Source: Candidatus Aminicenantes bacterium | GTDB lineage: Bacteria; Acidobacteriota; Aminicenantia; Aminicenantales; Aminicenantaceae | Length of the DNA: 59,189 nucleotides | NCBI GenBank assembly: GCA_046538375.1 | Contig: JBKHJA010000001.1 | Coordinates: forward strand, 1-59,189 | Direction: 5' to 3' | Shown here: one piece after another, positions 1 through 59,189 of the stretch | How positions within the stretch are numbered: position 1 is the first letter of the stretch | Layout: the number at the start of each line of letters is the position of its first letter | Position numbers and translations under genes: made by a program | The notes under the pieces: generated by a model | Database searches by the model: none | What the model was told of the DNA's origin: nothing | What the model saw: the letters and a program-made list of their open reading frames with translations, nothing else

Positions 1-253
1 TTTCTTCTGCTTTTTGATCGATTTCGTCAAGGTGAGGAATAATTTTTTCTTTGAAAGGGATGGTCACATTGAGACCGGCAACAGCGGAAGTTCTTATTTT
101 TGCCAACAAATCAGCCAGGGATTCAGGGCTCACAGGATAGGTATGGTAGAAGCAGTTGAGGTTTAAACGCTGGAAATACCGGTTGAAGATCAAGGGAGAG
201 GCGCTGTGGTCAAGATTCTCTCCCATAAGACCGAATAGGATTTTCTCAGCCAT
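1..253 (-). CDS. aroE: shikimate dehydrogenase, N-terminal part only (gene runs off the window start)
   Basis: Not in the ORF track because it is truncated. Reverse-strand ATG at 253..251 reads MAEKILFGLMGENLDHSASPLIFNRYFQRLNLNCFYHTYPV...VAGLNVTIPFKEKIIPHLDEIDQKAEE. This matches the AroE N-terminal signature (G-x-x-x-x-HS-x-SP ... NVT-x-PFK). The start overlaps the aroA stop by 8 nt. Confidence 0.75.
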   Translation of the reverse strand, partial: MAEKILFGLMGENLDHSASPLIFNRYFQRLNLNCFYHTYPVSPESLADLLAKIRTSAVAGLNVTIPFKEKIIPHLDEIDQKAEE

Positions 254-1544
254 TTTCCCATTTCTTTAAGGAGGTATAAAAATGAGGAAAAGAGACGCTG
301 TGGCAGGAAAAACCTTCTATCTCTGTTCCCCCTTCGGCAGCGAGTCCAGCCACAGCCATGGCCATGGCTATCCGGTGGTCTCCGAAGCTTTGAACAGAGG
401 CCCCTTTCAGCTTTTGAGGGCCTTCCACTGTAAAGCCGTCTTTCATCTCGTCTATTTCCACTCCCATTTTTCTTAAATTGCTGACCACAGCGGCAATCCT
501 GTCGCTTTCCTTAACCCTCAGCTCCGATGCGCCCTTGACCACGGTCTTTCCTTTTGCCTGGGTGGCCAGAAGAGAGATCAATGGAATCTCGTCTATCATA
601 GTGGGAATTACATGGTGTTTGATTTCCACACCTTTCAGCATGCTTGAAGAGACCACCAGTGTTCCCACAGGCTCTCCACAGATAACCTTTTCTTCATGAA
701 TGCTGATTTGACCTTTCATTTCTTCAACTATTCTCAAAAACCCGGTGCGGGTGGGATTGAGTCCCACATCGGGAATCACAACATTGGAATTTTCAACCAG
801 CATGGCTGCTGTTATGAAAAAAGAAGCAGAAGAGAAATCTCCAGGAATGATGATTTTTTGACCTTTGAACCTCCGCTCCCCATAAATTTCAATCAGACCA
901 TTTTTTCTCTTTATATCCGCTCCAAAATAACCAAGCATCCTCTCGGTGTGGTCTCTTGAAGGAAGAGACTCTTCAATCTCTGACTTCCCGTGGGCTAAAA
1001 GAGAGGCCAGGATGAGAGATGATTTTAACTGAGCACTGGGAATGGGGATTTTATATTTTATTCCCTTCAGTCTTTGCCCTCTGACAGCCAACGGCAAAAA
1101 GCTTCCGCCGTTTCTTCCATCGATCCAGGCCCCCATCTTTTGAAGAGGTTCAACCACTCTTTTCATGGGTCTTTTTTGAAGGGAAGAGTCTCCAGAGATG
1201 ACAGAGAAAAAATTCTGGCCTGAGAGCAGTCCGGCCAGGAAGCGGGCTGTGGTTCCTGAATTCTGTGCTTCAAGAACTGCCTCAGGTTCCCTGAATCCGT
1301 AGAGGTTTTTCCCCTGGATGGTCACTTTACAGCCTTTTTCTTTCTTGATTTCTGCTCCTATCTCCTGGAGACAGCGGAGTGTGGCCAAGCAGTCACCCGC
1401 CTCAGAAAAATTTGAAATTTCAGTTTCCCCAAGACCCAGGCTGCCGATAAAGGCTGCCCGGTGGGATATAGACTTATCTCCGGGAACAGGAATTTCCCCT
1501 TTGAATCCTCTGCTTTTCTTAACTTGAATTTTCATGTTTTTCAT
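246..1544 (-). CDS. aroA: 3-phosphoshikimate 1-carboxyvinyltransferase (EPSP synthase)
   Basis: 432-aa ORF with the GDKSISHR N-terminal motif, LQKRPM, ELRVKESDR and GDHRIAMA motifs typical of EPSP synthase. Confidence 0.95.
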   Translation of the reverse strand: MKNMKIQVKKSRGFKGEIPVPGDKSISHRAAFIGSLGLGETEISNFSEAGDCLATLRCLQEIGAEIKKEKGCKVTIQGKNLYGFREPEAVLEAQNSGTTARFLAGLLSGQNFFSVISGDSSLQKRPMKRVVEPLQKMGAWIDGRNGGSFLPLAVRGQRLKGIKYKIPIPSAQLKSSLILASLLAHGKSEIEESLPSRDHTERMLGYFGADIKRKNGLIEIYGERRFKGQKIIIPGDFSSASFFITAAMLVENSNVVIPDVGLNPTRTGFLRIVEEMKGQISIHEEKVICGEPVGTLVVSSSMLKGVEIKHHVIPTMIDEIPLISLLATQAKGKTVVKGASELRVKESDRIAAVVSNLRKMGVEIDEMKDGFTVEGPQKLKGASVQSFGDHRIAMAMAVAGLAAEGGTEIEGFSCHSVSFPHFYTSLKKWENG

Positions 1545-2400
1545 TTATTGTGGATTGAAAATTTCTGATGGAACGAAGAAAATCCAGAAGCTCCTCACGG
1601 CGGCCTTGTTTGATAAGTTTCTTTATCCTTTTTAGCCTCTGTGTGAATTCATCCATAATATTTATGATGCGGGAAGAATTCGTTGATAATATCCCTGCGC
1701 CCATCTCCTCATGAGTCAAAGAGAGACGTGCTGCCCCCAGAAAACCGGTGGCTGTTAAATCCTTCCATAAAGAATCTTTTCTGGTAAAATCTCTGGCCAA
1801 AACAGAAAGAGAAAGAGATAAAACATAGGGCAAATGGCTGGTCATAGAAACAAGATCATCATGTTTTTCCTCATCTATTTCATAGGGTGAGGCCCCGATT
1901 TCCTCCAGGATTTTGAACACCATTGGTTTTCCCTCCTGACTTTTTTGGGTGGGAAAGCAGAGGGCAAAGATTTTTTTCTGAAAAAGGCGGGGAGAGGCAG
2001 CTTCAAAGCCTGCTTTTTCTGTTCCGGCCATAGGGTGGCCTCCGATGAGGATTTTTTCTGGATGCTTCCTCATGGCAACACAAATCTTTCTTTTTGTGCT
2101 TCCTGAATCGAGAAGGATGGCTCCCGGTTTCATGCATACGATGATTTTAGGAAGAAGCTCGAGAATGGAGAGCACCGGTGTGGAGAGGAAGATGAAATCC
2201 GCTTCTTTAACCGCCCCTTCAAGATCATGAGTCACATGATCTGCGATTTCTTTGATGTTTGAATTCAACACCACCTCTTTTTTGTCCACCCCGATGATTT
2301 TTTTCCCTATTCCATTCTCTCTTAGAGCCAGGGCAAAAGAGCCGCCAATCTGTCCCACGCCCACCACACAGATGATCAATTCTTCCATTTTTTCCATCAT
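1519..2400 (-). CDS. tyrA: prephenate (or arogenate) dehydrogenase
   Basis: 293-aa ORF with an N-terminal Rossmann motif VGVGQIGGS and the GGHPMAG catalytic-His motif. It overlaps the aroA start by 26 nt. Substrate (prephenate vs arogenate) cannot be told from sequence alone. Confidence 0.85.
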
Positions 2401-3410
2401 ATCTTCCTTTTCACTGCCCCGGTTAAAGGTTTCAGCTCATCCATCATTCGTTTGAATTCCTGTAAATTCAGGCTTTGAGGGCCATCACTCATAGCTTTTT
2501 CCGGGCAGGGATGGACTTCCACTAAAAGGGCATCTGCTCCAGCGGCCACAGCTGCTTTGGAAGCAGGAATGACCAAAGATCTGAGTCCTGTGCCGTGGCT
2601 GGGATCAATACAGACGGGCAGATGGGAAAGCTGATGGAGGAGGGGAATGGCTGTCAGATCAAGGGTGTTCCGGGTGTATTTCTCGAAAGTTCTGATCCCT
2701 CTCTCACAGAGAATGACCCGGGAATTGCCGTTAGAAAGAATATATTCGGCGGCCATCAGAAATTCTTCCAGTGTGGACATCATCCCCCTTTTCAAAAGGA
2801 CAGGTTTTTTGGATTTGCCCACCGCCTCAAGAAGAGCATAGTTCTGCATGTTTCTGGTTCCCACCTGGAAAATATCAGCGACTTCTCCCACTAAATGCAG
2901 GTGTTCAGGTGCCATCACTTCGGTGACCACCGGAAGACCGAATTTGCTTTTTGCCTCCAGAAGAAACTCCAGGCCTTTTTCCTTAAGGCCCTGAAAACTG
3001 TAGGGAGAAGTCCGGGGTTTAAAGGCTCCCCCCCTTAAAATCTTTGCTCCAGCTTCCTGAACTGCCTGGGCTGTTTCCAATATCTGCTCCCTGCTTTCTA
3101 TGGCACAGGGCCCCGCTATTACCACCACCATTTCATCTCCTACACTGACACCGTCTATGCGGAAAACACTCTTCTGGGGCTTGAATTCTCTGCTGGCCAG
3201 CTTAAAGGGTTTTAAGATAGGTATGACATTCTCCACTCCCGGAAAGACTTTAAAATGCTCAGGAAGCACCTGTCTTCCGTTTCCGATCAACCCGATGATG
3301 GTCCTTTCTTTTCCCTTGGAGAGGTGAGCTTTGAATCCCAGCTTCTTCACTTCCTTAAGGATGGTGGAAAATTGTTTGAGGGTGTGTTGAGTTTTCATCA
3401 CGATTATCAT
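2397..3410 (-). CDS. aroF: 3-deoxy-7-phosphoheptulonate (DAHP) synthase, type I-beta with N-terminal regulatory extension
   Basis: 337-aa ORF. The catalytic part has [21 protein letters not shown] and CIDPSHG motifs of the KDO8PS-like DAHPS class. The first ~75 aa ([39 protein letters not shown]) look like the ferredoxin-like regulatory domain of Thermotoga-type enzymes. Confidence 0.9.
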
Positions 3411-3412
3411 TT

Positions 3413-3796
3413 TTATTCTCCTGTGAGGTCTGGTCTGAATTGGACGGTTGGACCCAAATATTGATGTTTGATCTCCTCATGCCTTTTAGGCAAATAAGCA
3501 TGCACCATGACCCTTATGATCCTGTTCAAGGCTTTGGGGACATCCATTTCCTGAGCGCACAGCACAGGAATGTATTTCCACCCCATCTCTCTCAAGATGT
3601 AGGCAGGGAACTCGGCATCAATATCAGGCGTGGCTGTGAAGAATACGCTCACCATATCCTCCTTCTTTATATGGTTTTCCGAGATGATTTTTGTCATAAG
3701 CTCTCTGGCCGCTTTCAAAATGAGCTGTTTTTCATTCCTTTTCACCTGAATAGCTCCCCTTATTCCCCTCAACCAGACTTTTTTTCTTTCGTCCAT
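3413..3796 (-). CDS. aroH: monofunctional chorismate mutase, AroH class
   Basis: 127-aa [13 protein letters not shown] ... [15 protein letters not shown] ... [14 protein letters not shown] is the B. subtilis AroH-type pattern. Its start shares one nucleotide with the trpA stop. Confidence 0.85.
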
Positions 3797-4587
3797 CAGA
3801 TGACCCTCCTCATTTCTTTCAGGAAGTTTTCTACTTCCAGTGGGACGTGCTTCTCCTTTTCTCTCCCTTTGACCAGGTTGATCAAGGCGCTTCCCACAAT
3901 AATCCCGTCCGAAAATTCTGCCGCCTTTTCAGCTTGATGGGGACTGGATATGCCAAATCCCACACACAGAGGCTTTGAAGTGATTTTCTTAACTCTGCGG
4001 ATGTGGCTGAATAAATCCTCAGAAAGTCTTTCCCTGATACCTGTTACTCCTGTGAGGGAGACAAGATAGATGAACCCCTGTGAATGGCGGCAGATTTCTG
4101 TTAATCTCAGAGAACCTGTGGTGGGGGCAGCAATGGAGATCAGATCTATGTCATGAGCAGAGAGAGCTTCCTTCAGGAAGAAGCTTTCTTCCAAAGGAAG
4201 GTCGGGGACGATCACTCCCTCGATTTTGGCTTCATTTATTTCTCTTGCAAAATTTTCCACTCCTCTCTGGAGGATAGGATTGAAATAAGACATTAAAATG
4301 AGAGAGGCGCTCAAGCTGCCTTCAAGGCGGGTGATTTCCTCTAGGAACAGAGAAAAATCAAATCCGTTTCTCAAAGCCCACTGGCTGGAGTATTGAATCA
4401 TTTTCCCGTCTGCAAGAGGATCGGAAAAAGGAATCCCCAGCTCGATGCAATCTGCCCCTGCATCATCTGCTCTTTTCAGAAGTTCTCTGAACAGCTCCTT
4501 AGAAGGATAGAGAGCAGTGAAAAACGGGATCAGAGCTTTTCTCCCCTGAGAAAGAAGAATCTTGAATTTTACCCCTATTTTACCCAA
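3796..4587 (-). CDS. trpA: tryptophan synthase alpha chain
   Basis: 263-aa ORF with [13 protein letters not shown] and GFGIS motifs. It lies immediately downstream of trpB with an 8-nt overlap. Confidence 0.95.
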
Positions 4588-5767
4588 GTCCGGCTCCTTT
4601 CTTTTTTATAATATCCAGGTCTTTATCTCCTCTTCCTGAGAGATTGACCACCACAACGCTTTGGGAGTTTAGTGAGGAGGCTAATCTTTGGAGGCAGGCC
4701 AGAGCGTGGGCTGGCTCCAGAGCAGGTATGATGCCCTCCAGCTTGGATAATTCCCAGAATGCCTCCAAAGCCTCCTCATCACTCACTCCTTCGATTTTTA
4801 TTCGATGGCTGTCTCTTAAACAGCTCAATTCCGGGCCCACTCCTGGATAGTCGAGTCCAGCAGATACGGAATGAGTGGGCAGGATTTGACCTTCTTCATC
4901 CTGAAGGAGATAGGAATAGGTGCCGTGAAGAACACCTGGTTTCCCCTTTGATAGTGTGGCTGAGTGTTCACCCGGATTCAATCCCCTGCCGCCTGCTTCT
5001 GCACCGATCAGATTGACCTGCTTATGTTCCAGAAAGGGATAAAAGAGTCCCATAGAATTAGACCCTCCTCCCACACAGGCGACCAGAAAATCAGGCAGTC
5101 TTCCTTCCAGGGAGAGGATTTGTCTTTTTACTTCCCCCCCGATAACAGACTGAAAATCTCTGACCATAAGAGGATAAGGGTGGGGTCCGACCACAGAACC
5201 CAGCAGATAGTGTGTTGTTTGGACATTGGTGACCCAGTCTCTGATAGCCTCATTGATGGCTTCCTTTAAAGTTCTCTCACCAGAAGTGACTTTTTTTATA
5301 CCCGCGCCCAATATTTCCATTCTCATCTGATTGGGGGCCTGCCTGATAAAATCGAATTCTCCCATGTAGATGACACATTCCATCCCCAACAGGGCGCAGA
5401 CAGCCGCTGCGGCCACTCCGTGCTGACCTGCTCCTGTCTCAGCCACAATCCTCTTTTTTCCCATCCTCCGGGCCAGGAGGGCCTGCCCCATACAGTTGTT
5501 GATCTTATGGGCGCCGGTGTGACAGAGGTCTTCTCTCTTGAGATATATCCGGCATCCATATTTTTGGCTTAAGTTATGGGCAAAATAGAGGGGAGTAGGC
5601 CGCCCCACATAATGATTGAGACAATGGTGAAATTCTTTTTGAAAAGAGAAATCCGCTTTTGCCTGCACATATGCTTTCTCCAGCTCGATAAGATTCTCCA
5701 TCAGGGTTTCAGGAACGAATCTCCCTCCATAGCTGCCAAATTTGCCTAAGTTCTCAGAGCATCCCAT
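4580..5767 (-). CDS. trpB: tryptophan synthase beta chain
   Basis: 395-aa ORF with the PLP-lysine motif [14 protein letters not shown], and [11 protein letters not shown] near the C-terminus. Confidence 0.97.
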
Positions 5768-6360
5768 GTTCTCACCTTTAAAATAAATTCTTTCAGCCTC
5801 TCCGGGCTTTTGGTGCCCTCCGCCTGCTCTACTCCCCGGCAGACATCCACCCCGAAAGGGGTTATGTTTTGGAGCACTGTTTCAATATTTTCAGGGTTCA
5901 ATCCACCGGCCAACATGAACTTACCCCATTTTTTGGCTTTCTCAACCATTTGCCAATCCGGATGGATTTTGTTTCCGCTGCCTTTAGGAAGGTCGAGCAT
6001 AAAAAAAGGAAGAGAGAAATTTTTGATTTCTTCCATAACATGCCTTCTGTTTATCTCGAAAACCTTTATGGCTCTTGGGCCGAATTCTCTGATGTAGGTT
6101 TTGTCTTCTTCTCCGTGGAACTGCGCATAGTCCAGGAAACAGTGGTTTATGATTTCTTTGACCAGAGTAACCTCATCATTCTTGAACACTCCCACTTTGT
6201 GGATGAGAGGAGGAAGTGAGGATATGATTTCCCTCGCTTTCTGGGGTGAAATGCGGCGGGGACTCGGTGTAAAAATGAAGCCAACAGCATCAGCTCCTAG
6301 GTCAGCCGCCAAAAGAGCATCTTCCATGTTTGTGATTCCACAGATTTTTATCCTTGTCAT
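5746..6360 (-). CDS. trpF: phosphoribosylanthranilate isomerase
   Basis: The ORF track gives 5746..6381. I place the start at ATG 6360 ([10 protein letters not shown]...) because plus-strand tcat at 6357-6360 forms an ATGA stop/start overlap with trpC. KICGIT and GGLNPENI...GVDVCRGVE motifs are present. Confidence 0.9.
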
Positions 6361-7154
6361 TTTTCCCTCAATACAGAACAAAATCTCTTTAACACATCTT
6401 CCGGATGGGAAGCAGTCACCAGTGCTTCTCCTATAAGAAAACCATTGACTCTGAATTCATGGTAGGATGACAGATCATCCTCATCTCTTAAGCCGCTTTC
6501 CACAATCTTTATTCTTGAATCAGGAATCAAAGGCAGAAGACTTTTAGATGTGTTGAGATCAACCCGCAAAGTCCTCAGATCCCGATTGTTGATTCCTATG
6601 ATTTTTGCCTCTGCCTCCAGCGCCTTTTCGAGTTCATCCTGGGTGTTGATCTCGACCACAGCTTCCATCCCTTGCTCAGCCACAACATTCAAGAACTTTT
6701 TTAGCTTCTTTGGGCCAAGCAGGGAGGCGATCAGGAGAACAGCATCTGCTCCTGATTCTCTTGATTCTAAAATCTGATACTCATCGATGATGAAGTCTTT
6801 TCTCAACACAGGGATATGAACGCAGTTTTTTATGGTCCGAAGGTCCTTTAGGCTGCCGTGAAAGTAGCCCTCCTCGGTTACCACCGAGATGGCAGAAGCG
6901 CCGTATTCCTGGTATATGGAGGCTAATTTCTTGATCCTGCCTCCAGAAAGAAAGGCTCCCTTTGAAGGCGAGGCCCTTTTGATTTCAGCAATGATGGTCC
7001 TTCTGCCAACAAGAGAGTGGGAAAGCGAAGAACATGGAGGAGAATTTTGAACTCTGCGCCACAGCGCAGAAAAAGAGAGGGACTTCTGCTTCTCTTCCCA
7101 TTCTTTTCTTTTATGCGCCAGGATGATTTCTAAAAAATCAGACATTTTCTTCAC
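6357..7154 (-). CDS. trpC: indole-3-glycerol phosphate synthase
   Basis: 265-aa ORF with EIKRASPSKG, VLRKDFI and GINNRDL motifs. Confidence 0.95.
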   Translation of the reverse strand: MKKMSDFLEIILAHKRKEWEEKQKSLSFSALWRRVQNSPPCSSLSHSLVGRRTIIAEIKRASPSKGAFLSGGRIKKLASIYQEYGASAISVVTEEGYFHGSLKDLRTIKNCVHIPVLRKDFIIDEYQILESRESGADAVLLIASLLGPKKLKKFLNVVAEQGMEAVVEINTQDELEKALEAEAKIIGINNRDLRTLRVDLNTSKSLLPLIPDSRIKIVESGLRDEDDLSSYHEFRVNGFLIGEALVTASHPEDVLKRFCSVLREK

Positions 7155-7161
7155 TTTCTTA

Positions 7162-8202
7162 CTAAAAGGGGGACTGTCTTTCTTTTGCGCTTTCCTCCTT
7201 GGTGAATGAAAGAAAACCAGAAAATAAACTGGTGGCCTTTCCCGAATCGATGGAATCTCTGGCCATTTCTATTCCTTCCTTGATATCTCTGGCTTGTCCT
7301 GAGACAAAAATTGCTGCCCCGGAATTCAGCAGAGCGATATCTCTTTCCGGCCCTTCTTCCCCTTTCAAAACTTTATGAAGAATCCGAACGTTCTCCTCCA
7401 CAGAGAAAGCCCTGATTTTTTCCAGTTTTCTGTATTTGAATTGATAATCCTGGGGGACAATCTCCGTTTCCTCAATGCTTCCGTTTGTCACAAGGAAACC
7501 TTTGGTGGGCGCACTTATGGAGATTTCATCCAGTCCGTCTGAGGAATACACCACCAATGCCTTTTCTGTCCCTAAAAGAGCCAAAGCCTTGGATACGGGA
7601 CATAACAGGTCTTCGGAGTAAACGCCCAACAGCTGTCTTTTTACCCTCAGCGGATTCGCCAGGGGGCCGATGATATTGAATAGAGTCCTCACTCCAATCT
7701 CTCTTCTTGGCTGAAGAGCATATTTCATGGCTGGATGGAAGAGAGGGGCATAAATGAAACCGAAGCCAAGCTCATCGATGGCCAAAGCGACTTTTTGAGG
7801 AGGAAGAGCAAGGTCCACTCCCATGGCTTCTAAAAGGTCAGCGCTTCCGCATCGGCTGGAGACGGAGCGGTTGCCGTGTTTGGCAATATTGAGGCCAGCA
7901 CCGGCTGCGATAATAGAGGAAACTGTGGAAATATTGAATGTGGAATGCCCGTCGCCCCCAGTGCCGCACAAATCTATCAAATCTTGCCTCCGTGTTTCAA
8001 CACCAACCGCCTTTTTCAGAATTCCTTTAGTCCCTCCGATGATCTCCTCCACACACTCACCCTTCATCTTGAGTGCGATTAAATAAGCCGCTATTTGGGC
8101 GGAACTGCAGCTTCCGGACATGATTTCAGCCATCACTTCTTCTGTTTCAGTTGAGTTTAAGTCCCTTCCCTGGGAAAGGGCAGATATGGCCTGTTTAATC
8201 AT
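7162..8202 (-). CDS. trpD: anthranilate phosphoribosyltransferase
   Basis: 346-aa ORF with CGTGGDGHSTFNIST, KHGNRSVSS and LGPLANP motifs. Confidence 0.95.
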   Translation of the reverse strand: MIKQAISALSQGRDLNSTETEEVMAEIMSGSCSSAQIAAYLIALKMKGECVEEIIGGTKGILKKAVGVETRRQDLIDLCGTGGDGHSTFNISTVSSIIAAGAGLNIAKHGNRSVSSRCGSADLLEAMGVDLALPPQKVALAIDELGFGFIYAPLFHPAMKYALQPRREIGVRTLFNIIGPLANPLRVKRQLLGVYSEDLLCPVSKALALLGTEKALVVYSSDGLDEISISAPTKGFLVTNGSIEETEIVPQDYQFKYRKLEKIRAFSVEENVRILHKVLKGEEGPERDIALLNSGAAIFVSGQARDIKEGIEMARDSIDSGKATSLFSGFLSFTKEESAKERQSPF

Positions 8203-8773
8203 CCCTTCCTCCTGTTTGAAGAAAATTCCTTAAGATTTTCATCCCCTCTTCGGTGAGAAAGGACTCAGGATGGAACTGAACTCCTTCCACTTTTTTTCCG
8301 TTTAATCTTAAGCCCATGATTTCTCCATCCTCCGTGTAAGAAGAAATCTCAAGACAACCTGGAAGTGATCCCTCCTCCACAATAAGGGAATGGTAGCGGG
8401 TGGCTGAAAAAGGATTGCTCACTCCCTCATATATGGTTTTTTCATCGTGGTATATTTTTGATAATTTCCCGTGCATGAGCTTTTCCGCTCTCTTGATCTT
8501 TCCTCCATAAGCGTAAGCAATGCATTGATGTCCCAGGCACACTCCCAAAACAGGAATACGGTCTGAAAAAAATCTAATAAGCTGGCTGGAGAGGCCGGCT
8601 TCTTTTGGACTTTTAGGCCCCGGTGAGATGACCAGAAAATCAGGCGACAGCTCTTCAGCTTCTTTCAAAGTGATTTGATCATTCCTTTTGACCATCACCT
8701 CTTCACCAATTTCCATAAAGGCCTGAGCCAGGTTAAAAACAAAAGAATCATAGTTATCTATCAGCAGGATCAT
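8195..8773 (-). CDS. trpG: anthranilate synthase component II (glutamine amidotransferase)
   Basis: 192-aa ORF with the class-I GATase triad context GVCLGHQ ... VQFHPES. It sits between trpE and trpD. Confidence 0.92.
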   Translation of the reverse strand: MILLIDNYDSFVFNLAQAFMEIGEEVMVKRNDQITLKEAEELSPDFLVISPGPKSPKEAGLSSQLIRFFSDRIPVLGVCLGHQCIAYAYGGKIKRAEKLMHGKLSKIYHDEKTIYEGVSNPFSATRYHSLIVEEGSLPGCLEISSYTEDGEIMGLRLNGKKVEGVQFHPESFLTEEGMKILRNFLQTGGRDD

Positions 8774-10178
8774 GTTCTTCCTCCGCAGCCATTTTTACGG
8801 CCTGGTAAAGACCTCTCATCTTGCTCAATGTCTCCTGGTATTCCATGGAAGGAATGGAATCAGCCACGATTCCTGCTCCGGCCTGAAGGTAGTATTTTCC
8901 TTTCTGATGGATGATCATCCGGATAGCAATGCACATATCCATATTTCCGTCTAAACCGAAATAGCCAACCGCCCCTGCATAGGGGCCTCTTCTTGTTCTT
9001 TCCAGCTCCTCGATGATTTCCATAGCCCTGATTTTAGGAGCGCCCGTGACCGTGCCGGCCGGAAAAGCGGCTGCGAAGAGATCCAGAGCATCAAAACGAG
9101 GATCTAACCTGCCTCTTACTTCTGAGACCAGATGCATCACATGGGAGTATTTTTCCAAATTCATTTTTTGCTCGATTCTTATGGTGCGAGGCACACAGAC
9201 TTTTCCCAGGTCATTCCTTGCCAGGTCCACCAGCATCACGTGTTCGGCTTTTTCTTTCTCGCTTCCAAATAGCTCCTCTGCCAATCGGCTGTCTTCCCGG
9301 GGGTTCCTTCCTCTGGGCCGGGTGCCGGCTATAGGATGGAGAGAAGCCCTTGTATTGGTTAGCCTGACCAGAGCTTCAGGCGAGGAACCCACCAGTTGAA
9401 AGGAATCGAAATCTAAACAGAACATATATGGAGACGGATTGATCATCCGAAGCTTTCTGTAAGTCTGGAAAGGGGAGGCTGGAGTTTTACCTGAAAACCG
9501 TTGGGAGAGGACCACTTGAAGAATGTCTCCCTCCAGAATATATTCCTTGGCTTTCTCCACCGCCTTCTCGAATTCTCTCTCCTTGAAGTTTGGTCGGGGC
9601 TTCTTGAGTTGGAATTTCTGTTGAGGTTCCTTTTTCCTGGTTAAAGGGGCCTTTATCGCCCGGACGATTCTCTCTATCCTGTTCAAAGTGGTCTGTTTTT
9701 CTTCATTTGATCCTTTCAAGGCAATAATCTTGGCTCTGTGCTTAAGATGGTCAAAGACCAATATCTCTTTGACCAGGTAAAGAATGCCCTCGGGCAGGTC
9801 AAGCTCAGAGGCCAGATGATAGGGAAGGATTTCTAAATGACGGACCAAATCGTAGCTCAAATAGCCTACCCAGCCGCCCAGAAAAGGAGGTAGTTCTTGA
9901 CTGCTTTTGACTTTACAGGAAAAGAGTATCTGCCGGACCTTTTGTAGGAAATTCTGCCTCTGGAAAGAGATCTCCTGGCCGTCCAGGATCATCTTTTTTT
10001 TGTTGATTATCAGGGTAGAAGAAGGATTGAGTCCTATGAAAGAGTAGCGGCCAAGCTTTTCTCCTTTTTCCACACTTTCCAGAAGGAATTTGGCTCCAAC
10101 TGTCTGCAGCTTAAGGAAAGCTGAGACAGGAGTGTCCAGGTCCACTCCGATTTCTCTCCATACAGGAAAAAGCTTCAT
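8754..10178 (-). CDS. trpE: anthranilate synthase component I
   Basis: FLLESVE...GRYSF N-terminal motif and C-terminal chorismate-binding motifs GTVTGAPKIRAMEII and GPYAGAVGYF. The ORF track starts at 10220 (GTG), but those codons lie inside the attenuator terminator hairpin. I use ATG 10178 (MKLFPVWREIG...). ATG 10196 is an alternative. Confidence 0.93.
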   Translation of the reverse strand: MKLFPVWREIGVDLDTPVSAFLKLQTVGAKFLLESVEKGEKLGRYSFIGLNPSSTLIINKKKMILDGQEISFQRQNFLQKVRQILFSCKVKSSQELPPFLGGWVGYLSYDLVRHLEILPYHLASELDLPEGILYLVKEILVFDHLKHRAKIIALKGSNEEKQTTLNRIERIVRAIKAPLTRKKEPQQKFQLKKPRPNFKEREFEKAVEKAKEYILEGDILQVVLSQRFSGKTPASPFQTYRKLRMINPSPYMFCLDFDSFQLVGSSPEALVRLTNTRASLHPIAGTRPRGRNPREDSRLAEELFGSEKEKAEHVMLVDLARNDLGKVCVPRTIRIEQKMNLEKYSHVMHLVSEVRGRLDPRFDALDLFAAAFPAGTVTGAPKIRAMEIIEELERTRRGPYAGAVGYFGLDGNMDMCIAIRMIIHQKGKYYLQAGAGIVADSIPSMEYQETLSKMRGLYQAVKMAAEEEHDPADR

Positions 10179-10204
10179 GTTTTCTATCCTTTCCATCCTC
10201 CTGA

Positions 10205-10250
10205 ATAAAAAAAGACCCACTCATTCTCTGGGAATTGAGTGGGTCTTTTT
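10205..10250 (-). terminator. intrinsic terminator of the trp/aro leader (attenuator segments 3:4)
   Basis: The minus strand reads AAAAAGACCCACTCA-ATTCCCAGAGAA-TGAGTGGGTCTTTTTTT. This is a 10-bp GC-rich stem extendable by A:U pairs, followed by a U7 tract. It sits between the leader peptide stop (10289) and the trpE ribosome-binding site AGGAGG. Confidence 0.8.
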
Positions 10251-10288
10251 AGATTCTTATTTGGAGGGTTACGAAAGGGACAGTATCT

Positions 10289-10375
10289 TTACAGACCCAC
10301 CCTTGTGTACCACCAGTAATAGTAGCAAGAGCGGGTCTTTATGGTTATTTTTCTTTCAGCCCTTTCGTTTTTCAT
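10289..10375 (-). CDS. aromatic (Trp/Tyr) operon leader peptide, 28 codons
   Basis: ATG at 10375 gives MKNERAERKITIKTRSCYYYWWYTRVGL-stop. It has six consecutive aromatic codons including tandem UGG UGG (10315..10310). It is followed by alternative pairing segments and a terminator. It is the 3' part of the 74-aa ORF 10289..10513 in the track. Confidence 0.7.
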   Translation of the reverse strand: MKNERAERKITIKTRSCYYYWWYTRVGL

Positions 10376-10382
10376 CTGTCTC

Positions 10383-10410
10383 ATTATAGTGGGACAAGAA
10401 TATTTGTCAA
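10383..10410 (-). promoter_or_regulatory. sigma-70-type promoter of the trp/aro supraoperon
   Basis: The minus strand has TTGACA (10410..10405), a 16-nt spacer, then TATAAT (10388..10383). The leader-peptide ATG begins 8 nt after the -10 hexamer. Confidence 0.55.
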
Positions 10411-10506
10411 GTTTTTTATGAGAAAAAATGAAGTATAGGAAGCATCTTTTTAATCCGGAAAAAAAGATGTTTACTGAAGCATAAAATTTCGGAAAAAAAA
10501 TTCCGC

Positions 10507-10535
10507 TTGACAATTTAATTTTACTTTTTTATATT
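10507..10535 (+). promoter_or_regulatory. sigma-70-type promoter of the his operon (divergent from the trp promoter)
   Basis: TTGACA (10507..10512), a 17-nt spacer, then TATATT (10530..10535). It lies ~245 nt upstream of hisG. Confidence 0.5.
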
Positions 10536-10780
10536 TCTTTTAATGAATTTCGTAGAAAAGTATTTCATCAAGTACTGCAGAGTCAAATCACACCTCCATT
10601 GTAACTAAAATCCTTTCTTAACCATCCTCATCTTAATCTCAAAAGTCCTTTTTTGAGATTAGCTTGCTTCAAGAGCAACTCCCAAAAAAACCAAGGAAGG
10701 AAAATGAGCTTTTGGATAAGGAATTGTATTGAATTCAGAAAATTTGGAAGTTTTCTTATGGATAAATAAGGAGGCAGTCC

Positions 10781-11635
10781 ATGAAGAAAATAAAAATGGT
10801 TATTCCCAAGGGAAAAATGTTCAGCAGGGTGGCAGGACTTCTGGATGATTCCGGCATCATGCTGGAGACCAATGAGAGGAAATATATACCCCGAATCGGA
10901 GATCCTGAAATCGAGGCAAAAATCATGAAGCCCCAGAATATTGCCCAGCTTGTTGAATTAGGATCTCATGATATAGGATTCATAGGATACGACTGGATAG
11001 TTGAAACCGGCTCAAAAGTTGTTGAGGTGATGGATTTGAGATTGGATCCCGTAAAAATTGTGGCGGCTGCATCTTTGGATTTGAAAGAAAGCGAGCTTAA
11101 AAACAGAAAGATCATGGTGGCTTCAGAATATGAGAACATTTCGCGAAAATATCTAGAAAAAGAAAATTACCACTATATGCTGATCCGAACATTCGGCACC
11201 ACGGAAGCTTTTCCACCTCAGGATGCTGATATGATTATTGATAATACCGCCACCGGTCAGACACTGAAAGAACACAACTTGAAGGTGATCGCCGAGATCA
11301 TGGATTCCTCAACCCGTTTTATCGCCAATCAGAATGCTGTAAAAAATAGCTGGAAAAGAAAGAAAATAGACGAGCTGAAAATGCTGTTCAATGCCGTGTT
11401 GAATGCGAGGGACCGAGTCATGCTGGAAATGAATATCCCTTCTCATAAACTGGAAGAGGTTGTCCGCATCCTGCCCTGCATGCGGGCGCCCACTGTTTCC
11501 CCGCTGTATAAGGATATGGGCTATGCGGTGAAAGCTGCTGTCAAGAAAAAGGAGACGGTCAAGCTGATACCCCTGCTGAAGAAGATCGGTGCCACTGATA
11601 TCCTGGAGTATGAATTCAAAAAGGTGGTCATATGA
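10781..11635 (+). CDS. hisG: ATP phosphoribosyltransferase, long form with C-terminal regulatory domain
   Basis: 284-aa ORF with an AAGGAGG Shine-Dalgarno 6 nt upstream. Its length and C-terminal ~75 aa fit the HisZ-independent long form, and no hisZ is present in the operon. Confidence 0.9.
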   Translation: MKKIKMVIPKGKMFSRVAGLLDDSGIMLETNERKYIPRIGDPEIEAKIMKPQNIAQLVELGSHDIGFIGYDWIVETGSKVVEVMDLRLDPVKIVAAASLDLKESELKNRKIMVASEYENISRKYLEKENYHYMLIRTFGTTEAFPPQDADMIIDNTATGQTLKEHNLKVIAEIMDSSTRFIANQNAVKNSWKRKKIDELKMLFNAVLNARDRVMLEMNIPSHKLEEVVRILPCMRAPTVSPLYKDMGYAVKAAVKKKETVKLIPLLKKIGATDILEYEFKKVVI

Positions 11636-12693
11636 AAGGGATGATAAAAGAGGCTGTTCTTAAGCTTGGCGGTTATTCTGTTGCTCAGGATTTCTCAAGG
11701 GTAAAGCTCAACCAGAACGAATCGCCGGTTGATATCCCCACTGAAGTCAAGGAGGAGATACTCAGGAGGCTGAAGGCGGTCCATTGGAACAGATATCCTC
11801 CTTCAGAAGCAGATTCTTTGATCCAGAAAATTGCCCATTATGCCGGTTGTTCTACCTCCAGAGTCATGGTGGGCAGCGGTTCTAACGAGTTGATTCAGGC
11901 TTTCATTTATGCCGTTTGTGATTCAGGGGACAGTATATTGGTTGTTCAACCTGGCTTTTCGATCTATAAAAGAGTGGCCAAAGTGATGAACATCAATGTT
12001 GTTGAAGTCCCTTTAAAAGAAGATTTCAGTTTTGATGTGGAAGCCATCATAGAGAGAGAAAAAAAGGCAAAACTTGTGATTTTGGCTTCTCCTCACAATC
12101 CGACGGGGACCGCTTTAAAGTTTGAGGAGATCAAGAGGATAGCCCTGAATTTCAATGGAATGGTCGCTGTGGATGAAGCTTATTATGGGTTTCACAGAGA
12201 AACAGCGCAGGGGCTCATCGATGAACTGAATAATATAGTCATTTTTAGGACTTTCTCCAAAGCATTGGGATTGGCAGGCATCCGGCTGGGCTACTTATTG
12301 GGCAGAGAAGAGACGGTTAGGGAATTGCTCAAATCCAGGCTTCCTTTTTCGCCAGGAATTTTTCAACAGGTGGCTGGTGAGGTGGCTTTGGAGAAGATAA
12401 AAGTTATTGAACAAAATGTGGATAGGATCATAGAGGAAAGAGAGAGGCTGTTTCGCCGATTGAAGGAGATTAGACATATCCAGCCCATTCCATCCCACGC
12501 CAATTTTCTATTGTTTGAATCAAAGCATTGGTCTGGAAAGGAGCTGTATGAGCGTCTCTACGAAAACGGAGTGGTTGTGCGGTATTTCCATGTTCTCAGG
12601 CTAAAAAATATGCTGAGGGTGACCGTGGGAACACCTGAGGAGAATGATATTTTCCTGGAAAAAATGGAACAAATAACCGAGAGGAATTTATAG
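11632..12693 (+). CDS. hisC: histidinol-phosphate aminotransferase
   Basis: 353-aa ORF with LNQNESP, SPHNPTG and the PLP-lysine context FSKALGLAGIRLGY. ATGA overlap with hisG. Confidence 0.92.
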   Translation: MKGMIKEAVLKLGGYSVAQDFSRVKLNQNESPVDIPTEVKEEILRRLKAVHWNRYPPSEADSLIQKIAHYAGCSTSRVMVGSGSNELIQAFIYAVCDSGDSILVVQPGFSIYKRVAKVMNINVVEVPLKEDFSFDVEAIIEREKKAKLVILASPHNPTGTALKFEEIKRIALNFNGMVAVDEAYYGFHRETAQGLIDELNNIVIFRTFSKALGLAGIRLGYLLGREETVRELLKSRLPFSPGIFQQVAGEVALEKIKVIEQNVDRIIEERERLFRRLKEIRHIQPIPSHANFLLFESKHWSGKELYERLYENGVVVRYFHVLRLKNMLRVTVGTPEENDIFLEKMEQITERNL

Positions 12694-13367
12694 TGAGAAC
12701 AGTTCTTTTTGATATGGATGGTGTGCTGGTGGATGTTTCCCGTTCCTACCGTTTGGCCGTGAAAAAAACCGTCCAGCATTTTGTTGACCGAGCCATCAGT
12801 TTCTCCCAGATTCAGGAATACAAAAACAGAGGCGGATTTAACAATGATTGGGATCTTACCCAAAAAATTCTTAAGGATTATGGAAAAAGGATCACCAAGA
12901 AGGCAGTCATCCGTATTTTTCAGGGTATCTATCTTGGAGAGAATTATGATGGGCTGATCAAAAACGAAAAGTGGCTGCTGGATGTGAAAATCCTTGAAAA
13001 TATCAAAAGGAGATACAAGCTGGGAATCGTCACCGGAAGGCCCAGGAAAGAAACCTGTTATACTGTGGAGAGATTTGGCACCGAGTCCTATTTTTCTGTT
13101 CTGGTCACCATGGATGATATGCCTCCAGAAAAAGCCAAGCCAGATCCGTTGGGCATCAGATTGGCATTGAGGCGCCTGCATGCTGGTGAGGCCTATTATA
13201 TCGGGGATACCATCGATGATATGATGGCTGCCCGCAGAGCCGATGTCATTCCCATCGGTGTAGCCAGTGACGCCGTTGGTTATGAAAGGCAGACAGATCT
13301 TCTCCTCCGCAGCGGGGCACGATGGGTCTTGAGGGATATCAATGACATCCAGGAGATACTGAAATGA
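12693..13367 (+). CDS. HAD-superfamily (subfamily IA-like) phosphatase; candidate histidinol-phosphatase
   Basis: 224-aa ORF with a GTG start overlapping the hisC stop by 1 nt. HAD motif I is FDMDGVLVD, motif II is a Thr in IVTGRP, and motifs III/IV are K...GDTIDD. It is embedded between hisC and hisB. Confidence 0.8.
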   Translation: MRTVLFDMDGVLVDVSRSYRLAVKKTVQHFVDRAISFSQIQEYKNRGGFNNDWDLTQKILKDYGKRITKKAVIRIFQGIYLGENYDGLIKNEKWLLDVKILENIKRRYKLGIVTGRPRKETCYTVERFGTESYFSVLVTMDDMPPEKAKPDPLGIRLALRRLHAGEAYYIGDTIDDMMAARRADVIPIGVASDAVGYERQTDLLLRSGARWVLRDINDIQEILK

Positions 13368-13972
13368 GCCGCAGAGCAAGCTATGAGAGAAGAACAAAAG
13401 AGACAGAAATATCTGCTTCTGTGAATTTGGATGGAAAAGGCATACACGATATCGATACGCCTGTAGGCTTTCTTACCCATATGCTGGAAACATTTGCTAT
13501 TCATGGTTTATTTGATATCCGTTTAAAAGCCAGAGGCGATTTCCATGTTGACCAGCATCACCTGATCGAAGACTGCGGCCTTGTTTTGGGCAGGGCGTTT
13601 CACAAAGCGCTGGGAGACAGGAAAGGCATCAACAGAGCGGGATATTTTGTTTATCCCATGGATGAAGCGCTGGCCGTGGTGGCAGTGGATATGGGAGGAA
13701 GGCCTTATCTTCAGTATGATGTGACTTTCAGACGGCGGTTCTGCGGCCGTATGGATACTGATTTGCTGGAGGATTTTTTTCAGGCATTTTCTGTCAGCTT
13801 GAAGGCCAACATTGCTGTCCGCATGCCTTATGGCCGAAGTGACCACCATAAGATGGAGGCCATATTCAAAGCTTTCGGTAAAGCGTTTAGGATGGCCTGT
13901 TCCAAAAACCCCATAGAGATACAAAATATTCCCAGCACAAAAGGAGTGATTGATCATGATCGGGATCGTTGA
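13364..13972 (+). CDS. hisB: imidazoleglycerol-phosphate dehydratase
   Basis: 202-aa ORF with RRTKETEI, DQHHLIED and SDHHKMEA metal-binding His motifs. It is monofunctional, with no fused phosphatase domain. Confidence 0.95.
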   Translation: MSRRASYERRTKETEISASVNLDGKGIHDIDTPVGFLTHMLETFAIHGLFDIRLKARGDFHVDQHHLIEDCGLVLGRAFHKALGDRKGINRAGYFVYPMDEALAVVAVDMGGRPYLQYDVTFRRRFCGRMDTDLLEDFFQAFSVSLKANIAVRMPYGRSDHHKMEAIFKAFGKAFRMACSKNPIEIQNIPSTKGVIDHDRDR

Positions 13973-14555
13973 TTACGGGGCTGGAAACCTCAATTCAGTG
14001 AAAAAGGCATTTGATTTTCTAAAAAGAGAGAGCAAAATATTGAAATCAGCAGCTGAATTTACATCCATCAACCGCCTTGTCCTTCCTGGAGTGGGCTCTT
14101 TTGGTCATGCCATGGAGAGAATCAGAGCCACCAGGCTTTACGGTCCCATAAAAGCGTGGATTGAGTCAGGAAGACCTTTTCTGGGAATCTGTCTGGGACT
14201 TCATCTTCTTTTTGAATCCAGTGAAGAATCTGAAAGAATTGAAGGATTATCGGTTTTCAAGGGGACTTGCAGGAGGTTTACTGAGAAGAAAGTCCCTCAA
14301 ATCGGATGGAACAACATTCGGTTTGAGAGAGAAATCAATTTGTTAAGGGGGATTCGAAACGGCGAGTTTTTTTATTTTATCCACAGTTATTATGCGGTTC
14401 CTGAAGAGAGAGAAGTGGCAGTGGCCGCATCACATTATGGTGTAAATTACACTTCCATAGCCCTGAGAGGAAACGTGTTGGGGATTCAGTTTCATCCTGA
14501 AAAAAGCGGCCCAGCGGGCCTGAAGCTGCTTCAAAATTGGGTGGAGCGATGCTGA
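13950..14555 (+). CDS. hisH: imidazole glycerol phosphate synthase, glutaminase subunit
   Basis: 201-aa ORF with DYGAGNL, PGVGSFG, GICLGLHLL (Cys nucleophile) and QFHPEKS. Confidence 0.95.
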   Translation: MIMIGIVDYGAGNLNSVKKAFDFLKRESKILKSAAEFTSINRLVLPGVGSFGHAMERIRATRLYGPIKAWIESGRPFLGICLGLHLLFESSEESERIEGLSVFKGTCRRFTEKKVPQIGWNNIRFEREINLLRGIRNGEFFYFIHSYYAVPEEREVAVAASHYGVNYTSIALRGNVLGIQFHPEKSGPAGLKLLQNWVERC

Positions 14556-15301
14556 CTGTAAGAATTATTCCCTGTCTTGATGTTGAAGACGGGAAAGTGG
14601 TCAAAGGGATAAAATTTAAAGGAATCCGGTATGCCGGAGATCCGGAGGAACTTGCCGGTTTGTATAACCACCAGGGGGCTGATGAGATCATCTTTCTTGA
14701 TATTGCAGCCACTTACAAAAGCCGGAAAATCATGATAGATGTGGTGGAGAAAGTATCCAAAAAGGTCTTTGTTCCCCTGACCGTAGGAGGGGGAATCAGA
14801 AATATCCAGGATATGAGAGAGCTGCTCAACGCCGGCGCTGATAAGGTTTCCATCTGTTCAGCTGCCCTTGAGAACCCGGAACTGATTAGAGACGGGGCTG
14901 CGGTCTTCGGTTCCCAGTGCATGGTTCTTTCCATTGATGCCAAAAGGATGGATGATTCGTGGCACGCCTTTGTCAAAGGAGGAAGGGAGGATACAGGAAT
15001 CGATGCCTTGGAATGGGCCCAAAGAGGCGAACAGCTTGGAGCCGGTGAGATTCTCCTCAATTCCATCGACTCTGATGGGACAAGGGCAGGTTATGATCTT
15101 GAATTGACCAGACGGGTCTCAGAAAAGGCTTCTATTCCTGTCATCGCTTCTGGAGGTGCTGGGAATTTAAACCAGATTTTTGAAGCCATTGAAACCGGAA
15201 AAGCAGACGCCGTTCTTGTTGCCTCTTTACTCCATTATAAAGAATACAGTGTTTCAGATATCAAAAGCTATCTAAAAAAGAGATGGATTAGAATCAGATG
15301 A
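14549..15301 (+). CDS. hisF: imidazole glycerol phosphate synthase, cyclase subunit
   Basis: MLTVRIIPCLDVEDGKVVKG, the canonical HisF N-terminus. The track starts at TTG 14537. I prefer ATG 14549, which overlaps the hisH stop by 7 nt. Confidence 0.95.
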   Translation: MLTVRIIPCLDVEDGKVVKGIKFKGIRYAGDPEELAGLYNHQGADEIIFLDIAATYKSRKIMIDVVEKVSKKVFVPLTVGGGIRNIQDMRELLNAGADKVSICSAALENPELIRDGAAVFGSQCMVLSIDAKRMDDSWHAFVKGGREDTGIDALEWAQRGEQLGAGEILLNSIDSDGTRAGYDLELTRRVSEKASIPVIASGGAGNLNQIFEAIETGKADAVLVASLLHYKEYSVSDIKSYLKKRWIRIR

Positions 15302-16560
15302 TCATTTCTTCCATAGATCTCCATAAAGGTAAAGCTGTTCAATTAAAACAGGGGCGGAAAAAAATGCTTGAACGAGATGATCTTCTTACCCTGGCTGGAG
15401 AGTTTTCAAAATTTGGTGAAATCGCCGTGGTAGACTTGGATGCTGCCTTTGGTAACGGCAACAACGATGCGGCCATCCAGCAAATATGCCAGGTCGCAGA
15501 ATGTCGGGTTGGAGGAGGAATAAGAAGTATTGATCGGGCAACAGAAATTCTCGGTTTGGGAGCAGAAAAAATTATCATCGGCACCAAAGCCTTTGAAAAG
15601 AACAGGGTCAACCACCAATTTTTAAAGTCCCTGTGTTCAGTCATCGGCAAAAACAGAGTGGTGGTGGCCATCGATTCCTTTGAGGGAGAGATCGTCGTGC
15701 ACGGCTGGCAGCGCAGAACAGGATTGAACTTTGAGACCGTTTTAAAAGAAGTGGAAAACTACACTTCAGAATTTCTTTTTACCTGTGTGGAAAGAGAGGG
15801 CATGATGAAAGGAACAGACTTTGGCCTGATTAAGGATTTAAGAGCGGCTACGGATTTACCCATCACAGCCGCTGGGGGGATATCGGCTCTACATGAAATC
15901 GAGAAATTATCTAGACTTGGGGTCAATGTCCAGTTAGGCATGGCTCTTTATACAGAAAAAATCAGCTTGCCCCATGCCTTCATGGCCTCGCTGAGGTGGG
16001 ATAAAGATTTGATTCCTACTGTAACCGTGGATACTGGATCACAGGTGTTGATGCTGGCTTACAGCAGCAGGGAGTCTTTGGGCAGGACTTTTGAGACAGG
16101 TAGAGTCTGGTATTTTTCCCGCTCCAGAAATAAGCTCTGGATGAAAGGGGAGACTTCTGGGAACTTTCAGAAATTTCTGAAGGTCAGGACAGACTGTGAC
16201 GGCGATGCCTTGTTGATGACAGTCGATCAAAAAGGAAACGCCTGCCACACCGGAACATATTCTTGTTTTGGGAATAAAGCCTTTTCTCTGAAGGAGCTTT
16301 ATGATGTCCTCTTAGATAGAATGAAAAATCCCTCACCTGAATCTTATACATCCTCTTTAACAGAAAAAGCGTTAGGGAAGAAAATCATGGAAGAAGCAGA
16401 AGAATTGGCGGAGGCACGGAAAAAAGAAGAAATTATCTGGGAGACAGCCGATATGCTCTATTTTATCAGTGTTCTCCTCGCCAAAAAGGATGTTCCTTTA
16501 GATGCCGTCTTCCAGGAACTCAAACTGCGAAGGAGAACTCCAAAAAAAGAGAAAGAGTGA
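15298..16560 (+). CDS. trifunctional fusion: ProFAR isomerase (HisA-like) + PR-AMP cyclohydrolase (HisI) + PR-ATP pyrophosphatase (HisE)
   Basis: 420-aa ORF. Residues ~1-235 form a HisA-type (beta/alpha)8 domain (SIDLHKGKAVQLKQG ... VGGGIRS ... AAGGIS). Residues ~240-330 are HisI (WMKGETSGNFQ ... DCDGDALL ... CHTG..SCF). Residues ~335-420 are HisE (helical NTP-pyrophosphatase, EEAEELAEA ... ETADMLYF). Confidence 0.85.
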   Translation: MIISSIDLHKGKAVQLKQGRKKMLERDDLLTLAGEFSKFGEIAVVDLDAAFGNGNNDAAIQQICQVAECRVGGGIRSIDRATEILGLGAEKIIIGTKAFEKNRVNHQFLKSLCSVIGKNRVVVAIDSFEGEIVVHGWQRRTGLNFETVLKEVENYTSEFLFTCVEREGMMKGTDFGLIKDLRAATDLPITAAGGISALHEIEKLSRLGVNVQLGMALYTEKISLPHAFMASLRWDKDLIPTVTVDTGSQVLMLAYSSRESLGRTFETGRVWYFSRSRNKLWMKGETSGNFQKFLKVRTDCDGDALLMTVDQKGNACHTGTYSCFGNKAFSLKELYDVLLDRMKNPSPESYTSSLTEKALGKKIMEEAEELAEARKKEEIIWETADMLYFISVLLAKKDVPLDAVFQELKLRRRTPKKEKE

Positions 16561-17855
16561 TAAACCAGGAGGAGCCGTTGAGAAAGACGAAAATAAATCA
16601 ATGGGAACCAGAAGTTTTCGATCAGCTTGAATTTAAAAATATGAGAGATGTTCAAGAAATCATAAAAGAAGTAAGAAAAAAGAAGGATGAAGCGCTGAAA
16701 AAATTTACACTCCACTATGATCACGTGAAGATTGACCGTTTTAAAGTGGAGAAAGATGAAATAAGATCCGCCTGGTCCATGGTCAGTCAAGGATTGATCT
16801 TGTGTATGGAAAAAGCTGCCCGTAATTTAAGAAAATTCTCCGAAAAACAAAGGGAGACATTCAGAGATTTCGATTTTGAGATAGAACCGGGAGTCCTTGT
16901 GGGGCAGAAAGCAATACCTGTAAAACGGGTGGGAATTTATGTTCCAGGAGGAAGATATCCGTTGATTTCCTCCTTGATCATGGCTTCCATACCGGCAAGA
17001 GTTGCCGGTGTTGAACAGATTATGGTCTGTTCACCGCCTTCACCAGGCGGAAAGATTCATCCAGCGATTCTGGCGGCTGCCCGTATATGTGAAGTGGATG
17101 AGATATACAAAGTTGGTGGTGTTCAGGCAATTGCCGCCATGGCCTACGGAACTCAATCCATAAGGAGAGTGGACAAGATCGTGGGTCCCGGAAATAAGTA
17201 TGTCAATGCGGCAAAAAGAATTGTCTACGGACAAGTGGGAATTGATTTTATCGCCGGACCTACGGAACTTTTAATCATTGCCGATAAAGATGCTAATCCT
17301 TCCTTTCTTGCCGCGGATTTAATCGCCCAGGCAGAGCATGATGTCAATGCTGTACCCATGATGGCTACGGATTCGGATGAGCTGGCATCTGCAGTTCAGG
17401 ATGAGATAAAAAAGCAGCTTTGCCCATTAAAAACAGCCGAAGTGGCCAGAAAGTCATTACAGAAAAACGGCATTCTTCTGATTTTAAACTCCATGGATGA
17501 AGCTGTTGAATTTGCCAACAGAAGAGCTCCAGAACACCTTCAACTCAGCCTGAATGATGCCCATTCTTTTCTACACAGATTTAAGAATTATGGATCCCTG
17601 TTTATCGGAGAATATTCCCCTGAAGGATTGGGGGATTACATCAGCGGCCTCAACCATATATTGCCCACCAATTATGCTTCAAGATATACGGGCGGTCTGG
17701 GTGTAAGAAATTTTATCAAGACGCAGACCCTGCTTAAGGTGAACAAAAAAGGATTATTAAAGATCGGTCCTGCTGCCGGGAGTATGGCAGAAGCGGAGGG
17801 GCTTGAGGGGCATGCTCATTCTATCAGGATCAGGATGAAGCGTTTTTGCCCTTAA
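16557..17855 (+). CDS. hisD: histidinol dehydrogenase
   Basis: 432-aa ORF with a GTGA start/stop overlap with the preceding gene. GIYVPGG, AGPTE, AQAEHD and EGLEGHAHS motifs are present. Confidence 0.95.
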   Translation: MINQEEPLRKTKINQWEPEVFDQLEFKNMRDVQEIIKEVRKKKDEALKKFTLHYDHVKIDRFKVEKDEIRSAWSMVSQGLILCMEKAARNLRKFSEKQRETFRDFDFEIEPGVLVGQKAIPVKRVGIYVPGGRYPLISSLIMASIPARVAGVEQIMVCSPPSPGGKIHPAILAAARICEVDEIYKVGGVQAIAAMAYGTQSIRRVDKIVGPGNKYVNAAKRIVYGQVGIDFIAGPTELLIIADKDANPSFLAADLIAQAEHDVNAVPMMATDSDELASAVQDEIKKQLCPLKTAEVARKSLQKNGILLILNSMDEAVEFANRRAPEHLQLSLNDAHSFLHRFKNYGSLFIGEYSPEGLGDYISGLNHILPTNYASRYTGGLGVRNFIKTQTLLKVNKKGLLKIGPAAGSMAEAEGLEGHAHSIRIRMKRFCP

Positions 17856-17876
17856 ATTTTGGAATCGGGGAGAAGC

Positions 17877-17930
17877 TATATATTTATACTTATCACTGTC
17901 TTGAAAAAGCTGCCATCCTTCACGGGGCTT
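17877..17930. repeat. degenerate copy of the intergenic repeat family (AT module plus CCATCC/TTCACGGGGCTT module)
   Basis: tatatatttatacttatcac (17877..17896) matches 21183..21202 at 19/20 positions. gccatccttcacggggcttt (17912..17930) resembles the right end of the 53-kb element (ccatccc...ccttcacgg; cacaggggcttcc). Confidence 0.5.
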
Positions 17931-17967
17931 TGTAAAAAAGAAAACAACAGCAGTTGATAAATGGGGT

Positions 17968-19395
17968 TTAAATAGAATCGGCAAAAGAGCGGAGTTTTTT
18001 ATTCAGGTGGGGCTGCTTCAATTTCTTCAGTGCTTTTGATTCGATCTGTCTTATTCTCTCGCGGGTGACGTTGAACTTTTTTCCCACTTCTTCCAGGGTG
18101 TGCTCTTTCTCTTCACCCAACCCGAATCTCATCTTTAAAATTTTGGTCTCTCTCTGGTCGAGGGTTTTCAATGCTTCTTCGATTTGCTCTTTGAGATTTA
18201 TATAGATGACTGTATCCGGCGGGGAAGGAATATCTGTATCTTGGATGAAATCGCCCAAACTGCCGTCGCCTGTATCGCCTACCGGCGCCTCGATGGACAG
18301 AGTTTCCTGGTCGATTTTCATGATTTCCCTGACTTTGTCTACTGGAATTTTTAGTCTTTGAGATATTTCTTCGCAGGTGGGGTCTCTTTTTTTCTCTCTA
18401 CCTAAAGCTCGGGCTGTTTTTTTGAGTTTTTGCAGGGTTTCCGTCACATGCACAGGGAGCCTTATGGTGCGGGCTTGGTCAGAGATGGCTCGGGTTATGG
18501 CTTGTTTGATCCACCAGGTGGCATAAGTGGAAAATTTATTCCCCATCCTGTATTCAAATTTGTCTACCGCCCTCATCAATCCGATGTTTCCTTCCTGTAT
18601 CAAATCAAGAAGCTCCAGGCCGCGGTTTTGGTATTTCTTGGCAATGGATACCACCAGCCGCAGATTGGCAGCCACCATCTCTTCTTTTGCCTTCTCCCTG
18701 GTCCTGTTTCCAGCATCTATAGCCTGCAGGATTCTTTCTATCTGCTGAGAATTGAGACCAGTTTTCTGGTGGAATATATGCAGCAGCGTATTGATTTCAC
18801 TGAGTTTCTGCTTCAGGTGTTTTTGCTGTGGAGTCCCCTTGGCCTGGTTGAGGGATGGTTTGAGCTTTTCCTGGATGTCGGCCAATTGGCGGGCATTCTT
18901 CAGTCTGGCGTGAATATTGGCGGTGATTCTATCCTTCTGTTCAGGCCGGATGCGAAGATCGTTCACCAAATTCCTTATTTTTATGACCAGCCGGCCGCGC
19001 CGGAAAAGATTGTTTTTTGTGAGAGGAATTCGCTTCAGCCCGGAGTTCAGCTTCTTGATATCCTCTATTTTTTTAAGAATCTTTTTGGTTATTTCCTCCA
19101 GTTTCCCTCCGGAAAGCTGGCCTTCGCTGTAGTCAAAAATTTCCCGGATGATTTCAGGATCCTCTTTTATTTTTTCTTCCAGGTAAAGAACTTCATTCAG
19201 GATCAGACCTGTCTTAGAAAGAGCATTGACCATGTCTTTTTGGCCTCTTTCCATTCTCTTGGCGATAACAATTTCTTGATCTTGGGTGAGCAGAAAATAA
19301 TTGCCCATCTCTTTAAGGTAGAGTCTTACGGGATCTGTAGTGGACTCCAATTTTTCTGAGGAGATGACCTCAATATTATCTGTGCTGTTGTTCAT
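17968..19395 (-). CDS. rpoD: RNA polymerase sigma-70 family factor, primary-like (group 1/2)
   Basis: 475-aa ORF. Region 1.2 is [11 protein letters not shown], region 2 is [39 protein letters not shown], region 3 follows, and region 4.2 is [27 protein letters not shown]. There is no long acidic region 1.1. Confidence 0.85.
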
Positions 19396-19472
19396 TTTTC
19401 TCCCCTACAAATATTATCGACTCAATAAAAACGCATTAAACACTTTTTTGGTTGCATTTTCAATAAAATTTT

Positions 19473-19733
19473 TTAAGATGATGAGACGGATGGAAAGTGG
19501 ATATTTTCTCTAGGAATCGGCATTTCCAAAATGGCAGCCAGTCCCGCGGAAAGGAGAAAAGCTCCGTTTTCCTCCGATGGCATTCTTATCAGCTTATCTG
19601 GCTGTTTTTCCATCACTGATTTTACAATGCTTACCACCCTGGGGGATAATTTGACATCCATTTTCTTCTGTACTATAAGTCTTTTCTCTACCCAGGGAAG
19701 TGATCTTGATCTAGAAATGAGACGGTGGGTCAA
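19473..19733 (-). CDS. hypothetical small protein (doubtful)
   Basis: 86-aa ORF upstream of and co-directional with rpoD. An internal Met at 19661 would give 62 aa. There is no recognisable motif and no convincing Shine-Dalgarno. Confidence 0.2.
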   Translation of the reverse strand: MTHRLISRSRSLPWVEKRLIVQKKMDVKLSPRVVSIVKSVMEKQPDKLIRMPSEENGAFLLSAGLAAILEMPIPRENIHFPSVSSS

Positions 19734-19765
19734 TCTGACCGCATATTCCCGTGTGAAACAAAAAA

Positions 19766-21049
19766 ATGGCTGTGTTTGGGATCAGCGTCCATGTCAAAAT
19801 AATGACGGTCCTGTTTTTGGTTGTTCTGCTTATCATGGCCAGCCATCCAGGCCGAGCCCAGGTGCAGTACCCCTTGCTTTTGGATAAAACCGGTTCTTCA
19901 AAGGCTGGAGCCCACTGTATCATCGCTGCACACAGAGGGATTTATGGACTGGAAAACAGGTTTCTCAACATCAAATGGACCGATGAGGACAATTTTACAG
20001 AAAAAGCAGCGGGAATATCTTTCCGGCTGGGCAAGACCATCCTTCTGGACAATGTTTTAGATCATCTGAGTTTTTTGATACAGCACGAAGTGTTTGGACA
20101 CGGAGCCAGATATCGAGAATTTGGTTATAAGAATAACAGCTACAGACTGAATCTTCTGTTTCCTTATGGAAACGGAAAGGGATGGGCAATAAGAGGGCGT
20201 CCTGAGGTTAACAGGAAAATATCCCCTCACGAAAATATGGCCTCCATCATCGGAGGTTCAGAATCCAATACTGTGTTATCCAATATATTGAGGTTCAAAT
20301 GGCTGCAGAGGGGCAAGATGAATTATCGGGAGACTATCCTGTATCTCTTTTCAGCCAATGATTTGGGTATGTATATACTCCGCACTAAATACAATTTAAG
20401 GGGAGAGGCGGGAAATGACGTTTTGAGTTACTTGACAGCCATAAACACATACCAAGGGTATCCCCATGGGGTTGGATATAAGTTGACTCTGGATAGGCTG
20501 GCCGGTCAGGCCTTCATAAACATGCTCAATCCCTTCAATTATTTTTCTGTTTACGCTTATTTTTATACTTACCTGTGGTCAGGAGAAGAGAATTTCAACA
20601 TACCCATGATCCATATCGGAAATATGAGATACATTCCCTCCTTCCGCCTGGGGTTGAGTCCTTTTGGATCTGAATTTTATTTTGAAAATTTCTTTGCTCT
20701 CTCTTCCGCGGTCATTCATGTTTATTTTCGTTATGGTGACCCCACTTTTCATAAATTTTGGGGATTGGGCCTCCATGGTTTGAACCTGATGCAGGATGAT
20801 AATTTGACCATCCATGCTCAGGTGGACCTGTGGGATCAGCCTTCGCTTCTTCTGGGAGGGGAGACTGTAAAGCCGGGTCCATCCGGTTTGGGAGGAGCCT
20901 TAATGGCCACCCTGTTTTATAAATTAGCAGGAGCCGGTTCCCGCTTTCAGCTGGCAGCCCAAATCGGCTACAAAACAGCGGGATTCCTGGAAGGAGAAAA
21001 TCTCCGGGCCGGATTCATCGCCAGATTGGGCCTCAGTCTGATAGAGTAG
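19766..21049 (+). CDS. hypothetical exported protein with an HExxxH motif
   Basis: 427-aa ORF. It has a hydrophobic signal-like N-terminus (alternative start ATG 19802 gives MTVLFLVVLLIMASHPGRA-QV) and QHEVFGHGARY (H-E-x-x-x-H) about 100 aa in. I do not recognise the family. Confidence 0.55.
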   Translation: MAVFGISVHVKIMTVLFLVVLLIMASHPGRAQVQYPLLLDKTGSSKAGAHCIIAAHRGIYGLENRFLNIKWTDEDNFTEKAAGISFRLGKTILLDNVLDHLSFLIQHEVFGHGARYREFGYKNNSYRLNLLFPYGNGKGWAIRGRPEVNRKISPHENMASIIGGSESNTVLSNILRFKWLQRGKMNYRETILYLFSANDLGMYILRTKYNLRGEAGNDVLSYLTAINTYQGYPHGVGYKLTLDRLAGQAFINMLNPFNYFSVYAYFYTYLWSGEENFNIPMIHIGNMRYIPSFRLGLSPFGSEFYFENFFALSSAVIHVYFRYGDPTFHKFWGLGLHGLNLMQDDNLTIHAQVDLWDQPSLLLGGETVKPGPSGLGGALMATLFYKLAGAGSRFQLAAQIGYKTAGFLEGENLRAGFIARLGLSLIE

Positions 21050-21147
21050 GATGGATGCAGGAAATAATTTCATGGAATTAACATGTGTGCTGAAGCGTCT
21101 CATTATGAATATTCATGATCATCACGGTTTTTGAAATGCTTCTGTGC

Positions 21148-21202
21148 ATTTCTTTTTCCCATCCCTCACCCCTTTCAATCCATATATATTTATACTAATC
21201 AC
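21148..21202. repeat. intergenic repeat family copy A (C-rich orientation)
   Basis: The reverse complement of 21158..21180 (gattgaaaggggtgagggatggg) is identical over 23 nt to 35517..35539, and both are adjacent to an ATATATAT module. This copy is bracketed by 27/26-nt direct repeats at 21121..21147 and 21198..21223. Confidence 0.75.
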
Positions 21203-21326
21203 GGTTTTGAAATGCTTCTGGGCTTGTTTTTTTGACAGGGAAATTTCTGTTTGATATAAGCATAGAGGATGCATCACACAATTGAGGATCATCTTATACC
21301 CAAGAGGACTGAGATAGACAAGGCAA

Positions 21327-22817
21327 ATGCTGAGATTTAAGCTGCCTGGCAGCCGCCTGGCTTGCCTTTTCCTCATCTGGATAGTCTTTCTTTCCCTGTT
21401 TTTCCTAACCTGCTGGGAGACCCCCGAGTCTCTCACCCGGAAAAGGATCAAATCTGTTGAAAAAGGGCTGCTTAAGGCTGTGGTGCTAAGAGGACAAAAG
21501 CTTGAGAAAATGAAACTTTCTAAACGCATGAAATACTACCGGGTATCCGCAGTGAGCTTGGCTGTTATGGATGAATATCAAATAGATTGGGCCAAGGGTT
21601 ACGGGGTCCAAGATAGGAAAGGCATGACCAAGGTAACCAGTGAGTCCTTGTTTCAGGCCGGTTCTCTCAGCCAACCGGTGGCGGCTTTGGGTGCTCTCCA
21701 TTTTGTGAGCACAGGGCGTATGGGATTGGATGAGAATGTCAACCATATCCTGCAGGCCTGGAAGGTTCCTGAGAATCAGTTCACCAGAGAAAAGAAGGTT
21801 ACCCTGAGGGGTTTATTGAGTCACAGTGCAGGCTTGAATGCCTTTAAATTTAAGGGCTACTCCCAAGAGGAAGCCATCCCTTCACTGCTCCAGGTTCTGG
21901 GTGGTCAGAAGCCAACCAACTCCCGGCCCGTCCGGGTGGTCAGCGTGCCAGGAACCCGGATGCGCTATTCTGAGGGAGGGTATGCAGTTTTGCAGCAGCT
22001 CATGGTGGACCTGGAGGGAAAGCCCTTTCCTCAAATCATGGAAGAGACAGTGCTGGAGCCTCTGAACATGAATCACAGCTCCTTTGCCTGGCCTTTGCCC
22101 GTGGGGTTGAGGGAAAGGATGGTTCCTGGTCACCACCGGGATGGACAGAAAGTGGAAGGCGGTTGGTTCCTGTATCCTGAAAAGGCGGCAGCGGGACTGT
22201 GGTCAACCCCTTCTGATTTGGCCCGGTTTGCCATAGCCATCATGGACACAGCCATGGGGAGATCCCAGAGAATCATCTCTCCAAAACTGGCCCGCGCCAT
22301 GTTGACTGTTCAACTTGGAAATAAAGGTTTGGGTTTTTCCATAGGCGATGAGGGGGACAATCTCAATTTCAACCAGAGAGGAAGCAATCAGGGATTCGAA
22401 TGTTATTTGATCGCTTATCCTGTCAGGGGTAAAGGAGCGGTGATCATGACTAACAGTGAAAATGGTGCTTATCTGATTGATGAAATTTGCCGGGCCATTT
22501 CAGAAGCCTATGATTGGCCCCATTTTCAACCCGAAGTCAAAAGCTTGTACAGACTGGATCCCTCTGTCTATGCTCAGTATGTGGGAAAATACGAAGTCAA
22601 TTCCGATTATACCTTGACTGTCACCCACCAAGATTATTACCTGATCATTCAACCCACAGGACAGGCGCCCACCAAATTTTATGTGGAAAACCAGACCACT
22701 TTTTTCTCTACCGATCCTTATATCCAAATCCAGTTTGTCAAAAATGCCCAGGGGGAAGTAAGCGGACTGGTTCTGAGACAGCGGGATACAGGACTGGAGG
22801 CTAAAAAGATAGAATGA
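21327..22817 (+). CDS. beta-lactamase/transpeptidase-fold protein (serine hydrolase family) with apparently degenerate catalytic motifs
   Basis: 496-aa ORF with a signal/lipoprotein-like N-terminus (LFFLTCW). The overall pattern is class-C/DD-peptidase-like (SLFQAGSLSQPVAALG ... LLSHSAGL ... YSEGGY). Confidence 0.8.
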   Translation: MLRFKLPGSRLACLFLIWIVFLSLFFLTCWETPESLTRKRIKSVEKGLLKAVVLRGQKLEKMKLSKRMKYYRVSAVSLAVMDEYQIDWAKGYGVQDRKGMTKVTSESLFQAGSLSQPVAALGALHFVSTGRMGLDENVNHILQAWKVPENQFTREKKVTLRGLLSHSAGLNAFKFKGYSQEEAIPSLLQVLGGQKPTNSRPVRVVSVPGTRMRYSEGGYAVLQQLMVDLEGKPFPQIMEETVLEPLNMNHSSFAWPLPVGLRERMVPGHHRDGQKVEGGWFLYPEKAAAGLWSTPSDLARFAIAIMDTAMGRSQRIISPKLARAMLTVQLGNKGLGFSIGDEGDNLNFNQRGSNQGFECYLIAYPVRGKGAVIMTNSENGAYLIDEICRAISEAYDWPHFQPEVKSLYRLDPSVYAQYVGKYEVNSDYTLTVTHQDYYLIIQPTGQAPTKFYVENQTTFFSTDPYIQIQFVKNAQGEVSGLVLRQRDTGLEAKKIE

Positions 22818-23070
22818 ACCCTGGAACGCCAAGAGTATTAACACTTGACTCCCTCATAGGGCTTTAGTAAAAGTTAAGAGTGTCATCTGGTTCGTTTGTG
22901 GTGTGATGGGCATATATTCATGAACAAGCTTTAAACTTTAAACCATGAATACAACACCGCAACCGGGGAAGCGAAAGCCCTTTTCCGGGTAAGCTAATAG
23001 AAAATTATGCGGAAAATATAAAATCTTACACATCTCCCATACTTTTCATCTAAAGCGAGGAGGTTAATCA

Positions 23071-23421
23071 ATGGCCAAAATGTTAAAAGCAGAAGAGAAA
23101 ACATGGGGGATGGTGGCCCATCTGGCAGCTCTGGCTGGGTTCATCATTCCTTTAGGAAATGTCATCGGCCCACTGATCGTGTGGTTGATCAAAAAAGATG
23201 AGTCACCGTTTATTGAGGATCAGGGGAAGGAATCTCTCAATTTTCAGATTTCCATCACCATCTACTGTATCGTGGCTGCTGTGTTGATCGTGGTGGTCAT
23301 CGGTATTTTCCTTTTGATAGGACTGGCTATTTTAGATCTGGCTTTGATCATTATTGCGTCGGTAAAGGCCAACGGCGGAGAGAAATTCCGCTACCCCTTA
23401 ACCCTAAGGCTTGTCCAATAA
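23071..23421 (+). CDS. small membrane protein, DUF4870-like
   Basis: 116-aa ORF with a GAGGAGG Shine-Dalgarno. It has a WGMVAHLAALAGFIIPLGNVIGPLIVWLIKKDESPFIEDQGKESLNFQIS pattern and two to three TM helices. Confidence 0.75.
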   Translation: MAKMLKAEEKTWGMVAHLAALAGFIIPLGNVIGPLIVWLIKKDESPFIEDQGKESLNFQISITIYCIVAAVLIVVVIGIFLLIGLAILDLALIIIASVKANGGEKFRYPLTLRLVQ

Positions 23422-23617
23422 GTTTTCTTCCCCCGGCCTTTTTCTAGATGGAAGCGTTTGTTTCCCGCAGAAATGGATTCCTTTCCTGCCCTGGAAATAA
23501 TACCAGGGCCACTTGAGTTTCTTTAATCCCGAATTTCCCCATAAAAGCCGTGAAATAAGGGAAAGGGCGGCCCCAGAGGTAAATTAAGACCAATCCTGAA
23601 TCAGAAAGAGGCATGCT

Positions 23618-24451
23618 TTGAAGATTTGCACTTTTAATGTCAATTCCATAAAAGCCAGAAAGGATTTGATTGTCAATTGGCTGAAGCATAGGGAGAATGA
23701 CCTGGATATTTTGTGTTTTCAAGAATTAAAAACAGTGGACCAGGATTTTCCTTACCAGGATTTCGAAAATATGGGATTTTCTTGTGATGTGGCTGGTCAA
23801 AAAGGATACAATGGTGTGGCCATCTGTTCGAAATTTCCCCAGAGAAGGGTGTTAAAGGATGCCATCGAAAAGCACTGGGATGAACAGAAAAGAGTCATAG
23901 CGGTTAAGGTAAAGGGAATCGATCTGATCAATGTCTATGCTCCCCATGGAGATATGAGGGGAACGGATAAATTTCAGTATAAATTGGATTGGTACAAGAA
24001 ACTTTGTGCCTTTCTCCAGCAGCATTACTCAGCCCGCGATTATCTCATGGTGATGGGTGATTTTAACGTGGCCCTCCAAGACAGGGATGTCTGGTCACCG
24101 GAGATCCTGGCCGACTCTATCGGAACCATGCCTGAAGAGAGGCAGGCCTTCCGGGAACTTATGGAGTGGGGTCTGGTCGACGCTTTCAGGCATCTCTATC
24201 CGGATAAAAGACAATTCACCTGGTGGGATTACATCGGCGGCGCCATCTGGAAGGATTTGGGCATGAGGATCGATTATGCCCTCTGTACCAGACCCTTAAT
24301 CGAGAAATTGGAGAACGTGGAAGTGGATTTATGGCCGAGAAGGAGAAGAAAGCCCACCCCTTCAGATCATGCTCCACTCACCGCCGCTTTCGCTCCCTTT
24401 TCAGAAGAGAAAGGCAGGAAGACAAATAGACGGTTCATTCCACAGCGGTGA
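23618..24451 (+). CDS. xth: exodeoxyribonuclease III
   Basis: 277-aa ORF with a TTG start 6 nt after AGAAAGAGG. (M)KICTFNVNSIKAR ... ILCFQELK ... GDFNV ... PSDHAPL are the ExoIII/AP-endonuclease motifs. The 3' end overlaps the convergent SBP gene by 17 nt. Confidence 0.9.
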   Translation: MKICTFNVNSIKARKDLIVNWLKHRENDLDILCFQELKTVDQDFPYQDFENMGFSCDVAGQKGYNGVAICSKFPQRRVLKDAIEKHWDEQKRVIAVKVKGIDLINVYAPHGDMRGTDKFQYKLDWYKKLCAFLQQHYSARDYLMVMGDFNVALQDRDVWSPEILADSIGTMPEERQAFRELMEWGLVDAFRHLYPDKRQFTWWDYIGGAIWKDLGMRIDYALCTRPLIEKLENVEVDLWPRRRRKPTPSDHAPLTAAFAPFSEEKGRKTNRRFIPQR

Positions 24452-25985
24452 ACACGTCGTGCATGTTCATCCGGCCGTCAGGAATGGGACGCCAGCCTTT
24501 CAGTCGTTTCCTCGCACCGTAGATTTCCTTCATGCTGTAGCCAAAAATCCAGGGGGCATCCTGGAAGATGAGATGCTGGGCCTGGCGTAAGAATTGTTTT
24601 CTTTTCTCGGTGTCCATTCCCTTCTCCGCCTTCTCCAGGAGATGGTCCACAGCAGGATTTGAATAACCGGTATAGTTTCCCCTTCCTTTGCTGTGAAGAG
24701 TGGGTTTGAGGATACCGATCGAATCCAGACTGGCATCACCCCAACTGGAAATGAATAGAGTCCGCTCCTGCTTCATAAGAAGAGTCCTGAGCACCCCCCA
24801 TTCCCAAAGCCGCACCTTGGCTTTGACCTTGACCCTGGCCAACTGAGCGGATAGGGCCAGAGCGATTTCGTTCAAGTCCTGCACGGTATCCAGCTCCACT
24901 TCAAGACCATTCTCATATCCTGCTTCTTTGAGCAGCCTCCGAGCCTTCTGGGGATTGTGCTGATAAGGTCTCAGATCATCATGGTAGCCAAATGATCCCA
25001 GCATCAAAGGGCCGGGCAGCCGCACGGCCATTCCTTCCAGGATGGTATTGATGATAGAGTCTATGTCCACGGCATGGTTCATGGCCCTCCGGACTCTGGG
25101 GTCATCAAACGGAGGCCTGGTGCAGTTCATACCCATGTAGAAACTGCGCGTTCCTCGGCAGGAGAGGATGCGGGTGCGGGGATCTTTGGCTATGTTGCTC
25201 ATCAAATGGGGAGGAACCATCTGAATCAAATCGCATTCCCCTGCTTTCAGAGCAGCCACCCGGGTGGCAGTCTCAGGAATGGGTCTGAAGATCAGGGTCT
25301 TTATGCGGGCTTTTCCTGCTGGAGGAATCTCCGGAGAGCCGCCGTAGTATTGATCAAAGCGCTCCATGATGATGTGTTCGCCTTTCCGCCATTCCACGAA
25401 TCGAAAGGGCCCTGCTCCCACCGGATGTTCGGCAAAATAGGATGAGCCCACCTTCTCCACATAATCCTTGGGGATAATTTCTTGAAAAGGAAGCATGGCT
25501 ATCAGGGTGGGCCACGGTTCGCTGGTCTTGATATGGACAGTGTAATGGTCGATTATGTCCACTCCGGTCACCGGCCCCAGAAGGCCTTTCCGGGGCGAAC
25601 TTTGTCCGTCTACAGCTCCCCGGGTGATAATCCGCTCTATGGTGAATTTCACATCTTCAGCGGTAAAGGGTTCCAGGTTGTGGAAGCGGATGCCTTTTCT
25701 CAATTTGAATTCCCAGGTGTTTTTATCAACCAGCCTCCATTTTTCTGCCATCTGGGGCACCACCTTCATGTCAGGCGTGCGGGTGACCAGTCCGTCAAAC
25801 ATGTTGCGTATCACTGTCTCCACCACCCGGTCGCGGTGCATGGCCGGATCCAGGGTGGAGACAGTCTGGGAAAGCCCGATAATCAAAAGCCCCTTGTGTT
25901 GAGGAGATCTGCACCCTGCTGTGGTGGCCAGTCCTATACCTAGAAGCAAAAATAGAGGTTTGGTGAATAATTTTCTCATTGACAT
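24435..25985 (-). CDS. ABC transporter substrate-binding lipoprotein, peptide/nickel/opine family (cluster 5)
   Basis: 516-aa ORF with a lipobox LATTAGC. The DppA/OppA-like pattern includes LDPA...D, and the length is typical of family-5 SBPs. Its start abuts the stop of the upstream fusion gene (25985/25986). Confidence 0.88.
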   Translation of the reverse strand: MSMRKLFTKPLFLLLGIGLATTAGCRSPQHKGLLIIGLSQTVSTLDPAMHRDRVVETVIRNMFDGLVTRTPDMKVVPQMAEKWRLVDKNTWEFKLRKGIRFHNLEPFTAEDVKFTIERIITRGAVDGQSSPRKGLLGPVTGVDIIDHYTVHIKTSEPWPTLIAMLPFQEIIPKDYVEKVGSSYFAEHPVGAGPFRFVEWRKGEHIIMERFDQYYGGSPEIPPAGKARIKTLIFRPIPETATRVAALKAGECDLIQMVPPHLMSNIAKDPRTRILSCRGTRSFYMGMNCTRPPFDDPRVRRAMNHAVDIDSIINTILEGMAVRLPGPLMLGSFGYHDDLRPYQHNPQKARRLLKEAGYENGLEVELDTVQDLNEIALALSAQLARVKVKAKVRLWEWGVLRTLLMKQERTLFISSWGDASLDSIGILKPTLHSKGRGNYTGYSNPAVDHLLEKAEKGMDTEKRKQFLRQAQHLIFQDAPWIFGYSMKEIYGARKRLKGWRPIPDGRMNMHDVFTAVE

Positions 25986-28592
25986 TCAGTGGGCAAGATG
26001 ACAGGCAACCAGGCGGCCTTCTTCTGTGGATCGGAGTTCTGGCTCTTGCTTTGTGCAGTCCTTCACCTGGGGGAGGGGACAGCGGGGGTGGAACCGGCAT
26101 CCAGAGGGAGGATTCACCGCAGTGGGAGTTTCCCCTGAAATCCGGAGGCCTTTAGGGCCTGGCTGCTGGCCGACTTCCAGGACCGAATCCAGAAGAAGCC
26201 GGGTGTAAGGATGCTGCGGTGAATCGATGATTTGATTCCTGGTTCCTGTCTCCACAATTTTTCCCAAATACATGACCGCAATGCGGTCGCTTATCTGAGC
26301 AATCACTGCAAGGTCGTGGGCGATAAGAAGATAAGTCAAATCAAATTCCCGCTGGAGATTTTTCAACAGGTTCATGATCTGGGCTTGGATAGAAATGTCC
26401 AGTGCAGCCACCGGTTCATCAGCCACTATAAACCGGGGATGAACCGCCAATGCCCTGGCAATCCCGATGCGCTGCCGCTGGCCGCCGCTGAATTGATGGG
26501 GATAATGGCCGGCCCATTCACAGGAAAGCCCCGCCTGTTCCATAAGCCGGAATACTTTCTTTTCCTTTTCCTCTGCTGTCAGGTTGAAGTGGAGTTTCAA
26601 AGGGAGAGAGAGAATTTTTTTGACCGTCTGACGGGGATTGAGTGAGGCATAGGGGTCTTGGAAGATGATCTGCATCTCGGTGCGCAGGGGGCGCAGCTGC
26701 CGCCAGCTCAGGTGGGTAATGTCCAGGTCTTTGAAAAGAATTTGTCCTTCAGTGGGTTCCTCAAGCCTGAGGATGGTTCGTCCTAGAGTGGACTTGCCGC
26801 AGCCGCTCTCGCCCACCAATCCAAGGACTTCCCCTGGATAAATGTCGAGGGAGACGCCATCCACTGCCCGGATGTGCGCTCCTTTTTTCCTCCGGGTTTT
26901 GGTGACCGGAAAATGTTTCTTGAGATTCCTGATTCGAATCAGCGGTTGATCTGCTGGGTTTGAACGGCCAGCATTCTTTTGGTGGGTGCCAGGATTGTGT
27001 CCAGCAGGTTTTCCGTATCCTCCGCCGCCAGGAGTGATGATGCGGAGGAGATCCCCGCGCTTCAACTTATGGGGTTTTCGAGGATTGAGTACTTTTTCTC
27101 TCTTGGTTCCGGGATTCAGGACCCATTTGCCCTTCTGGCCGGGCTGGCCCCCAAACAAACCTGGAGGGGCCATCTTCTGCCGGTCTGTCTTTCCCATCTG
27201 GCTTACTCCATCTGCCAGCACCCGGATATCCTTTTGCAGACCCCGTCCTCCTGGCCAGCGTCCTCTGCCTCCAGAGTGAGGGACCAGCTTATGCCTTTCT
27301 ATACGAACCGGAAATTCGGTTTCTGCCACTTCCACGGGCAGGTTGATGGAATTGGAGGTGTTGGTCTGGACCCCGTCCAGGCCGTCTTTACCCGGACGGC
27401 CCCCGTCGCCTCCTCCTAGGACTTCTTCGTACACGAAGACCTGCTTTGTTTGAGGGTGTCGACCGCTCAGACAGCACACAGTGGTGCAGCCGCAGCCTGA
27501 GGCCTTGGCTCTCTCCGGGAGAGCCTGAGCCAGGGCGCCGATCACCACATCAGCCACCCGCTGCATGGTGTCAGAGCGGGCTCCTACTGCTGCCGGAAAT
27601 CGAGGATTGACCACGGTTCCTTTTTCTCCTGCTTGGATGATGACAGGGCGAAAGCAGCCGGAGTTGGGAGGTATGGTAGGATCGGTAAAACAGCGAACCG
27701 CAAAATAGACACCCACCTTGAGGTTAGAGCGGGGAAGATTGATGGCCCCTTGGGCTTGGGGATCAGTGCCTGAAAAGTCCATCTTCATCTGATCACCGGC
27801 GACCTCCGCACACACCCTGATGGCCTTCGGAGGACCGCCCATACCGTCATCATCCATGGCATCCTCATACTCATACACGCCGTCGGGGATTTTCTCGATT
27901 TCTTCTCTCATCCGCTTTTCCGAGTACTCCTGCACCGCTCTCATGCCAGCCAGCAGTGCCTCTCTCCCGTATTTTTTTACGGCCTCCAGGAGGCGGCGTT
28001 CGCCGGTACGGCAGGCAGCGATTTGAGCGCTCAGGTCGCCCCGGAATGTTTCTGGAGTGCGGACATTGGCAGCGATAAGGCCGATCAGGTCTTGATTGAA
28101 TTCACCCCGGTGGCAGAGCTTCATCACCGACAGCCGCACTCCCTCCTGGAAAATCTCTTGATTATCCCCTGCGTAACTGGCTGGAAGACGTCCTCCTATA
28201 TCCTGATGGTGTCCGATATTGGAGACAAATCCCATCAGTTTTCCTGCTTGGTAAACCGGAGCAGAAACAGTGATGTCGTTCAAGTGGGCACCACCGCCCA
28301 CATAAGGATCATTGGCCAGAAAAATGTCTCCTTTGTGGATGGATTCATTTTCTGATGGGGAAAGAATAGCCTGACTTAAACCTAAGAGAGAGCCCAGATG
28401 GACAGGATTGTGTTCCCCCTGAGCCACACAGTTCCCCTGGGCATCGAACAGGGCACAGGAACAGTCTTCTCTTTCCTTGATTCCGGGGGAATAACTGCTC
28501 CTGACCAGAGCCAGCCACATTTCGTCAGTGATAGTCAGGAACAGGTTGTTCAGCAGTTCAAAAGTAATAGGATCCACTCTTTCCATGAACAT
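25986..28592 (-). CDS. fusion protein: hydantoinase B/oxoprolinase-family subunit (N-terminal ~525 aa) + oligopeptide-type ABC transporter ATP-binding domain (C-terminal ~320 aa)
   Basis: Uninterrupted 868-aa ORF. The N-terminal half has RVDPITFELLNN...SYSPGIKEREDCSCALFD ... ITPGGGGYG (HyuB pattern). The C-terminal half has Walker A GESGCGKS, signature FSGGQRQR, Walker B FIVADEPVAALD, H-loop IAHDL, and a C-terminal CRFHPRCP motif as in DppF/OppF. Confidence 0.85.
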   Translation of the reverse strand: MFMERVDPITFELLNNLFLTITDEMWLALVRSSYSPGIKEREDCSCALFDAQGNCVAQGEHNPVHLGSLLGLSQAILSPSENESIHKGDIFLANDPYVGGGAHLNDITVSAPVYQAGKLMGFVSNIGHHQDIGGRLPASYAGDNQEIFQEGVRLSVMKLCHRGEFNQDLIGLIAANVRTPETFRGDLSAQIAACRTGERRLLEAVKKYGREALLAGMRAVQEYSEKRMREEIEKIPDGVYEYEDAMDDDGMGGPPKAIRVCAEVAGDQMKMDFSGTDPQAQGAINLPRSNLKVGVYFAVRCFTDPTIPPNSGCFRPVIIQAGEKGTVVNPRFPAAVGARSDTMQRVADVVIGALAQALPERAKASGCGCTTVCCLSGRHPQTKQVFVYEEVLGGGDGGRPGKDGLDGVQTNTSNSINLPVEVAETEFPVRIERHKLVPHSGGRGRWPGGRGLQKDIRVLADGVSQMGKTDRQKMAPPGLFGGQPGQKGKWVLNPGTKREKVLNPRKPHKLKRGDLLRIITPGGGGYGKPAGHNPGTHQKNAGRSNPADQPLIRIRNLKKHFPVTKTRRKKGAHIRAVDGVSLDIYPGEVLGLVGESGCGKSTLGRTILRLEEPTEGQILFKDLDITHLSWRQLRPLRTEMQIIFQDPYASLNPRQTVKKILSLPLKLHFNLTAEEKEKKVFRLMEQAGLSCEWAGHYPHQFSGGQRQRIGIARALAVHPRFIVADEPVAALDISIQAQIMNLLKNLQREFDLTYLLIAHDLAVIAQISDRIAVMYLGKIVETGTRNQIIDSPQHPYTRLLLDSVLEVGQQPGPKGLRISGETPTAVNPPSGCRFHPRCPLPQVKDCTKQEPELRSTEEGRLVACHLAH

Positions 28593-28596
28593 TACC

Positions 28597-30717
28597 TCAA
28601 TGCCTGGTCAGCATAAGATTTTCATGAGAATCTCTTCGAGCCTTCCACCCAGGAGGAATCACTGTGGTGGAATTGGGTTCTTCTATGACGGCCGGCCCCT
28701 CAATCTCGGTGACCCTGGCTGGACAGAGGTTGGTCCGTTCATAGATAGGCGTTTCCACCAAGCCCTGGCTCTGTTTGAAAAAGACTTTCCTTTTTCCTTT
28801 GAAAACCGATTGATTTGCTTTGGGATGATAATGCGGCAGCGCAATATCTGGACTTTTTACAATTATAGTGACCCTTAAATTGACCAGCTGGAGAGGATGA
28901 TGGGGGTGGGAGTGTCCGTAGAAGTGGTGGTGTTCAGTATGGAAACGATTTGCCACTTTCTGCAGATGGTTTTGCTTCAGGGGTCTGGAGGGGAACGAAA
29001 TGTTAAGCCAGTGAGTTTGACCTTGGTAGCGGATATCTGCGCTTCGCTTCACCTGCCCTTTTTTGCTGGGCACCTGTTTTTTTAACTGCTGGCGGGCTTT
29101 CTTCTCCAGGCCGCCAAAAAGGTTTTCTATTTCTTCTGTTTTCCTGGAGGAGAGGGGCATCATCCTGGCCAGGGAAACATCCACCCGCAGATCACTGGCC
29201 AGCAGCCCGTAACAGGAAAAAAGGCCGGGTTCCACAGGAACGATGACTTTGGGGATTTGAAGTTCTTCAGCCAAATCCGCCCCATGCGCTCCTCCAGAGC
29301 CGCCAAAAGCGATCAGGGTGAACTGTCTGGGATCCTGTCCTCTCTCCAGAGAGATAAATCTGAGCGCCCGCAGCATATTGGCGTTGGCGATCTGGATGAT
29401 ACCTTGGGCAGCCTGGAAAATGCTCAGCCCTAACGGTTCAGCGATCTTGGATTGAATGGCAGTGCGGGCTGCCCGGGCATCCAGGGGCATCCTTCCTTCC
29501 AGGAAGTATTTGGGATTGAGACGCCCTAAAACCAAGTTGGCATCGGTCACCGTAGGACTTTTCCCTCCTTGGCCGTAGCACACTGGTCCAGGATTTACCC
29601 CTGCGCTTTGAGGGCCCACATTCAAGGCTCCCCCAGAATCTATCCAGGCAGTGCTCCCTGCTCCAGCGCCCACTTCAGCCAGATCGAGGCTGGGCAGGCG
29701 AAGCGGATATCCTCCTCCTTTTTTAACATTATGCCCGTACAGGCTTCCTCCGATCTCCTGTTCTGAGGTGAAGGGAGATTGCCCGTCCTGTATCAGGCTG
29801 GCTTTGGCTGTGGTGCCGCCCATATCAAAGGAGATGGCATTTTTCAGATTGAGTAATCTGGCCAGGTGGGCGGAAGCGGTCACTCCTGCTGCTGGTCCGG
29901 ACTCCACCATTTTGGCCGGGAGTTCTCTAGCCATGACCGGAGTCATCATGCCTCCGTTGGATCCCATGATACGCAGGGAATTGGCACTTCCTTTCTCCTG
30001 CACTGCCTTCTCCACTTTGCTTAAATATTGGTCTACCAGAGGGCGCAGACAGGCGTTGATCACGGTGGCCGATGTCCTTTCGTATTCCCGAATCTCAGGC
30101 AGGACTTCTGAGGAAAGGCAGACCATAACTTCTGGATAATACCGGCTGATGGTTTCTTTGACTTTATACTCGGAGGCAGGATTGAGGTAGGAGAACAGAA
30201 AACACACAGCCAAAGCACTCACTTTTTCCTGTTTGACCAGTTTTTTCAGGACAGGGTCCAATTCTTTTTCATTGACCGGGGTCAGGATATTTCCGCTGGC
30301 ATCGGTCCGTTCCGAAACTTCTTTCCTCAGGCAAGAAGGAATGAGAGGAGGGATTTTCTCTGTAAAAAAATCATAGGGTTGGGGCCTTTTCTGCCTGGCG
30401 ATTTCCAGGATGTCTCCAAATCCTTTGGTGGTTATTAAGGCAGTCTTGGCCGTTTTGCCCTCTAAGATGGCATTGGTGGCTGCAGTGGTGGCGTGGATGA
30501 GAACACTCATTTCCTCAGGACTTTTCTGGGCCTTGTTCAACAGTTCTTCCCAGGCTTGAAGAAAGCCCAGGGAAACATCTGGAGTGCTGGTGGCAACTTT
30601 GGTGGTGAATGTCTTTCCTTCTTGTTGATCCATCAGCAGACCATCGGTAAAAGTCCCTCCGATGTCAACACCCACTTTAAACCTGGTCATGGTTTTCCTC
30701 TTTTTTGGGGAAGTCAA
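28597..30717 (-). CDS. hydantoinase A/oxoprolinase-family subunit (ATP-binding, actin-like fold)
   Basis: 706-aa ORF. KVGVDIGGTFTD is the N-terminal phosphate-binding motif, followed by a second GGT motif (SFDMGGTTA). The length is typical of HyuA. Alternative start at ATG 30690 (MTRFKVGVDIGG). Confidence 0.9.
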   Translation of the reverse strand: MTSPKKRKTMTRFKVGVDIGGTFTDGLLMDQQEGKTFTTKVATSTPDVSLGFLQAWEELLNKAQKSPEEMSVLIHATTAATNAILEGKTAKTALITTKGFGDILEIARQKRPQPYDFFTEKIPPLIPSCLRKEVSERTDASGNILTPVNEKELDPVLKKLVKQEKVSALAVCFLFSYLNPASEYKVKETISRYYPEVMVCLSSEVLPEIREYERTSATVINACLRPLVDQYLSKVEKAVQEKGSANSLRIMGSNGGMMTPVMARELPAKMVESGPAAGVTASAHLARLLNLKNAISFDMGGTTAKASLIQDGQSPFTSEQEIGGSLYGHNVKKGGGYPLRLPSLDLAEVGAGAGSTAWIDSGGALNVGPQSAGVNPGPVCYGQGGKSPTVTDANLVLGRLNPKYFLEGRMPLDARAARTAIQSKIAEPLGLSIFQAAQGIIQIANANMLRALRFISLERGQDPRQFTLIAFGGSGGAHGADLAEELQIPKVIVPVEPGLFSCYGLLASDLRVDVSLARMMPLSSRKTEEIENLFGGLEKKARQQLKKQVPSKKGQVKRSADIRYQGQTHWLNISFPSRPLKQNHLQKVANRFHTEHHHFYGHSHPHHPLQLVNLRVTIIVKSPDIALPHYHPKANQSVFKGKRKVFFKQSQGLVETPIYERTNLCPARVTEIEGPAVIEEPNSTTVIPPGWKARRDSHENLMLTRH

Positions 30718-31735
30718 GATGACACCTCACCTGCCAGTTTCCATCTACAGTGAGGAGCCGGGGTTTTTCTTTCCGGCAGCGTTCCATCAGATGAGGACAG
30801 CGGTCCTGGAAGGTACATCCAGGCGGCAGGTCAGACAGATCCGGAACTTCCCCAGGAATGGGGTAGATGTACTTTTTTCTCTGTAATGCGGGAAGGCATT
30901 CCAGAAGACCCTGGGTGTAGGGGTGTCTGGGGGAAGAAAAGACCTGGGAGGTCAATCCGTGCTCCACAATTTGTCCGGCGTACATCACCGCCACCCGTTT
31001 GCAGAGATAGTCTATGGTCCCTATGTCATGGGTGATAAGAAGGATCGAGGTTCTGTATTTTTCTCTGATTTCAGCCAGAAGGTTCAGGATTTGCACCTGT
31101 ACGGTCACATCCAGGGCGGTGGTTGGCTCGTCAGCAATGAGCAGTAAAGGATTGCAGGCCAGCCCGGCAGCAATGATGGCCCGCTGACGCATCCCTCCGC
31201 TCAACTGGTGAGGATACTGGCGGGTTCGCTCTCTAGGAGATGGGATGTGGACCAGCCGCATGAGCTCCAGAACCCTCTGTTGAATAGTCCCTCTCTGGGC
31301 CTGGTTATTCTTCCTTTCTGGCTGCCAGTGGTGGATTTTTAGAACCTCAGCAATTTGATAACCCACCTGAAGCACAGGATTGAGAGTGGTCAGGGGATCC
31401 TGGAAAACCATGGCTATGGACCGTCCCCGTATCCGCTGCATTTCCTTTTCCGGCTGCTGGAGCAGGTCCACACCTTGGAAAAAGATTTCTCCGGAGACAA
31501 TCCGGCCCGGTGGGGATATAAGGCGGAGGAGGGAGAGAGCAAATACACTTTTTCCGCACCCGGATTCTCCCACCAGTCCCAGAGCCTCACCCTGGTTCAG
31601 GATCAAGCTTACTCCATCCACTGCCTTCACTGTGCCCTGGTGAGTAAAGAAATAGGTGCTCAGATTGTTTATGTTCAGTAAAGGTGACCGGTAAGCTGCG
31701 GGGTTTATGTTTTTTTTGTTCTCTTTGATCTTCAT
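30677..31735 (-). CDS. oligopeptide/dipeptide-type ABC transporter ATP-binding protein (DppD/OppD-like)
   Basis: The track ORF 30677..32260 is over-extended. Its first ~175 codons overlap the permease gene in another frame. The true start is ATG 31735 (MKIKENKK...), which forms an ATGA overlap with the permease stop. Walker A GESGCGKS, LSGGMRQR, IADEPTTALD and ITHD motifs are present. Confidence 0.9.
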   Translation of the reverse strand: MKIKENKKNINPAAYRSPLLNINNLSTYFFTHQGTVKAVDGVSLILNQGEALGLVGESGCGKSVFALSLLRLISPPGRIVSGEIFFQGVDLLQQPEKEMQRIRGRSIAMVFQDPLTTLNPVLQVGYQIAEVLKIHHWQPERKNNQAQRGTIQQRVLELMRLVHIPSPRERTRQYPHQLSGGMRQRAIIAAGLACNPLLLIADEPTTALDVTVQVQILNLLAEIREKYRTSILLITHDIGTIDYLCKRVAVMYAGQIVEHGLTSQVFSSPRHPYTQGLLECLPALQRKKYIYPIPGEVPDLSDLPPGCTFQDRCPHLMERCRKEKPRLLTVDGNWQVRCHLDFPKKEENHDQV

Positions 31736-32610
31736 CTCATCTGACTCTTGAGTCTGGGGTCCAGGACTTCGCGCAGCCCGTTTCCGAACATATTCACTCC
31801 CATCACCATGATGAGAATAGCCAGGCCGGGAAAGGTGGCGATCCACCACTCTTCGAGGAGGTAGGCTCTGCCTTCGCTGACCATCCCCCCCCAGCTGGGG
31901 AAGGGAGGCTGAATACCCAGACCCAGAAAGCTCAAAGAGGCTTCCAGCAGGATGATGATAGCCACGTTGAGAGTGGCGAACACCATCACTGAGGAGAGCA
32001 CATTGGGGAATATCTCTCCAGCCATGATACGGCCATGGCCGGCCCCCATGGACTCTGCGGCCTCCACATATTCCCGGGTTTTGGCGGACAGAGTGTCCCC
32101 CCGCACCAGGCGGCAGAAGGGCACCCAGCCTTTTATGGTCAAAGTGATGATGATGTTCATCAATCCCGGCTTGAGAAAGGCCATCATGCCGATAGCAAAA
32201 AGCATGAAAGGAAAAGCCAGGAGAATATCCACTATCCGGGATATCACTGAATCCAGCCATCCGCCGAAATAGCCGGCCAAAAGGCCCAGCACAGATCCTA
32301 TAAAGGCAGAGAGGATGACCACCACCACTCCTACCAGGATAGAAACACGTGCCCCATACAGGATCCGGCTCAACAGATCACGCCCTTGCTGGTCGCAGCC
32401 TAAGGGATAGGTCCAGTCACCTCCCTTCATCCATGCCGGCGGTTTGAATCGGTTTGTCAAACGGCCGTGAAAAGGATCATGGGGAGAAATGAGGGGAGTG
32501 AAAACAGCGCACAGGGTGAAGAGAAACACCACTCCACCGCCCACCACAGCCAGTCGGTGGCGGCGGATCTTAAGCCAGAATGAGCGCAAGTTTCTTGAAT
32601 CCATCCTCAT
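31732..32610 (-). CDS. ABC transporter permease (DppC/OppC-like)
   Basis: 292-aa polytopic membrane ORF with an N-terminal RRHRLA... pattern and the EAA-loop region YVEAAESMGAGHGRIM. Confidence 0.9.
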   Translation of the reverse strand: MRMDSRNLRSFWLKIRRHRLAVVGGGVVFLFTLCAVFTPLISPHDPFHGRLTNRFKPPAWMKGGDWTYPLGCDQQGRDLLSRILYGARVSILVGVVVVILSAFIGSVLGLLAGYFGGWLDSVISRIVDILLAFPFMLFAIGMMAFLKPGLMNIIITLTIKGWVPFCRLVRGDTLSAKTREYVEAAESMGAGHGRIMAGEIFPNVLSSVMVFATLNVAIIILLEASLSFLGLGIQPPFPSWGGMVSEGRAYLLEEWWIATFPGLAILIMVMGVNMFGNGLREVLDPRLKSQMR

Positions 32611-32621
32611 CCTATTCTCTA

Positions 32622-33635
32622 TCAGACATTCTCAATCCTGGGATTGAGGTAGGTGTACAGCATGTCGGTAGCGAAATTGATGACCACATAGGTCACTGCG
32701 TAAAGCAGCACAGCGCCTTGAACCAGAGGGTAGTTGCGGGCATAAATGGCATCCACTGTCATCCGGCCCAGTCCGGGCCAGCCGAACACGGTTTCGATGA
32801 TCATATTGCCGCCCAAAAGAGACCCCAGTTGAAGGCCCACCACACTTATCACCGGAATCATGGCGTTTTTGAGAGCATGATTCAAGGCCACCACTCTTTC
32901 CGGAAGACCCTTAGCCCTGGCGAAAAGGATGTAATCCTGCTGAAGCATCTCCAGCATGGAAGCACGAGTCATCCGCATGGTCACCGCTGCTGTCCATCCT
33001 CCCAGGGCCACAGCTGGAAGCAGCAGGTGACGCAGGGCACTCAGGAGGGCCGCTCCGTTGAGGGTGATCATGGAATCCAGAACATAGCAGCCGGTGATGG
33101 TTTTTAAAGAAATACCATAGTCGATCCGCCCTGAAACAGGCAGCCATTCCAGTCTCATTCCGAAGATGAGAATGAGCAGCACTCCGATCAAAAAGCCGGG
33201 CATGGAGATACCCAGCAGGGCTGACCAGGAGGCTCCGTGATCCAGGATTCCATGCGGCCGCATGGCTGAGATCATTCCCAGAGGGATGGCCACCAGCAGG
33301 GCCAGGAACATGGCGGTGAAGGTCAGCTCCACGGTGGCCGGAAGATAATCACCGATCACTTCTGTTACCGGGCGCTGGTGAGTGAAGGAGAGGCCTAAGT
33401 CGCCCTGCACAGCTCTGGTGATGAAGTAAAAATATTGAACAGGAAAAGGCCGGTCCAGGCCGTATTGATGCCGAAGCTGCTCCACTTCCTGTTGGCTGAC
33501 TCCTGCCGCTTCCCCCATCATCAGTTCCACCGGATCGCCGGGAGTCAAATGCAGGAAGGAAAAGATGATGAAACTGACACCCATAAGCACCAGGATGGTT
33601 TGGGCCGAACGCTTGGCTAAGAACCGAATCCACAT
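32622..33635 (-). CDS. ABC transporter permease (DppB/OppB-like)
   Basis: 337-aa polytopic membrane ORF. The N-terminus has LTPGDPVE and the EAA loop is DYILFARAKGLPERVV. Confidence 0.9.
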   Translation of the reverse strand: MWIRFLAKRSAQTILVLMGVSFIIFSFLHLTPGDPVELMMGEAAGVSQQEVEQLRHQYGLDRPFPVQYFYFITRAVQGDLGLSFTHQRPVTEVIGDYLPATVELTFTAMFLALLVAIPLGMISAMRPHGILDHGASWSALLGISMPGFLIGVLLILIFGMRLEWLPVSGRIDYGISLKTITGCYVLDSMITLNGAALLSALRHLLLPAVALGGWTAAVTMRMTRASMLEMLQQDYILFARAKGLPERVVALNHALKNAMIPVISVVGLQLGSLLGGNMIIETVFGWPGLGRMTVDAIYARNYPLVQGAVLLYAVTYVVINFATDMLYTYLNPRIENV

Positions 33636-33737
33636 GCGTTTTTATTTGTCAGGCCGTTTTTAGGCTGGGCCGTTTTGACTTTAGGATAACAGAAATCTGC
33701 CCTCAAATAAAACAGCCCCTCTTTTTTCTTGGTAGAA

Positions 33738-33795
33738 GGTGAGGAATGGGGCTTCCTCACCCCCATCCATCATGCCTTTGTATTATATATTTACC
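33738..33795. repeat. intergenic repeat family copy B (C-rich orientation)
   Basis: ggggcttcctcacccccatcc (33748..33768) matches ggggcttcctcaccccccatcc at 53145..53166 apart from one C. It is followed by tttgtattatatattta, like copy A. GGTGAGGAA/TTCCTCACC form a 9-bp hairpin. Confidence 0.7.
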
Positions 33796-34029
33796 ACAGT
33801 ATTGGAAGTGCTTACATCCTTTTTTCTTGACTGGTATTTGCGGCTTGTAATACATTTATCCTTCTGCAAAAATGTCCATCAGGGTTTCTTGCGAGCTTAC
33901 TGCTCACTCAAGCTTTTTCAGAACTGGACCTCTATCAGGAAAGAACCCCCCGGGAACAGCTCCTGGAGAGAGAAACGAAGAAAGCGAAGTGAGAGAAATT
34001 TCTATTTCTTAACATCAAAGGAGGATGGC

Positions 34030-35388
34030 ATGAACCGCTGCTTGAAAGGATGGATAATCTTTTTTTCCTGCCTGTTTGTATATCTCCATGGTGGGGACGG
34101 GCAGCCTGTGGAGGAAAAAACTTTTTCCATAGCCTTGACCGGAGACTCCATTATCACCAGGAAGCTGTCGGTGTACCAGGAGCCGGAGTTCAGGAAAATG
34201 ATCGAACTCATTCGACAGGCGGATGCGGCCTTCACCAATCTTGAGATCCTGTTCCACGACTACGAATCCTACCCCATGCACCAGAGCGGGGGAACTTATA
34301 TGAGAACCGATCCTTCCCTGGCTGCAGAGCTTTGTTGGGCTGGCTTTGATATGGTCTCCCGGGCCAACAACCATGCGGGTGACTATGGTGTTTTAGGCAT
34401 GCATTTGACAACCAAGTATGTGGATCAGGCAGGTTTAGTCCATGCTGGAGTAGGGGACAGTCTTGCCGAAGCACGGGAAGCCAGGTTTCTGGATACGGCC
34501 AAAGCCCGTCTGGCTTTGGTTTCGTGTGCTTCATCCTTTCCTGACCATGCCCGGGCTGGAAAGACCCGAGGCGGTATCCCTCCCAGGCCCGGACTGAATC
34601 CTCTGCGCCACCAGACTACCTATGTGGTGACACCCCCACAGTTTGAAATGTTAAAGGAAATAGGGGAACAGTTGGGGATGAAGCTCTCAGAAAAAGAGGA
34701 GGAGATTAAGTTTCTGAGTTCCCGCTTCATGAAAGGAAAAGAGCCCCAAGTTCGCACTGAACCGCTAAAGGAAGATCTGGAAGAAATTGCTGCTGTGGTC
34801 GAAAATGCCAGCCGCTTGGCGGATTATACCCTGGTGAGTATCCATGCCCATGAAAGCAAAAAGGAGCGCTTTGTTCCAGCCCAGTTTCTGATCACCTTCG
34901 CTCACGCCGTGATTGAGGCAGGTGCGGATGTGGTGGTGGGACATGGCCCTCATGTGCTCCGGGGAATTGAGATTTATCAAGGGAAACCCATCTTCTACAG
35001 CTTGGGCAATTTCATATTCCAGAACGAAACTCTTCTGCGCCTGCCTTATGAAAACTACCAGCGCTACAAATTGGGCCCGGACAAGCATGTGGCTGATTTT
35101 AATGATGCCCGCTATGACTTGGACCGGAAAGGATTTCCAGCCAAGGAGGAATTCTGGGAGTCGGTGATCGCTGTTCCCTGCTGGATGGGAAAAAAGCTGG
35201 AGGAGATTAAACTGTATCCCATAACCTTGGGGTATGGGAAACCGCGGACTGTCCGCGGCCGGCCATTATTTGCTGAGGGGGATTTAAGATTAAAGATTAT
35301 CCAGCGCCTCAAGCGTTACTCCCAGCCTTACGGCACTGCCGTTGATTATCAGGAAGGAATCGGAGTAATAAGATTATCTTCTCAATAA
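34030..35388 (+). CDS. CapA/PGA_cap-family metallophosphatase-fold protein, exported
   Basis: The track ORF starts at 33739. I use ATG 34030, preceded by AAGGAGGA, giving a signal-peptide start MNRCLKGWIIFFSCLFVYLHG. Motifs are LTGDS, ANNHAGDYG, VSIHAHE and VVGHGPHVLRGIE. Confidence 0.8.
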   Translation: MNRCLKGWIIFFSCLFVYLHGGDGQPVEEKTFSIALTGDSIITRKLSVYQEPEFRKMIELIRQADAAFTNLEILFHDYESYPMHQSGGTYMRTDPSLAAELCWAGFDMVSRANNHAGDYGVLGMHLTTKYVDQAGLVHAGVGDSLAEAREARFLDTAKARLALVSCASSFPDHARAGKTRGGIPPRPGLNPLRHQTTYVVTPPQFEMLKEIGEQLGMKLSEKEEEIKFLSSRFMKGKEPQVRTEPLKEDLEEIAAVVENASRLADYTLVSIHAHESKKERFVPAQFLITFAHAVIEAGADVVVGHGPHVLRGIEIYQGKPIFYSLGNFIFQNETLLRLPYENYQRYKLGPDKHVADFNDARYDLDRKGFPAKEEFWESVIAVPCWMGKKLEEIKLYPITLGYGKPRTVRGRPLFAEGDLRLKIIQRLKRYSQPYGTAVDYQEGIGVIRLSSQ

Positions 35389-35500
35389 AGGGAACGGTTC
35401 TATTTTATCAGCCATTAAACTACAGTTTTTCATTCTATGGAGAATCCAATTTTGGAGATGAAATCCATGCTGAGAGAAGCATTTCCAAAACTGTGATGAG

Positions 35501-35576
35501 TATAGATATATATGTTGATTGAAAGGGGTGAGGGATGGGGGGTTCCAAGGGGATATGCTTACCACGCTGAGGTTCC
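35501..35576. repeat. intergenic repeat family copy C (G-rich orientation)
   Basis: tatagatatatatgttgattgaaaggggtgagggatggggggt, followed by ...accacgctga..ttcc. This parallels the left arm of the 53-kb element (gggtaagggatggggggt...cagcacgctgattttcc). Confidence 0.75.
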
Positions 35577-35656
35577 TTTTGACCTTATGAATTTGGAGTG
35601 ATATAAACCTGATAAGAGCTAATCGCTCTTCATCGAAAAGAGAGGAGGATATCAAT

Positions 35657-37249
35657 ATGGGTCATCGTTCAAAGATTTATGCAGAGAAAAAACATCTTTC
35701 GCCGATGAGAAAGGTTTTAAGGATCAAAGTGTTCTTGATGGCACCTTTTTTCTTTCTTATTTTTCATTGTGCAGCCGGATGCCAGGGAGTAGATAAAAAT
35801 AAAGAAGACATAAGAATTGCCGTGGCCAGATTTTCCCATGAGACCTGCACTTTTTGTCCCCAGCCCACCACCGTCGAGGATTGGGAATACTATGGTCCGC
35901 CCACCCGTGATATTGTGGATACCAACAGGGGATACATAGGGGGCTTTAAAAACATGTGCCAGGAGTATGGAGGCGTTGAGCTGGTGGGGATCATTTCACC
36001 TCGAGGGGCCAGGGGAGGTTCTTCGGGAAGCTGGAACACCAGAGAGGTTTTTGAAAAATACTCTAACCTCATCATCGAAGATCTGAAGGAGTTAGGCCTC
36101 TTTGATGGGATTTTTCTTTCACTCCATGGAGCCATGGCTGTGGAGGGCATCCCCAAGCCTGAAGCTGAGCTGGTGCGAAGAGTGCGGAAAGCAGTGGGTG
36201 ATATCCCCATCATGATCACCTTGGACCTTCATGCCAACGAAGATCACCAGCTTTCCGATGCTGCTGATGGGGTGTTCATTGTCAAGAGGTATCCCCATTA
36301 CGATACCTTTCTTCAAGGAGAGAGGGCAGCCCGGGTGATGATCAACACCATCCGCGGCAGTTATCAGCCCTGTATGGCCACCCGAAAGCCAGGAGTGATC
36401 ACTCCCAGTGTTTATCAGGGGACAGGTGTCTCTCCGGCCATGGATATCATGGAGCGGGCCCGCCGGTGGGAATGCCGGTATCCCGGTGTCTATGTGTCTG
36501 TGGCTTTCGGATTCGCTTATGCTGATGTCCCTGATGTGGGAGCCACGGTCATGGTGGTGGCCGACAGCGACCAGGAACTGGCTGACCGGATTGCTGATGA
36601 TATGTCTGACTACATCTGGAGGATGAGGGAAGAGTTTGCCGGGAAAAAGCTTCCCCAGACCAAACAAGGAGTGGCTCTAGCCATCCAGGCCGTAGAAGCT
36701 GGGAAAACTCCTGTGGTGATCGCTGATCACAGCGACAGAACCGGTGGATCCACCCACATCCTGGAAGAGTTGATCAGCCAAGGCGCCAGGAATTTCTGCA
36801 TAGCCACTCTCCGGGACGAAAAAGCGATCCAGAGGATAAAAAAGACAGCGAAGGTGGGTGAAAAGATCACCATCCATGTGGGCGGATATACGGACAAATT
36901 TGCTGGAAATCCAGTGAGGATTGAAGGAACCGTTGAGTTTCTCGGAGATTATGGACAGAGGGGAACTGTGGCCGTGCTTCTTTTTGGCGAAAACAACCGT
37001 ATCATACTCACGCCTCAGCTCACCCAGGTGACCACCCCTGATTTTCTGGATCCTCTGGATATAGACATCAAAGACCTGGATATCATTGTGCTAAAGTCCC
37101 GGGTCCACTTCAGGAGAGGATTTTATGAAACCGGTTTGGCCGGGGCCATCTTTGAGGTGGACGCGCCAGGATGGGGTCCTGCCGATTTGAGCACTCTTCC
37201 TTATAAAAATATTCCCAAGGATATTTATCCTGTGTACAAGAAGGACTGA
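35657..37249 (+). CDS. M81-family (MlrC-like) metallopeptidase, lipoprotein
   Basis: 530-aa ORF with a GAGGAGGA Shine-Dalgarno and a lipobox HCAAGCQG. IRIAVARFSHETCTF is the characteristic MlrC N-terminal motif, followed by LSLHGAM and LDLHAN. Confidence 0.82.
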   Translation: MGHRSKIYAEKKHLSPMRKVLRIKVFLMAPFFFLIFHCAAGCQGVDKNKEDIRIAVARFSHETCTFCPQPTTVEDWEYYGPPTRDIVDTNRGYIGGFKNMCQEYGGVELVGIISPRGARGGSSGSWNTREVFEKYSNLIIEDLKELGLFDGIFLSLHGAMAVEGIPKPEAELVRRVRKAVGDIPIMITLDLHANEDHQLSDAADGVFIVKRYPHYDTFLQGERAARVMINTIRGSYQPCMATRKPGVITPSVYQGTGVSPAMDIMERARRWECRYPGVYVSVAFGFAYADVPDVGATVMVVADSDQELADRIADDMSDYIWRMREEFAGKKLPQTKQGVALAIQAVEAGKTPVVIADHSDRTGGSTHILEELISQGARNFCIATLRDEKAIQRIKKTAKVGEKITIHVGGYTDKFAGNPVRIEGTVEFLGDYGQRGTVAVLLFGENNRIILTPQLTQVTTPDFLDPLDIDIKDLDIIVLKSRVHFRRGFYETGLAGAIFEVDAPGWGPADLSTLPYKNIPKDIYPVYKKD

Positions 37250-37311
37250 CCCTTAAATCGCCATTTTTGCGTATTGATGTGGATATGTGATTCCCATGCT
37301 GAGGTCAGCTA

Positions 37312-39267
37312 TTAAAATTGAAAGCCCAGCAGATTCCAGTAATAAAGAAACCACATAAAGACCGCCGCTGCCAGTAACACCAGGGTGTAATGCACCCTGG
37401 CGCATCCCAGCCAGTACCTGTTTTTCCAGGCGAAGATGGTAAAGATTAAAGTCCCTACTCCCAGAACGATAGAAATAATGGGAATAACAAGAAATACTTT
37501 TAACAGAGTAGGAACGCCGTAGGAGACCTGCATGGGATCGCTGAGAGTGGCTACTAATCCGATTAGAAACAGCACATTCAACATGCTCATAGACCCTGCC
37601 AGCCAGCGGGCTGTCTTGGGCTCATCTCTTTTCTCTTTTCGACGCCTGCACACCACCCTGTACAAAGCTCCGATGGGCCATCCCAGGGTGGACAAAAATA
37701 GAATGACACACACGGCCAGCAATATGTAGTGAAAAACAGGAGCCTGGTACCATTTTAATTTGTAGAAAGCAAAGTAGGGTATCTGGTTTAAATAAGCATG
37801 GGTGATATGGCCTTCCGCATCTTCTTTAAACAGAAGAATATCCTGCCCGTCCAGTTCATGGAAAACCAGAGGTTCTACCTCCACCCACTGTTTGCCTCCT
37901 CCCAATTCTTTGGGTAAAGGAAGCAGCAGGGTACCCTCATCGGTCGCTTTAAATTTGAAGGCAGAAAAGAGATTGGCTACTTTTTCGTAAGTGGTAAACA
38001 CACTCCTGGTCATCCCGTAGCTTCCTGTATATCGTCCTGCCCTCTTCTTGAAGTCAGCTGGGGGCTCAGGCTCGGGAACTTCAGGAACAGGATAGTAGCG
38101 GTCCAGAAAAGCCTGCAGAAGTTCCTCCCGAGGTGTTCCTGCTCCTCCCTGACTGTTGTAAGAGACAAATAAGCCCACATTTTTTCCAGGGATGAGCATG
38201 AGGTCTGTATGAAAATACCTGGTGTCCCCTCCATGGCCGATCATCCTCAGATTATTCTGGGTCCTTTCCCAGAAGCCGTGGGCATTGCCGTCCAAGCGGG
38301 AATCGGCGGAAAAAAGCTGAGAGTGCATCAGTTTTGCTGTTTCTTCTTTTAATATTCTTTTTTCTCCATATTTTCCGTTCTGGAGATGGGCAATCATGAA
38401 CTTGGCCATATCCGTTGCTGTGGTGCTCATCGAACCTGCCGGGGCCATGCCGTTGATCAGCCAAAAATCCTTGGCCTTAAAAAGCCCATTCTTATGGATA
38501 TAACCTTTGGACATATGATCTGCTAATTTTTCAGGAAGGGGCTGGCGGAAAGTGCTCATGTTCATATCCAGAGGCTTGTAGATATTTTCCTCCACGTATT
38601 GTTGGAAAGGCATTCCTGATGCTATTTCCACGATATACCCGGCCAGGGCCGTTCCGTAGTTGGAGTAGGCTGTGATTTTGCCGGGGGGGTAAATCCTGGC
38701 AGGCATGTGGTTGGCTAAAAATTCGCCAAGGGATTCCAGGTCTTCGGCTGTGCGGGCTGACATTCCTGTCCACACATCTTCGAAACCCGGAGTGTGTGTC
38801 AGGAGGTGAGTCAGGGTGATGGAGTCAGGATAGGTTTCTGGAATTTTAAAATCTTCCAGGTAAGTGTTCACATCTGTGTTTAAATCGAGCTTGCCCTGCT
38901 CGAAGAGCTGCATCACCGCGGTCCAGGTGAAAAGTTTGGATGCCGAACCGGGCCGGAATAAGGTCTTATCAGCTTCCACAGGCTTTTTCTTCTCCACATC
39001 CGCATAGCCGTATCCCTTGGCGAAGAAAATTTCTCCATCCTTAACCAGAGAAAAGGCGGCTCCAGCGATATGATGGGAAGCCATGTGAGCGGACATGATG
39101 CCGTCGATAAAAGTTTCCAGTTCATCAGGGTCGATAAGTCCAGATGGAGGATAGATTTCTTGTTCAGTTTCTCCTGCTTCAGGCCTGCTTTCTTGAGCAA
39201 GGGGGGTCAGGGGAATGAGCCAAAAGATGAACAGGAACACAGAGATGGCGTGGATAAATTTTTTCAT
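37312..39267 (-). CDS. serine hydrolase (beta-lactamase/DD-peptidase fold) with C-terminal four-helix membrane anchor
   Basis: 651-aa ORF with a signal peptide. Canonical motifs are SxxK (GSASKLFT), YxN (YSNYG) and HxG (GHGGDT). The last ~150 aa contain four hydrophobic helices. Confidence 0.88.
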   Translation of the reverse strand: MKKFIHAISVFLFIFWLIPLTPLAQESRPEAGETEQEIYPPSGLIDPDELETFIDGIMSAHMASHHIAGAAFSLVKDGEIFFAKGYGYADVEKKKPVEADKTLFRPGSASKLFTWTAVMQLFEQGKLDLNTDVNTYLEDFKIPETYPDSITLTHLLTHTPGFEDVWTGMSARTAEDLESLGEFLANHMPARIYPPGKITAYSNYGTALAGYIVEIASGMPFQQYVEENIYKPLDMNMSTFRQPLPEKLADHMSKGYIHKNGLFKAKDFWLINGMAPAGSMSTTATDMAKFMIAHLQNGKYGEKRILKEETAKLMHSQLFSADSRLDGNAHGFWERTQNNLRMIGHGGDTRYFHTDLMLIPGKNVGLFVSYNSQGGAGTPREELLQAFLDRYYPVPEVPEPEPPADFKKRAGRYTGSYGMTRSVFTTYEKVANLFSAFKFKATDEGTLLLPLPKELGGGKQWVEVEPLVFHELDGQDILLFKEDAEGHITHAYLNQIPYFAFYKLKWYQAPVFHYILLAVCVILFLSTLGWPIGALYRVVCRRRKEKRDEPKTARWLAGSMSMLNVLFLIGLVATLSDPMQVSYGVPTLLKVFLVIPIISIVLGVGTLIFTIFAWKNRYWLGCARVHYTLVLLAAAVFMWFLYYWNLLGFQF

Positions 39268-39300
39268 TTTGCCTCCTTTATATGGGAAAAAAAGCAGAGT

Positions 39301-40260
39301 TCAGACTGCCAACTCACTATGGGACAACTCTTTGTTTTTGATTTGTTTTTTCAGCTCTTCGATCATGGCCTGAATCTGATCGGCTTCGGGCGCATCAGGT
39401 TCCAGACTTAAAAACTGCTCAAAATAATGAATGGCATCTTCATGTTCGCCTTTTTTGATCAGGGTCAGCCCTGCTTGATAATAGGCGGATGAAAACCCAG
39501 GATCCAACTGGATGGTCTTCTTAAAAGAAGCCAGAGCTTCTTCCAGTTTATCATATTTGTAATAGGTGATGCCCAGGTTGTAGTGGGCCTGGGGATTATC
39601 GGGCTGTATTTCTATGGCTCGGGAGAAAATTTCCTTAGCTTTTTCGTTTTCCCCTTTGCTGAAATAGCTTTCTCCCAGAGCAAAATAGACTTCTACCACC
39701 TCTGGATTCAATTCTACAGCTTTCTCTAAAACCGTAATGGCCTGATCGATCTCTCCTTTCCTGAGATAGGTTAGGCCCAGATTGTAATGGGCTGATAGGT
39801 TACCGGGGAATTTTTCGATGACTTTTTTAAAACAGGCAACCGCTTGATCGTACTGACCCTGCTCAAAGAACTCTATTCCAGCGGCCAAATCTCTGTCCTC
39901 ATCTATGCTGGGGGGGATTTTTTCCAGTTTTATATTTAATTGTTCTTCCTGGCCAAACCTGATTCTGGCCTGAGACTGTAGAGTGTAATAGCCTTCCAGT
40001 TCCACGGTAATCTGGTAGACAGTTGGAGGTATGCCCACTTTGATAAATTTTCCATTCTTGTCAGATTTCAGGTTAAATTTGAGCCCTCGAGCTGGATCCA
40101 AAAAGGTGATTTTGGCCTCTTCCAAAGGATTTCCCTCCTGGTCAGTGACCGTCCCTCTGACCACCGTCTCTTGACCTGGACTCACATTAGGAACAGCCGA
40201 CATAAAAATAAGGAATGCCAGGGTGGTTAAAATTTTAAGCGATGATTGACTGAGACTCAT
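39301..40260 (-). CDS. TPR-repeat protein with N-terminal carboxypeptidase-regulatory-like (Ig-like) domain
   Basis: 319-aa ORF with a signal peptide. VVRGTVTDQEGNPLEEAKITF...DKNGKF...Y.ITVELEGYY is followed by about five TPR units (AHYNLGLTY, VYFALGESY, AHYNLGITY, AYYQAGLTL). Confidence 0.8.
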   Translation of the reverse strand: MSLSQSSLKILTTLAFLIFMSAVPNVSPGQETVVRGTVTDQEGNPLEEAKITFLDPARGLKFNLKSDKNGKFIKVGIPPTVYQITVELEGYYTLQSQARIRFGQEEQLNIKLEKIPPSIDEDRDLAAGIEFFEQGQYDQAVACFKKVIEKFPGNLSAHYNLGLTYLRKGEIDQAITVLEKAVELNPEVVEVYFALGESYFSKGENEKAKEIFSRAIEIQPDNPQAHYNLGITYYKYDKLEEALASFKKTIQLDPGFSSAYYQAGLTLIKKGEHEDAIHYFEQFLSLEPDAPEADQIQAMIEELKKQIKNKELSHSELAV

Positions 40261-40270
40261 CTGTTTCTCC

Positions 40271-41779
40271 TTAAGATTGTTCTTCTGCGACTACTCTTCC
40301 GCTCACAGAAAACGGATTATCTTTGATTTTGACTTTTCCTGAATTTCGGTCAGTGACTTTTATCCTTAAAAGATATGATCCTGGCTTGAAATTTTTGAGT
40401 CTAAAAGAAGACCGGATGCTGCAGTCTTCCTCAGAGGTTGGTTTTGACTCAGGGGAGGGAACCCGGGCCAGCAGTTTTTCATCATGCAAAAAGGAGTATT
40501 CGATTTGAAAATCATTTAGGCCTGTTTCGGGGCTAAGGGTTAAATTATAAACCTCGAAATAAACGGTCATTTCCTCATCAGGACGGAAATTATGGGTGAT
40601 TTTTGTGGAAATTTCTTTCTCGCCCTGTGAAGCGGCTTTTATCCCATTTGTTATTTTCTCCGAGGAAAGAAGTATATCGCTTATAGTCAATTCTTGGCTG
40701 CTGAAGGAGGGGACCGAGAACTCTTGGTGTACAGTTCCGATCTTTCCGCTGAAATTGTCCAGAACCAGAAGGTGGATTTTGTAGGATTCAGGTTGGAGGG
40801 AGAGAGAGGTCTGAAACTGATAGGCTTCCTGCGACAAAGAATCGATCTCTGAGGCTTTATGCTTTAGATTTATATCTCTGCTTTTCTCAAAGATGATTTG
40901 GCCCAGTTTGTTGCTCACTTCTATCAATACGGTTAAAGAAAAGTAATATTCGCCTTCTATTTCTTTTTGGGTAAGAGCAGAATAGGGGATTTCAATGGCT
41001 AGGGGGATATGGGTCCTTTTTTGAGGACCTTTCAAATAAAAAACATCATATTGGAGAGGAATATGATCGTAGGTGACCTGGGTGGTGATGATTCCCCGCA
41101 GCTTGTCCAGATCCTCAAAAGGATTTCTGGTGGCTTCGGCCATTATTTCCATATAGTCAAATTGAGAGTGCATAGAGTCAATATCAAAATGGGTGCTTCC
41201 TGCATCTCCCAATTTCAGACTTCTCTCCAGAACATAATTTCCGGTTCCCAGTTTGTCCACAAAAACAAATTCCAGGTTATAAGGGAGCCTGGGATTGGGA
41301 AGCCCCCAGTAGTTCCACACCTCTCTGGGACCGTGAAATCCGTGAAAGGCTGAGCCAGAAGGGCTCATGTCCCGCTGAATCTCGTTGGGAGGCCCCAGCA
41401 GGATATAAATCTTGCCCCTATCCGTACGCCAGCCATCAATACCAGAGGCTCCGAAGAATTTATTGGCCAGGGCTATCCTCTTGTAATATTCAAGCTTGAA
41501 TTCATTCTCCGCTGTATTTGGATCAGGATCTCTTTTTTTCCAGAAATTATGGATGAATTTTCCCCGCTCTTCTTCGGTGGGAAGATTGATGAAGATTTTC
41601 TTTTCCACATCCGTGATGATATAAGGGACCACTTCTTCCAGCCACTGCTTGGACCATTGGCTCAGAGGTTCAATCTTTTTTTCCTCTGATGATGATGCCT
41701 GCTGGCTGAAGCCTGGTTGTAGAGGGAGCCATAAAATCAAAAAGAAGAAGAGGAGAGGTGAAATTTTTCTTTGAATCAT
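40271..41779 (-). CDS. GWxTD domain-containing protein, exported
   Basis: It contains GIDGWRTDRGKIYILLGPP (GWxTD motif). The track starts at TTG 41833, but that region reads like a promoter (TTGATT-N18-TATAAT at 41804..41809). ATG 41779 gives a signal peptide MIQRKISPLLFFFLILWLPLQPGFS. Confidence 0.8.
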   Translation of the reverse strand: MIQRKISPLLFFFLILWLPLQPGFSQQASSSEEKKIEPLSQWSKQWLEEVVPYIITDVEKKIFINLPTEEERGKFIHNFWKKRDPDPNTAENEFKLEYYKRIALANKFFGASGIDGWRTDRGKIYILLGPPNEIQRDMSPSGSAFHGFHGPREVWNYWGLPNPRLPYNLEFVFVDKLGTGNYVLERSLKLGDAGSTHFDIDSMHSQFDYMEIMAEATRNPFEDLDKLRGIITTQVTYDHIPLQYDVFYLKGPQKRTHIPLAIEIPYSALTQKEIEGEYYFSLTVLIEVSNKLGQIIFEKSRDINLKHKASEIDSLSQEAYQFQTSLSLQPESYKIHLLVLDNFSGKIGTVHQEFSVPSFSSQELTISDILLSSEKITNGIKAASQGEKEISTKITHNFRPDEEMTVYFEVYNLTLSPETGLNDFQIEYSFLHDEKLLARVPSPESKPTSEEDCSIRSSFRLKNFKPGSYLLRIKVTDRNSGKVKIKDNPFSVSGRVVAEEQS

Positions 41780-42004
41780 AATAGGATTTTTGATTGAAAC
41801 CTTATTATAATGGAGATGAAGGTGTCGAATCAAATCACCTGAAACCGTAGAGAAGAGGAAAATTGATGAAGTAAGAATCTCACCTTATGTGAAAGATGTT
41901 ACGGCATGCACATGGAATTGCGGAAATGAATCCAGCTGGATGAAGTCGCAGGGTTTATTTCAACAATTTTCTTTGGCCTTATCCCTCCATTCGTTTGGTG
42001 ATGG

Positions 42005-42053
42005 ACAAAGAGAAAAGAAGAGGGAATTTCTGATGGAGAAAATTCCCTCTTCT
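42005..42053 (-). terminator. intrinsic terminator after the TonB-dependent receptor gene
   Basis: The minus strand reads AGAAGAGGGAATTT-TCTCCATCAG-AAATTCCCTCTTCT, a perfect 14-bp stem (42040..42053 / 42016..42029), followed by TTTTCTCTTT. It begins 27 nt after the stop codon at 42081. Confidence 0.8.
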
Positions 42054-42080
42054 GAGATTCTGCTATTTGGCCTTACCGAG

Positions 42081-44756
42081 TTAGTAATCGATGCGTACGC
42101 CGAACTGGAAGCGTCTTGGGGATCCTGCGACGGTCGGATTTCCGAAATCAAGTGTATCATATCGGAAGAAAACATCCTGGAAGTTGTTCCTGTTGGTTAC
42201 ATTGTAGATCTCGCCAAAGAGCTGGAGGCGGAACCGACTGATTTGGATGAACTTAGAAGTTCTCACGTTGAGATAGAATTGGTCAAATCCCCGCCTGGCA
42301 TTGCGGTGTTCGTCGACTAAATCCCAGTTCTTTCCGTCCAGGTTGATGTCGGTTTTGTAGAAGGCGCTCCAGGGAAGGGCAGATCTGTAGTAGGCAAGCC
42401 CGCTGAGCTGGAAACCCAAAGGCAGATCCACGATACCCATCACGGCCAACCTGTGGGTGGCATCATAATTGTTCGGACCGTACATCTTCTCCCAGCGGTC
42501 AGGCTCATTGTCGTAGGTTCCAGTCTGTTCGGTCTCCACATCTGACCAGGACCGGCTCAGAGTGTAAGCGATATCCAGAGACCAGCCGTGGGAGTACCTT
42601 TTGGACAAGGTAACATACAGGGCCTTGTAATCGCTCTGGCCGTTCATCCTGAAGACATAGATATCTGCCTTGGACATATCCGGGCGCAAATATCCGGTAC
42701 CCGGAATAACAGCGTTGTCGTTTTCAATCCGGCTGAACTTGTGCCCTCTGGACCAGACCAGGTCAAAGGCAACGGAAAAATCGGTGATGAATTCCCTCTG
42801 GAAGCCCAGAGTGGTCTGGACAGTGTAGGGAGCCACAGAATCTGGCTCACCCTTGTATTTGGTGAGCGGGGGTTCCATGGAAGGCCCGGAAATAAAAGGA
42901 TTAGGCACAGAAGGATCAGGATAACCGGGAAAAAAGATGTACTGGATAACCAGCTGGTCCATGATCCCGATGAGAAGCCCCAGGTTCAACTGAGGATTCT
43001 GGGAGTAGGTCCCGATCCCGCCTCTGATGGCTGTCCTTCCGTCTCCGATGGGGTCGAAGCTGAAGCCGAAGCGGGGGTTGAAGTGGCGGATGTTGGTGTT
43101 ATCAATATCTATGAATTGGACGGTGTAATAGTTGTACCTTAGCCCGAAGTTGAGGGTTAACCGCTGGGAAACTTTCCAGGAATCCTGGGCAAAGATTCCC
43201 ACCTCCCAGTAAGGGCTGTCGACATCAGCGACTTGGGGAGATTTGATGAGGAGCAGGGGATAGGTGGCGGGATTGGCTGGATCAAAGGGCTCGTCTGTGG
43301 TGAAAACATAATAACCAGGGATGTACTGGTTCACATAGCCACCCAGCCAGACATAGGAGGCATCAATCCCGAACTTTATGCTGTGGTCTCCCAGAAAGAG
43401 GCTTAAATTGTCCACGAACTGGTACCGGTTTTCTGCGATTTCCTGAGGGAGGTTTCCGAAAGCACCGAAGTAGCCCGAGGGTCTCTGGATAAAATAACTG
43501 TCGTCATCATAGGGCGAATGGTAGCCGTACCAGTTTCGGGAAAAGAATGCTCTGACCTCGTTCATGGAGTTATCAGAGGGATAGTAGGTCCAGTTGAACT
43601 GAAACTCGTGGGTGTATTCATTGTGGTTGAAGCTTGTCGATTTTGTGAACATTCCACCATAGCAGAAATCATTGAGGTCCGGTTTGTCCAAGGTGTAACG
43701 GAAGAAAATAAGGTTTTTTTCGCTGAACTGGTAGTTGAATTTGGCTAAAATCTGGTTCCGGGTTTGATCATAAGGTATGGTTTCTTTGGGGACCAGAGGA
43801 GAAGTGATGGTGTTGTACTCCGTATGAGAAACGCCTTCATAAAGAAGGAAGAAGTGGGCCTTATCTTTCTTGAGCGGCCCCCCGATGAAACCTGAATAGT
43901 TGTAGTGGTCAAAAGGTGCTTTTTCGTACTCGTCTTTGCTTAGTTCTCGGCCTTCATACTTTTCATGCTTGACAAAGTAATTCACATCATCAAACACCTC
44001 ATCACGGTAGAAAAAAGCCAGCCGTCCACGAAAATCGTTTGTTCCTGAGCGGGTGATGGCGCTGCGGATCATGCCGCTGGCATTCCCGTATTCGGCCTCG
44101 TACTGGTTGGTCATGACCCGGAATTCCTGGATGGCATCAGCCGGAATCTGTGACCGGGTGGTGTTTCTTCCTACCCATTCGTTGGAGATTCCGTCGGTCA
44201 GAATCTCTTCACTTCCCAGGGGCTGGGCATTGGAGCGAGAACCAGCCGTGCCTGCTTTTATGAGAGTCAGATCACCGAAATCTCGATCCAAAAGCGGCAG
44301 TGAGTCGATTTTTACCCGATCCACCACAGCACTGACCTCAGATTTGGTCACCTCCACCATGGGCGATTCAGCGGTAACAGTCACTTCTTCCTCTAGAGCT
44401 GCCGGAGATAAAGTGAAATCAATGGTCAATCGTGCTCCCACACTGAAGCTCATTCCTTTTTTGGTTTTGGTGGTGAATCCAGCCAGACTGACTTCTATTT
44501 CATATTTTCCTGGCTGGAGTCCGGAGATGATATACCGTCCATCAGGTTGAGTGGTGGTGCTTTTTGTGTAACCTGTTTCTGTGTTCCGAGTAGTGACGCT
44601 GGCTCCTGGCAAAAATGCTCCCTCCTCATCGGTGACTGTTCCCTGCACTGTAACCAAGGTGGTTTGGGCGATGGATTTTCCGTTCATAAGAAAGCAAGCA
44701 GCAAGGATAAAGGTTAGACAGAGTAAGATGTTTTTTGCTTGCTTGAAATGATTCAT
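42081..44756 (-). CDS. TonB-dependent receptor-like outer-membrane protein with N-terminal carboxypeptidase-regulatory-like domain
   Basis: 891-aa ORF with a signal peptide. VQGTVTDEEGAFLPGASVTT...DGRYIISGLQPGKYEIEVSLAGF is followed by a plug-like segment (VTVTAESPMVEV...IDSLPLLDRDF) and a long beta-barrel region ending in the aromatic terminus FGVRIDY. Confidence 0.85.
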   Translation of the reverse strand: MNHFKQAKNILLCLTFILAACFLMNGKSIAQTTLVTVQGTVTDEEGAFLPGASVTTRNTETGYTKSTTTQPDGRYIISGLQPGKYEIEVSLAGFTTKTKKGMSFSVGARLTIDFTLSPAALEEEVTVTAESPMVEVTKSEVSAVVDRVKIDSLPLLDRDFGDLTLIKAGTAGSRSNAQPLGSEEILTDGISNEWVGRNTTRSQIPADAIQEFRVMTNQYEAEYGNASGMIRSAITRSGTNDFRGRLAFFYRDEVFDDVNYFVKHEKYEGRELSKDEYEKAPFDHYNYSGFIGGPLKKDKAHFFLLYEGVSHTEYNTITSPLVPKETIPYDQTRNQILAKFNYQFSEKNLIFFRYTLDKPDLNDFCYGGMFTKSTSFNHNEYTHEFQFNWTYYPSDNSMNEVRAFFSRNWYGYHSPYDDDSYFIQRPSGYFGAFGNLPQEIAENRYQFVDNLSLFLGDHSIKFGIDASYVWLGGYVNQYIPGYYVFTTDEPFDPANPATYPLLLIKSPQVADVDSPYWEVGIFAQDSWKVSQRLTLNFGLRYNYYTVQFIDIDNTNIRHFNPRFGFSFDPIGDGRTAIRGGIGTYSQNPQLNLGLLIGIMDQLVIQYIFFPGYPDPSVPNPFISGPSMEPPLTKYKGEPDSVAPYTVQTTLGFQREFITDFSVAFDLVWSRGHKFSRIENDNAVIPGTGYLRPDMSKADIYVFRMNGQSDYKALYVTLSKRYSHGWSLDIAYTLSRSWSDVETEQTGTYDNEPDRWEKMYGPNNYDATHRLAVMGIVDLPLGFQLSGLAYYRSALPWSAFYKTDINLDGKNWDLVDEHRNARRGFDQFYLNVRTSKFIQISRFRLQLFGEIYNVTNRNNFQDVFFRYDTLDFGNPTVAGSPRRFQFGVRIDY

Positions 44757-44839
44757 TGATCCCCTCCTTCTAATAATAATTTTTCTTTTCTTGATTGAAT
44801 CGTCTCCTCAAATTATCCTTTTTCTATCACCTCCTTTCT

Positions 44840-45532
44840 CTATTTTTTTGTAGAAGCCGTTTTCTCTTCACCTAAAAATCCTTTTCCCCAATGAGAAAGA
44901 AGAATTTTTTTCAGTGATTTATCATCTCTCTTTTCAACGGCCTTTATCAAATCCAGGTGATCTTTATGAGATTGATTGAGCCAGGCACGGTTATCAGTAA
45001 GCAGAAGAAGCTGGTTGGCGTAAAATAAACATTTTTCCGTCATATTCACCAGGGTTTGATAAAGAAGATTATTCCCGCACAGGCTCCATAACTTGTCATG
45101 AATCTTCATGTTTTGTTTAAAGTAGGGAACAATTTTTTTCTGTTTGTAATAATAGTTTAATTTTTTGGTCCATTTTTTGAGTTCCGTTATATCCTTATCG
45201 GATAAAGTCTTCAGAGATTTTTCCGTGGCAAAGGTATCGAGAATCCTCATGAGTTCAAAGAGTTCTTTGATTTCTTCCAGTGTTGCTGATGCCACCACCA
45301 CCTCTTTTCTCGAATTTATGATAATGTATTGTTCTGCTGAAAGTCTCTGAAAAGCCTCCCTTACAGGAGTGGTGCTCACCTTGAAGAGCTCTGCGATTTC
45401 TTTTTCCTGGATCCTTTGATTGGGACTGAGTTTTCCCTCCATAATGGCGTTCTTGAGGTATTTGTAGAGAGTTTCGCTGATGGTGGTGGGAATCCCTGAA
45501 ATTTTCATTTCCCCTGACCCGCCTATTTTCAT
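44840..45532 (-). CDS. GntR-family transcriptional regulator (FadR/FCD-type C-terminal domain)
   Basis: 230-aa ORF with a winged-HTH segment LYKYLKNAIMEGKLSPNQRIQEKEIAELFKVSTTPVREAFQRL and a helical C-terminal domain. Alternative start at ATG 45508. It lies 84 nt upstream of the receptor gene on the same strand. Confidence 0.85.
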   Translation of the reverse strand: MKIGGSGEMKISGIPTTISETLYKYLKNAIMEGKLSPNQRIQEKEIAELFKVSTTPVREAFQRLSAEQYIIINSRKEVVVASATLEEIKELFELMRILDTFATEKSLKTLSDKDITELKKWTKKLNYYYKQKKIVPYFKQNMKIHDKLWSLCGNNLLYQTLVNMTEKCLFYANQLLLLTDNRAWLNQSHKDHLDLIKAVEKRDDKSLKKILLSHWGKGFLGEEKTASTKK

Positions 45533-45881
45533 AATACAGTATATATGATATAAACCATATTTGCCTTTATGCTAAAAAACTCAATCCTGGTTGTCAAGCT
45601 TTTTTTGGTTTGGTTGGTTTGGAATCTCAAGTGGCTTCTAAGGCCATCCCCTAATAATGAAAAGATGGGATACAAAAAAAATTGGGTGAGCTCCACAGGA
45701 ATAAGTAATTTTGACATCCGATTTTCCTTGTGCTAATAGATTCTAAAATTGCAGACAAAGATATGCTTAAGCATTGGTGATGCCTTCAGCATCAACCGGT
45801 CTATTTTTATGACTTATTCATAGAGAGATATATGCAGGCCTGAACGGAAAAAAACCAGTATTTTAGCCAAAGGAGGATGGA

Positions 45882-46148
45882 ATGAAATTCTTCGAAGATC
45901 CAAGAGCCAAAGCTGGCCGCAAGGGATTTGCCTTAGCCTGGATTTACTTCACCATCTATGTTGCGGTCATCATGGTCCTGTCATTTACCCTGGGGAATAA
46001 ACCTTATGTGTGGGGATTGCCCCGATGGGTGGCCATAGGGAATGTGGTGATTCCTGTTGTGTTTGTGGGGTTGTTGATCTGGGTGGTGGAAAAATTAATG
46101 CCCGATATTCCACTGACAGATAGCGAAGATTCGGAGAAAGAAGAATGA
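45882..46148 (+). CDS. small two-TM membrane protein (YhdT/DUF997-like) coupled to the symporter
   Basis: 88-aa ORF with an AAAGGAGG Shine-Dalgarno and two hydrophobic helices. It has an ATGA overlap with the downstream SSF transporter, the same arrangement as E. coli yhdT-panF. Confidence 0.65.
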   Translation: MKFFEDPRAKAGRKGFALAWIYFTIYVAVIMVLSFTLGNKPYVWGLPRWVAIGNVVIPVVFVGLLIWVVEKLMPDIPLTDSEDSEKEE

Positions 46149-47617
46149 ACCCTGCCGCCATCTCCTTTTTGGCTTACACCGCCATCCTGGTGGCCATCGG
46201 CATATGGTCCTACCGGATTGTGGAGAAGGTGCCCATCTCCAAATACGAACAGGAATTCTATGCCGCTGGCAGGGGACTGGGAGGGATCATCGTGGCCTTG
46301 ATCATCGCCGGAGGATTGGCCAGCGCGGGCACTTTTATCGCCGGGCCCGGGATGTGCTATGCCTACGGATATTCTTGGGTATTGATGAACAATTTCCAGG
46401 TATTCATGAACCTGATGCTGCTGGCTCCCATAGGTATTGGAGTGGGGATAGTGGCCCGCAGAGTCAATGCCGTTACTTACTTGGATATATTTAGAGCCAG
46501 ATACCAATCCAAAGCCATAATAATCATGCTGGCCATACTGGTGACGGTGTTCCTGCTTCCTTACATGGCCACACAGTTTGTGGGAGCGGCCAGAGTGATT
46601 GCCCAGATGACAGGGATGGGATATTTTCCTTCCCTGGCTCTTGGATCACTGGTGGTTTTGGTTTACTGTGTGTTGGGAGGTATGCGGGGAACCTCGCTGG
46701 CCACTCTCATCCAGGGCATTGTCATCACCACTGGGTGCATCCTCCTGTTCATAGGAACCATAAGGTATGCCGGCGGCTTTCAAAATTCCACAGCCATCCT
46801 TGCGGCTCATGATATAAAATTCTTGTCCCCCACCATGGGCGGACGGTTTTCGCCGGCCTTCATTTTCTCCATTGCCTGCATCACCGGCTATTTTGTGGTG
46901 GGCATGCCTCATGCCATGCTGGGGGCTCTAACCTACAGGAATTCCAGGGCTTTAAAAAGAGGGATCTGGATGGGGGGCATACTGGTTTTCCTGTGGACTC
47001 TCCTCTTATGCATGGCCGGAGTCATCGGGCGGGCCATAAAGCCTGACTTGGCAGTACCTGATGAGATCAGCCCCTGGCTGGCCATGCATGTGATGCCCGA
47101 AGCTCTGGGAGGAGTGGTCCTGGCCGGGATAGTGGCCGGCATCCAGACCACAGTGGCGGCTATGGCCATCATCATCACCTCCAGTATCGCCAGAAATCTT
47201 CTCAAAGAGCTCAATCCCCGAATATCCAGTGAGAAAGTGAAATTTGCTTCCAGATTGACCATGGGAGTTTGTTTGGCCGCGGCCATAGGCTTGGCCTTAC
47301 TGCAGCCGCCGTTGATCCAGTGGATTATATTCTTTTCCATCGGAGGGCTGGAGGCCGCCACTTTCGGACCTATACTGCTGGGAATTCTATGGAAGAGGGG
47401 AAATCAATGGGGGACCATTGCTTCCATAATCTGGGGAATGGTCATCTATGCCTTGGCAAACACAGCAGTGCCTCAAATAGGAATAGGAGGGACCCATCCC
47501 TCCCTTGTTTCGGTGGCCACTGCAGTGGTGGTTTACGTTGTGGTCAGCCTGCTGACTTCCCCTCCTTCCCGGGAAATAGCCGGGACATTCTGGGGAAAGC
47601 CCAGAAAAGCGATATAA
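46145..47617 (+). CDS. sodium:solute symporter family (SSF) transporter, PanF/PutP-like
   Basis: 490-aa ORF with ~13 TM helices and an N-terminal YAAGRGLGG motif typical of SSF proteins. The substrate cannot be determined from sequence. Confidence 0.85.
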   Translation: MNPAAISFLAYTAILVAIGIWSYRIVEKVPISKYEQEFYAAGRGLGGIIVALIIAGGLASAGTFIAGPGMCYAYGYSWVLMNNFQVFMNLMLLAPIGIGVGIVARRVNAVTYLDIFRARYQSKAIIIMLAILVTVFLLPYMATQFVGAARVIAQMTGMGYFPSLALGSLVVLVYCVLGGMRGTSLATLIQGIVITTGCILLFIGTIRYAGGFQNSTAILAAHDIKFLSPTMGGRFSPAFIFSIACITGYFVVGMPHAMLGALTYRNSRALKRGIWMGGILVFLWTLLLCMAGVIGRAIKPDLAVPDEISPWLAMHVMPEALGGVVLAGIVAGIQTTVAAMAIIITSSIARNLLKELNPRISSEKVKFASRLTMGVCLAAAIGLALLQPPLIQWIIFFSIGGLEAATFGPILLGILWKRGNQWGTIASIIWGMVIYALANTAVPQIGIGGTHPSLVSVATAVVVYVVVSLLTSPPSREIAGTFWGKPRKAI

Positions 47618-47826
47618 TATACTGCAGAATTAAAAAGACTACGCAGGATATTTGGCCGCCTTTTTGCTTGACAAGGAGAAGAGGCGGGAATAGCATTTGA
47701 GTGGGCATGTCCTATCATTCATCCCCTATGAAGTCACTGAGAGATAATTTCTTAAACTTTTCATTAAAATTCCATAGATAGAGAAATGGTATGTCCATAT
47801 CTACACCAAAGGCGAAAGGAGAAGAA

Positions 47827-49701
47827 ATGTTTTCTATCGAAATAACTTTTAAGGGCGTGGGGATTCCTGCCATGTTGCTGATCCTTCTTCCAGCTTTGAT
47901 CAGCCTAGGTTTTGGCCGAACCGAAAAGCCGGTGCTTCACGGACAGCACTGGGTGGCTGTCACCGGAAAACCTCTTGGGGCCACGGCTGGGGCCATGATC
48001 TTCCAGAAAGGAGGAAACGCCGTGGATGCCGCCTGTGCCATGCTGGGAGCTGTGTGCACCATGTATGATGCCTTGAGCTGGGGAGGGGAGACCCAGGTGT
48101 TGATTTACAATCCGGAGACCAAGAAAGTCTACGGCATCAACGCTTTGGGCGCTGCTCCCACCGGAGCAACACCTGAATTTTTCAAGAAGAAAGGGTTGGA
48201 TTACCCCCCATCATACGGGCCCCTGGCTGCGGTCACCCCAGGGACGCCTGGAGGATTGATGGTGATGCTGGCAGAATTCGGGACCATGAGCCTTAAAGAA
48301 GTTCTGGAGCCGGCCATCCACATGGCCAAAGGGTATCCCATAGAAAAACAGTTAGCGGACAGTATAGAGAGGAATAAAGAATGGATCAAGAAGTGGCCTT
48401 ATTCCAAGAAGATTCTGCTCACTCATTTGGAAGAAGAACGAGAAGCTCCTTCACCAGGGGAGATTTTCCGTCAGCTGGATCTGGCAGATACTCTGGAGAA
48501 ACTGGTAGAGGCAGAGCAGGAAGCTCTGGCCCAGGGAAAAAGCCGCAAACAAGCCATCTACGCTTCGTATGACCGCTTCTACAAAGGGGATCTTGCCCGG
48601 GAGTTCGTCCGGGGTTGCCAGGAGCAGGGAGGACTTATCACCATGGAGGATCTGGCCAAATGGAAAGTGCACATCGAAGAGCCTGTGATGACCACCTACA
48701 AAGGCATCGAAGTCTATAAGCTCACCTGCTGGGTTCAAGGACCTGTTCTCCTGCAGATGCTCAACATGCTGGAAAATTTTGACCTGAAAGCCATGGGCTA
48801 CAACACAGCCAGATACATCCATACTCTTTACCAGGTGATGAATCTGGCCTTTGCTGACCGCGATTTCTACTACGGAGATCCTTATTTTCCTCCAGAGGAA
48901 CCGATCAAGGGTCTGCTTTCCAAAGAATACGCCAAGGAGCGGATAAAGCTTATAGATTGGGAAAAGAATGATCCTGGAATCAAGCCCGGTGATCCCTATC
49001 CTTTCCAGGGAGAGAAAAATCCCTTCCTGCCTCTTCTTCAGAAGTGGACCACAGCGGGACTTATGAAACCAGAAGAATGGAGCGATCAAAAGCTGAGCGC
49101 CTTTGAGAAAGACTTTGAAGCGGGAACCACTTCCATCCAGGCAGCCGATGATAAGGGATGGGTGGTTTCAGCCACTCCCAGCGGGGGATGGATACCGGCC
49201 TGTGTCGCGGGCAGAACAGGCATTGCGATGAGCCAGCGCATGCAGAGCTTTGTCCTGGATGAGGCCAAAAATCCTTTCAACGTGGTAGCTCCAGGAAAGA
49301 GGCCCCGGGCCACCTTGACTCCCAGCCTGGCTTTGAAAGACGGACGGCCCTTCCTGTCCTTTGCCGTCCAGGGAGGAGACACTCAGGATCAAAACATGCT
49401 GCAGTTCTTTTTGAACGTGGTGGAGTTCGGGATGAATGTCCAGCAGGCCTGTGAGGCTCCCAACATAGTCAGCTACCAGATGCAGAGCTCATTCGGAAAA
49501 CATGAAGCCTTCCCCGGAAAGCTGCACCTCCACGAAGAGGTTCCACCCTGGGTGAGAGAGAAGCTGCAGAAGATGGGTTACAAGCTGGACTACAGAAAGT
49601 ACACCTCTGGACCCATCAATGCGATTTTCTTTGACTGGAAGCACAGCACTTTCTGGGGAGGTTCAAGCAATTACGGCGAGGATTACGGGATTGCCTGGTA
49701 G
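47827..49701 (+). CDS. ggt: gamma-glutamyltransferase-family Ntn hydrolase, membrane-anchored or exported
   Basis: The track starts at 47791. ATG 47827 follows AAAGGAG and gives MFSIEITFKGVGIPAMLLILLPALISLG. GGNAVDAACA is present, and the autoprocessing/nucleophile site is FEAGTTSIQAADDKGWVVSATPSGG. Confidence 0.85.
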   Translation: MFSIEITFKGVGIPAMLLILLPALISLGFGRTEKPVLHGQHWVAVTGKPLGATAGAMIFQKGGNAVDAACAMLGAVCTMYDALSWGGETQVLIYNPETKKVYGINALGAAPTGATPEFFKKKGLDYPPSYGPLAAVTPGTPGGLMVMLAEFGTMSLKEVLEPAIHMAKGYPIEKQLADSIERNKEWIKKWPYSKKILLTHLEEEREAPSPGEIFRQLDLADTLEKLVEAEQEALAQGKSRKQAIYASYDRFYKGDLAREFVRGCQEQGGLITMEDLAKWKVHIEEPVMTTYKGIEVYKLTCWVQGPVLLQMLNMLENFDLKAMGYNTARYIHTLYQVMNLAFADRDFYYGDPYFPPEEPIKGLLSKEYAKERIKLIDWEKNDPGIKPGDPYPFQGEKNPFLPLLQKWTTAGLMKPEEWSDQKLSAFEKDFEAGTTSIQAADDKGWVVSATPSGGWIPACVAGRTGIAMSQRMQSFVLDEAKNPFNVVAPGKRPRATLTPSLALKDGRPFLSFAVQGGDTQDQNMLQFFLNVVEFGMNVQQACEAPNIVSYQMQSSFGKHEAFPGKLHLHEEVPPWVREKLQKMGYKLDYRKYTSGPINAIFFDWKHSTFWGGSSNYGEDYGIAW

Positions 49702-49827
49702 ATGCAGATGACCCCGGGCCAGTTTCTATAATATATGTATCTCCTATCTTTTGTTTCTGGATTCAATGGTAAGAAATAGGGAGCAGGAATATAAAAAATA
49801 GAACCGTCCCCGTTAAAAGGAGGGAAA

Positions 49828-51768
49828 ATGAAAAAGCGGCTGTTATTCATTCTTATTTTTCTTCTGGCTTTAAGCCAACTTCATTTTGCCAGCTCAGCCA
49901 AACATATTGTCCACTATCAGATAAAGGCTAAGCTCCTTCCGGATGAGAAAGCGGTTGCCGGAGAGGAAACCCTGACCTGGCTCAATGATTCAGAAGAGTT
50001 GATTTCAGAGCTTCAATTCCATCTTTATTTGAATGCATTCAAGAACAACCGCACCACTTTTATGAAGGAAAGCAAAGGGGCTCATCGCGGGTTTAAGCTG
50101 GGCGAGGAGAACTGGGGCTACATAGAGATAAAGAATATTCAGGTCAAGAATGGTCCTGATTTAACTTCCACCATGGAGTACATCCAGCCCGATGATGGAA
50201 ACAAGGCTGATCAGACGGTGATGAAGGTCACTCTTCCTGAGCCGGTTCCACCTCAGGAAAAGATAACGCTTGATATTGAATTCTACTCCAAATTGCCCAA
50301 AGTGTTCGCCCGCTCCGGTTTTTATGATGATTTTTTTATGGTGGCTCAGTGGTTCCCCAAAATCGGCGTGCTGTGGAATGGAGAGTGGAACTGCCACCAG
50401 TATCACCGCAACACCGAATATTTTGCAGATTATGGAGTTTATGAAGTCAGCATCACTGCTCCGGAGAAATATGTGGTGGGAGCCACCGGAAGAAGAATCC
50501 AGGAGATTCACACCCAAAAGGGGACAAAAACCTATACCTATTATCAGGAAGATGTTCACGATTTTGCCTGGACAGCCAGTCCAGACTTCGTGGAATTCAG
50601 GGAAAGATTCACCTTGGATGATCCTTCTGTGGATACAGAAATAATCCTGCTTGTCCACCGCAGTCATCTGAACCACAAGCAAAGATACCTCAGTGCTTTA
50701 AAGAACGGGATCGAATTCTACAGCCAGAACTATGGGGCCTATCCCTACTCCACTATCACTCTGGTCGACCCTGCGCCTGGAGCGGCTGGAGCCGGAGGAA
50801 TGGAATATCCTACCTTATTCACTGCCGGGACCATGTGGTGGCTGCCCCAGGGATTGCTGATGCCGGAAATGGTCACCATTCACGAATTCGGCCACAATTA
50901 CTGGTACGGCCTGATTGGCTCCAATGAGTTTGAGGAAGCCTGGCTCGATGAAGGATTCAACACTTATTCTGAGATCAAGGCCATGGCCAGATATTATGGA
51001 GAAGAGAGTTCCATGATTGATTTTCTGGGGCTCAAGTTGAGCGATTTTGTCCTGCAGAGGGCTCAGGTCATAGCCATCGGGAAAATGGATCCTGTTTTGA
51101 AGAATTCATGGGAGTATTACAGCAGCGGAAGCTACAGTGTCAACACTTATCCCAAAGCCGCTCTGATGCTCTTGACCCTGGAGAAGTATGTGGGGCAGAA
51201 GCTTATGTCAGAAATCATGAGAACATATTTTGAGAGATGGAAATTCAAGCACCCCACTTCTCAAGATTTCGTCAAGGTGGCAGAGGAAGTCAGCGGACAG
51301 GATTTGAGCTGGTTTTTCCAGCAGTTTCTCCACAGTCCGGGAAAACTGGATTATGCGGTGGGGAAAGTGAGTTCAGAAGAAGTCAAGGAAGCCAGAGGGA
51401 TATTTGATAAAAAGCGGAAACAAGAAGATGAGCCTGAAGGAAAGGACAAACAGGAGAAAGTCTACAGAAATGAAGTGGTGGTGGTGAGAAAGGGAGAGTT
51501 GATCTTTCCCCAACACATCCTGGTCATTTTTGAAAATGGCGAGAAAATCCATGAGAAATGGGATGGAAAGGAAAGATGGAAAAGGTTTGTCTATGGCAGG
51601 CCTTATAAGCTTGAATCAGCCCAAATCGACCCGGAAAATAAAGTGGTCCTGGATGTGAATTACACCAACAATTCCCGCCTTCTTAAATCCAGAAAGCTTT
51701 CCCCGCTGAAGTTTGCGCTGAATTTGATGTTCGGGTTTCAAAATATTCTTTCCTGTGTTTCTTTTTGA
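49828..51768 (+). CDS. M1-family zinc metallopeptidase (aminopeptidase N-like), exported
   Basis: 646-aa ORF with an AAAGGAGGG Shine-Dalgarno and a signal peptide. The exopeptidase motif is GGMEYP and the zinc site is HEFGHNYWYGLIGSNEFEEAWLDEGF (HExxH-x18-E). Confidence 0.9.
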   Translation: MKKRLLFILIFLLALSQLHFASSAKHIVHYQIKAKLLPDEKAVAGEETLTWLNDSEELISELQFHLYLNAFKNNRTTFMKESKGAHRGFKLGEENWGYIEIKNIQVKNGPDLTSTMEYIQPDDGNKADQTVMKVTLPEPVPPQEKITLDIEFYSKLPKVFARSGFYDDFFMVAQWFPKIGVLWNGEWNCHQYHRNTEYFADYGVYEVSITAPEKYVVGATGRRIQEIHTQKGTKTYTYYQEDVHDFAWTASPDFVEFRERFTLDDPSVDTEIILLVHRSHLNHKQRYLSALKNGIEFYSQNYGAYPYSTITLVDPAPGAAGAGGMEYPTLFTAGTMWWLPQGLLMPEMVTIHEFGHNYWYGLIGSNEFEEAWLDEGFNTYSEIKAMARYYGEESSMIDFLGLKLSDFVLQRAQVIAIGKMDPVLKNSWEYYSSGSYSVNTYPKAALMLLTLEKYVGQKLMSEIMRTYFERWKFKHPTSQDFVKVAEEVSGQDLSWFFQQFLHSPGKLDYAVGKVSSEEVKEARGIFDKKRKQEDEPEGKDKQEKVYRNEVVVVRKGELIFPQHILVIFENGEKIHEKWDGKERWKRFVYGRPYKLESAQIDPENKVVLDVNYTNNSRLLKSRKLSPLKFALNLMFGFQNILSCVSF

Positions 51769-51783
51769 GGGAAGGAGGAAGGG

Positions 51784-52674
51784 ATGAAAGTATTGGCCAG
51801 CTTTGGAAAAGGATTAAAAGAGGCTGTCCTGCAGCCAAAAATGGTGGGGATGTTATGGTTCATCAACTTTATGTTTGGTTCGGTTATTTTTTATCTTTTT
51901 TACAAACGGCTGACTGATGTGGTGGGTGACACCCTCACAGCGGATAAGCTGCTGAAAAAGTTTGATTACCATTTCTTTTTTGAATTTTTGGTCCACAGCG
52001 GACAAGCCCTGAGCACCATCTTATTTGTGGCTTTGGTTCTGATGGTCATCTATTTTTTGGTCTCTGTTTTCCTTTACGGAGGAATCCTGTACAGTTTGGT
52101 CCATACTCAAAAATCGGCTTCCATGGAGCCGGAAAGGAAAGGCTTTGGTTCAATCTTTTTCCAGGGGTGTGGCAAATTTTTATGGCGTTTTTTCCGCCTC
52201 GCTGTTTATTCTCTTTTGTTGTGGCTGATTTTTGTTGTTTTCTTTTCTTTGATGGGTCAGATAGTCAAGGCGGTAACAGCCAAAGGGACTCACGAAAAAC
52301 TGGCCTTCTATCTCTTTTTGGTGGAGGTGGCCTTAGGCCTGTTTCTTGTTTTCCTTATAAAAATGATTATGGACTATACTCGAATCAGGATAGTCACCGA
52401 AGATACCCGGTTTGTGTTCCGTTCTCTGTTGAATACCCTTAAGTTCGTGTTCAAGAAATTTGGGAAGACACTGCCTCTCTACTACCTGCTGCTGCTCACT
52501 GGATTTGTTTTGTTCGCCATCTATTGGCTGTTGAAAGCGGTCATCCCCTATCACTCTCTGCTGACCATCCTGATCATCTTTGTGGTGTATCAGCTTTATA
52601 TGGCCAGCCGGGAATGGTTAAGGATAGCCTTCCAGGCAGCTCAGTTAGATTTCTTTTCACTGGCAGGAATTTGA
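51784..52674 (+). CDS. hypothetical polytopic membrane protein
   Basis: 296-aa ORF starting 13 nt after the M1 peptidase stop. It has about six long hydrophobic segments and no motif I recognise. Confidence 0.6.
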   Translation: MKVLASFGKGLKEAVLQPKMVGMLWFINFMFGSVIFYLFYKRLTDVVGDTLTADKLLKKFDYHFFFEFLVHSGQALSTILFVALVLMVIYFLVSVFLYGGILYSLVHTQKSASMEPERKGFGSIFFQGCGKFLWRFFRLAVYSLLLWLIFVVFFSLMGQIVKAVTAKGTHEKLAFYLFLVEVALGLFLVFLIKMIMDYTRIRIVTEDTRFVFRSLLNTLKFVFKKFGKTLPLYYLLLLTGFVLFAIYWLLKAVIPYHSLLTILIIFVVYQLYMASREWLRIAFQAAQLDFFSLAGI

Positions 52675-53027
52675 TATCAGAGAGAATAGTCAACAAAAAA
52701 ATACACCCGTCAAATTCAGGGATGAAATAAAAAATGAGGAAAAAACCAGTTCATCCGGAAATTTTCGTGATAGAGGAGATGCTGGCTGTTGAGGAATCCA
52801 CATCCTAGTGAGGAGGGTGGTTTACCGGAATGCTGGCGCCTTGCCCAGCCAGCCAAACAAGGCTCTGTCAGTTTGACAAAAAAAGTGGATTCACGCCATC
52901 GCCTTCCCCGATGATTTTAGGGGTGAATTTGCAGCTTTGTTTTTTCTTTTGGATTAGCACTTTAAGATGCGGGAGAGGAAGCATTTCCATAACCTTTAAG
53001 AGCATAAATATCTACAATGATTAAAAA

Positions 53028-53173
53028 GGGTAAGGGATGGGGGGTCGTCAGCACGCTGATTTTCCCCAGCGAGGAAAATCTACTCCCGTTCGGACTTCAC
53101 TCTCCTCTCCTTTGGAGAGGAACCATGCCCGCTCAGTCCTCACAGGGGCTTCCTCACCCCCCATCCCTTACCC
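53028..53173. repeat. 146-bp element with perfect 18-bp terminal inverted repeats (most complete member of the repeat family; MITE-like or structured RNA)
   Basis: GGGTAAGGGATGGGGGGT at 53028..53045 is the exact reverse complement of 53156..53173. Internal hairpins are GATTTTCC/GGAAAATC (53058..53080) and TCCTCTCC/GGAGAGGA (~53103..53121). Confidence 0.8.
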
Positions 53174-53319
53174 CCTTCACGGAAATGGGTGCTTAATGCT
53201 TGGAGATACTCATTTGAATATTCTTCAGGAAAATAAGATAATAGGGAGGACCTTTACAAAAATGAATCGGGATGTTCTGAAAGGTGTGAAGGTCTGACTT
53301 CTATTTTAGGAGGTGAGGA

Positions 53320-54852
53320 ATGAAAAGCTATTTAAGGCCCATCCCCCGGAGGAAGTTTTTGAAGACCGGTATCGCGGGTGGAGCCGTGGTGGCCACTCTT
53401 CCTGTTTGGAAACTTTTCCCTACTTCTGCTCCTCCTCCTGATTTCCATGTCAATCCCGCTAGTCATCTCTCCCGGGAGACTCTGGAGAAACTGATCAAAG
53501 TTGCCCTCCAAAGGGGAGGTGAATTTGCGGAGGTGTATGTGGAATACAGTGTGGGCAACCAGATACATCTTGAAGAGAACAAGATTTATGGAGCAGGAAG
53601 GGGAGTGGATATGGGAGTGGGGATCCGGGTTCTCCATGGCGAGAAAACGGGCTATGCTTATTGTGATGATTTAAGCTTCGAAAAACTGAAACAGACGGCA
53701 GAGGTGGCCAGTTTTATTGCTGCTGAAAAGGAAACCAGGGAAACAGTGCCGTTAAAGCAGGAAAAGATTCCTTCTTATTACCTGGTGGAGGTTTCTCCTG
53801 ACAGCATAGTCCCCAAGGAAAAAGCCGGGCTGCTGTGGAAAGCCAATTCAGCGGGAAGGGAATATGACAAAAGAGTGAACCAGGTGAATGTGGGTTTTTC
53901 TGATCAAAACAAGAAGATCACCATTGCCAACTCTGAGGGAACATGGGTGGAAGACACCCAGACCATATCCAGGCTTTTTGTCAGTATCAATGCCATGGAA
54001 GGAGACAGGAGGAGCCGCGGCTATGCTTACAAGGGAGGAACCCTGGGTTATGAACATTATGACTTAGAACTGGCCGAGGAACTGGCCGAGGAGGCTGGCA
54101 GAATGGCCGTTGCCATGCTTCCCGCCGAAGATGCTCCAGCCGGAGAATATCCTATTGTGATGGCTAAAGGACACTGCGGAACATTCTTCCATGAAGCCAT
54201 CGGACACAGCCTGGAGAGTGATGGAATCAGGAAAAAGACTTCCTGTTTCTGGGACAAGAAAAGAAAAATGATTGCTTCCGAGAAGGCTTCTCTGGCTGAT
54301 GACGGGACAGTGCCTGGAGCAAGAGGCTCCATCAATGCGGATGATGAAGGGACGCCCGGACAAAAAAATCTCCTTATTGAAAAAGGCCGGTGCGTTAACT
54401 TTCTGTATGACAGGTTGAACGCCAAATTGATGAAGGCGGAGCTGACCGGAAACGGAAGAAGAGAATCTTATCAGCATTATCCCATCCCCAGAATGACCAA
54501 CACCTACTTGTTGGCAGGAGAGGATGATCCAGAGGATATCGTTAAATCAGTCAAAAAGGGCCTGTACATCGCCCGTATCGGAGGAGGAAATGTCACTTGG
54601 GTCACAGGAAGATTTGTGTTCTCTGTTCCTGAAGGATACATGATTGAGGACGGTAAAATCACCAAACCCCTCAAAGGAATCCAGCTGATGGGAAGTGGTC
54701 CAGAAGTATTGAAAAATATCGTGATGATAGGACCTGATCTGGAGATTTTGGGTGGAGGAACCTGTGGAAAAGATGGGCAGGGAAAGCCTGTTTCTGATGG
54801 GAATCCGACCTTGAAAGTCTCTGAAATAACCATCGGCGGGGCTAAAGTGTAA
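53320..54852 (+). CDS. tldD: TldD-family metalloprotease with twin-arginine (Tat) signal peptide
   Basis: 510-aa ORF with a TAGGAGGTGAGG Shine-Dalgarno. The N-terminus PRRKFLKTGIAGGAVVATL matches the Tat consensus (S/T)RRxFLK. The HExxxH zinc site is FHEAIGHSLE. Confidence 0.88.
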   Translation: MKSYLRPIPRRKFLKTGIAGGAVVATLPVWKLFPTSAPPPDFHVNPASHLSRETLEKLIKVALQRGGEFAEVYVEYSVGNQIHLEENKIYGAGRGVDMGVGIRVLHGEKTGYAYCDDLSFEKLKQTAEVASFIAAEKETRETVPLKQEKIPSYYLVEVSPDSIVPKEKAGLLWKANSAGREYDKRVNQVNVGFSDQNKKITIANSEGTWVEDTQTISRLFVSINAMEGDRRSRGYAYKGGTLGYEHYDLELAEELAEEAGRMAVAMLPAEDAPAGEYPIVMAKGHCGTFFHEAIGHSLESDGIRKKTSCFWDKKRKMIASEKASLADDGTVPGARGSINADDEGTPGQKNLLIEKGRCVNFLYDRLNAKLMKAELTGNGRRESYQHYPIPRMTNTYLLAGEDDPEDIVKSVKKGLYIARIGGGNVTWVTGRFVFSVPEGYMIEDGKITKPLKGIQLMGSGPEVLKNIVMIGPDLEILGGGTCGKDGQGKPVSDGNPTLKVSEITIGGAKV

Positions 54853-54865
54853 AGGGAGGTTGAGA

Positions 54866-56209
54866 ATGAATTATCAGTCTTTAGCAGAAAATATTGTCAA
54901 AAAGGCTTTAAAATTAGGGGCAGATGAAGCAGAAGTCTATTTAGAAAACCAGAGAGAGTTTGAAATGGAGCTCAGGAACAAGGATGTAGAAACTGTCAAG
55001 CAGGCCACCTCCAAGGGAATAGGATTGACTGTGTTTAAAGACAAAAGACTGGGATTTTCTTATACTTCTGATTTTTCAGACCAGTCCATCCATGAATTCA
55101 CCAAAAAAACGGTTCAACTTTCTGATGTGGCTGATCCCAAACCCTGGAATGGACTGCCTGATTACAAAAAAGGGAAAATTCAACAACTTGATCTTTATGA
55201 TCCTTCCATCATGGATATCCCTAATGAAAAGAAAATAGACACAGCCAGAGAATTAGAAAAAATAGCCTTGGCTTATGATAAAAGAATCACCAAATCAAGA
55301 GGAGCATCTTTTGGCGATGCGGAAACAGAAACCATCATCGCCAATTCCAAAGGCATTTCCTATTCTACAAAAAGCACAGGGGTGTATTTTGGCGTGGCGG
55401 TAGTGGCTGAGCAAGGGGATGAGATGCAGTCAGGGGGATGGTACTGTTCCAAGACTCATTTTAAGGACCTGGATGCAGTGGAAGAGATAGCCAGGGAAGC
55501 AGGAAAGAGGGCCGTAGAGAAGCTGGGAGTCAAGCCTGTATCCACTCAAAAAGCTCCTGTGGTTTTCGACCGCTATGCCACTGGTGCCTTCTGGGCTGGA
55601 ATCCTGTTTGCCATGAACGGAGACAGCGTTTTCAAAAAAACCACTTTTCTAACTGATTATCTTGATAAGCCCATCGCTTCAGAATTGATCACCATAATCG
55701 ATGATCCCACCATTTCAAGACATGTGGCCTCTTGTCCTTTTGATGGAGAGGGAAAAATAACCAGAAAGAATGTTCTCATTGGTAAAGGAATTCTCAACAT
55801 GTTCCTCTATGATACCATCACGGCCAGAAAAGCGGGTGTGGAGGTCAACACCATAGCCAGCCGCCGCAGTTACCGATCGCTGCCCTCGGCCGGTTTTCTG
55901 AATGTGGTGGTTCAAAACGGAAAACTCAGCCCACAACAAATCCTTTCAGGCATAAAAAACGGTTATTATGTCAAAGGGCTTAGAGGCATAGGGACAGATA
56001 TCCCTACGGGAAATTATTCTGTAGGCTCTCATGGTTTCTGGATAAAGGACGGAGAGATCGCCTTCCCCGTAGATGGAGTGACCCTGGGTGGAGATGTGCT
56101 GGATATGCTGAAGAATATTGAAGTTGTGGCCAACGATCTTGATATCAGAGGAAGTCTGAACAGCCCTTCTTTTAAAATTGCTGAGATGACAGTGGGAGGA
56201 ACAACGTAA
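54866..56209 (+). CDS. pmbA: PmbA/TldE-family protein (TldD partner), no signal peptide
   Basis: The track starts at TTG 54860. ATG 54866 lies 6 nt after GGGAGG. MNYQSLAENIVKKALKLGADEAEVYLE... shows the TldD/PmbA fold pattern without the HExxxH site. It begins 14 nt after the tldD stop. Confidence 0.85.
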   Translation: MNYQSLAENIVKKALKLGADEAEVYLENQREFEMELRNKDVETVKQATSKGIGLTVFKDKRLGFSYTSDFSDQSIHEFTKKTVQLSDVADPKPWNGLPDYKKGKIQQLDLYDPSIMDIPNEKKIDTARELEKIALAYDKRITKSRGASFGDAETETIIANSKGISYSTKSTGVYFGVAVVAEQGDEMQSGGWYCSKTHFKDLDAVEEIAREAGKRAVEKLGVKPVSTQKAPVVFDRYATGAFWAGILFAMNGDSVFKKTTFLTDYLDKPIASELITIIDDPTISRHVASCPFDGEGKITRKNVLIGKGILNMFLYDTITARKAGVEVNTIASRRSYRSLPSAGFLNVVVQNGKLSPQQILSGIKNGYYVKGLRGIGTDIPTGNYSVGSHGFWIKDGEIAFPVDGVTLGGDVLDMLKNIEVVANDLDIRGSLNSPSFKIAEMTVGGTT

Positions 56210-56400
56210 TTCCTTAAACTTGTGAAAGCTTTGGTGTTTATATTTTTTCCCTGAAAGATTTTTTAGAGAGTTCAAAAAAAAGTACTTGCAAATTTTTTTG
56301 AGAAACTGAATAATTATACACTCTTGGCGTTCACTTCTTTGAGTTTAAGACAAAAAGGGGTGCTTCGTTCCAAGGTGAATTTATTTTTTTGAGGTGTATA

Positions 56401-56655
56401 ATGGCGGTTCAGATTTACGTGGGCAACTTAGCCTACAGAATGAAAGAGGAATCACTTAGAGAACTATTTGAACAGTTTGGTGAAGTGACATCGGTGAAGA
56501 TCATTAAGGATCGTATGACAGGCCGGTCAAGAGGTTTTGGATTTGTGGAGATGGCAGAACAGGAAGAAGCTGAAAAAGCTATCCAAGAGCTTAACGACAC
56601 AGAAGTTGAGGGAAGAAATCTCAAGGTGAATGTGGCCAGACCGAGAAGGGAATGA
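56401..56655 (+). CDS. RRM-type RNA-binding protein
   Basis: MAVQIYVGNLAYRM (RNP2) ... SRGFGFVEM (RNP1), 84 aa from ATG 56401. The track begins at TTG 56389. Confidence 0.88.
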   Translation: MAVQIYVGNLAYRMKEESLRELFEQFGEVTSVKIIKDRMTGRSRGFGFVEMAEQEEAEKAIQELNDTEVEGRNLKVNVARPRRE

Positions 56656-56930
56656 AGCCAGGAAATTGGATCCTTACCATCGGCTTGCCAACAAAAGATC
56701 CCCATTGATATAGAGCAAAAGAAATTATTCCCTAGACCAAGTAACATTCCTGATTTTCAATCCTCCCTAAAGCATTAAAGAATTCAACGCCCTAGGTTGT
56801 TTCGCAGCGGTGGAGGAGTGTTTATGTTTGTTTGACCATCGGTTGATATGCCCTGCGGCCTGCCGGGGTTCTCCCTCCCGGTTGACTCCAAAGTTTCTTC
56901 TGTTATAAGTTCTTTGGAGAAGAAGGAAGT

Positions 56931-57302
56931 ATGTACAGTTTTCTGGATAAGTTCTTTTACCTGTTTCATTCCAGCCTGATGATTTTTATCCTGGGGGGAT
57001 GGATCTGGCAGAAAACCAGATTAGCGAATCTTGTGGTGATTTTATTGACTTCCTTTTCTTGGTTTTTCCTGGGAATTTGGTATGGGTTTGGCTTTTGTCC
57101 CAGTACAGAATGGCACTGGCAGGTAAGAATGAAGTTGGGACATTTTGATATGCCCGATTCTTATACCAAATTTCTGGTTGACTCTTTGACTGGATGGGAT
57201 ATAAGTCAAAAAATGGTAGATGTTTTTGCGGTTCTTTTTTTGATGCTGGCTCTGACAGCCTCAGTGTGGACAAATGTGAGAGATTGGAAAAGGAAAGGAT
57301 AA
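56931..57302 (+). CDS. small membrane protein, DUF2784-like
   Basis: 123-aa ORF with three to four TM helices and a GFCPSTEWHWQVR segment resembling the conserved CP(L)T..E..LR core of DUF2784 proteins. Assignment is from memory, so moderate confidence. Confidence 0.6.
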   Translation: MYSFLDKFFYLFHSSLMIFILGGWIWQKTRLANLVVILLTSFSWFFLGIWYGFGFCPSTEWHWQVRMKLGHFDMPDSYTKFLVDSLTGWDISQKMVDVFAVLFLMLALTASVWTNVRDWKRKG

Positions 57303-57304
57303 TA

Positions 57305-59026
57305 ATGCTGAACAAGCATGATTTGAGGAATACTCTTCGAAAAATAGACCACCGGGGCTACAAAGCTTATAAAGACATCAAAGGTGTCTACGACTTTGGA
57401 GAATTCACTTTGTATATCGACCATGTTCAGGGGGATCCTTTCGCTTCTCCCAGCCGGCTTCGGGTAGGAGTGGCCAAACCGACCGCTGATTTCCCACCTG
57501 ACTCCTACTGCAGCCCAAGCAGGGAAATCGCTCTGCGGGATTTTATCGCCCGCATGTTTTACCAGGCTTCAAAGAGAATCGCCAGGGGTTCTCGAGGAAC
57601 AGGGAAAAGCGGACTCATTTCCATAGACCAGCCAGGCCAGGAAATCCTGGAACGCACTTCAGCCTTCATCCTTGATTCACACATCGAAGCCAGGTTTATC
57701 ATGGGGCTGCCAGCTTTCGGAAGAAGAATTGCAGGCTCCCATGCCGTGGCCATGTTTTTTGAGGAGCTCCCTCAGATTGTCCACTCCTCCTTGTTTTTTA
57801 AGAATGTTGACCGCGAACATCTCTACAGCCATATAAAAACCGCAGAGGATGCAGATTCGCTGCGCCAGCAGCTTCGAGAAAAAGGCCTGGTGGCCTTTGT
57901 GGCTGATAAGGCTGTACTTCCCCGGGCCAGTGGTGTGGACCCTAGACCTCTTGCTTATGGCCGGGTGGTTCCCTTTGAATCTCCATCCACTCTGCGGGTG
58001 GAGATGAGAACACCCAACAGCGGATTGGTCACTGGAATGGGAATACGTGAAGGGGTGACCCTGGTGGTGGGAGGAGGATATCACGGCAAGAGCACTTTGC
58101 TTCGCGCCTTAGAGATGGGAGTGTACAATCATGTCCCCGGAGATGGAAGAGAACGGGTGGTGACAGATCCTTCGGCTGTTAAAATAAGAGCCGAAGATGG
58201 CCGGCGTATCGAAAAGGTGGATATTTCGCCTTTTATATCCAATCTTCCTTTTGGCCAGACCACCGAAGAATTCTTCACAGAGGAGGCCAGCGGCTCCACT
58301 TCCCAGGCGGCAAACACCATAGAAGCGTTAGAAATAGGAGCTAAAGTTCTGCTCATTGACGAAGATACATCGGCCACCAATTTCATGATCAGGGACCACA
58401 GGATGCAGGAACTGGTCTCCAAGGACAAGGAGCCCATAACTCCCTTCCTGGATAAAATCCGTCAGTTGTACACAGGTCTGGGGATTTCCACTATTTTGGT
58501 TATAGGAGGATCAGGAGATTATTTTGACGTGGCTGATTGTGTGGTGTGCATGATGGACTACAAACCCCATGACCTGACCAAACAGGCCTTAGCCATTGCC
58601 CGAAAATACAAAGCCGAGCGTCAAGCCGAAGGAGGCCCACACTTTGGCAGAATCACCCGCCGGATTCCTCTGGCTCACAGTTTTAATCCCAGGAAAGGGA
58701 AAAGAGAGGTGAAGATTGCCTGTAAGGGCAGGCATTCCATAATGTTCGGCACCCAGCGCATCGATCTTTCCGCTTTGGAGCAGCTCGTGGATATCAGTCA
58801 GACCAGGGCTATAGGAGATGCCATCTATTATGTCCGTAAATACATGAACGGGGAGAGAACCTTGGAGGAAATCATCGCCGGTGTGCTGGAGGATATTAGA
58901 GAAAAAGGATTGGATGTCCTCAACCCTAAGCCGGTGGGCGATTATGCCGCTTTCCGGGCTCTGGAACTTGCCGCTGCCATCAATCGGCTGAGAACGCTTA
59001 AAGTGCTTCAAGAGAAGAATAAATAA
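57305..59026 (+). CDS. predicted ABC-class ATPase (ABC_ATPase domain family), uncharacterised
   Basis: The track ORF starts at 57194, inside the previous gene. ATG 57305 (MLNKHDLRNTLRKIDHRGYKAYKDIKG...) follows AGGAAAGGA. The P-loop is GGGYHGKST and a Walker-B-like segment is VLLIDEDTSATN. Confidence 0.75.
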   Translation: MLNKHDLRNTLRKIDHRGYKAYKDIKGVYDFGEFTLYIDHVQGDPFASPSRLRVGVAKPTADFPPDSYCSPSREIALRDFIARMFYQASKRIARGSRGTGKSGLISIDQPGQEILERTSAFILDSHIEARFIMGLPAFGRRIAGSHAVAMFFEELPQIVHSSLFFKNVDREHLYSHIKTAEDADSLRQQLREKGLVAFVADKAVLPRASGVDPRPLAYGRVVPFESPSTLRVEMRTPNSGLVTGMGIREGVTLVVGGGYHGKSTLLRALEMGVYNHVPGDGRERVVTDPSAVKIRAEDGRRIEKVDISPFISNLPFGQTTEEFFTEEASGSTSQAANTIEALEIGAKVLLIDEDTSATNFMIRDHRMQELVSKDKEPITPFLDKIRQLYTGLGISTILVIGGSGDYFDVADCVVCMMDYKPHDLTKQALAIARKYKAERQAEGGPHFGRITRRIPLAHSFNPRKGKREVKIACKGRHSIMFGTQRIDLSALEQLVDISQTRAIGDAIYYVRKYMNGERTLEEIIAGVLEDIREKGLDVLNPKPVGDYAAFRALELAAAINRLRTLKVLQEKNK

Positions 59027-59112
59027 GTCTATAAAATTTTCCCCTGATCAAATTGCCGCTGCAACATGAAAGCTGCCTGTGGCTTTTCAATATTATATAA
59101 CCTGGATTATTC

Positions 59113-59189
59113 ATGAATTCGCTGGAAACAATGCATATGAGGGAGGAAATTGGGGACATGACCCAATTTTCTGAAATTGGGATCGTGTC
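59113..59189 (+). CDS. possible 5' end of an unidentified CDS running off the window
   Basis: The frame is open from ATG 59113 to the window end. In-frame ATGs occur at 59131, 59137 and 59158, the last preceded by GAGGGAGG. It is too short to identify. Confidence 0.25.
   Translation, partial: MNSLETMHMREEIGDMTQFSEIGIV

Follow-up and report, generated by a model that had tools for sequence, protein, structure and literature searches.

Why should hyuA and hyuB lie between the two ATPase genes of a peptide-type ABC importer, with HyuB joined to one of these ATPases? The arrangement was found in a 59,189-nt stretch of DNA from a Candidatus Aminicenantes bacterium (the window, analysed as a whole), in which six tightly coupled minus-strand genes at 24435-33635 encode, in order, permease B, permease C, a DppD-like ATPase, HyuA, a HyuB::DppF-like ATPase and a family-5 binding lipoprotein (Table 1). 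The original prediction of a single translationally coupled operon uniting a peptide-type importer with HyuA/HyuB held up: gene content and order were as claimed, the Pfam domains lay at the expected coordinates and all of the predicted junctions were present. permC and dppD are joined by an ATGA overlap (31732-31735), and the dppD stop (30677) lies within hyuA, the overlap being 14 nt with a hyuA start at ATG 30690, which has GAGG upstream, or 41 nt with the alternative upstream TTG 30717. The hyuA stop and hyuB ATG are separated by 4 nt, and the hyuB start is also preceded by GAGG (the second ATG, at 28586, is the likely start). The TGA of the fusion directly abuts the binding-protein ATG (25986/25985). 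In addition, the gap between permB and permC is 11 nt. Within the operon no promoter or terminator signals above shuffled expectation were found, and GC and GC3 were uniform over all six genes and both halves of the fusion.

Table 1. Positions of the operon genes, the parts of the fusion and the flanking genes in the window.
Feature	Positions	Strand	Domains or motifs
Permease B (DppB/OppB-like), operon gene 1	32622-33635	-	Pfam BPD_transp_1_N, BPD_transp_1
Permease C (DppC/OppC-like)	31732-32610	-	Pfam OppC_N, BPD_transp_1
DppD-type ATPase, 352 aa	30677-31735	-	Pfam ABC_tran, oligo_HPY; NCBIfam DppD/OppD models best
HyuA, alpha ATP-binding subunit, 697 aa from ATG 30690	28597-30690	-	Pfam Hydant_A_N, Hydantoinase_A, Hydant_A_C
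HyuB::DppF-like fusion, one 868-aa ORF	25986-28592	-	Hydantoinase_B 7-529, ABC_tran 578-729, oligo_HPY 780-841
HyuB domain of fusion, aa 1-531	27000-28592	-	Hydantoinase_B, full length, aa 7-529
Fusion linker, aa 532-546, AGHNPGTHQKNAGRS	26955-26999	-	
DppF-type ATPase domain of fusion, aa 547-868 and stop	25986-26954	-	ABC_tran, oligo_HPY
Family-5 substrate-binding lipoprotein, last operon gene	24435-25985	-	SBP_bac_5, lipobox TTAGC
Exported PGA_cap (CapA/MslH-like) protein, divergent neighbour	34030-35388	+	Pfam PGA_cap
MlrC-like M81 peptidase, predicted lipoprotein	35705-37249	+	DUF1485/M81, MlrC_C
GGT	47791-49701		

The closest relatives of the transporter, which the original prediction had missed, are encoded on two metagenome contigs (L168 and L169; ENA ERZ23498360 and ERZ23498361) in the order permB-permC-dppD-dppF-SBP (B-C-D-F-A), with hyuAB absent. 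Identities to the window proteins were 68% for permB, 66% for permC, 60% for DppD, 59% for DppF and 65% for the binding protein. These sister operons share with the window the order of the five transporter genes and the type of start-stop overlap at the D/F junction, but their DppF is a separate protein of 329 aa with its own ATG, there is no hyuA or hyuB, and the binding-protein gene has a gene for a CBAH (Ntn amidase) behind it. Because close relatives have the same transporter operon without hyuAB, the window arrangement is an insertion: it is the sister B-C-D-F-A operon, interrupted at the D/F junction by hyuA-hyuB. The dppF ATG sits within the DppD C-terminal His-Asp codons in L168, L169 and L172, and the His-Asp codons at the C-terminus of the window dppD (CAT GAC) contain the hyuA ATG. 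Furthermore, the L168 DppF N-terminus (MTEPLVQVK) aligns with A547-DQPLIRIR of the fusion, and the position of the L168 dppF start codon is occupied in the window by GCA (Ala547). hyuA has taken over the ATG at which dppF begins in the relatives, and dppF itself no longer has a start codon.

As had been claimed, HyuB is fused to the DppF-like ATPase in one open reading frame, and the 868-aa product recurs with 100% identity on a 32,134-nt contig of an independent Logan assembly. The DAHP synthase of the window (2397-3410) likewise has an identical copy on a Logan contig of 32,134 nt; the two are probably the same contig, which in that case spans both the flank and the fusion junction. Two assemblies reproduce the fusion, and assembler error does not account for the arrangement; misassembly, named beforehand as an outcome that would speak against the operon, was not borne out. 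The linker contains no stop codon, no in-frame ATG, GTG or TTG and no ribosome-binding motif, and the AF2 model has a pLDDT near 90 as far as residue ~533. A search of 1.84 billion representative proteins gave no second HyuB-ABC ATPase fusion above the best unfused match (552 bits; we estimated that a homologous fusion would score >700). The top-scoring database proteins gave two-stretch matches of about 650-800 aa and were read as D-F double ATPases. As these matches show, F-type ATPase domains can carry an N-terminal fusion partner. Even TrpB and sigma-70 of the host lineage have no companions at 90% identity, too sparse a sample to show that the fusion persists under selection.

Could the fusion be without mechanistic meaning? 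The locus would then be an ordinary cluster of transporter and catabolic enzyme genes, altered by a very recent one-base deletion in this strain or misread through a systematic sequencing error; hyuB would originally have ended in ...NAGRS or ...SNPA followed by a stop, and dppF would have started, in overlap, at a +1-frame ATG (MLAV...). Such an ATG does precede the DppF core by 11 codons, one T added at either of two positions restores both the HyuB stop and a DppF reading frame with a start, and the fusion stands alone in every database searched, with no relative of this lineage to show that it persists. However, these two insertions were the only ones of 552 possible single-base changes with this outcome, the junction lies outside any homopolymer run, and the sequence was identical from two assembly pipelines. 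The +1-frame ATG is also without a ribosome-binding motif, unlike the starts of hyuA and hyuB with their GAGG, and the ancestral dppF start position is now GCA. We consider such an accident improbable.

The catalytic motifs of the enzyme are intact. HyuA carries the ATP motifs DIGGTFTD, DMGGT and GVNPGP, and HyuB keeps all four metal ligands of CapB (D43, H103, D106, H128), as these sites were defined in PMC8453981; HyuAB-type enzymes include 5-oxoprolinases (PMC8453981). Against PDB entries, HyuA scored 424 bits to 7hk5 and 398 bits to 6yra_A, and its best NCBIfam match was caprolactamase alpha (541 bits, cut-off 1000). The HyuB part scored 285 bits to N-methylhydantoinase (7hk5) and 231 bits to caprolactamase (6yra), far above its scores to acetophenone carboxylase (96 bits) and acetone carboxylase (46 bits). 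By these scores HyuAB groups on the lactamase/hydantoinase/oxoprolinase side of the superfamily, apart from the acetone carboxylases, and the grouping with acetone or acetophenone carboxylases that had been named as a contrary outcome was not found. The nearest HyuB homologues are 49% identical and unfused, and the HyuA proteins most similar to that of the window (47-49%) come from hyuB-hyuA pairs without a transporter. HyuAB is the equivalog of no characterised enzyme.

In each of the two ATPase domains the Walker A, Walker B, signature and H-loop motifs are complete. In the DppD-type protein Walker A is GESGCGKS, the signature LSGGMRQR and Walker B LLIADEPT; in the DppF domain, which matches NCBIfam DppF/OppF-type models over aa 546-867, they are GESGCGKS, FSGGQRQR and FIVADEPV, with an H-loop IAHDL. 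The binding protein was under every NCBIfam equivalog cut-off, the best match being GsiB (194 bits vs 594). It has relatives at 81% and at 57-65% identity, and in relatives this subfamily adjoins quite different enzymes, a CBAH amidase and an Octopine_DH cluster. The subfamily does not conserve the anchor positions Asp408 and Arg355 of E. coli DppA. Because every component falls below the NCBIfam equivalog cut-offs, no single substrate can be named.

A Nik/Cnt-like importer of nickel or of metal chelates such as opine metallophores, with hyuAB present by chance or dependent on the imported metal, would agree with the best NCBIfam match of permease B (Opp2B nickel permease, 340.7 bits, cut-off 350), with the permease C score to Opp2C (281.7 bits, cut-off 300), with the absence of canonical dipeptide anchor residues from the binding protein and with HyuB being a metalloenzyme. 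Furthermore, in three relatives (binding proteins 58-64% identical) the gene adjoins those for an Octopine_DH, a B12-binding protein, a methyltransferase and an ATP-grasp enzyme, a set resembling opine-type metallophore clusters. The window binding protein, however, scored only 123-171 bits to the NikA, CntA and Opp5A models (cut-offs 393-800), no better than to GsiB, and metallophore-synthesis genes were not found within the window. Insertion within the operon, translational coupling and in-frame fusion are more easily explained by co-function, and we regard metal import as quite unlikely.

The neighbours were as described in the original prediction, with CapA-like and MlrC-like M81 genes on the opposite strand and a GGT 14 kb away. 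The PGA_cap frame is listed from 33739, with Met98 the likely start and a signal-peptide-like stretch following; the best NCBIfam match of its product was the lasso-peptide epimerase MslH (293 bits vs a cut-off of 700). The MlrC-like N-terminus, counted from the Met of the Logan gene call, reads ...FHCAAGC. Their position suggests that these two genes may be functionally linked to the operon. A gamma-glutamyl/5-oxoproline cycle, in which HyuAB would be the 5-oxoprolinase for imported 5-oxoproline or pyroglutamyl compounds made with GGT, accords with the 5-oxoprolinases among HyuAB-type enzymes, with the GGT and several exported peptidases on the contig and with agropinic acid, the substrate of the Ti-plasmid aga system, being an N-substituted 5-oxoproline, but we find it very doubtful, as the proposed link came only from a GGT that is 14 kb distant in a separate transcription unit, is set apart by unrelated genes of both strands and has an SSF transporter and a GntR regulator as partners of its own, while HyuAB fell with confirmed oxoprolinases in none of the sequence tests, its best named matches (N-methylhydantoinase and caprolactamase) are both well under equivalog level, and free 5-oxoproline is not known to be bound by family-5 binding proteins.

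We lean, by a modest degree, towards a catabolic uptake operon: a B-C-D-F-A PepT-family (Opp/Dpp/Nik-type) importer carrying an inserted hyuA-hyuB, whose imported cyclic amide is ring-opened. hyuA-hyuB would have inserted exactly at the overlapping dppD/dppF junction, and dppF, left without start codon or ribosome-binding site, would be expressed only as the C-terminal domain of HyuB::DppF. In the periplasm the binding lipoprotein would capture a small cyclic amide that probably bears a carboxylate; hydantoins, cyclic dipeptides and N-substituted 5-oxoprolines or opine lactams are candidates. Uptake through the permeases would be driven by the DppD/DppF-domain pair and the ring opened at the cost of ATP, with HyuA binding ATP and HyuB supplying the metal site. 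Because HyuB is tethered to the transporter ATPase, we propose that opening takes place at the transporter exit; the fusion protein may be functional and physically couple import and ring opening. We infer that transporter and enzyme share one compound, presumably of the cyclic amide class. The earlier view that a cyclic amide is imported and opened on entry is reasonable and has precedent; the gamma-glutamyl/5-oxoproline link was unsupported.

The six-gene order was not found again in a neighbourhood comparison of 80 genome loci. Only one locus, on a truncated contig, had hyuA-hyuB directly behind a D-type ATPase gene, 3 nt away, and about 9 of the 80 loci had hyuAB linked to Dpp-type transporters in other gene orders. 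Same-strand contiguous clusters occurred in Chloroflexota (three loci), Clostridiaceae, Paenibacillus (two loci), Elioraea and on Ketogulonicigenium pYP12, and hyuAB lies beside Opp-like transporters on Ti plasmids. These do not provide a conserved orthologous system as support, because the linked binding proteins are only 23-30% identical to the window protein.

Among named systems, CapAB of Pseudomonas jessenii (PDB 6yra) is a two-subunit ATP-dependent lactamase (PMC8453981). Its alpha ATP motifs and beta Asp/His/Asp/His metal site are conserved in the window proteins, which scored 541 and 280 bits to the caprolactamase models (equivalog cut-offs 1000), but its gene order is B-A and it is neither fused nor transporter-linked. 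GsiA/YejF-type double ATPases resemble the fusion in joining an F-type domain to a large N-terminal partner by a short linker; that partner is a D-type ATPase, whereas in the window it is a metalloenzyme subunit of roughly 530 aa and DppD is separate. Ketogulonicigenium vulgare pYP12 (NC_014626.1) also pairs a peptide-type importer with an ATP-dependent ring-opening enzyme, in the same-strand order SBP-permease-permease-ATPase-ATPase-hyuB-hyuA, but hyuBA is unfused and follows the complete transporter instead of lying between the ATPase genes. An M20 amidohydrolase gene (HyuC-like, for N-carbamoyl amino acids) comes next there, and none is present in the window. In the aga system, by the accepted logic, the lactam agropinic acid is said to be imported and its ring then opened by a HyuAB-like enzyme. 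The gene names and function of the aga region are reportedly those of Lyi, Jafri and Winans 1999 (Mol Microbiol 31:339). In the octopine-type Ti aga region (NC_002377.1, 77.3-87.9 kb), and in a similar layout on pTiS4, an Opp/Dpp-type importer adjoins a HyuA/HyuB pair as in the window, and AgaA, the family-5 binding protein (PDB 6hlx), is homologous to the window binding protein (164 bits). Unlike in the window, transporter and hyuAB form divergent operons and are not interleaved, the ATPases are fused D-F with HyuB free, and an FAD oxidoreductase gene precedes hyuAB. Because identities are only 39% for HyuA, 39% for HyuB and 29% for the binding protein, the aga system is analogous and not orthologous. 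Peptide-type importers paired with HyuAB are an established arrangement, known from hyu operons and from the Ti-plasmid aga region, a precedent that had also been missed; the HyuB-ATPase fusion is without a second example in public data.

The six minus-strand open reading frames at 24435-33635 have a Pfam content that matches exactly the original prediction of a peptide-type importer operon with hyuA and hyuB placed between its two ATPase genes, and all of the junctions claimed for it were reproduced from the sequence. permC and dppD share an ATGA overlap, dppD and hyuA overlap by 14 nt at an ATG preceded by GAGG (41 nt if an upstream TTG is used), hyuA and hyuB are 4 nt apart, and the TGA of the HyuB::DppF fusion abuts the binding-protein ATG with no intervening nucleotide. 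No internal promoter-like or terminator-like site above the shuffled expectation was found in a scan of the operon, and tRNA and Rfam scans gave nothing above background. At the far end, the 3' ends of the binding-protein gene and a convergent exonuclease III-like gene (Exo_endo_phos, 23618-24451) overlap by 17 nt (24435-24451).

Positions of the operon genes and of the adjoining PGA_cap gene, with the matches on which each assignment is based
Feature	Positions	Strand	Basis
Permease B (OppB type)	32622-33635	-	Pfam BPD_transp_1_N and BPD_transp_1
Permease C (OppC type)	31732-32610	-	Pfam OppC_N and BPD_transp_1
DppD-type ATPase	30677-31735	-	Pfam ABC_tran and oligo_HPY; D-type by NCBIfam ranking
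HyuA, three-domain	28597-30690	-	Pfam
HyuB::DppF fusion, one 868-aa ORF	25986-28592	-	Hydantoinase_B aa 7-529, ABC_tran 578-729, oligo_HPY 780-841
Family-5 binding protein with lipobox	24435-25985	-	SBP_bac_5
PGA_cap protein ("CapA-like" neighbour)	33739-35388, likely start 34030 (Met98)	+	MslH 293 bits against 700 (NCBIfam)

The window spans the whole contig, which is chromosomal and carries trp and aro genes, a his operon and a sigma-70 gene upstream. Its GC content is split: 0.43-0.49 for the trp, his and sigma-70 genes, 0.52-0.55 for the six operon genes and 0.50-0.53 for the SSF, GGT and TonB receptor genes. This composition would fit a horizontal acquisition of the whole operon, but does not prove it. 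A second multi-domain fusion lies on the contig within the his operon, where a 420-aa ORF (15298-16560, plus strand) joins His_biosynth (HisF/HisA-type), PRA-CH and PRA-PH domains (HisI, HisE).

By its predicted proteins the transporter qualifies as a PepT-family (Opp/Dpp/Nik, TC 3.A.1.5) ABC importer with a binding protein, two permeases and two ATPases, which NCBIfam ranking assigns to the D and the F type. The binding protein matches SBP_bac_5 over the full model (276 bits) and carries a lipoprotein signal. Both ATPase domains have the oligo_HPY extension and intact Walker A, signature, Walker B and H-loop motifs, the F-type ATPase being present only as a domain of the fusion. In an equivalog test against Dpp, Opp, Gsi, Nik, Cnt, Sap and Yej, all parts fell below the curated NCBIfam cut-offs (for the binding protein, GsiB 194 bits against 594 and DppA 143 against 1005); the closest approach was Opp2B, at 340.7 bits against 350. 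The permeases score just under the NCBIfam cut-offs of the Opp2 nickel permeases, and an importer of metal chelates is a minority alternative. Four cysteines occur at the C-terminus of DppD (30677-30830, minus strand; GCTFQDRCPHLMERC...VRCH) and again at that of the fusion (25989-26100, minus strand; GCRFHPRCPLPQVKDC...VACH); the pattern resembles the motif for an iron-sulfur cluster that has been reported in some Opp/Dpp ATPases.

Relatives of the binding protein show 81% identity on one tiny contig and 57-65% thereafter. The closest of these contigs that is longer than the gene itself (L176, 65%) starts 77 nt upstream, has stops in all frames and provides no operon context. Two residues of E. 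coli DppA, Asp408 and Arg355, anchor the dipeptide termini. In the binding-protein subfamily of the window, Asp408 aligns to Ala or Asn and Arg355 falls in a deleted segment, and an invariant LDPAMHRDR motif is present. The missing anchors and this motif argue against an ordinary dipeptide and for a ligand that carries carboxylates, but only weakly, since the DppA alignment is at 27% identity.

The history of the operon can be read from a sister transporter operon on two metagenome contigs, L168 (ENA ERZ23498360) and L169 (ERZ23498361). Both carry permB-permC-dppD-dppF and the binding-protein gene in the window order, at 68, 66, 60, 59 and 65% identity respectively, and neither operon holds hyuA or hyuB. 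In L168 and L169, and also in L172, which is more distant, dppF starts within the His-Asp codons (CAT GAx) that end dppD; in the window it is hyuA that starts within the equivalent CAT GAC. The separate L168 DppF begins with MTEPLVQVK, which aligns with A547-DQPLIRIR of the fusion, and the window has GCA where the ancestral dppF ATG stood. The stretch from the end of the HyuB fold (GGGGYG, aa 522-527) to the DppF core contains neither a stop nor an in-frame ATG, GTG or TTG, and it has no ribosome-binding motif.

The simplest reading of these alignments is an insertion at the D/F junction that then forced the fusion. The hyuA-hyuB pair would have entered exactly at the overlapping D/F junction of a pre-existing operon, hyuA would have captured the coupling site formerly used by dppF, and dppF could then have been expressed only as an in-frame extension of hyuB. 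The hyuAB insert is not bordered by direct repeats, target-site duplications or mobile-element remnants. A CATGA(C/T)CA similarity of its two borders is out of frame and was judged coincidental. The same transporter operon with and without hyuAB makes a clear before/after pair, which illustrates how a catabolic module can be placed within an operon of translationally coupled genes, and how the geometry is able to force a gene fusion.

Misassembly, which the original prediction had named as a possible explanation of the arrangement, is contradicted by a second, independent assembly. A 32,134-nt contig of the Logan assembly encodes an 868-aa protein 100% identical to the fusion. A DAHP synthase identical to that at 2397-3410 lies on a Logan contig of the same length; the two are probably on one contig, which would then span the flank as well as the junction. 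The six genes are uniform in GC and GC3 (0.52-0.55), as are the two halves of the fusion; this speaks against a chimeric join.

Another alternative is that two separate genes were joined by a one-base deletion, either a recent real mutation or a systematic read error. We evaluated all 552 single-base insertions, deletions and substitutions over the 69 nt of the junction. Two variants, each an insertion of a T, gave a HyuB stop together with a DppF ORF with a canonical start, dppF then starting at a +1-frame ATG. Changes that restore separate genes do exist, but they number two of the 552; a single-indel artefact is largely rejected, and a one-base deletion of either kind is the less likely reading. 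A join of unrelated sequences at the fusion point is dismissed by the matching GC and GC3 of the two halves and by the agreement of the second assembly. A 12-codon mini-ORF including its stop (ATG...MLAVQTQQINR*) occupies the +1 frame at 26922-26957 (minus strand) and ends exactly at the start of the DppF core; with one extra T a separate dppF would start from it. This mini-ORF could be left over from an earlier arrangement as two genes, or be due to chance.

The fusion stands alone in the public data searched, whereas the association of hyuAB with importers does not. No other protein with Hydantoinase_B and an ABC ATPase was present among 8000 scored candidates from 5.8 billion clusters. An exhaustive search of 1.84 billion representatives gave a best match of 552 bits and nothing higher, where by our own estimate a homologous fusion would exceed 700 bits; the 552-bit match, about 700 aa long and aligned in two stretches, reads as a D-F double ATPase. 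A tblastn search of 72,556 plasmids found 18 records with hyuB near an ATPase gene, none of them as a single CDS. The only other copy of the fusion was the same sequence from the second assembly. In a metagenome scan with the whole fusion, all 80 loci kept from among the matches listed were DppF-like genes with no hyuAB nearby; the ATPase half dominates this pattern, which is uninformative on the fusion. Judged by title, none of the papers that a literature search listed concerns an enzyme fused to an ABC-importer ATPase.

Core proteins of the window lineage are singletons at 90% identity. The biological weight of the fusion is uncertain because it is a singleton in an unsampled lineage, and were it merely a strain-level accident, the locus would be an ordinary catabolic operon.

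The enzyme and transporter parts both look functional in their motifs. HyuA carries the ASKHA ATP motifs DIGGTFTD, DMGGT and GVNPGP and three Hydantoinase_A domains (Pfam); ATP motifs of this type were defined for caprolactamase and its relatives (PMC8453981). The HyuB domain is a full-length PF02538 in which D43, H103, D106 and H128 align with the four metal ligands of CapB (Asp/His/Asp/His), which are essential by mutagenesis (PMC8453981). An AF2 model of the fusion was confident for the HyuB half (aa 1 to about 533). The ATPase half had a pLDDT of about 30-60 with too shallow an alignment, and the domain interface is not readable from the model.

By match scores to PDB structures HyuAB belongs to the lactamase/hydantoinase side of its superfamily. 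The HyuB part scored 285 bits with N-methylhydantoinase (7hk5), 231 with caprolactamase (6yra), 96 with acetophenone carboxylase and 46 with acetone carboxylase; the corresponding values for HyuA were 424, 398, 278 and 233-234. Lactamase-type structures thus score higher for both subunits, which runs against the clustering with acetone/acetophenone carboxylases that the original prediction had raised as an objection. ORF and Pfam scans of the operon found no gene for a small gamma/epsilon carboxylase subunit, and this absence, like the lower carboxylase scores, does not fit a carboxylase. Neither is HyuAB an equivalog of any characterised enzyme: against the NCBIfam models of caprolactamase CapAB, HyuA reached 541 and HyuB 280 bits, with cut-offs of 1000. 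The comparison with oxoprolinases covered NCBIfam models and PDB structures: no NCBIfam oxoprolinase model was matched, and the PDB relatives bore only the names N-methylhydantoinase, caprolactamase and carboxylase. No M20 domain (HyuC-type N-carbamoyl-amino-acid amidohydrolase) was found in any scanned window ORF of at least 100 aa. None of the closest relatives of HyuA and HyuB exceeded 49% identity. The nearest HyuA homologues, by the gene contexts inspected, are hyuB-hyuA pairs without transporters, and the window gene order was absent from the contexts of the closest HyuB and HyuA homologues.

It is conceivable, though we consider it unlikely, that HyuB::DppF is a functional, selected fusion that docks the HyuA-HyuB lactamase heteromer onto the cytoplasmic face of the importer, a cyclic amide being hydrolysed on leaving the translocation pathway. 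If so, this would be a hard-wired transport metabolon, and we know of no earlier example in which the ATPase of a binding-protein-dependent importer is joined to a subunit of a catabolic enzyme. HyuAB enzymes form (alpha-beta)2 tetramers (PMC8453981), so the fusion could bridge two transporters. A functional fusion would also provide a natural case of enzyme tethering to an ABC importer, a model for the coupling of transport and metabolism, and a design for engineered uptake and conversion of lactams (nylon monomers) or hydantoins.

The surroundings give hints to the substrate. In L168 and L169 the binding-protein subfamily of the window adjoins a CBAH-type amidase. Relatives at 58-64% in three further contigs cluster with an Octopine_DH, a B12-binding protein, a methyltransferase and an ATP-grasp (D-Ala-D-Ala ligase-like) enzyme (L170, 2221-11536; L171, 159-5122; L172, 1905-11887), and may represent an opine or opine-metallophore pathway plus its importer. 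One protein match was named Candidatus Poribacteria. The CBAH, Octopine_DH, B12-binding, methyltransferase and ATP-grasp neighbours would act on N-substituted amino-acid derivatives. In the window, Pfam and ORF scans showed 19766-56209 to be dense in exported and peptide-processing proteins: two beta-lactamase-fold proteins (one with DUF3471), an MlrC-like lipoprotein, a TonB-dependent receptor with CarboxypepD_reg, a GGT, an M1 peptidase and a TldD/PmbA pair. The PGA_cap neighbour is seemingly exported from Met98; among named proteins it is closest to MslH, the lasso-peptide C-terminal Trp epimerase, and its role could lie in peptide epimerisation and not in the capsule.

These observations are compatible with an opine-like lactam, a hydantoin or a cyclic dipeptide alike. 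The link to GGT and 5-oxoproline drawn in the original prediction found no specific support, as the GGT, at a distance of 14 kb, belongs to another unit that has an SSF transporter of its own. Many "oxoprolinase" genes have been suggested to encode lactamases or cyclic-dipeptide hydrolases (Otzen et al., PMC6061476). Diketopiperazine-degrading enzymes are little known (PMC3852281), and our literature search found no link between diketopiperazines and oxoprolinase-type enzymes. Most genomic HyuA/HyuB genes are without a known substrate, and "oxoprolinase" or "N-methylhydantoinase" is often their default label. The true HyuAB substrates are best sought in clusters that lock enzyme and importer together, because the binding protein can be screened directly.

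Such clusters occur elsewhere. About nine of 80 genome loci retrieved with the HyuB profile had Dpp-type transporter genes nearby, and in four of these (L086, L088, L133 and L161) transporter genes and hyuAB were directly adjacent on the same strand. Three Chloroflexota loci (L001-L003; L001 7779-17412, L003 7669-17498) carry hyuA-hyuB, a binding-protein gene, permB-permC and a second hyuA, with no ATPase genes in the cluster. The binding proteins of the other hyuAB-linked clusters are 23-30% identical to that of the window, which indicates that the association has formed repeatedly and is not one conserved system. The six-gene order proposed for a neighbourhood check did not recur. Only L133, a 4.5-kb Armatimonadota contig of 67% GC (DTZQ01000209.1, MAG UWMA-0252), repeated the left junction among the 80 loci: a D-type ATPase gene (256 bits DppD against 176 DppF) is followed after 3 nt by hyuA and hyuB, and the contig ends 11 codons past GGGGYG with the stop not reached. 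At 730-800 of L133 the D-type ATPase ends in His-Asp codons (CAT GAT) containing an ATG; this ATG opens an ORF of no more than 5 codons ahead of hyuA, and may be what is left of a dppF start once placed at a comparable junction. New here are the demonstrable entry of hyuAB into an existing operon at its D/F junction, the resulting HyuB::DppF fusion, otherwise absent from the public data searched, and one distant contig with an equivalent left junction.

The interpretation given in the original prediction is supported in part. Its general idea of import followed by ATP-dependent ring opening is sound and follows a design already established, while the hints to the substrate single out no compound. 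An octopine-type Ti plasmid (NC_002377.1, 77.3-87.9 kb) carries an Opp-like importer back-to-back with a FAD oxidoreductase and a HyuA/HyuB pair, a stretch that forms the agropinic-acid (aga) region. This region was reportedly described by Lyi, Jafri and Winans (1999; cited in PMC1713258), with the HyuAB-like AgaFG thought to open agropinic acid, a lactam and an N-substituted 5-oxoproline. Its binding protein AgaA (PDB 6hlx) is a homologue of the window binding protein. Between the two systems, the HyuA and the HyuB proteins are each 39% identical and the binding proteins 29%, and no FAD oxidoreductase such as AgaE was found within or next to the window operon; the two are alike in design only. 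pTiS4 has a layout similar to that of the octopine-type Ti aga region. Plasmid pYP12 of Ketogulonicigenium vulgare holds a single cluster of binding-protein, permease, permease, ATPase, ATPase, hyuB, hyuA and M20 genes, which follows the classical hydantoin-utilisation logic with a HyuC-type amidohydrolase, whereas the window is without the M20 enzyme. The window operon works like the aga and hyu systems, yet is a member of neither.

Follow-up and report, generated by a model that had tools for sequence, protein, structure and literature searches.

An apparent in-frame fusion of hyuB and a dppF-type ATPase gene in an importer operon of an uncultured Aminicenantes bacterium

The operon and the fusion gene

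The window is the whole stretch of DNA that was analysed, 59,189 nucleotides from the metagenome-assembled genome of an uncultured Aminicenantes bacterium. It has a coding fraction of 92% and 45 long ORFs, and its 59-kb map contains no obviously split genes. The fusion gene lies on the minus strand in an operon of six intact genes, together with two permeases, a D-type ATPase and an SBP_bac_5 protein. The genes and the parts of the fusion are listed below from the first gene of the operon onward. Identities are to the orthologous operon L084.

32622..33635, minus strand: dppB-like permease, the first gene of the operon (Pfam BPD_transp_1_N and BPD_transp_1; 85% amino acid identity)
31732..32610, minus strand: dppC-like permease (Pfam OppC_N and BPD_transp_1; 81% identity)
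30677..31735, minus strand: dppD-like (D-type) ATPase of 352 aa, as called on the Logan contig (Pfam ABC_tran and oligo_HPY; 73% identity to DppD)
28597..30690, minus strand: hyuA, encoding the ATP-binding alpha subunit of a hydantoinase/oxoprolinase/caprolactamase-family enzyme (Pfam Hydant_A_N, Hydantoinase_A and Hydant_A_C)
27012..28592, minus strand: fusion residues 1-527, the HyuB (beta subunit) half with GGGGYG at its end (Pfam Hydantoinase_B)
26943..27011, minus strand: linker of 23 residues, KPAGHNPGTHQKNAGRSNPADQP, free of stops and of canonical starts (AF2 pLDDT below 50 at residues 532-545)
25986..26942, minus strand: fusion residues 551-868 and the stop codon, the DppF/OppF-type (F-type) ATPase half (Pfam ABC_tran and oligo_HPY)
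24435..25985, minus strand: SBP_bac_5 substrate-binding protein (Pfam SBP_bac_5; 81% identity)

The hyuA gene is immediately upstream of the fusion gene and its ATG overlaps the final dppD codons. The ATG of the substrate-binding protein directly abuts the fusion stop codon. Among NCBIfam models, this protein matches GsiB best, with 194 bits against a cutoff of 594. The 527-aa version of dppD in the ORF listing is over-extended.

In the ORF listing of the window, the fusion gene is an uninterrupted ORF of 868 codons with an ATG start (25986..28592, minus strand). Its translation includes RVDPITFELLNN, ITPGGGGYG, GESGCGKS, FSGGQRQR, FIVADEPVAALD, IAHDL and CRFHPRCP. Pfam domains are found at residues 7-529 (Hydantoinase_B), 578-729 (ABC_tran) and 780-841 (oligo_HPY). 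Between the full-length Hydantoinase_B domain and the complete DppF/OppF-type ATPase are 23 linker residues. An ORF of this length in which both domain matches are full-length far exceeds what chance would give. NCBI annotates the product as a single protein, MFP4081142.1. The first-pass annotation described one 868-codon ORF that joins two normally separate proteins, a HyuB/oxoprolinase-B half and a complete DppF/OppF-type nucleotide-binding domain. The ORF, its Pfam domains and the presence of all quoted motifs are congruent with that description.

The HyuB part matches Hydantoinase_B (PF02538) over profile positions 1-519 of 519, with 604 bits against a cutoff of 26.8 (E 2e-181). In an alignment of 23 sequences, the window protein among them, it keeps the family residue at 70 of 70 invariant columns. 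Residues D43, H103, D106 and H128 are invariant in this alignment and are aligned to D41, H99, D102 and H124 of CapB (6yra_B), which form an Asp-His-Asp-His metal-binding tetrad (PMC8453981). The fusion scores 280 bits against the CapB NCBIfam equivalog cutoff of 1000. As judged from its sequence, the HyuB part is a member of the family and is not a caprolactamase by the NCBIfam equivalog criterion. Among the matches listed, the nearest HyuB relative shares just 49% identity. In the AF2 model, most of fusion residues 1-530 have a pLDDT above 90.

HyuA carries DIGGTFTD, DMGGT and GVNPGP, which correspond to the CapA ATP-site motifs described in PMC8453981. Its NCBIfam CapA score is 541 bits, under the cutoff of 1000. 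The hyuAB pair is predicted to encode an ATP-dependent lactam/hydantoin amidohydrolase of the CapAB / N-methylhydantoinase / oxoprolinase family.

The ATPase half scores 114 bits for ABC_tran and 61.9 bits for oligo_HPY. Its motifs are complete: Walker A GESGCGKS, signature FSGGQRQR, Walker B FIVADEPVAALD, H-loop IAHDL and four C-terminal Cys. It falls below the NCBIfam cutoffs for PRK11308 (380 vs 408), OppF (335 vs 540) and DppF (320 vs 660), and a dipeptide or oligopeptide specificity is therefore not assignable to it. Among PDB chains, it matches E. coli DppF (8z1v_D) with an E value of 1.7e-90 and DppD with 6e-60. It is 73% identical to a stand-alone ATPase (P0272). Within L084, it is 73% identical to the second ATPase and about 42% identical to the first; by sequence identity it is orthologous to the second (F) operon ATPase and not to the first (D). 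The AF2 model of this half is poor, since just 3 ATPase homologues are present in the alignment used (alignment A4). The first joint AF2 alignment (A3) was discarded because the two sets of homologues were misaligned. With their motifs intact, both halves of the fusion look functional, with putative activity.

Relatives of the operon and of the fusion

The L084 operon has the order dppB-dppC-dppD-66 nt-dppF-SBP and does not contain hyuAB. Its products are 85% (DppB), 81% (DppC and SBP) and 73% (DppD and DppF) identical to those of the window. The dppD and dppF genes are also adjacent in a second locus, L088. In the closest orthologous operons dppD and dppF are neighbours and hyuAB is lacking, and an insertion of hyuAB between dppD and dppF is therefore most likely; it would have taken the place of the spacer together with the leader and start codon of dppF. 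Apart from the dppD/dppF paralogy, no repeats flank hyuAB that could mark an insertion.

A second HyuB-ATPase fusion does not appear among 120 listed matches and the best 150 representatives in searches of 5.8 billion and 1.84 billion proteins, where a fusion is expected to out-score single-domain matches. The first-pass annotation proposed a database search for proteins with both Hydantoinase_B and ABC_tran/oligo_HPY domains; among the matches listed, this combination is present in just the window's own protein. None of the 80 hyuB loci sampled contains the fusion, and no ATPase gene is found downstream of hyuB at the loci of the closest HyuB homologues (L001 and L002). A scan of JGI metagenome DNA for the pattern with a variable-length linker gave no match, and no description of a HyuB-ABC fusion was found in the literature searched. 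The fusion is known as one allele in one uncultured population. The genetic linkage of hyuAB to an importer is itself ordinary, as in about 10 of the 80 genomes sampled hyuAB is next to genes of a Dpp/Opp-type importer. The N-terminus of the F-type ATPase is often fused to an upstream gene (DppD-DppF and DppC-DppD-DppF).

In relatives, HyuB tails extend 2-63 aa past GGGGYG and DppF sequences begin 42-92 aa ahead of Walker A. Together with the natural N-terminal tethers of F-type ATPases, these lengths suggest that both joined termini tolerate extensions.

The junction and its origin

Two further features overlap the linker.

27009..27012, minus strand: A4 run (TTTT on the plus strand); one A fewer would give a separate 550-aa HyuB ending at TGA
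26939..27013, minus strand: putative +1-frame relic ...ENLLDTILAPTKRMLAVQTQQINR-TGA, with coding-like codon usage; the TGA (26941..26939) overlaps CTG-L551

The linker is rich in P, G, N and Q and is predicted to be flexible or disordered. The earlier hand translation of 27011..26943 gave the same 23 residues. In this frame, the last ATG, GTG or TTG before the linker is TTG-L510, within HyuB, and the next one is GTG-V577, which is already within the ATPase, 17 residues ahead of Walker A. The ATPase thus has no canonical start of its own, as was first proposed. The alternative frame that was said to stop at TGA 26941..26939, where the ATPase begins, is also recovered and reads as listed. Peptides that span the junction in the fusion frame are ...IITPGGGGYGKPAGHNPGTHQK and SNPADQPLIR; the corresponding +1-frame peptide is ...GYGNLLDTILAPTK.

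By codon usage, the fusion frame of the linker resembles non-coding sequence (2nd-4th percentile of real in-frame windows). The +1 frame of the linker is coding-like (P about 3e-4): higher scores occur in 0.013% of all +1 windows, in 0.035% of +1 windows that have no stop and, under an operon-only codon model, in none of 2910 windows. This codon usage indicates that the linker has not long been translated in the fusion frame. The fusion may be too recent for selection to have tested it.

A profile of 87 HyuB C-terminal tails favours the fusion frame by about 3.5-4 bits through 'GKPA'; beyond this point none of the three frames matches, and the profile is therefore unable to place the frameshift. 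When the linker is compared with the leaders of DppF orthologues (the fusion frame with P0277, 'MQKQ...QPL', and the +1 frame with P0273, 'ML..Q..'), shuffling p is above 0.35 for every pair of frame and orthologue, and homology upstream of about 'QPL' is therefore not claimed. Counts of promoter-like and terminator-like sites at the junction are at the level of the shuffled background. A single missing base near ATCAACCG, with dppF starting at a +1-frame ATG, was rejected: in that model hyuB would overrun 64 codons into dppF in the +2 frame.

The simplest origin of the join would be a +1 nucleotide change in the hyuB 3' tail, for example from A3 to A4 at 27009..27012, which would carry hyuB through its old TGA and into dppF. 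On balance, the hyuB-dppF join is probably a genuine, lineage-specific, in-frame fusion of neighbouring genes in an uncultured Aminicenantes population, with this young origin and with tethering of the two products. The fusion looks real, young and singleton.

A recent frameshift could also be non-adaptive. Here, an accidental one-nucleotide insertion in the hyuB tail gives an impaired or merely tolerated product, from an allele that is either transient or the beginning of operon decay. The contrast in codon usage between the two frames of the linker is consistent with such an accident, as are the absence of fused relatives among the matches listed and the position of the old TGA, exactly where DppF homology starts. 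However, before the shift dppF would have had just CTG or ATT as a start codon, with no Shine-Dalgarno-like sequence upstream, which makes the unfused state itself awkward. The six operon genes and the motifs of both halves are intact, relatives show termini that tolerate extensions and fusions, and the fused allele is the consensus in two assemblies. These points make a non-adaptive frameshift unlikely, if still a serious rival.

In a sequencing or assembly artefact, the true genome would lack one of the A residues at 27009..27012, or carry some other indel in the linker, and would encode a 550-aa HyuB, ending at TGA 26941..26939, and a separate DppF. The short A4 homopolymer is at the sole place where a one-base change separates the genes, codon usage prefers the +1 frame, and the source is a metagenome-assembled genome. 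The Logan assembly of SRR21542050, which is independent and k-mer-based but possibly from the same or a sister sample, contains the identical 868-aa ORF and junction. Over 17,779 nt, the alignment of its contig to the window has 0 gaps and 2 SNPs, neither of them in the fusion gene. The two SNPs indicate that the assemblies are not one consensus, and the identical, gap-free junction makes a one-off assembly indel unlikely. Split genes are not evident across the 59 kb, and the HyuB tail profile slightly favours the fusion frame through 'GKPA'. A 'corrected' model with one A fewer still leaves dppF with just CTG or ATT as a start and without ATG, GTG or TTG. A run of four A is too short to be error-prone in short-read data, which counts against an artefact if the runs are short-read. 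An artefact is improbable on this evidence. The first-pass annotation placed a one-nucleotide indel near 27010, either as the origin of the fusion or as an error that mimics it. The first of these agrees with the +1-frame codon usage of the linker and the A4 run; the second is made unlikely by the Logan junction.

Programmed frameshifting, in which a +1 shift of most ribosomes within the hyuB tail would release free HyuB at the TGA and unshifted ribosomes would make the fusion, is very improbable: the +1 ORF is well preserved and ends exactly at the domain boundary, and GGAGGA lies just upstream of the A run, but GGAGGA merely encodes the conserved GGGGY motif, the sequence as read contains no recognisable slippery motif, stimulatory stop or rare codon, and the window has no Rfam matches.

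Proposed function and known systems

If the join is a genuine fusion, a 95-kDa polypeptide would be the cell's sole source of the importer's F-type ATPase, since no other canonical dppF start is present. The fusion would dock on DppBC with DppD. HyuB, and via HyuB also HyuA, would then be held at the cytoplasmic mouth of the importer, where HyuAB could open an imported cyclic amide or lactam-type substrate near its entry point. The CapB dimer is the core of an (alpha-beta)2 architecture (PMC8453981), and because CapB-type subunits form this dimeric core, it is conceivable that one (alpha-beta)2 enzyme could bridge two importers.

It is plausible that the fusion physically couples transport with catabolism. 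A working 'transport metabolon' is more doubtful: in it, the F-type ATPase would be covalently tied to the beta subunit of an ATP-dependent lactamase, and HyuA2B2 would lie under the permease, maybe bridging two importers through the HyuB dimer core, and take the cyclic amide directly from the translocation pathway. If true, it would hard-wire ABC import to the first step of catabolism, a coupling not found described in the literature searched.

If the fusion is active in both roles, it would be a natural case of an ABC importer with a physical tether to the enzyme that uses up the imported substrate. As a 'Rosetta-stone' link, it would argue that the many unfused hyuAB-plus-Dpp/Opp loci (about 10 of the 80 sampled) import the substrate of the ATP-dependent lactamase. 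It would also be a ready construct for asking if uptake is faster, or labile or toxic intermediates are protected, when importer and enzyme are co-localised. Even if neutral, the locus is a clean snapshot of the birth of a fusion, in which an operon insertion removes a start codon and a one-base frameshift turns a gene tail into a linker. There is as yet no sign of long-term retention.

The operon is most similar to E. coli DppBCDF (PDB 8z1v) and OppBCDF (8z21), which share the two permeases, the D-type and F-type ATPases with C-terminal oligo_HPY and the SBP_bac_5 protein. Unlike in these Dpp/Opp (PepT-family) importers, the F-type ATPase bears a 527-residue N-terminal enzyme subunit and has no start of its own, hyuAB is between dppD and dppF, and the NCBIfam equivalog cutoffs for DppF and OppF are not reached. 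In the tandem-ATPase fusions (M. tuberculosis OppD Rv1281c, 8j5q, and DppD, 8wd9; GsiA; YejF) and in DppC-DppD-DppF fusions (P0180 and P0190), the F-type N-terminus is likewise tethered by a short linker to an upstream product, and 8j5q and 8wd9 are solved structures of such N-terminally tethered F-type ATPases. The upstream partner in all of these fusions is another transporter component, whereas in the Aminicenantes fusion it is a catabolic enzyme subunit.

The hyuAB pair is similar to CapAB (PDB 6yra), N-methylhydantoinase (7hk5, an alpha-beta fusion) and 5-oxoprolinase in its adjacent HyuA and HyuB, metal tetrad and ATP-site motifs. Gene fusion already occurs within this family, as in the HyuA-HyuB fusion P0204. 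In contrast to these enzymes, an ABC ATPase is present at the HyuB C-terminus, and the CapA and CapB scores are 541 and 280 bits against 1000.

Opine-lactam catabolic regions of Ti plasmids contain hydantoinase/oxoprolinase A and B genes near ABC importer genes, and these A and B genes are proposed to act in opening the lactam rings of imported opines (PMC6733357). In these regions the HyuA/B-like genes are separate and coupling is at the operon or regulon level, whereas the Aminicenantes genes are fused. MalK, MetN, OpuAA and NrtC/CmpC are also importer ATPases with an added domain. Their extra domains are C-terminal and regulatory and sense ligands to gate transport. Unlike these, the extra domain of the fusion is N-terminal and is a catalytic subunit of a separate ATP-dependent enzyme.

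The fused reading frame and its operon

The ORF listing returns a single frame at 25986..28592 of the minus strand, which starts with ATG and encodes 868 aa. NCBI annotates the product as one 866-aa protein (MFP4081142.1). Hydantoinase_B is complete at residues 7–529 (profile positions 1–519/519, E 2e-181), ABC_tran matches residues 578–729 and oligo_HPY residues 780–841 (Pfam). The first-pass annotation had described HyuB joined to an importer ATPase in one ORF; that frame and both domain assignments are recovered, and every motif it quoted is present in the translation. The frame lies in a tightly packed minus-strand operon.

Genes of the dpp-hyu operon
33635..32622, minus strand: dppB, permease
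32610..31732, minus strand: dppC, permease
31735..30677, minus strand: dppD, D-type ATPase of 352 aa, start overlapping the dppC stop
30690..28597, minus strand: hyuA, ATG overlapping the dppD end and preceded by an AGAGGA motif
28592..25986, minus strand: hyuB::dppF, the fusion
25985..24435, minus strand: SBP_bac_5, substrate-binding protein

A 527-aa ORF (30677-32260, minus strand) is an over-extended version of dppD that crosses dppC in another frame. G+C is 0.51–0.55 in the operon (24435-33635) versus 0.43–0.50 in most flanking genes, so the whole operon may be an acquired island. An Exo_endo_phos (exonuclease III-like) gene at 23618-24451 (+) is convergent with the SBP gene and overlaps its 3' end by 17 nt. 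No tRNA genes, and no Rfam families at the gathering threshold, are found within the whole 59-kb window. Genes for PGA_cap, an M81 MlrC-like metallopeptidase, two PF00144 beta-lactamase/DD-peptidase-like serine hydrolases and a TonB-dependent-receptor-like outer-membrane protein lie near the operon (as a group: 33739-35388 (+), 35657-37249 (+), 21327-22817 (+), 37312-39267 (-) and 42081-44756 (-)). As a lead only, these amide/peptide-processing neighbours may hint at unusual peptide or amide substrates, for example gamma-glutamyl or pyroglutamyl.

Both halves retain their functional residues. HyuB has the same residue at all 70 columns that are invariant across 23 aligned sequences (window protein included), and its metal tetrad (Asp-His-Asp-His; D43, H103, D106, H128) aligns with CapB D41, H99, D102 and H124. 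HyuA keeps the ATP-site motifs DIGGTFTD, DMGGT and GVNPGP. The fused ATPase keeps Walker A, signature, Walker B, H-loop and the four-Cys C-terminal motif and is 73% identical to a stand-alone orthologue. NCBIfam scores fall below the caprolactamase cutoffs for HyuA and HyuB, below the DppF and OppF cutoffs for the ATPase, and below cutoff for the best SBP match, GsiB. Beyond GGGGYG, HyuB tails are 2–63 residues long, and DppF proteins have 42–92 residues ahead of Walker A. Many natural proteins tether the F-type ATPase N-terminally to the upstream gene product, including the solved M. tuberculosis OppD and DppD. The AF2 model has pLDDT mostly >90 over HyuB residues 1–530 and predicts a disordered linker; it is unreliable over the ATPase half, for which the alignment holds only 3 homologues. 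Given the variable termini, the natural tethering and the predicted disorder, the fusion is sterically plausible.

The junction and its origin

The linker spans 23 codons (27011..26943) and reads KPAGHNPGTHQKNAGRSNPADQP. A codon scan finds no in-frame ATG, GTG or TTG from TTG-L510, inside HyuB, to GTG-V577. Only 17 residues separate V577 from Walker A, where stand-alone homologues have at least 42. The ATPase has no canonical start of its own, as first proposed. The +1 frame across the linker, ENLLDTILAPTKRMLAVQTQQINR, ends where the earlier reading had placed its stop, at TGA 26941..26939, overlapping the CTG of L551.

A codon log-odds model trained on 34 window genes and the two fusion halves was applied to the 17 codons from the end of HyuB homology (GGGGYGKPAG) to the start of DppF homology. 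In the fusion frame, this segment is non-coding-like (2.3rd percentile of true in-frame windows). Its +1 frame (TILAPTKRMLAVQTQQI) is coding-like, with a score as high in only 0.013% of +1 windows, 0.035% of stop-free +1 windows and 0/2910 with an operon-only model. The linker is currently read out of its historical frame. Codon usage supports a probable 1-nt indel as the origin of the join and says that the fusion would be young.

The indel near 27010 that the first-pass annotation suggested stands in part. The +1 frame fits codon usage, and if the A4 run at 27009..27012 is shortened by one A, HyuB becomes a separate protein of 550 aa ending ...GYGNLLDTILAPTKRMLAVQTQQINR-TGA. However, the HyuB tail profile mildly prefers the fusion frame through 'GKPA', so the shift may sit a few bases downstream of the A run. 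The unfused dppF start is also awkward, limited to CTG or ATT with no Shine-Dalgarno-like sequence; for this reason, an older fusion or overlap that took up two compensating indels is a possible alternative history. By-eye alignments of the linker with orthologue leaders are not significant in either frame.

The ATPase half has far closer relatives than HyuB, including the stand-alone proteins P0272 (73%), P0273 (69%) and P0277 (64%). P0272 lies in a locus (L084) ordered dppB-dppC-dppD-66 nt-dppF-SBP, whose products are 85, 81, 73, 73 and 81% identical, in that order, to those of the window. In another locus (L088), dppF directly follows dppD. The nearest HyuB relative among the matches listed has 49% identity, and the hyuAB pair is without close relatives. 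By parsimony, this lineage probably gained the pair between dppD and dppF. Similarity to orthologues, in both DNA and protein, restarts only near '(N)..QPL' (~26951), so the insertion would have replaced the dppF spacer, Shine-Dalgarno sequence, start codon and a ~20-codon leader. No repeats flanking the insertion were found.

On balance, we favour a genuine and young fusion in which the protein provides DppF function and carries HyuB as a tethered domain; the sequence itself points to its recency. A real but non-adaptive or transient frameshift is a lesser but substantial possibility.

Occurrence and a second assembly

In the 5.8-billion-protein search, the window's own protein is the only one among the matches listed with both domains. 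The next matches are HyuB-only proteins at ≤49–50% identity or tandem ATPases. When 1.84 billion representatives were searched exhaustively with HMMER, the best 150 matches consisted of tandem DppD-DppF ATPases and HyuB-only proteins; no HyuB-ATPase fusion is among them, although one would be expected to out-score them all and head the list. The window's protein is itself missing from these matches and from a second word-indexed search; the library is therefore incomplete, and absence from these lists is no proof of absence from the databases. The long matches checked are DppD-DppF, DppC-DppD-DppF or HyuA-HyuB fusions. Two of the proteins found (P0180 and P0190, ~1000–1050 aa) are triple fusions of DppC permease, DppD and DppF, and genes of Dpp-type operons therefore readily fuse with their neighbours.

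Of 80 hyuB loci taken from species representatives in GTDB, about 10 carry hyuAB next to importer genes of the Dpp/Opp type (L004, L005, L011, L013, L022, L049, L055, L065, L070 and L076). None of the 80 has the fusion, and in none of the importer-linked ones does hyuAB lie between the two ATPase genes. The importer-linked loci (L005, L011, L049, L055, L065, L070 and L076 included) have complete importer operons and span very different phyla, usually in the order hyuA-hyuB-dppD-dppF-dppB-dppC-SBP, or with SBP-dppB-dppC-dppD-dppF after hyuB. A locus with one of the closest HyuB homologues (L001 8001-12708, 49%) has a small PSK_trans_fac ORF between hyuA and hyuB; three small ORFs without a Pfam match and an SBP_bac_5 gene follow hyuB, with no ATPase. 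The architecture is unusual and gives a clear testable hypothesis, based on one allele from one uncultured population.

The window comes from a MAG that NCBI labels Candidatus Aminicenantes. At 90% identity, the fusion falls in a cluster of two: the NCBI protein and one of 868 aa encoded in the Logan assembly of run SRR21542050. The 32-kb Logan contig has the same gene order and aligns over 17,779 nt at 99.989% identity, with 2 mismatches (window 22751 and 17282) and 0 gaps. It ends at window 33764, ~130 nt upstream of dppB. The mismatches mark it as a separate consensus from another assembler, yet its junction is identical. The linker has no homopolymer longer than A4, and the window is 92% coding with no obviously split genes in the ORF map. 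The sequencing error raised at first pass, or an assembly artefact, is thus unlikely, but it is not rated lower because the two assemblies may derive from related samples. Programmed frameshifting to give two products is highly improbable.

Proposed coupling and known systems

The fusion would provide the F-type ATPase of the importer, pairing with DppD on the DppBC permease, and its HyuB moiety would bind HyuA. In caprolactamase, the lactam is first activated with ATP by the alpha subunit and then, as the activated intermediate, passes through a 40-Å tunnel to the beta-subunit metal site; the (alpha-beta)2 tetramer is built around a core of two beta subunits (PMC8453981). Given this architecture, the tether would anchor an ATP-dependent ring-opening amidase on the cytoplasmic side of the importer in a fixed 1:1 ratio, and two importers could be linked in this way.

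The first-pass annotation took such a hard-wired coupling to be one not known to be described, and no HyuB-ABC ATPase fusion is described in the literature searched. Opine-lactam catabolic regions of Ti plasmids link HyuA/B-like lactam openers to ABC importers (PMC6733357). The window resembles them in this linkage, which is common in the genomes sampled. As in tandem F-type ATPase fusions, the ATPase is joined to its upstream neighbour, a common arrangement. Genetic linkage and F-type ATPase fusion are already known; what is new here is the fusion partner, a catalytic subunit of a separate ATP-dependent enzyme.
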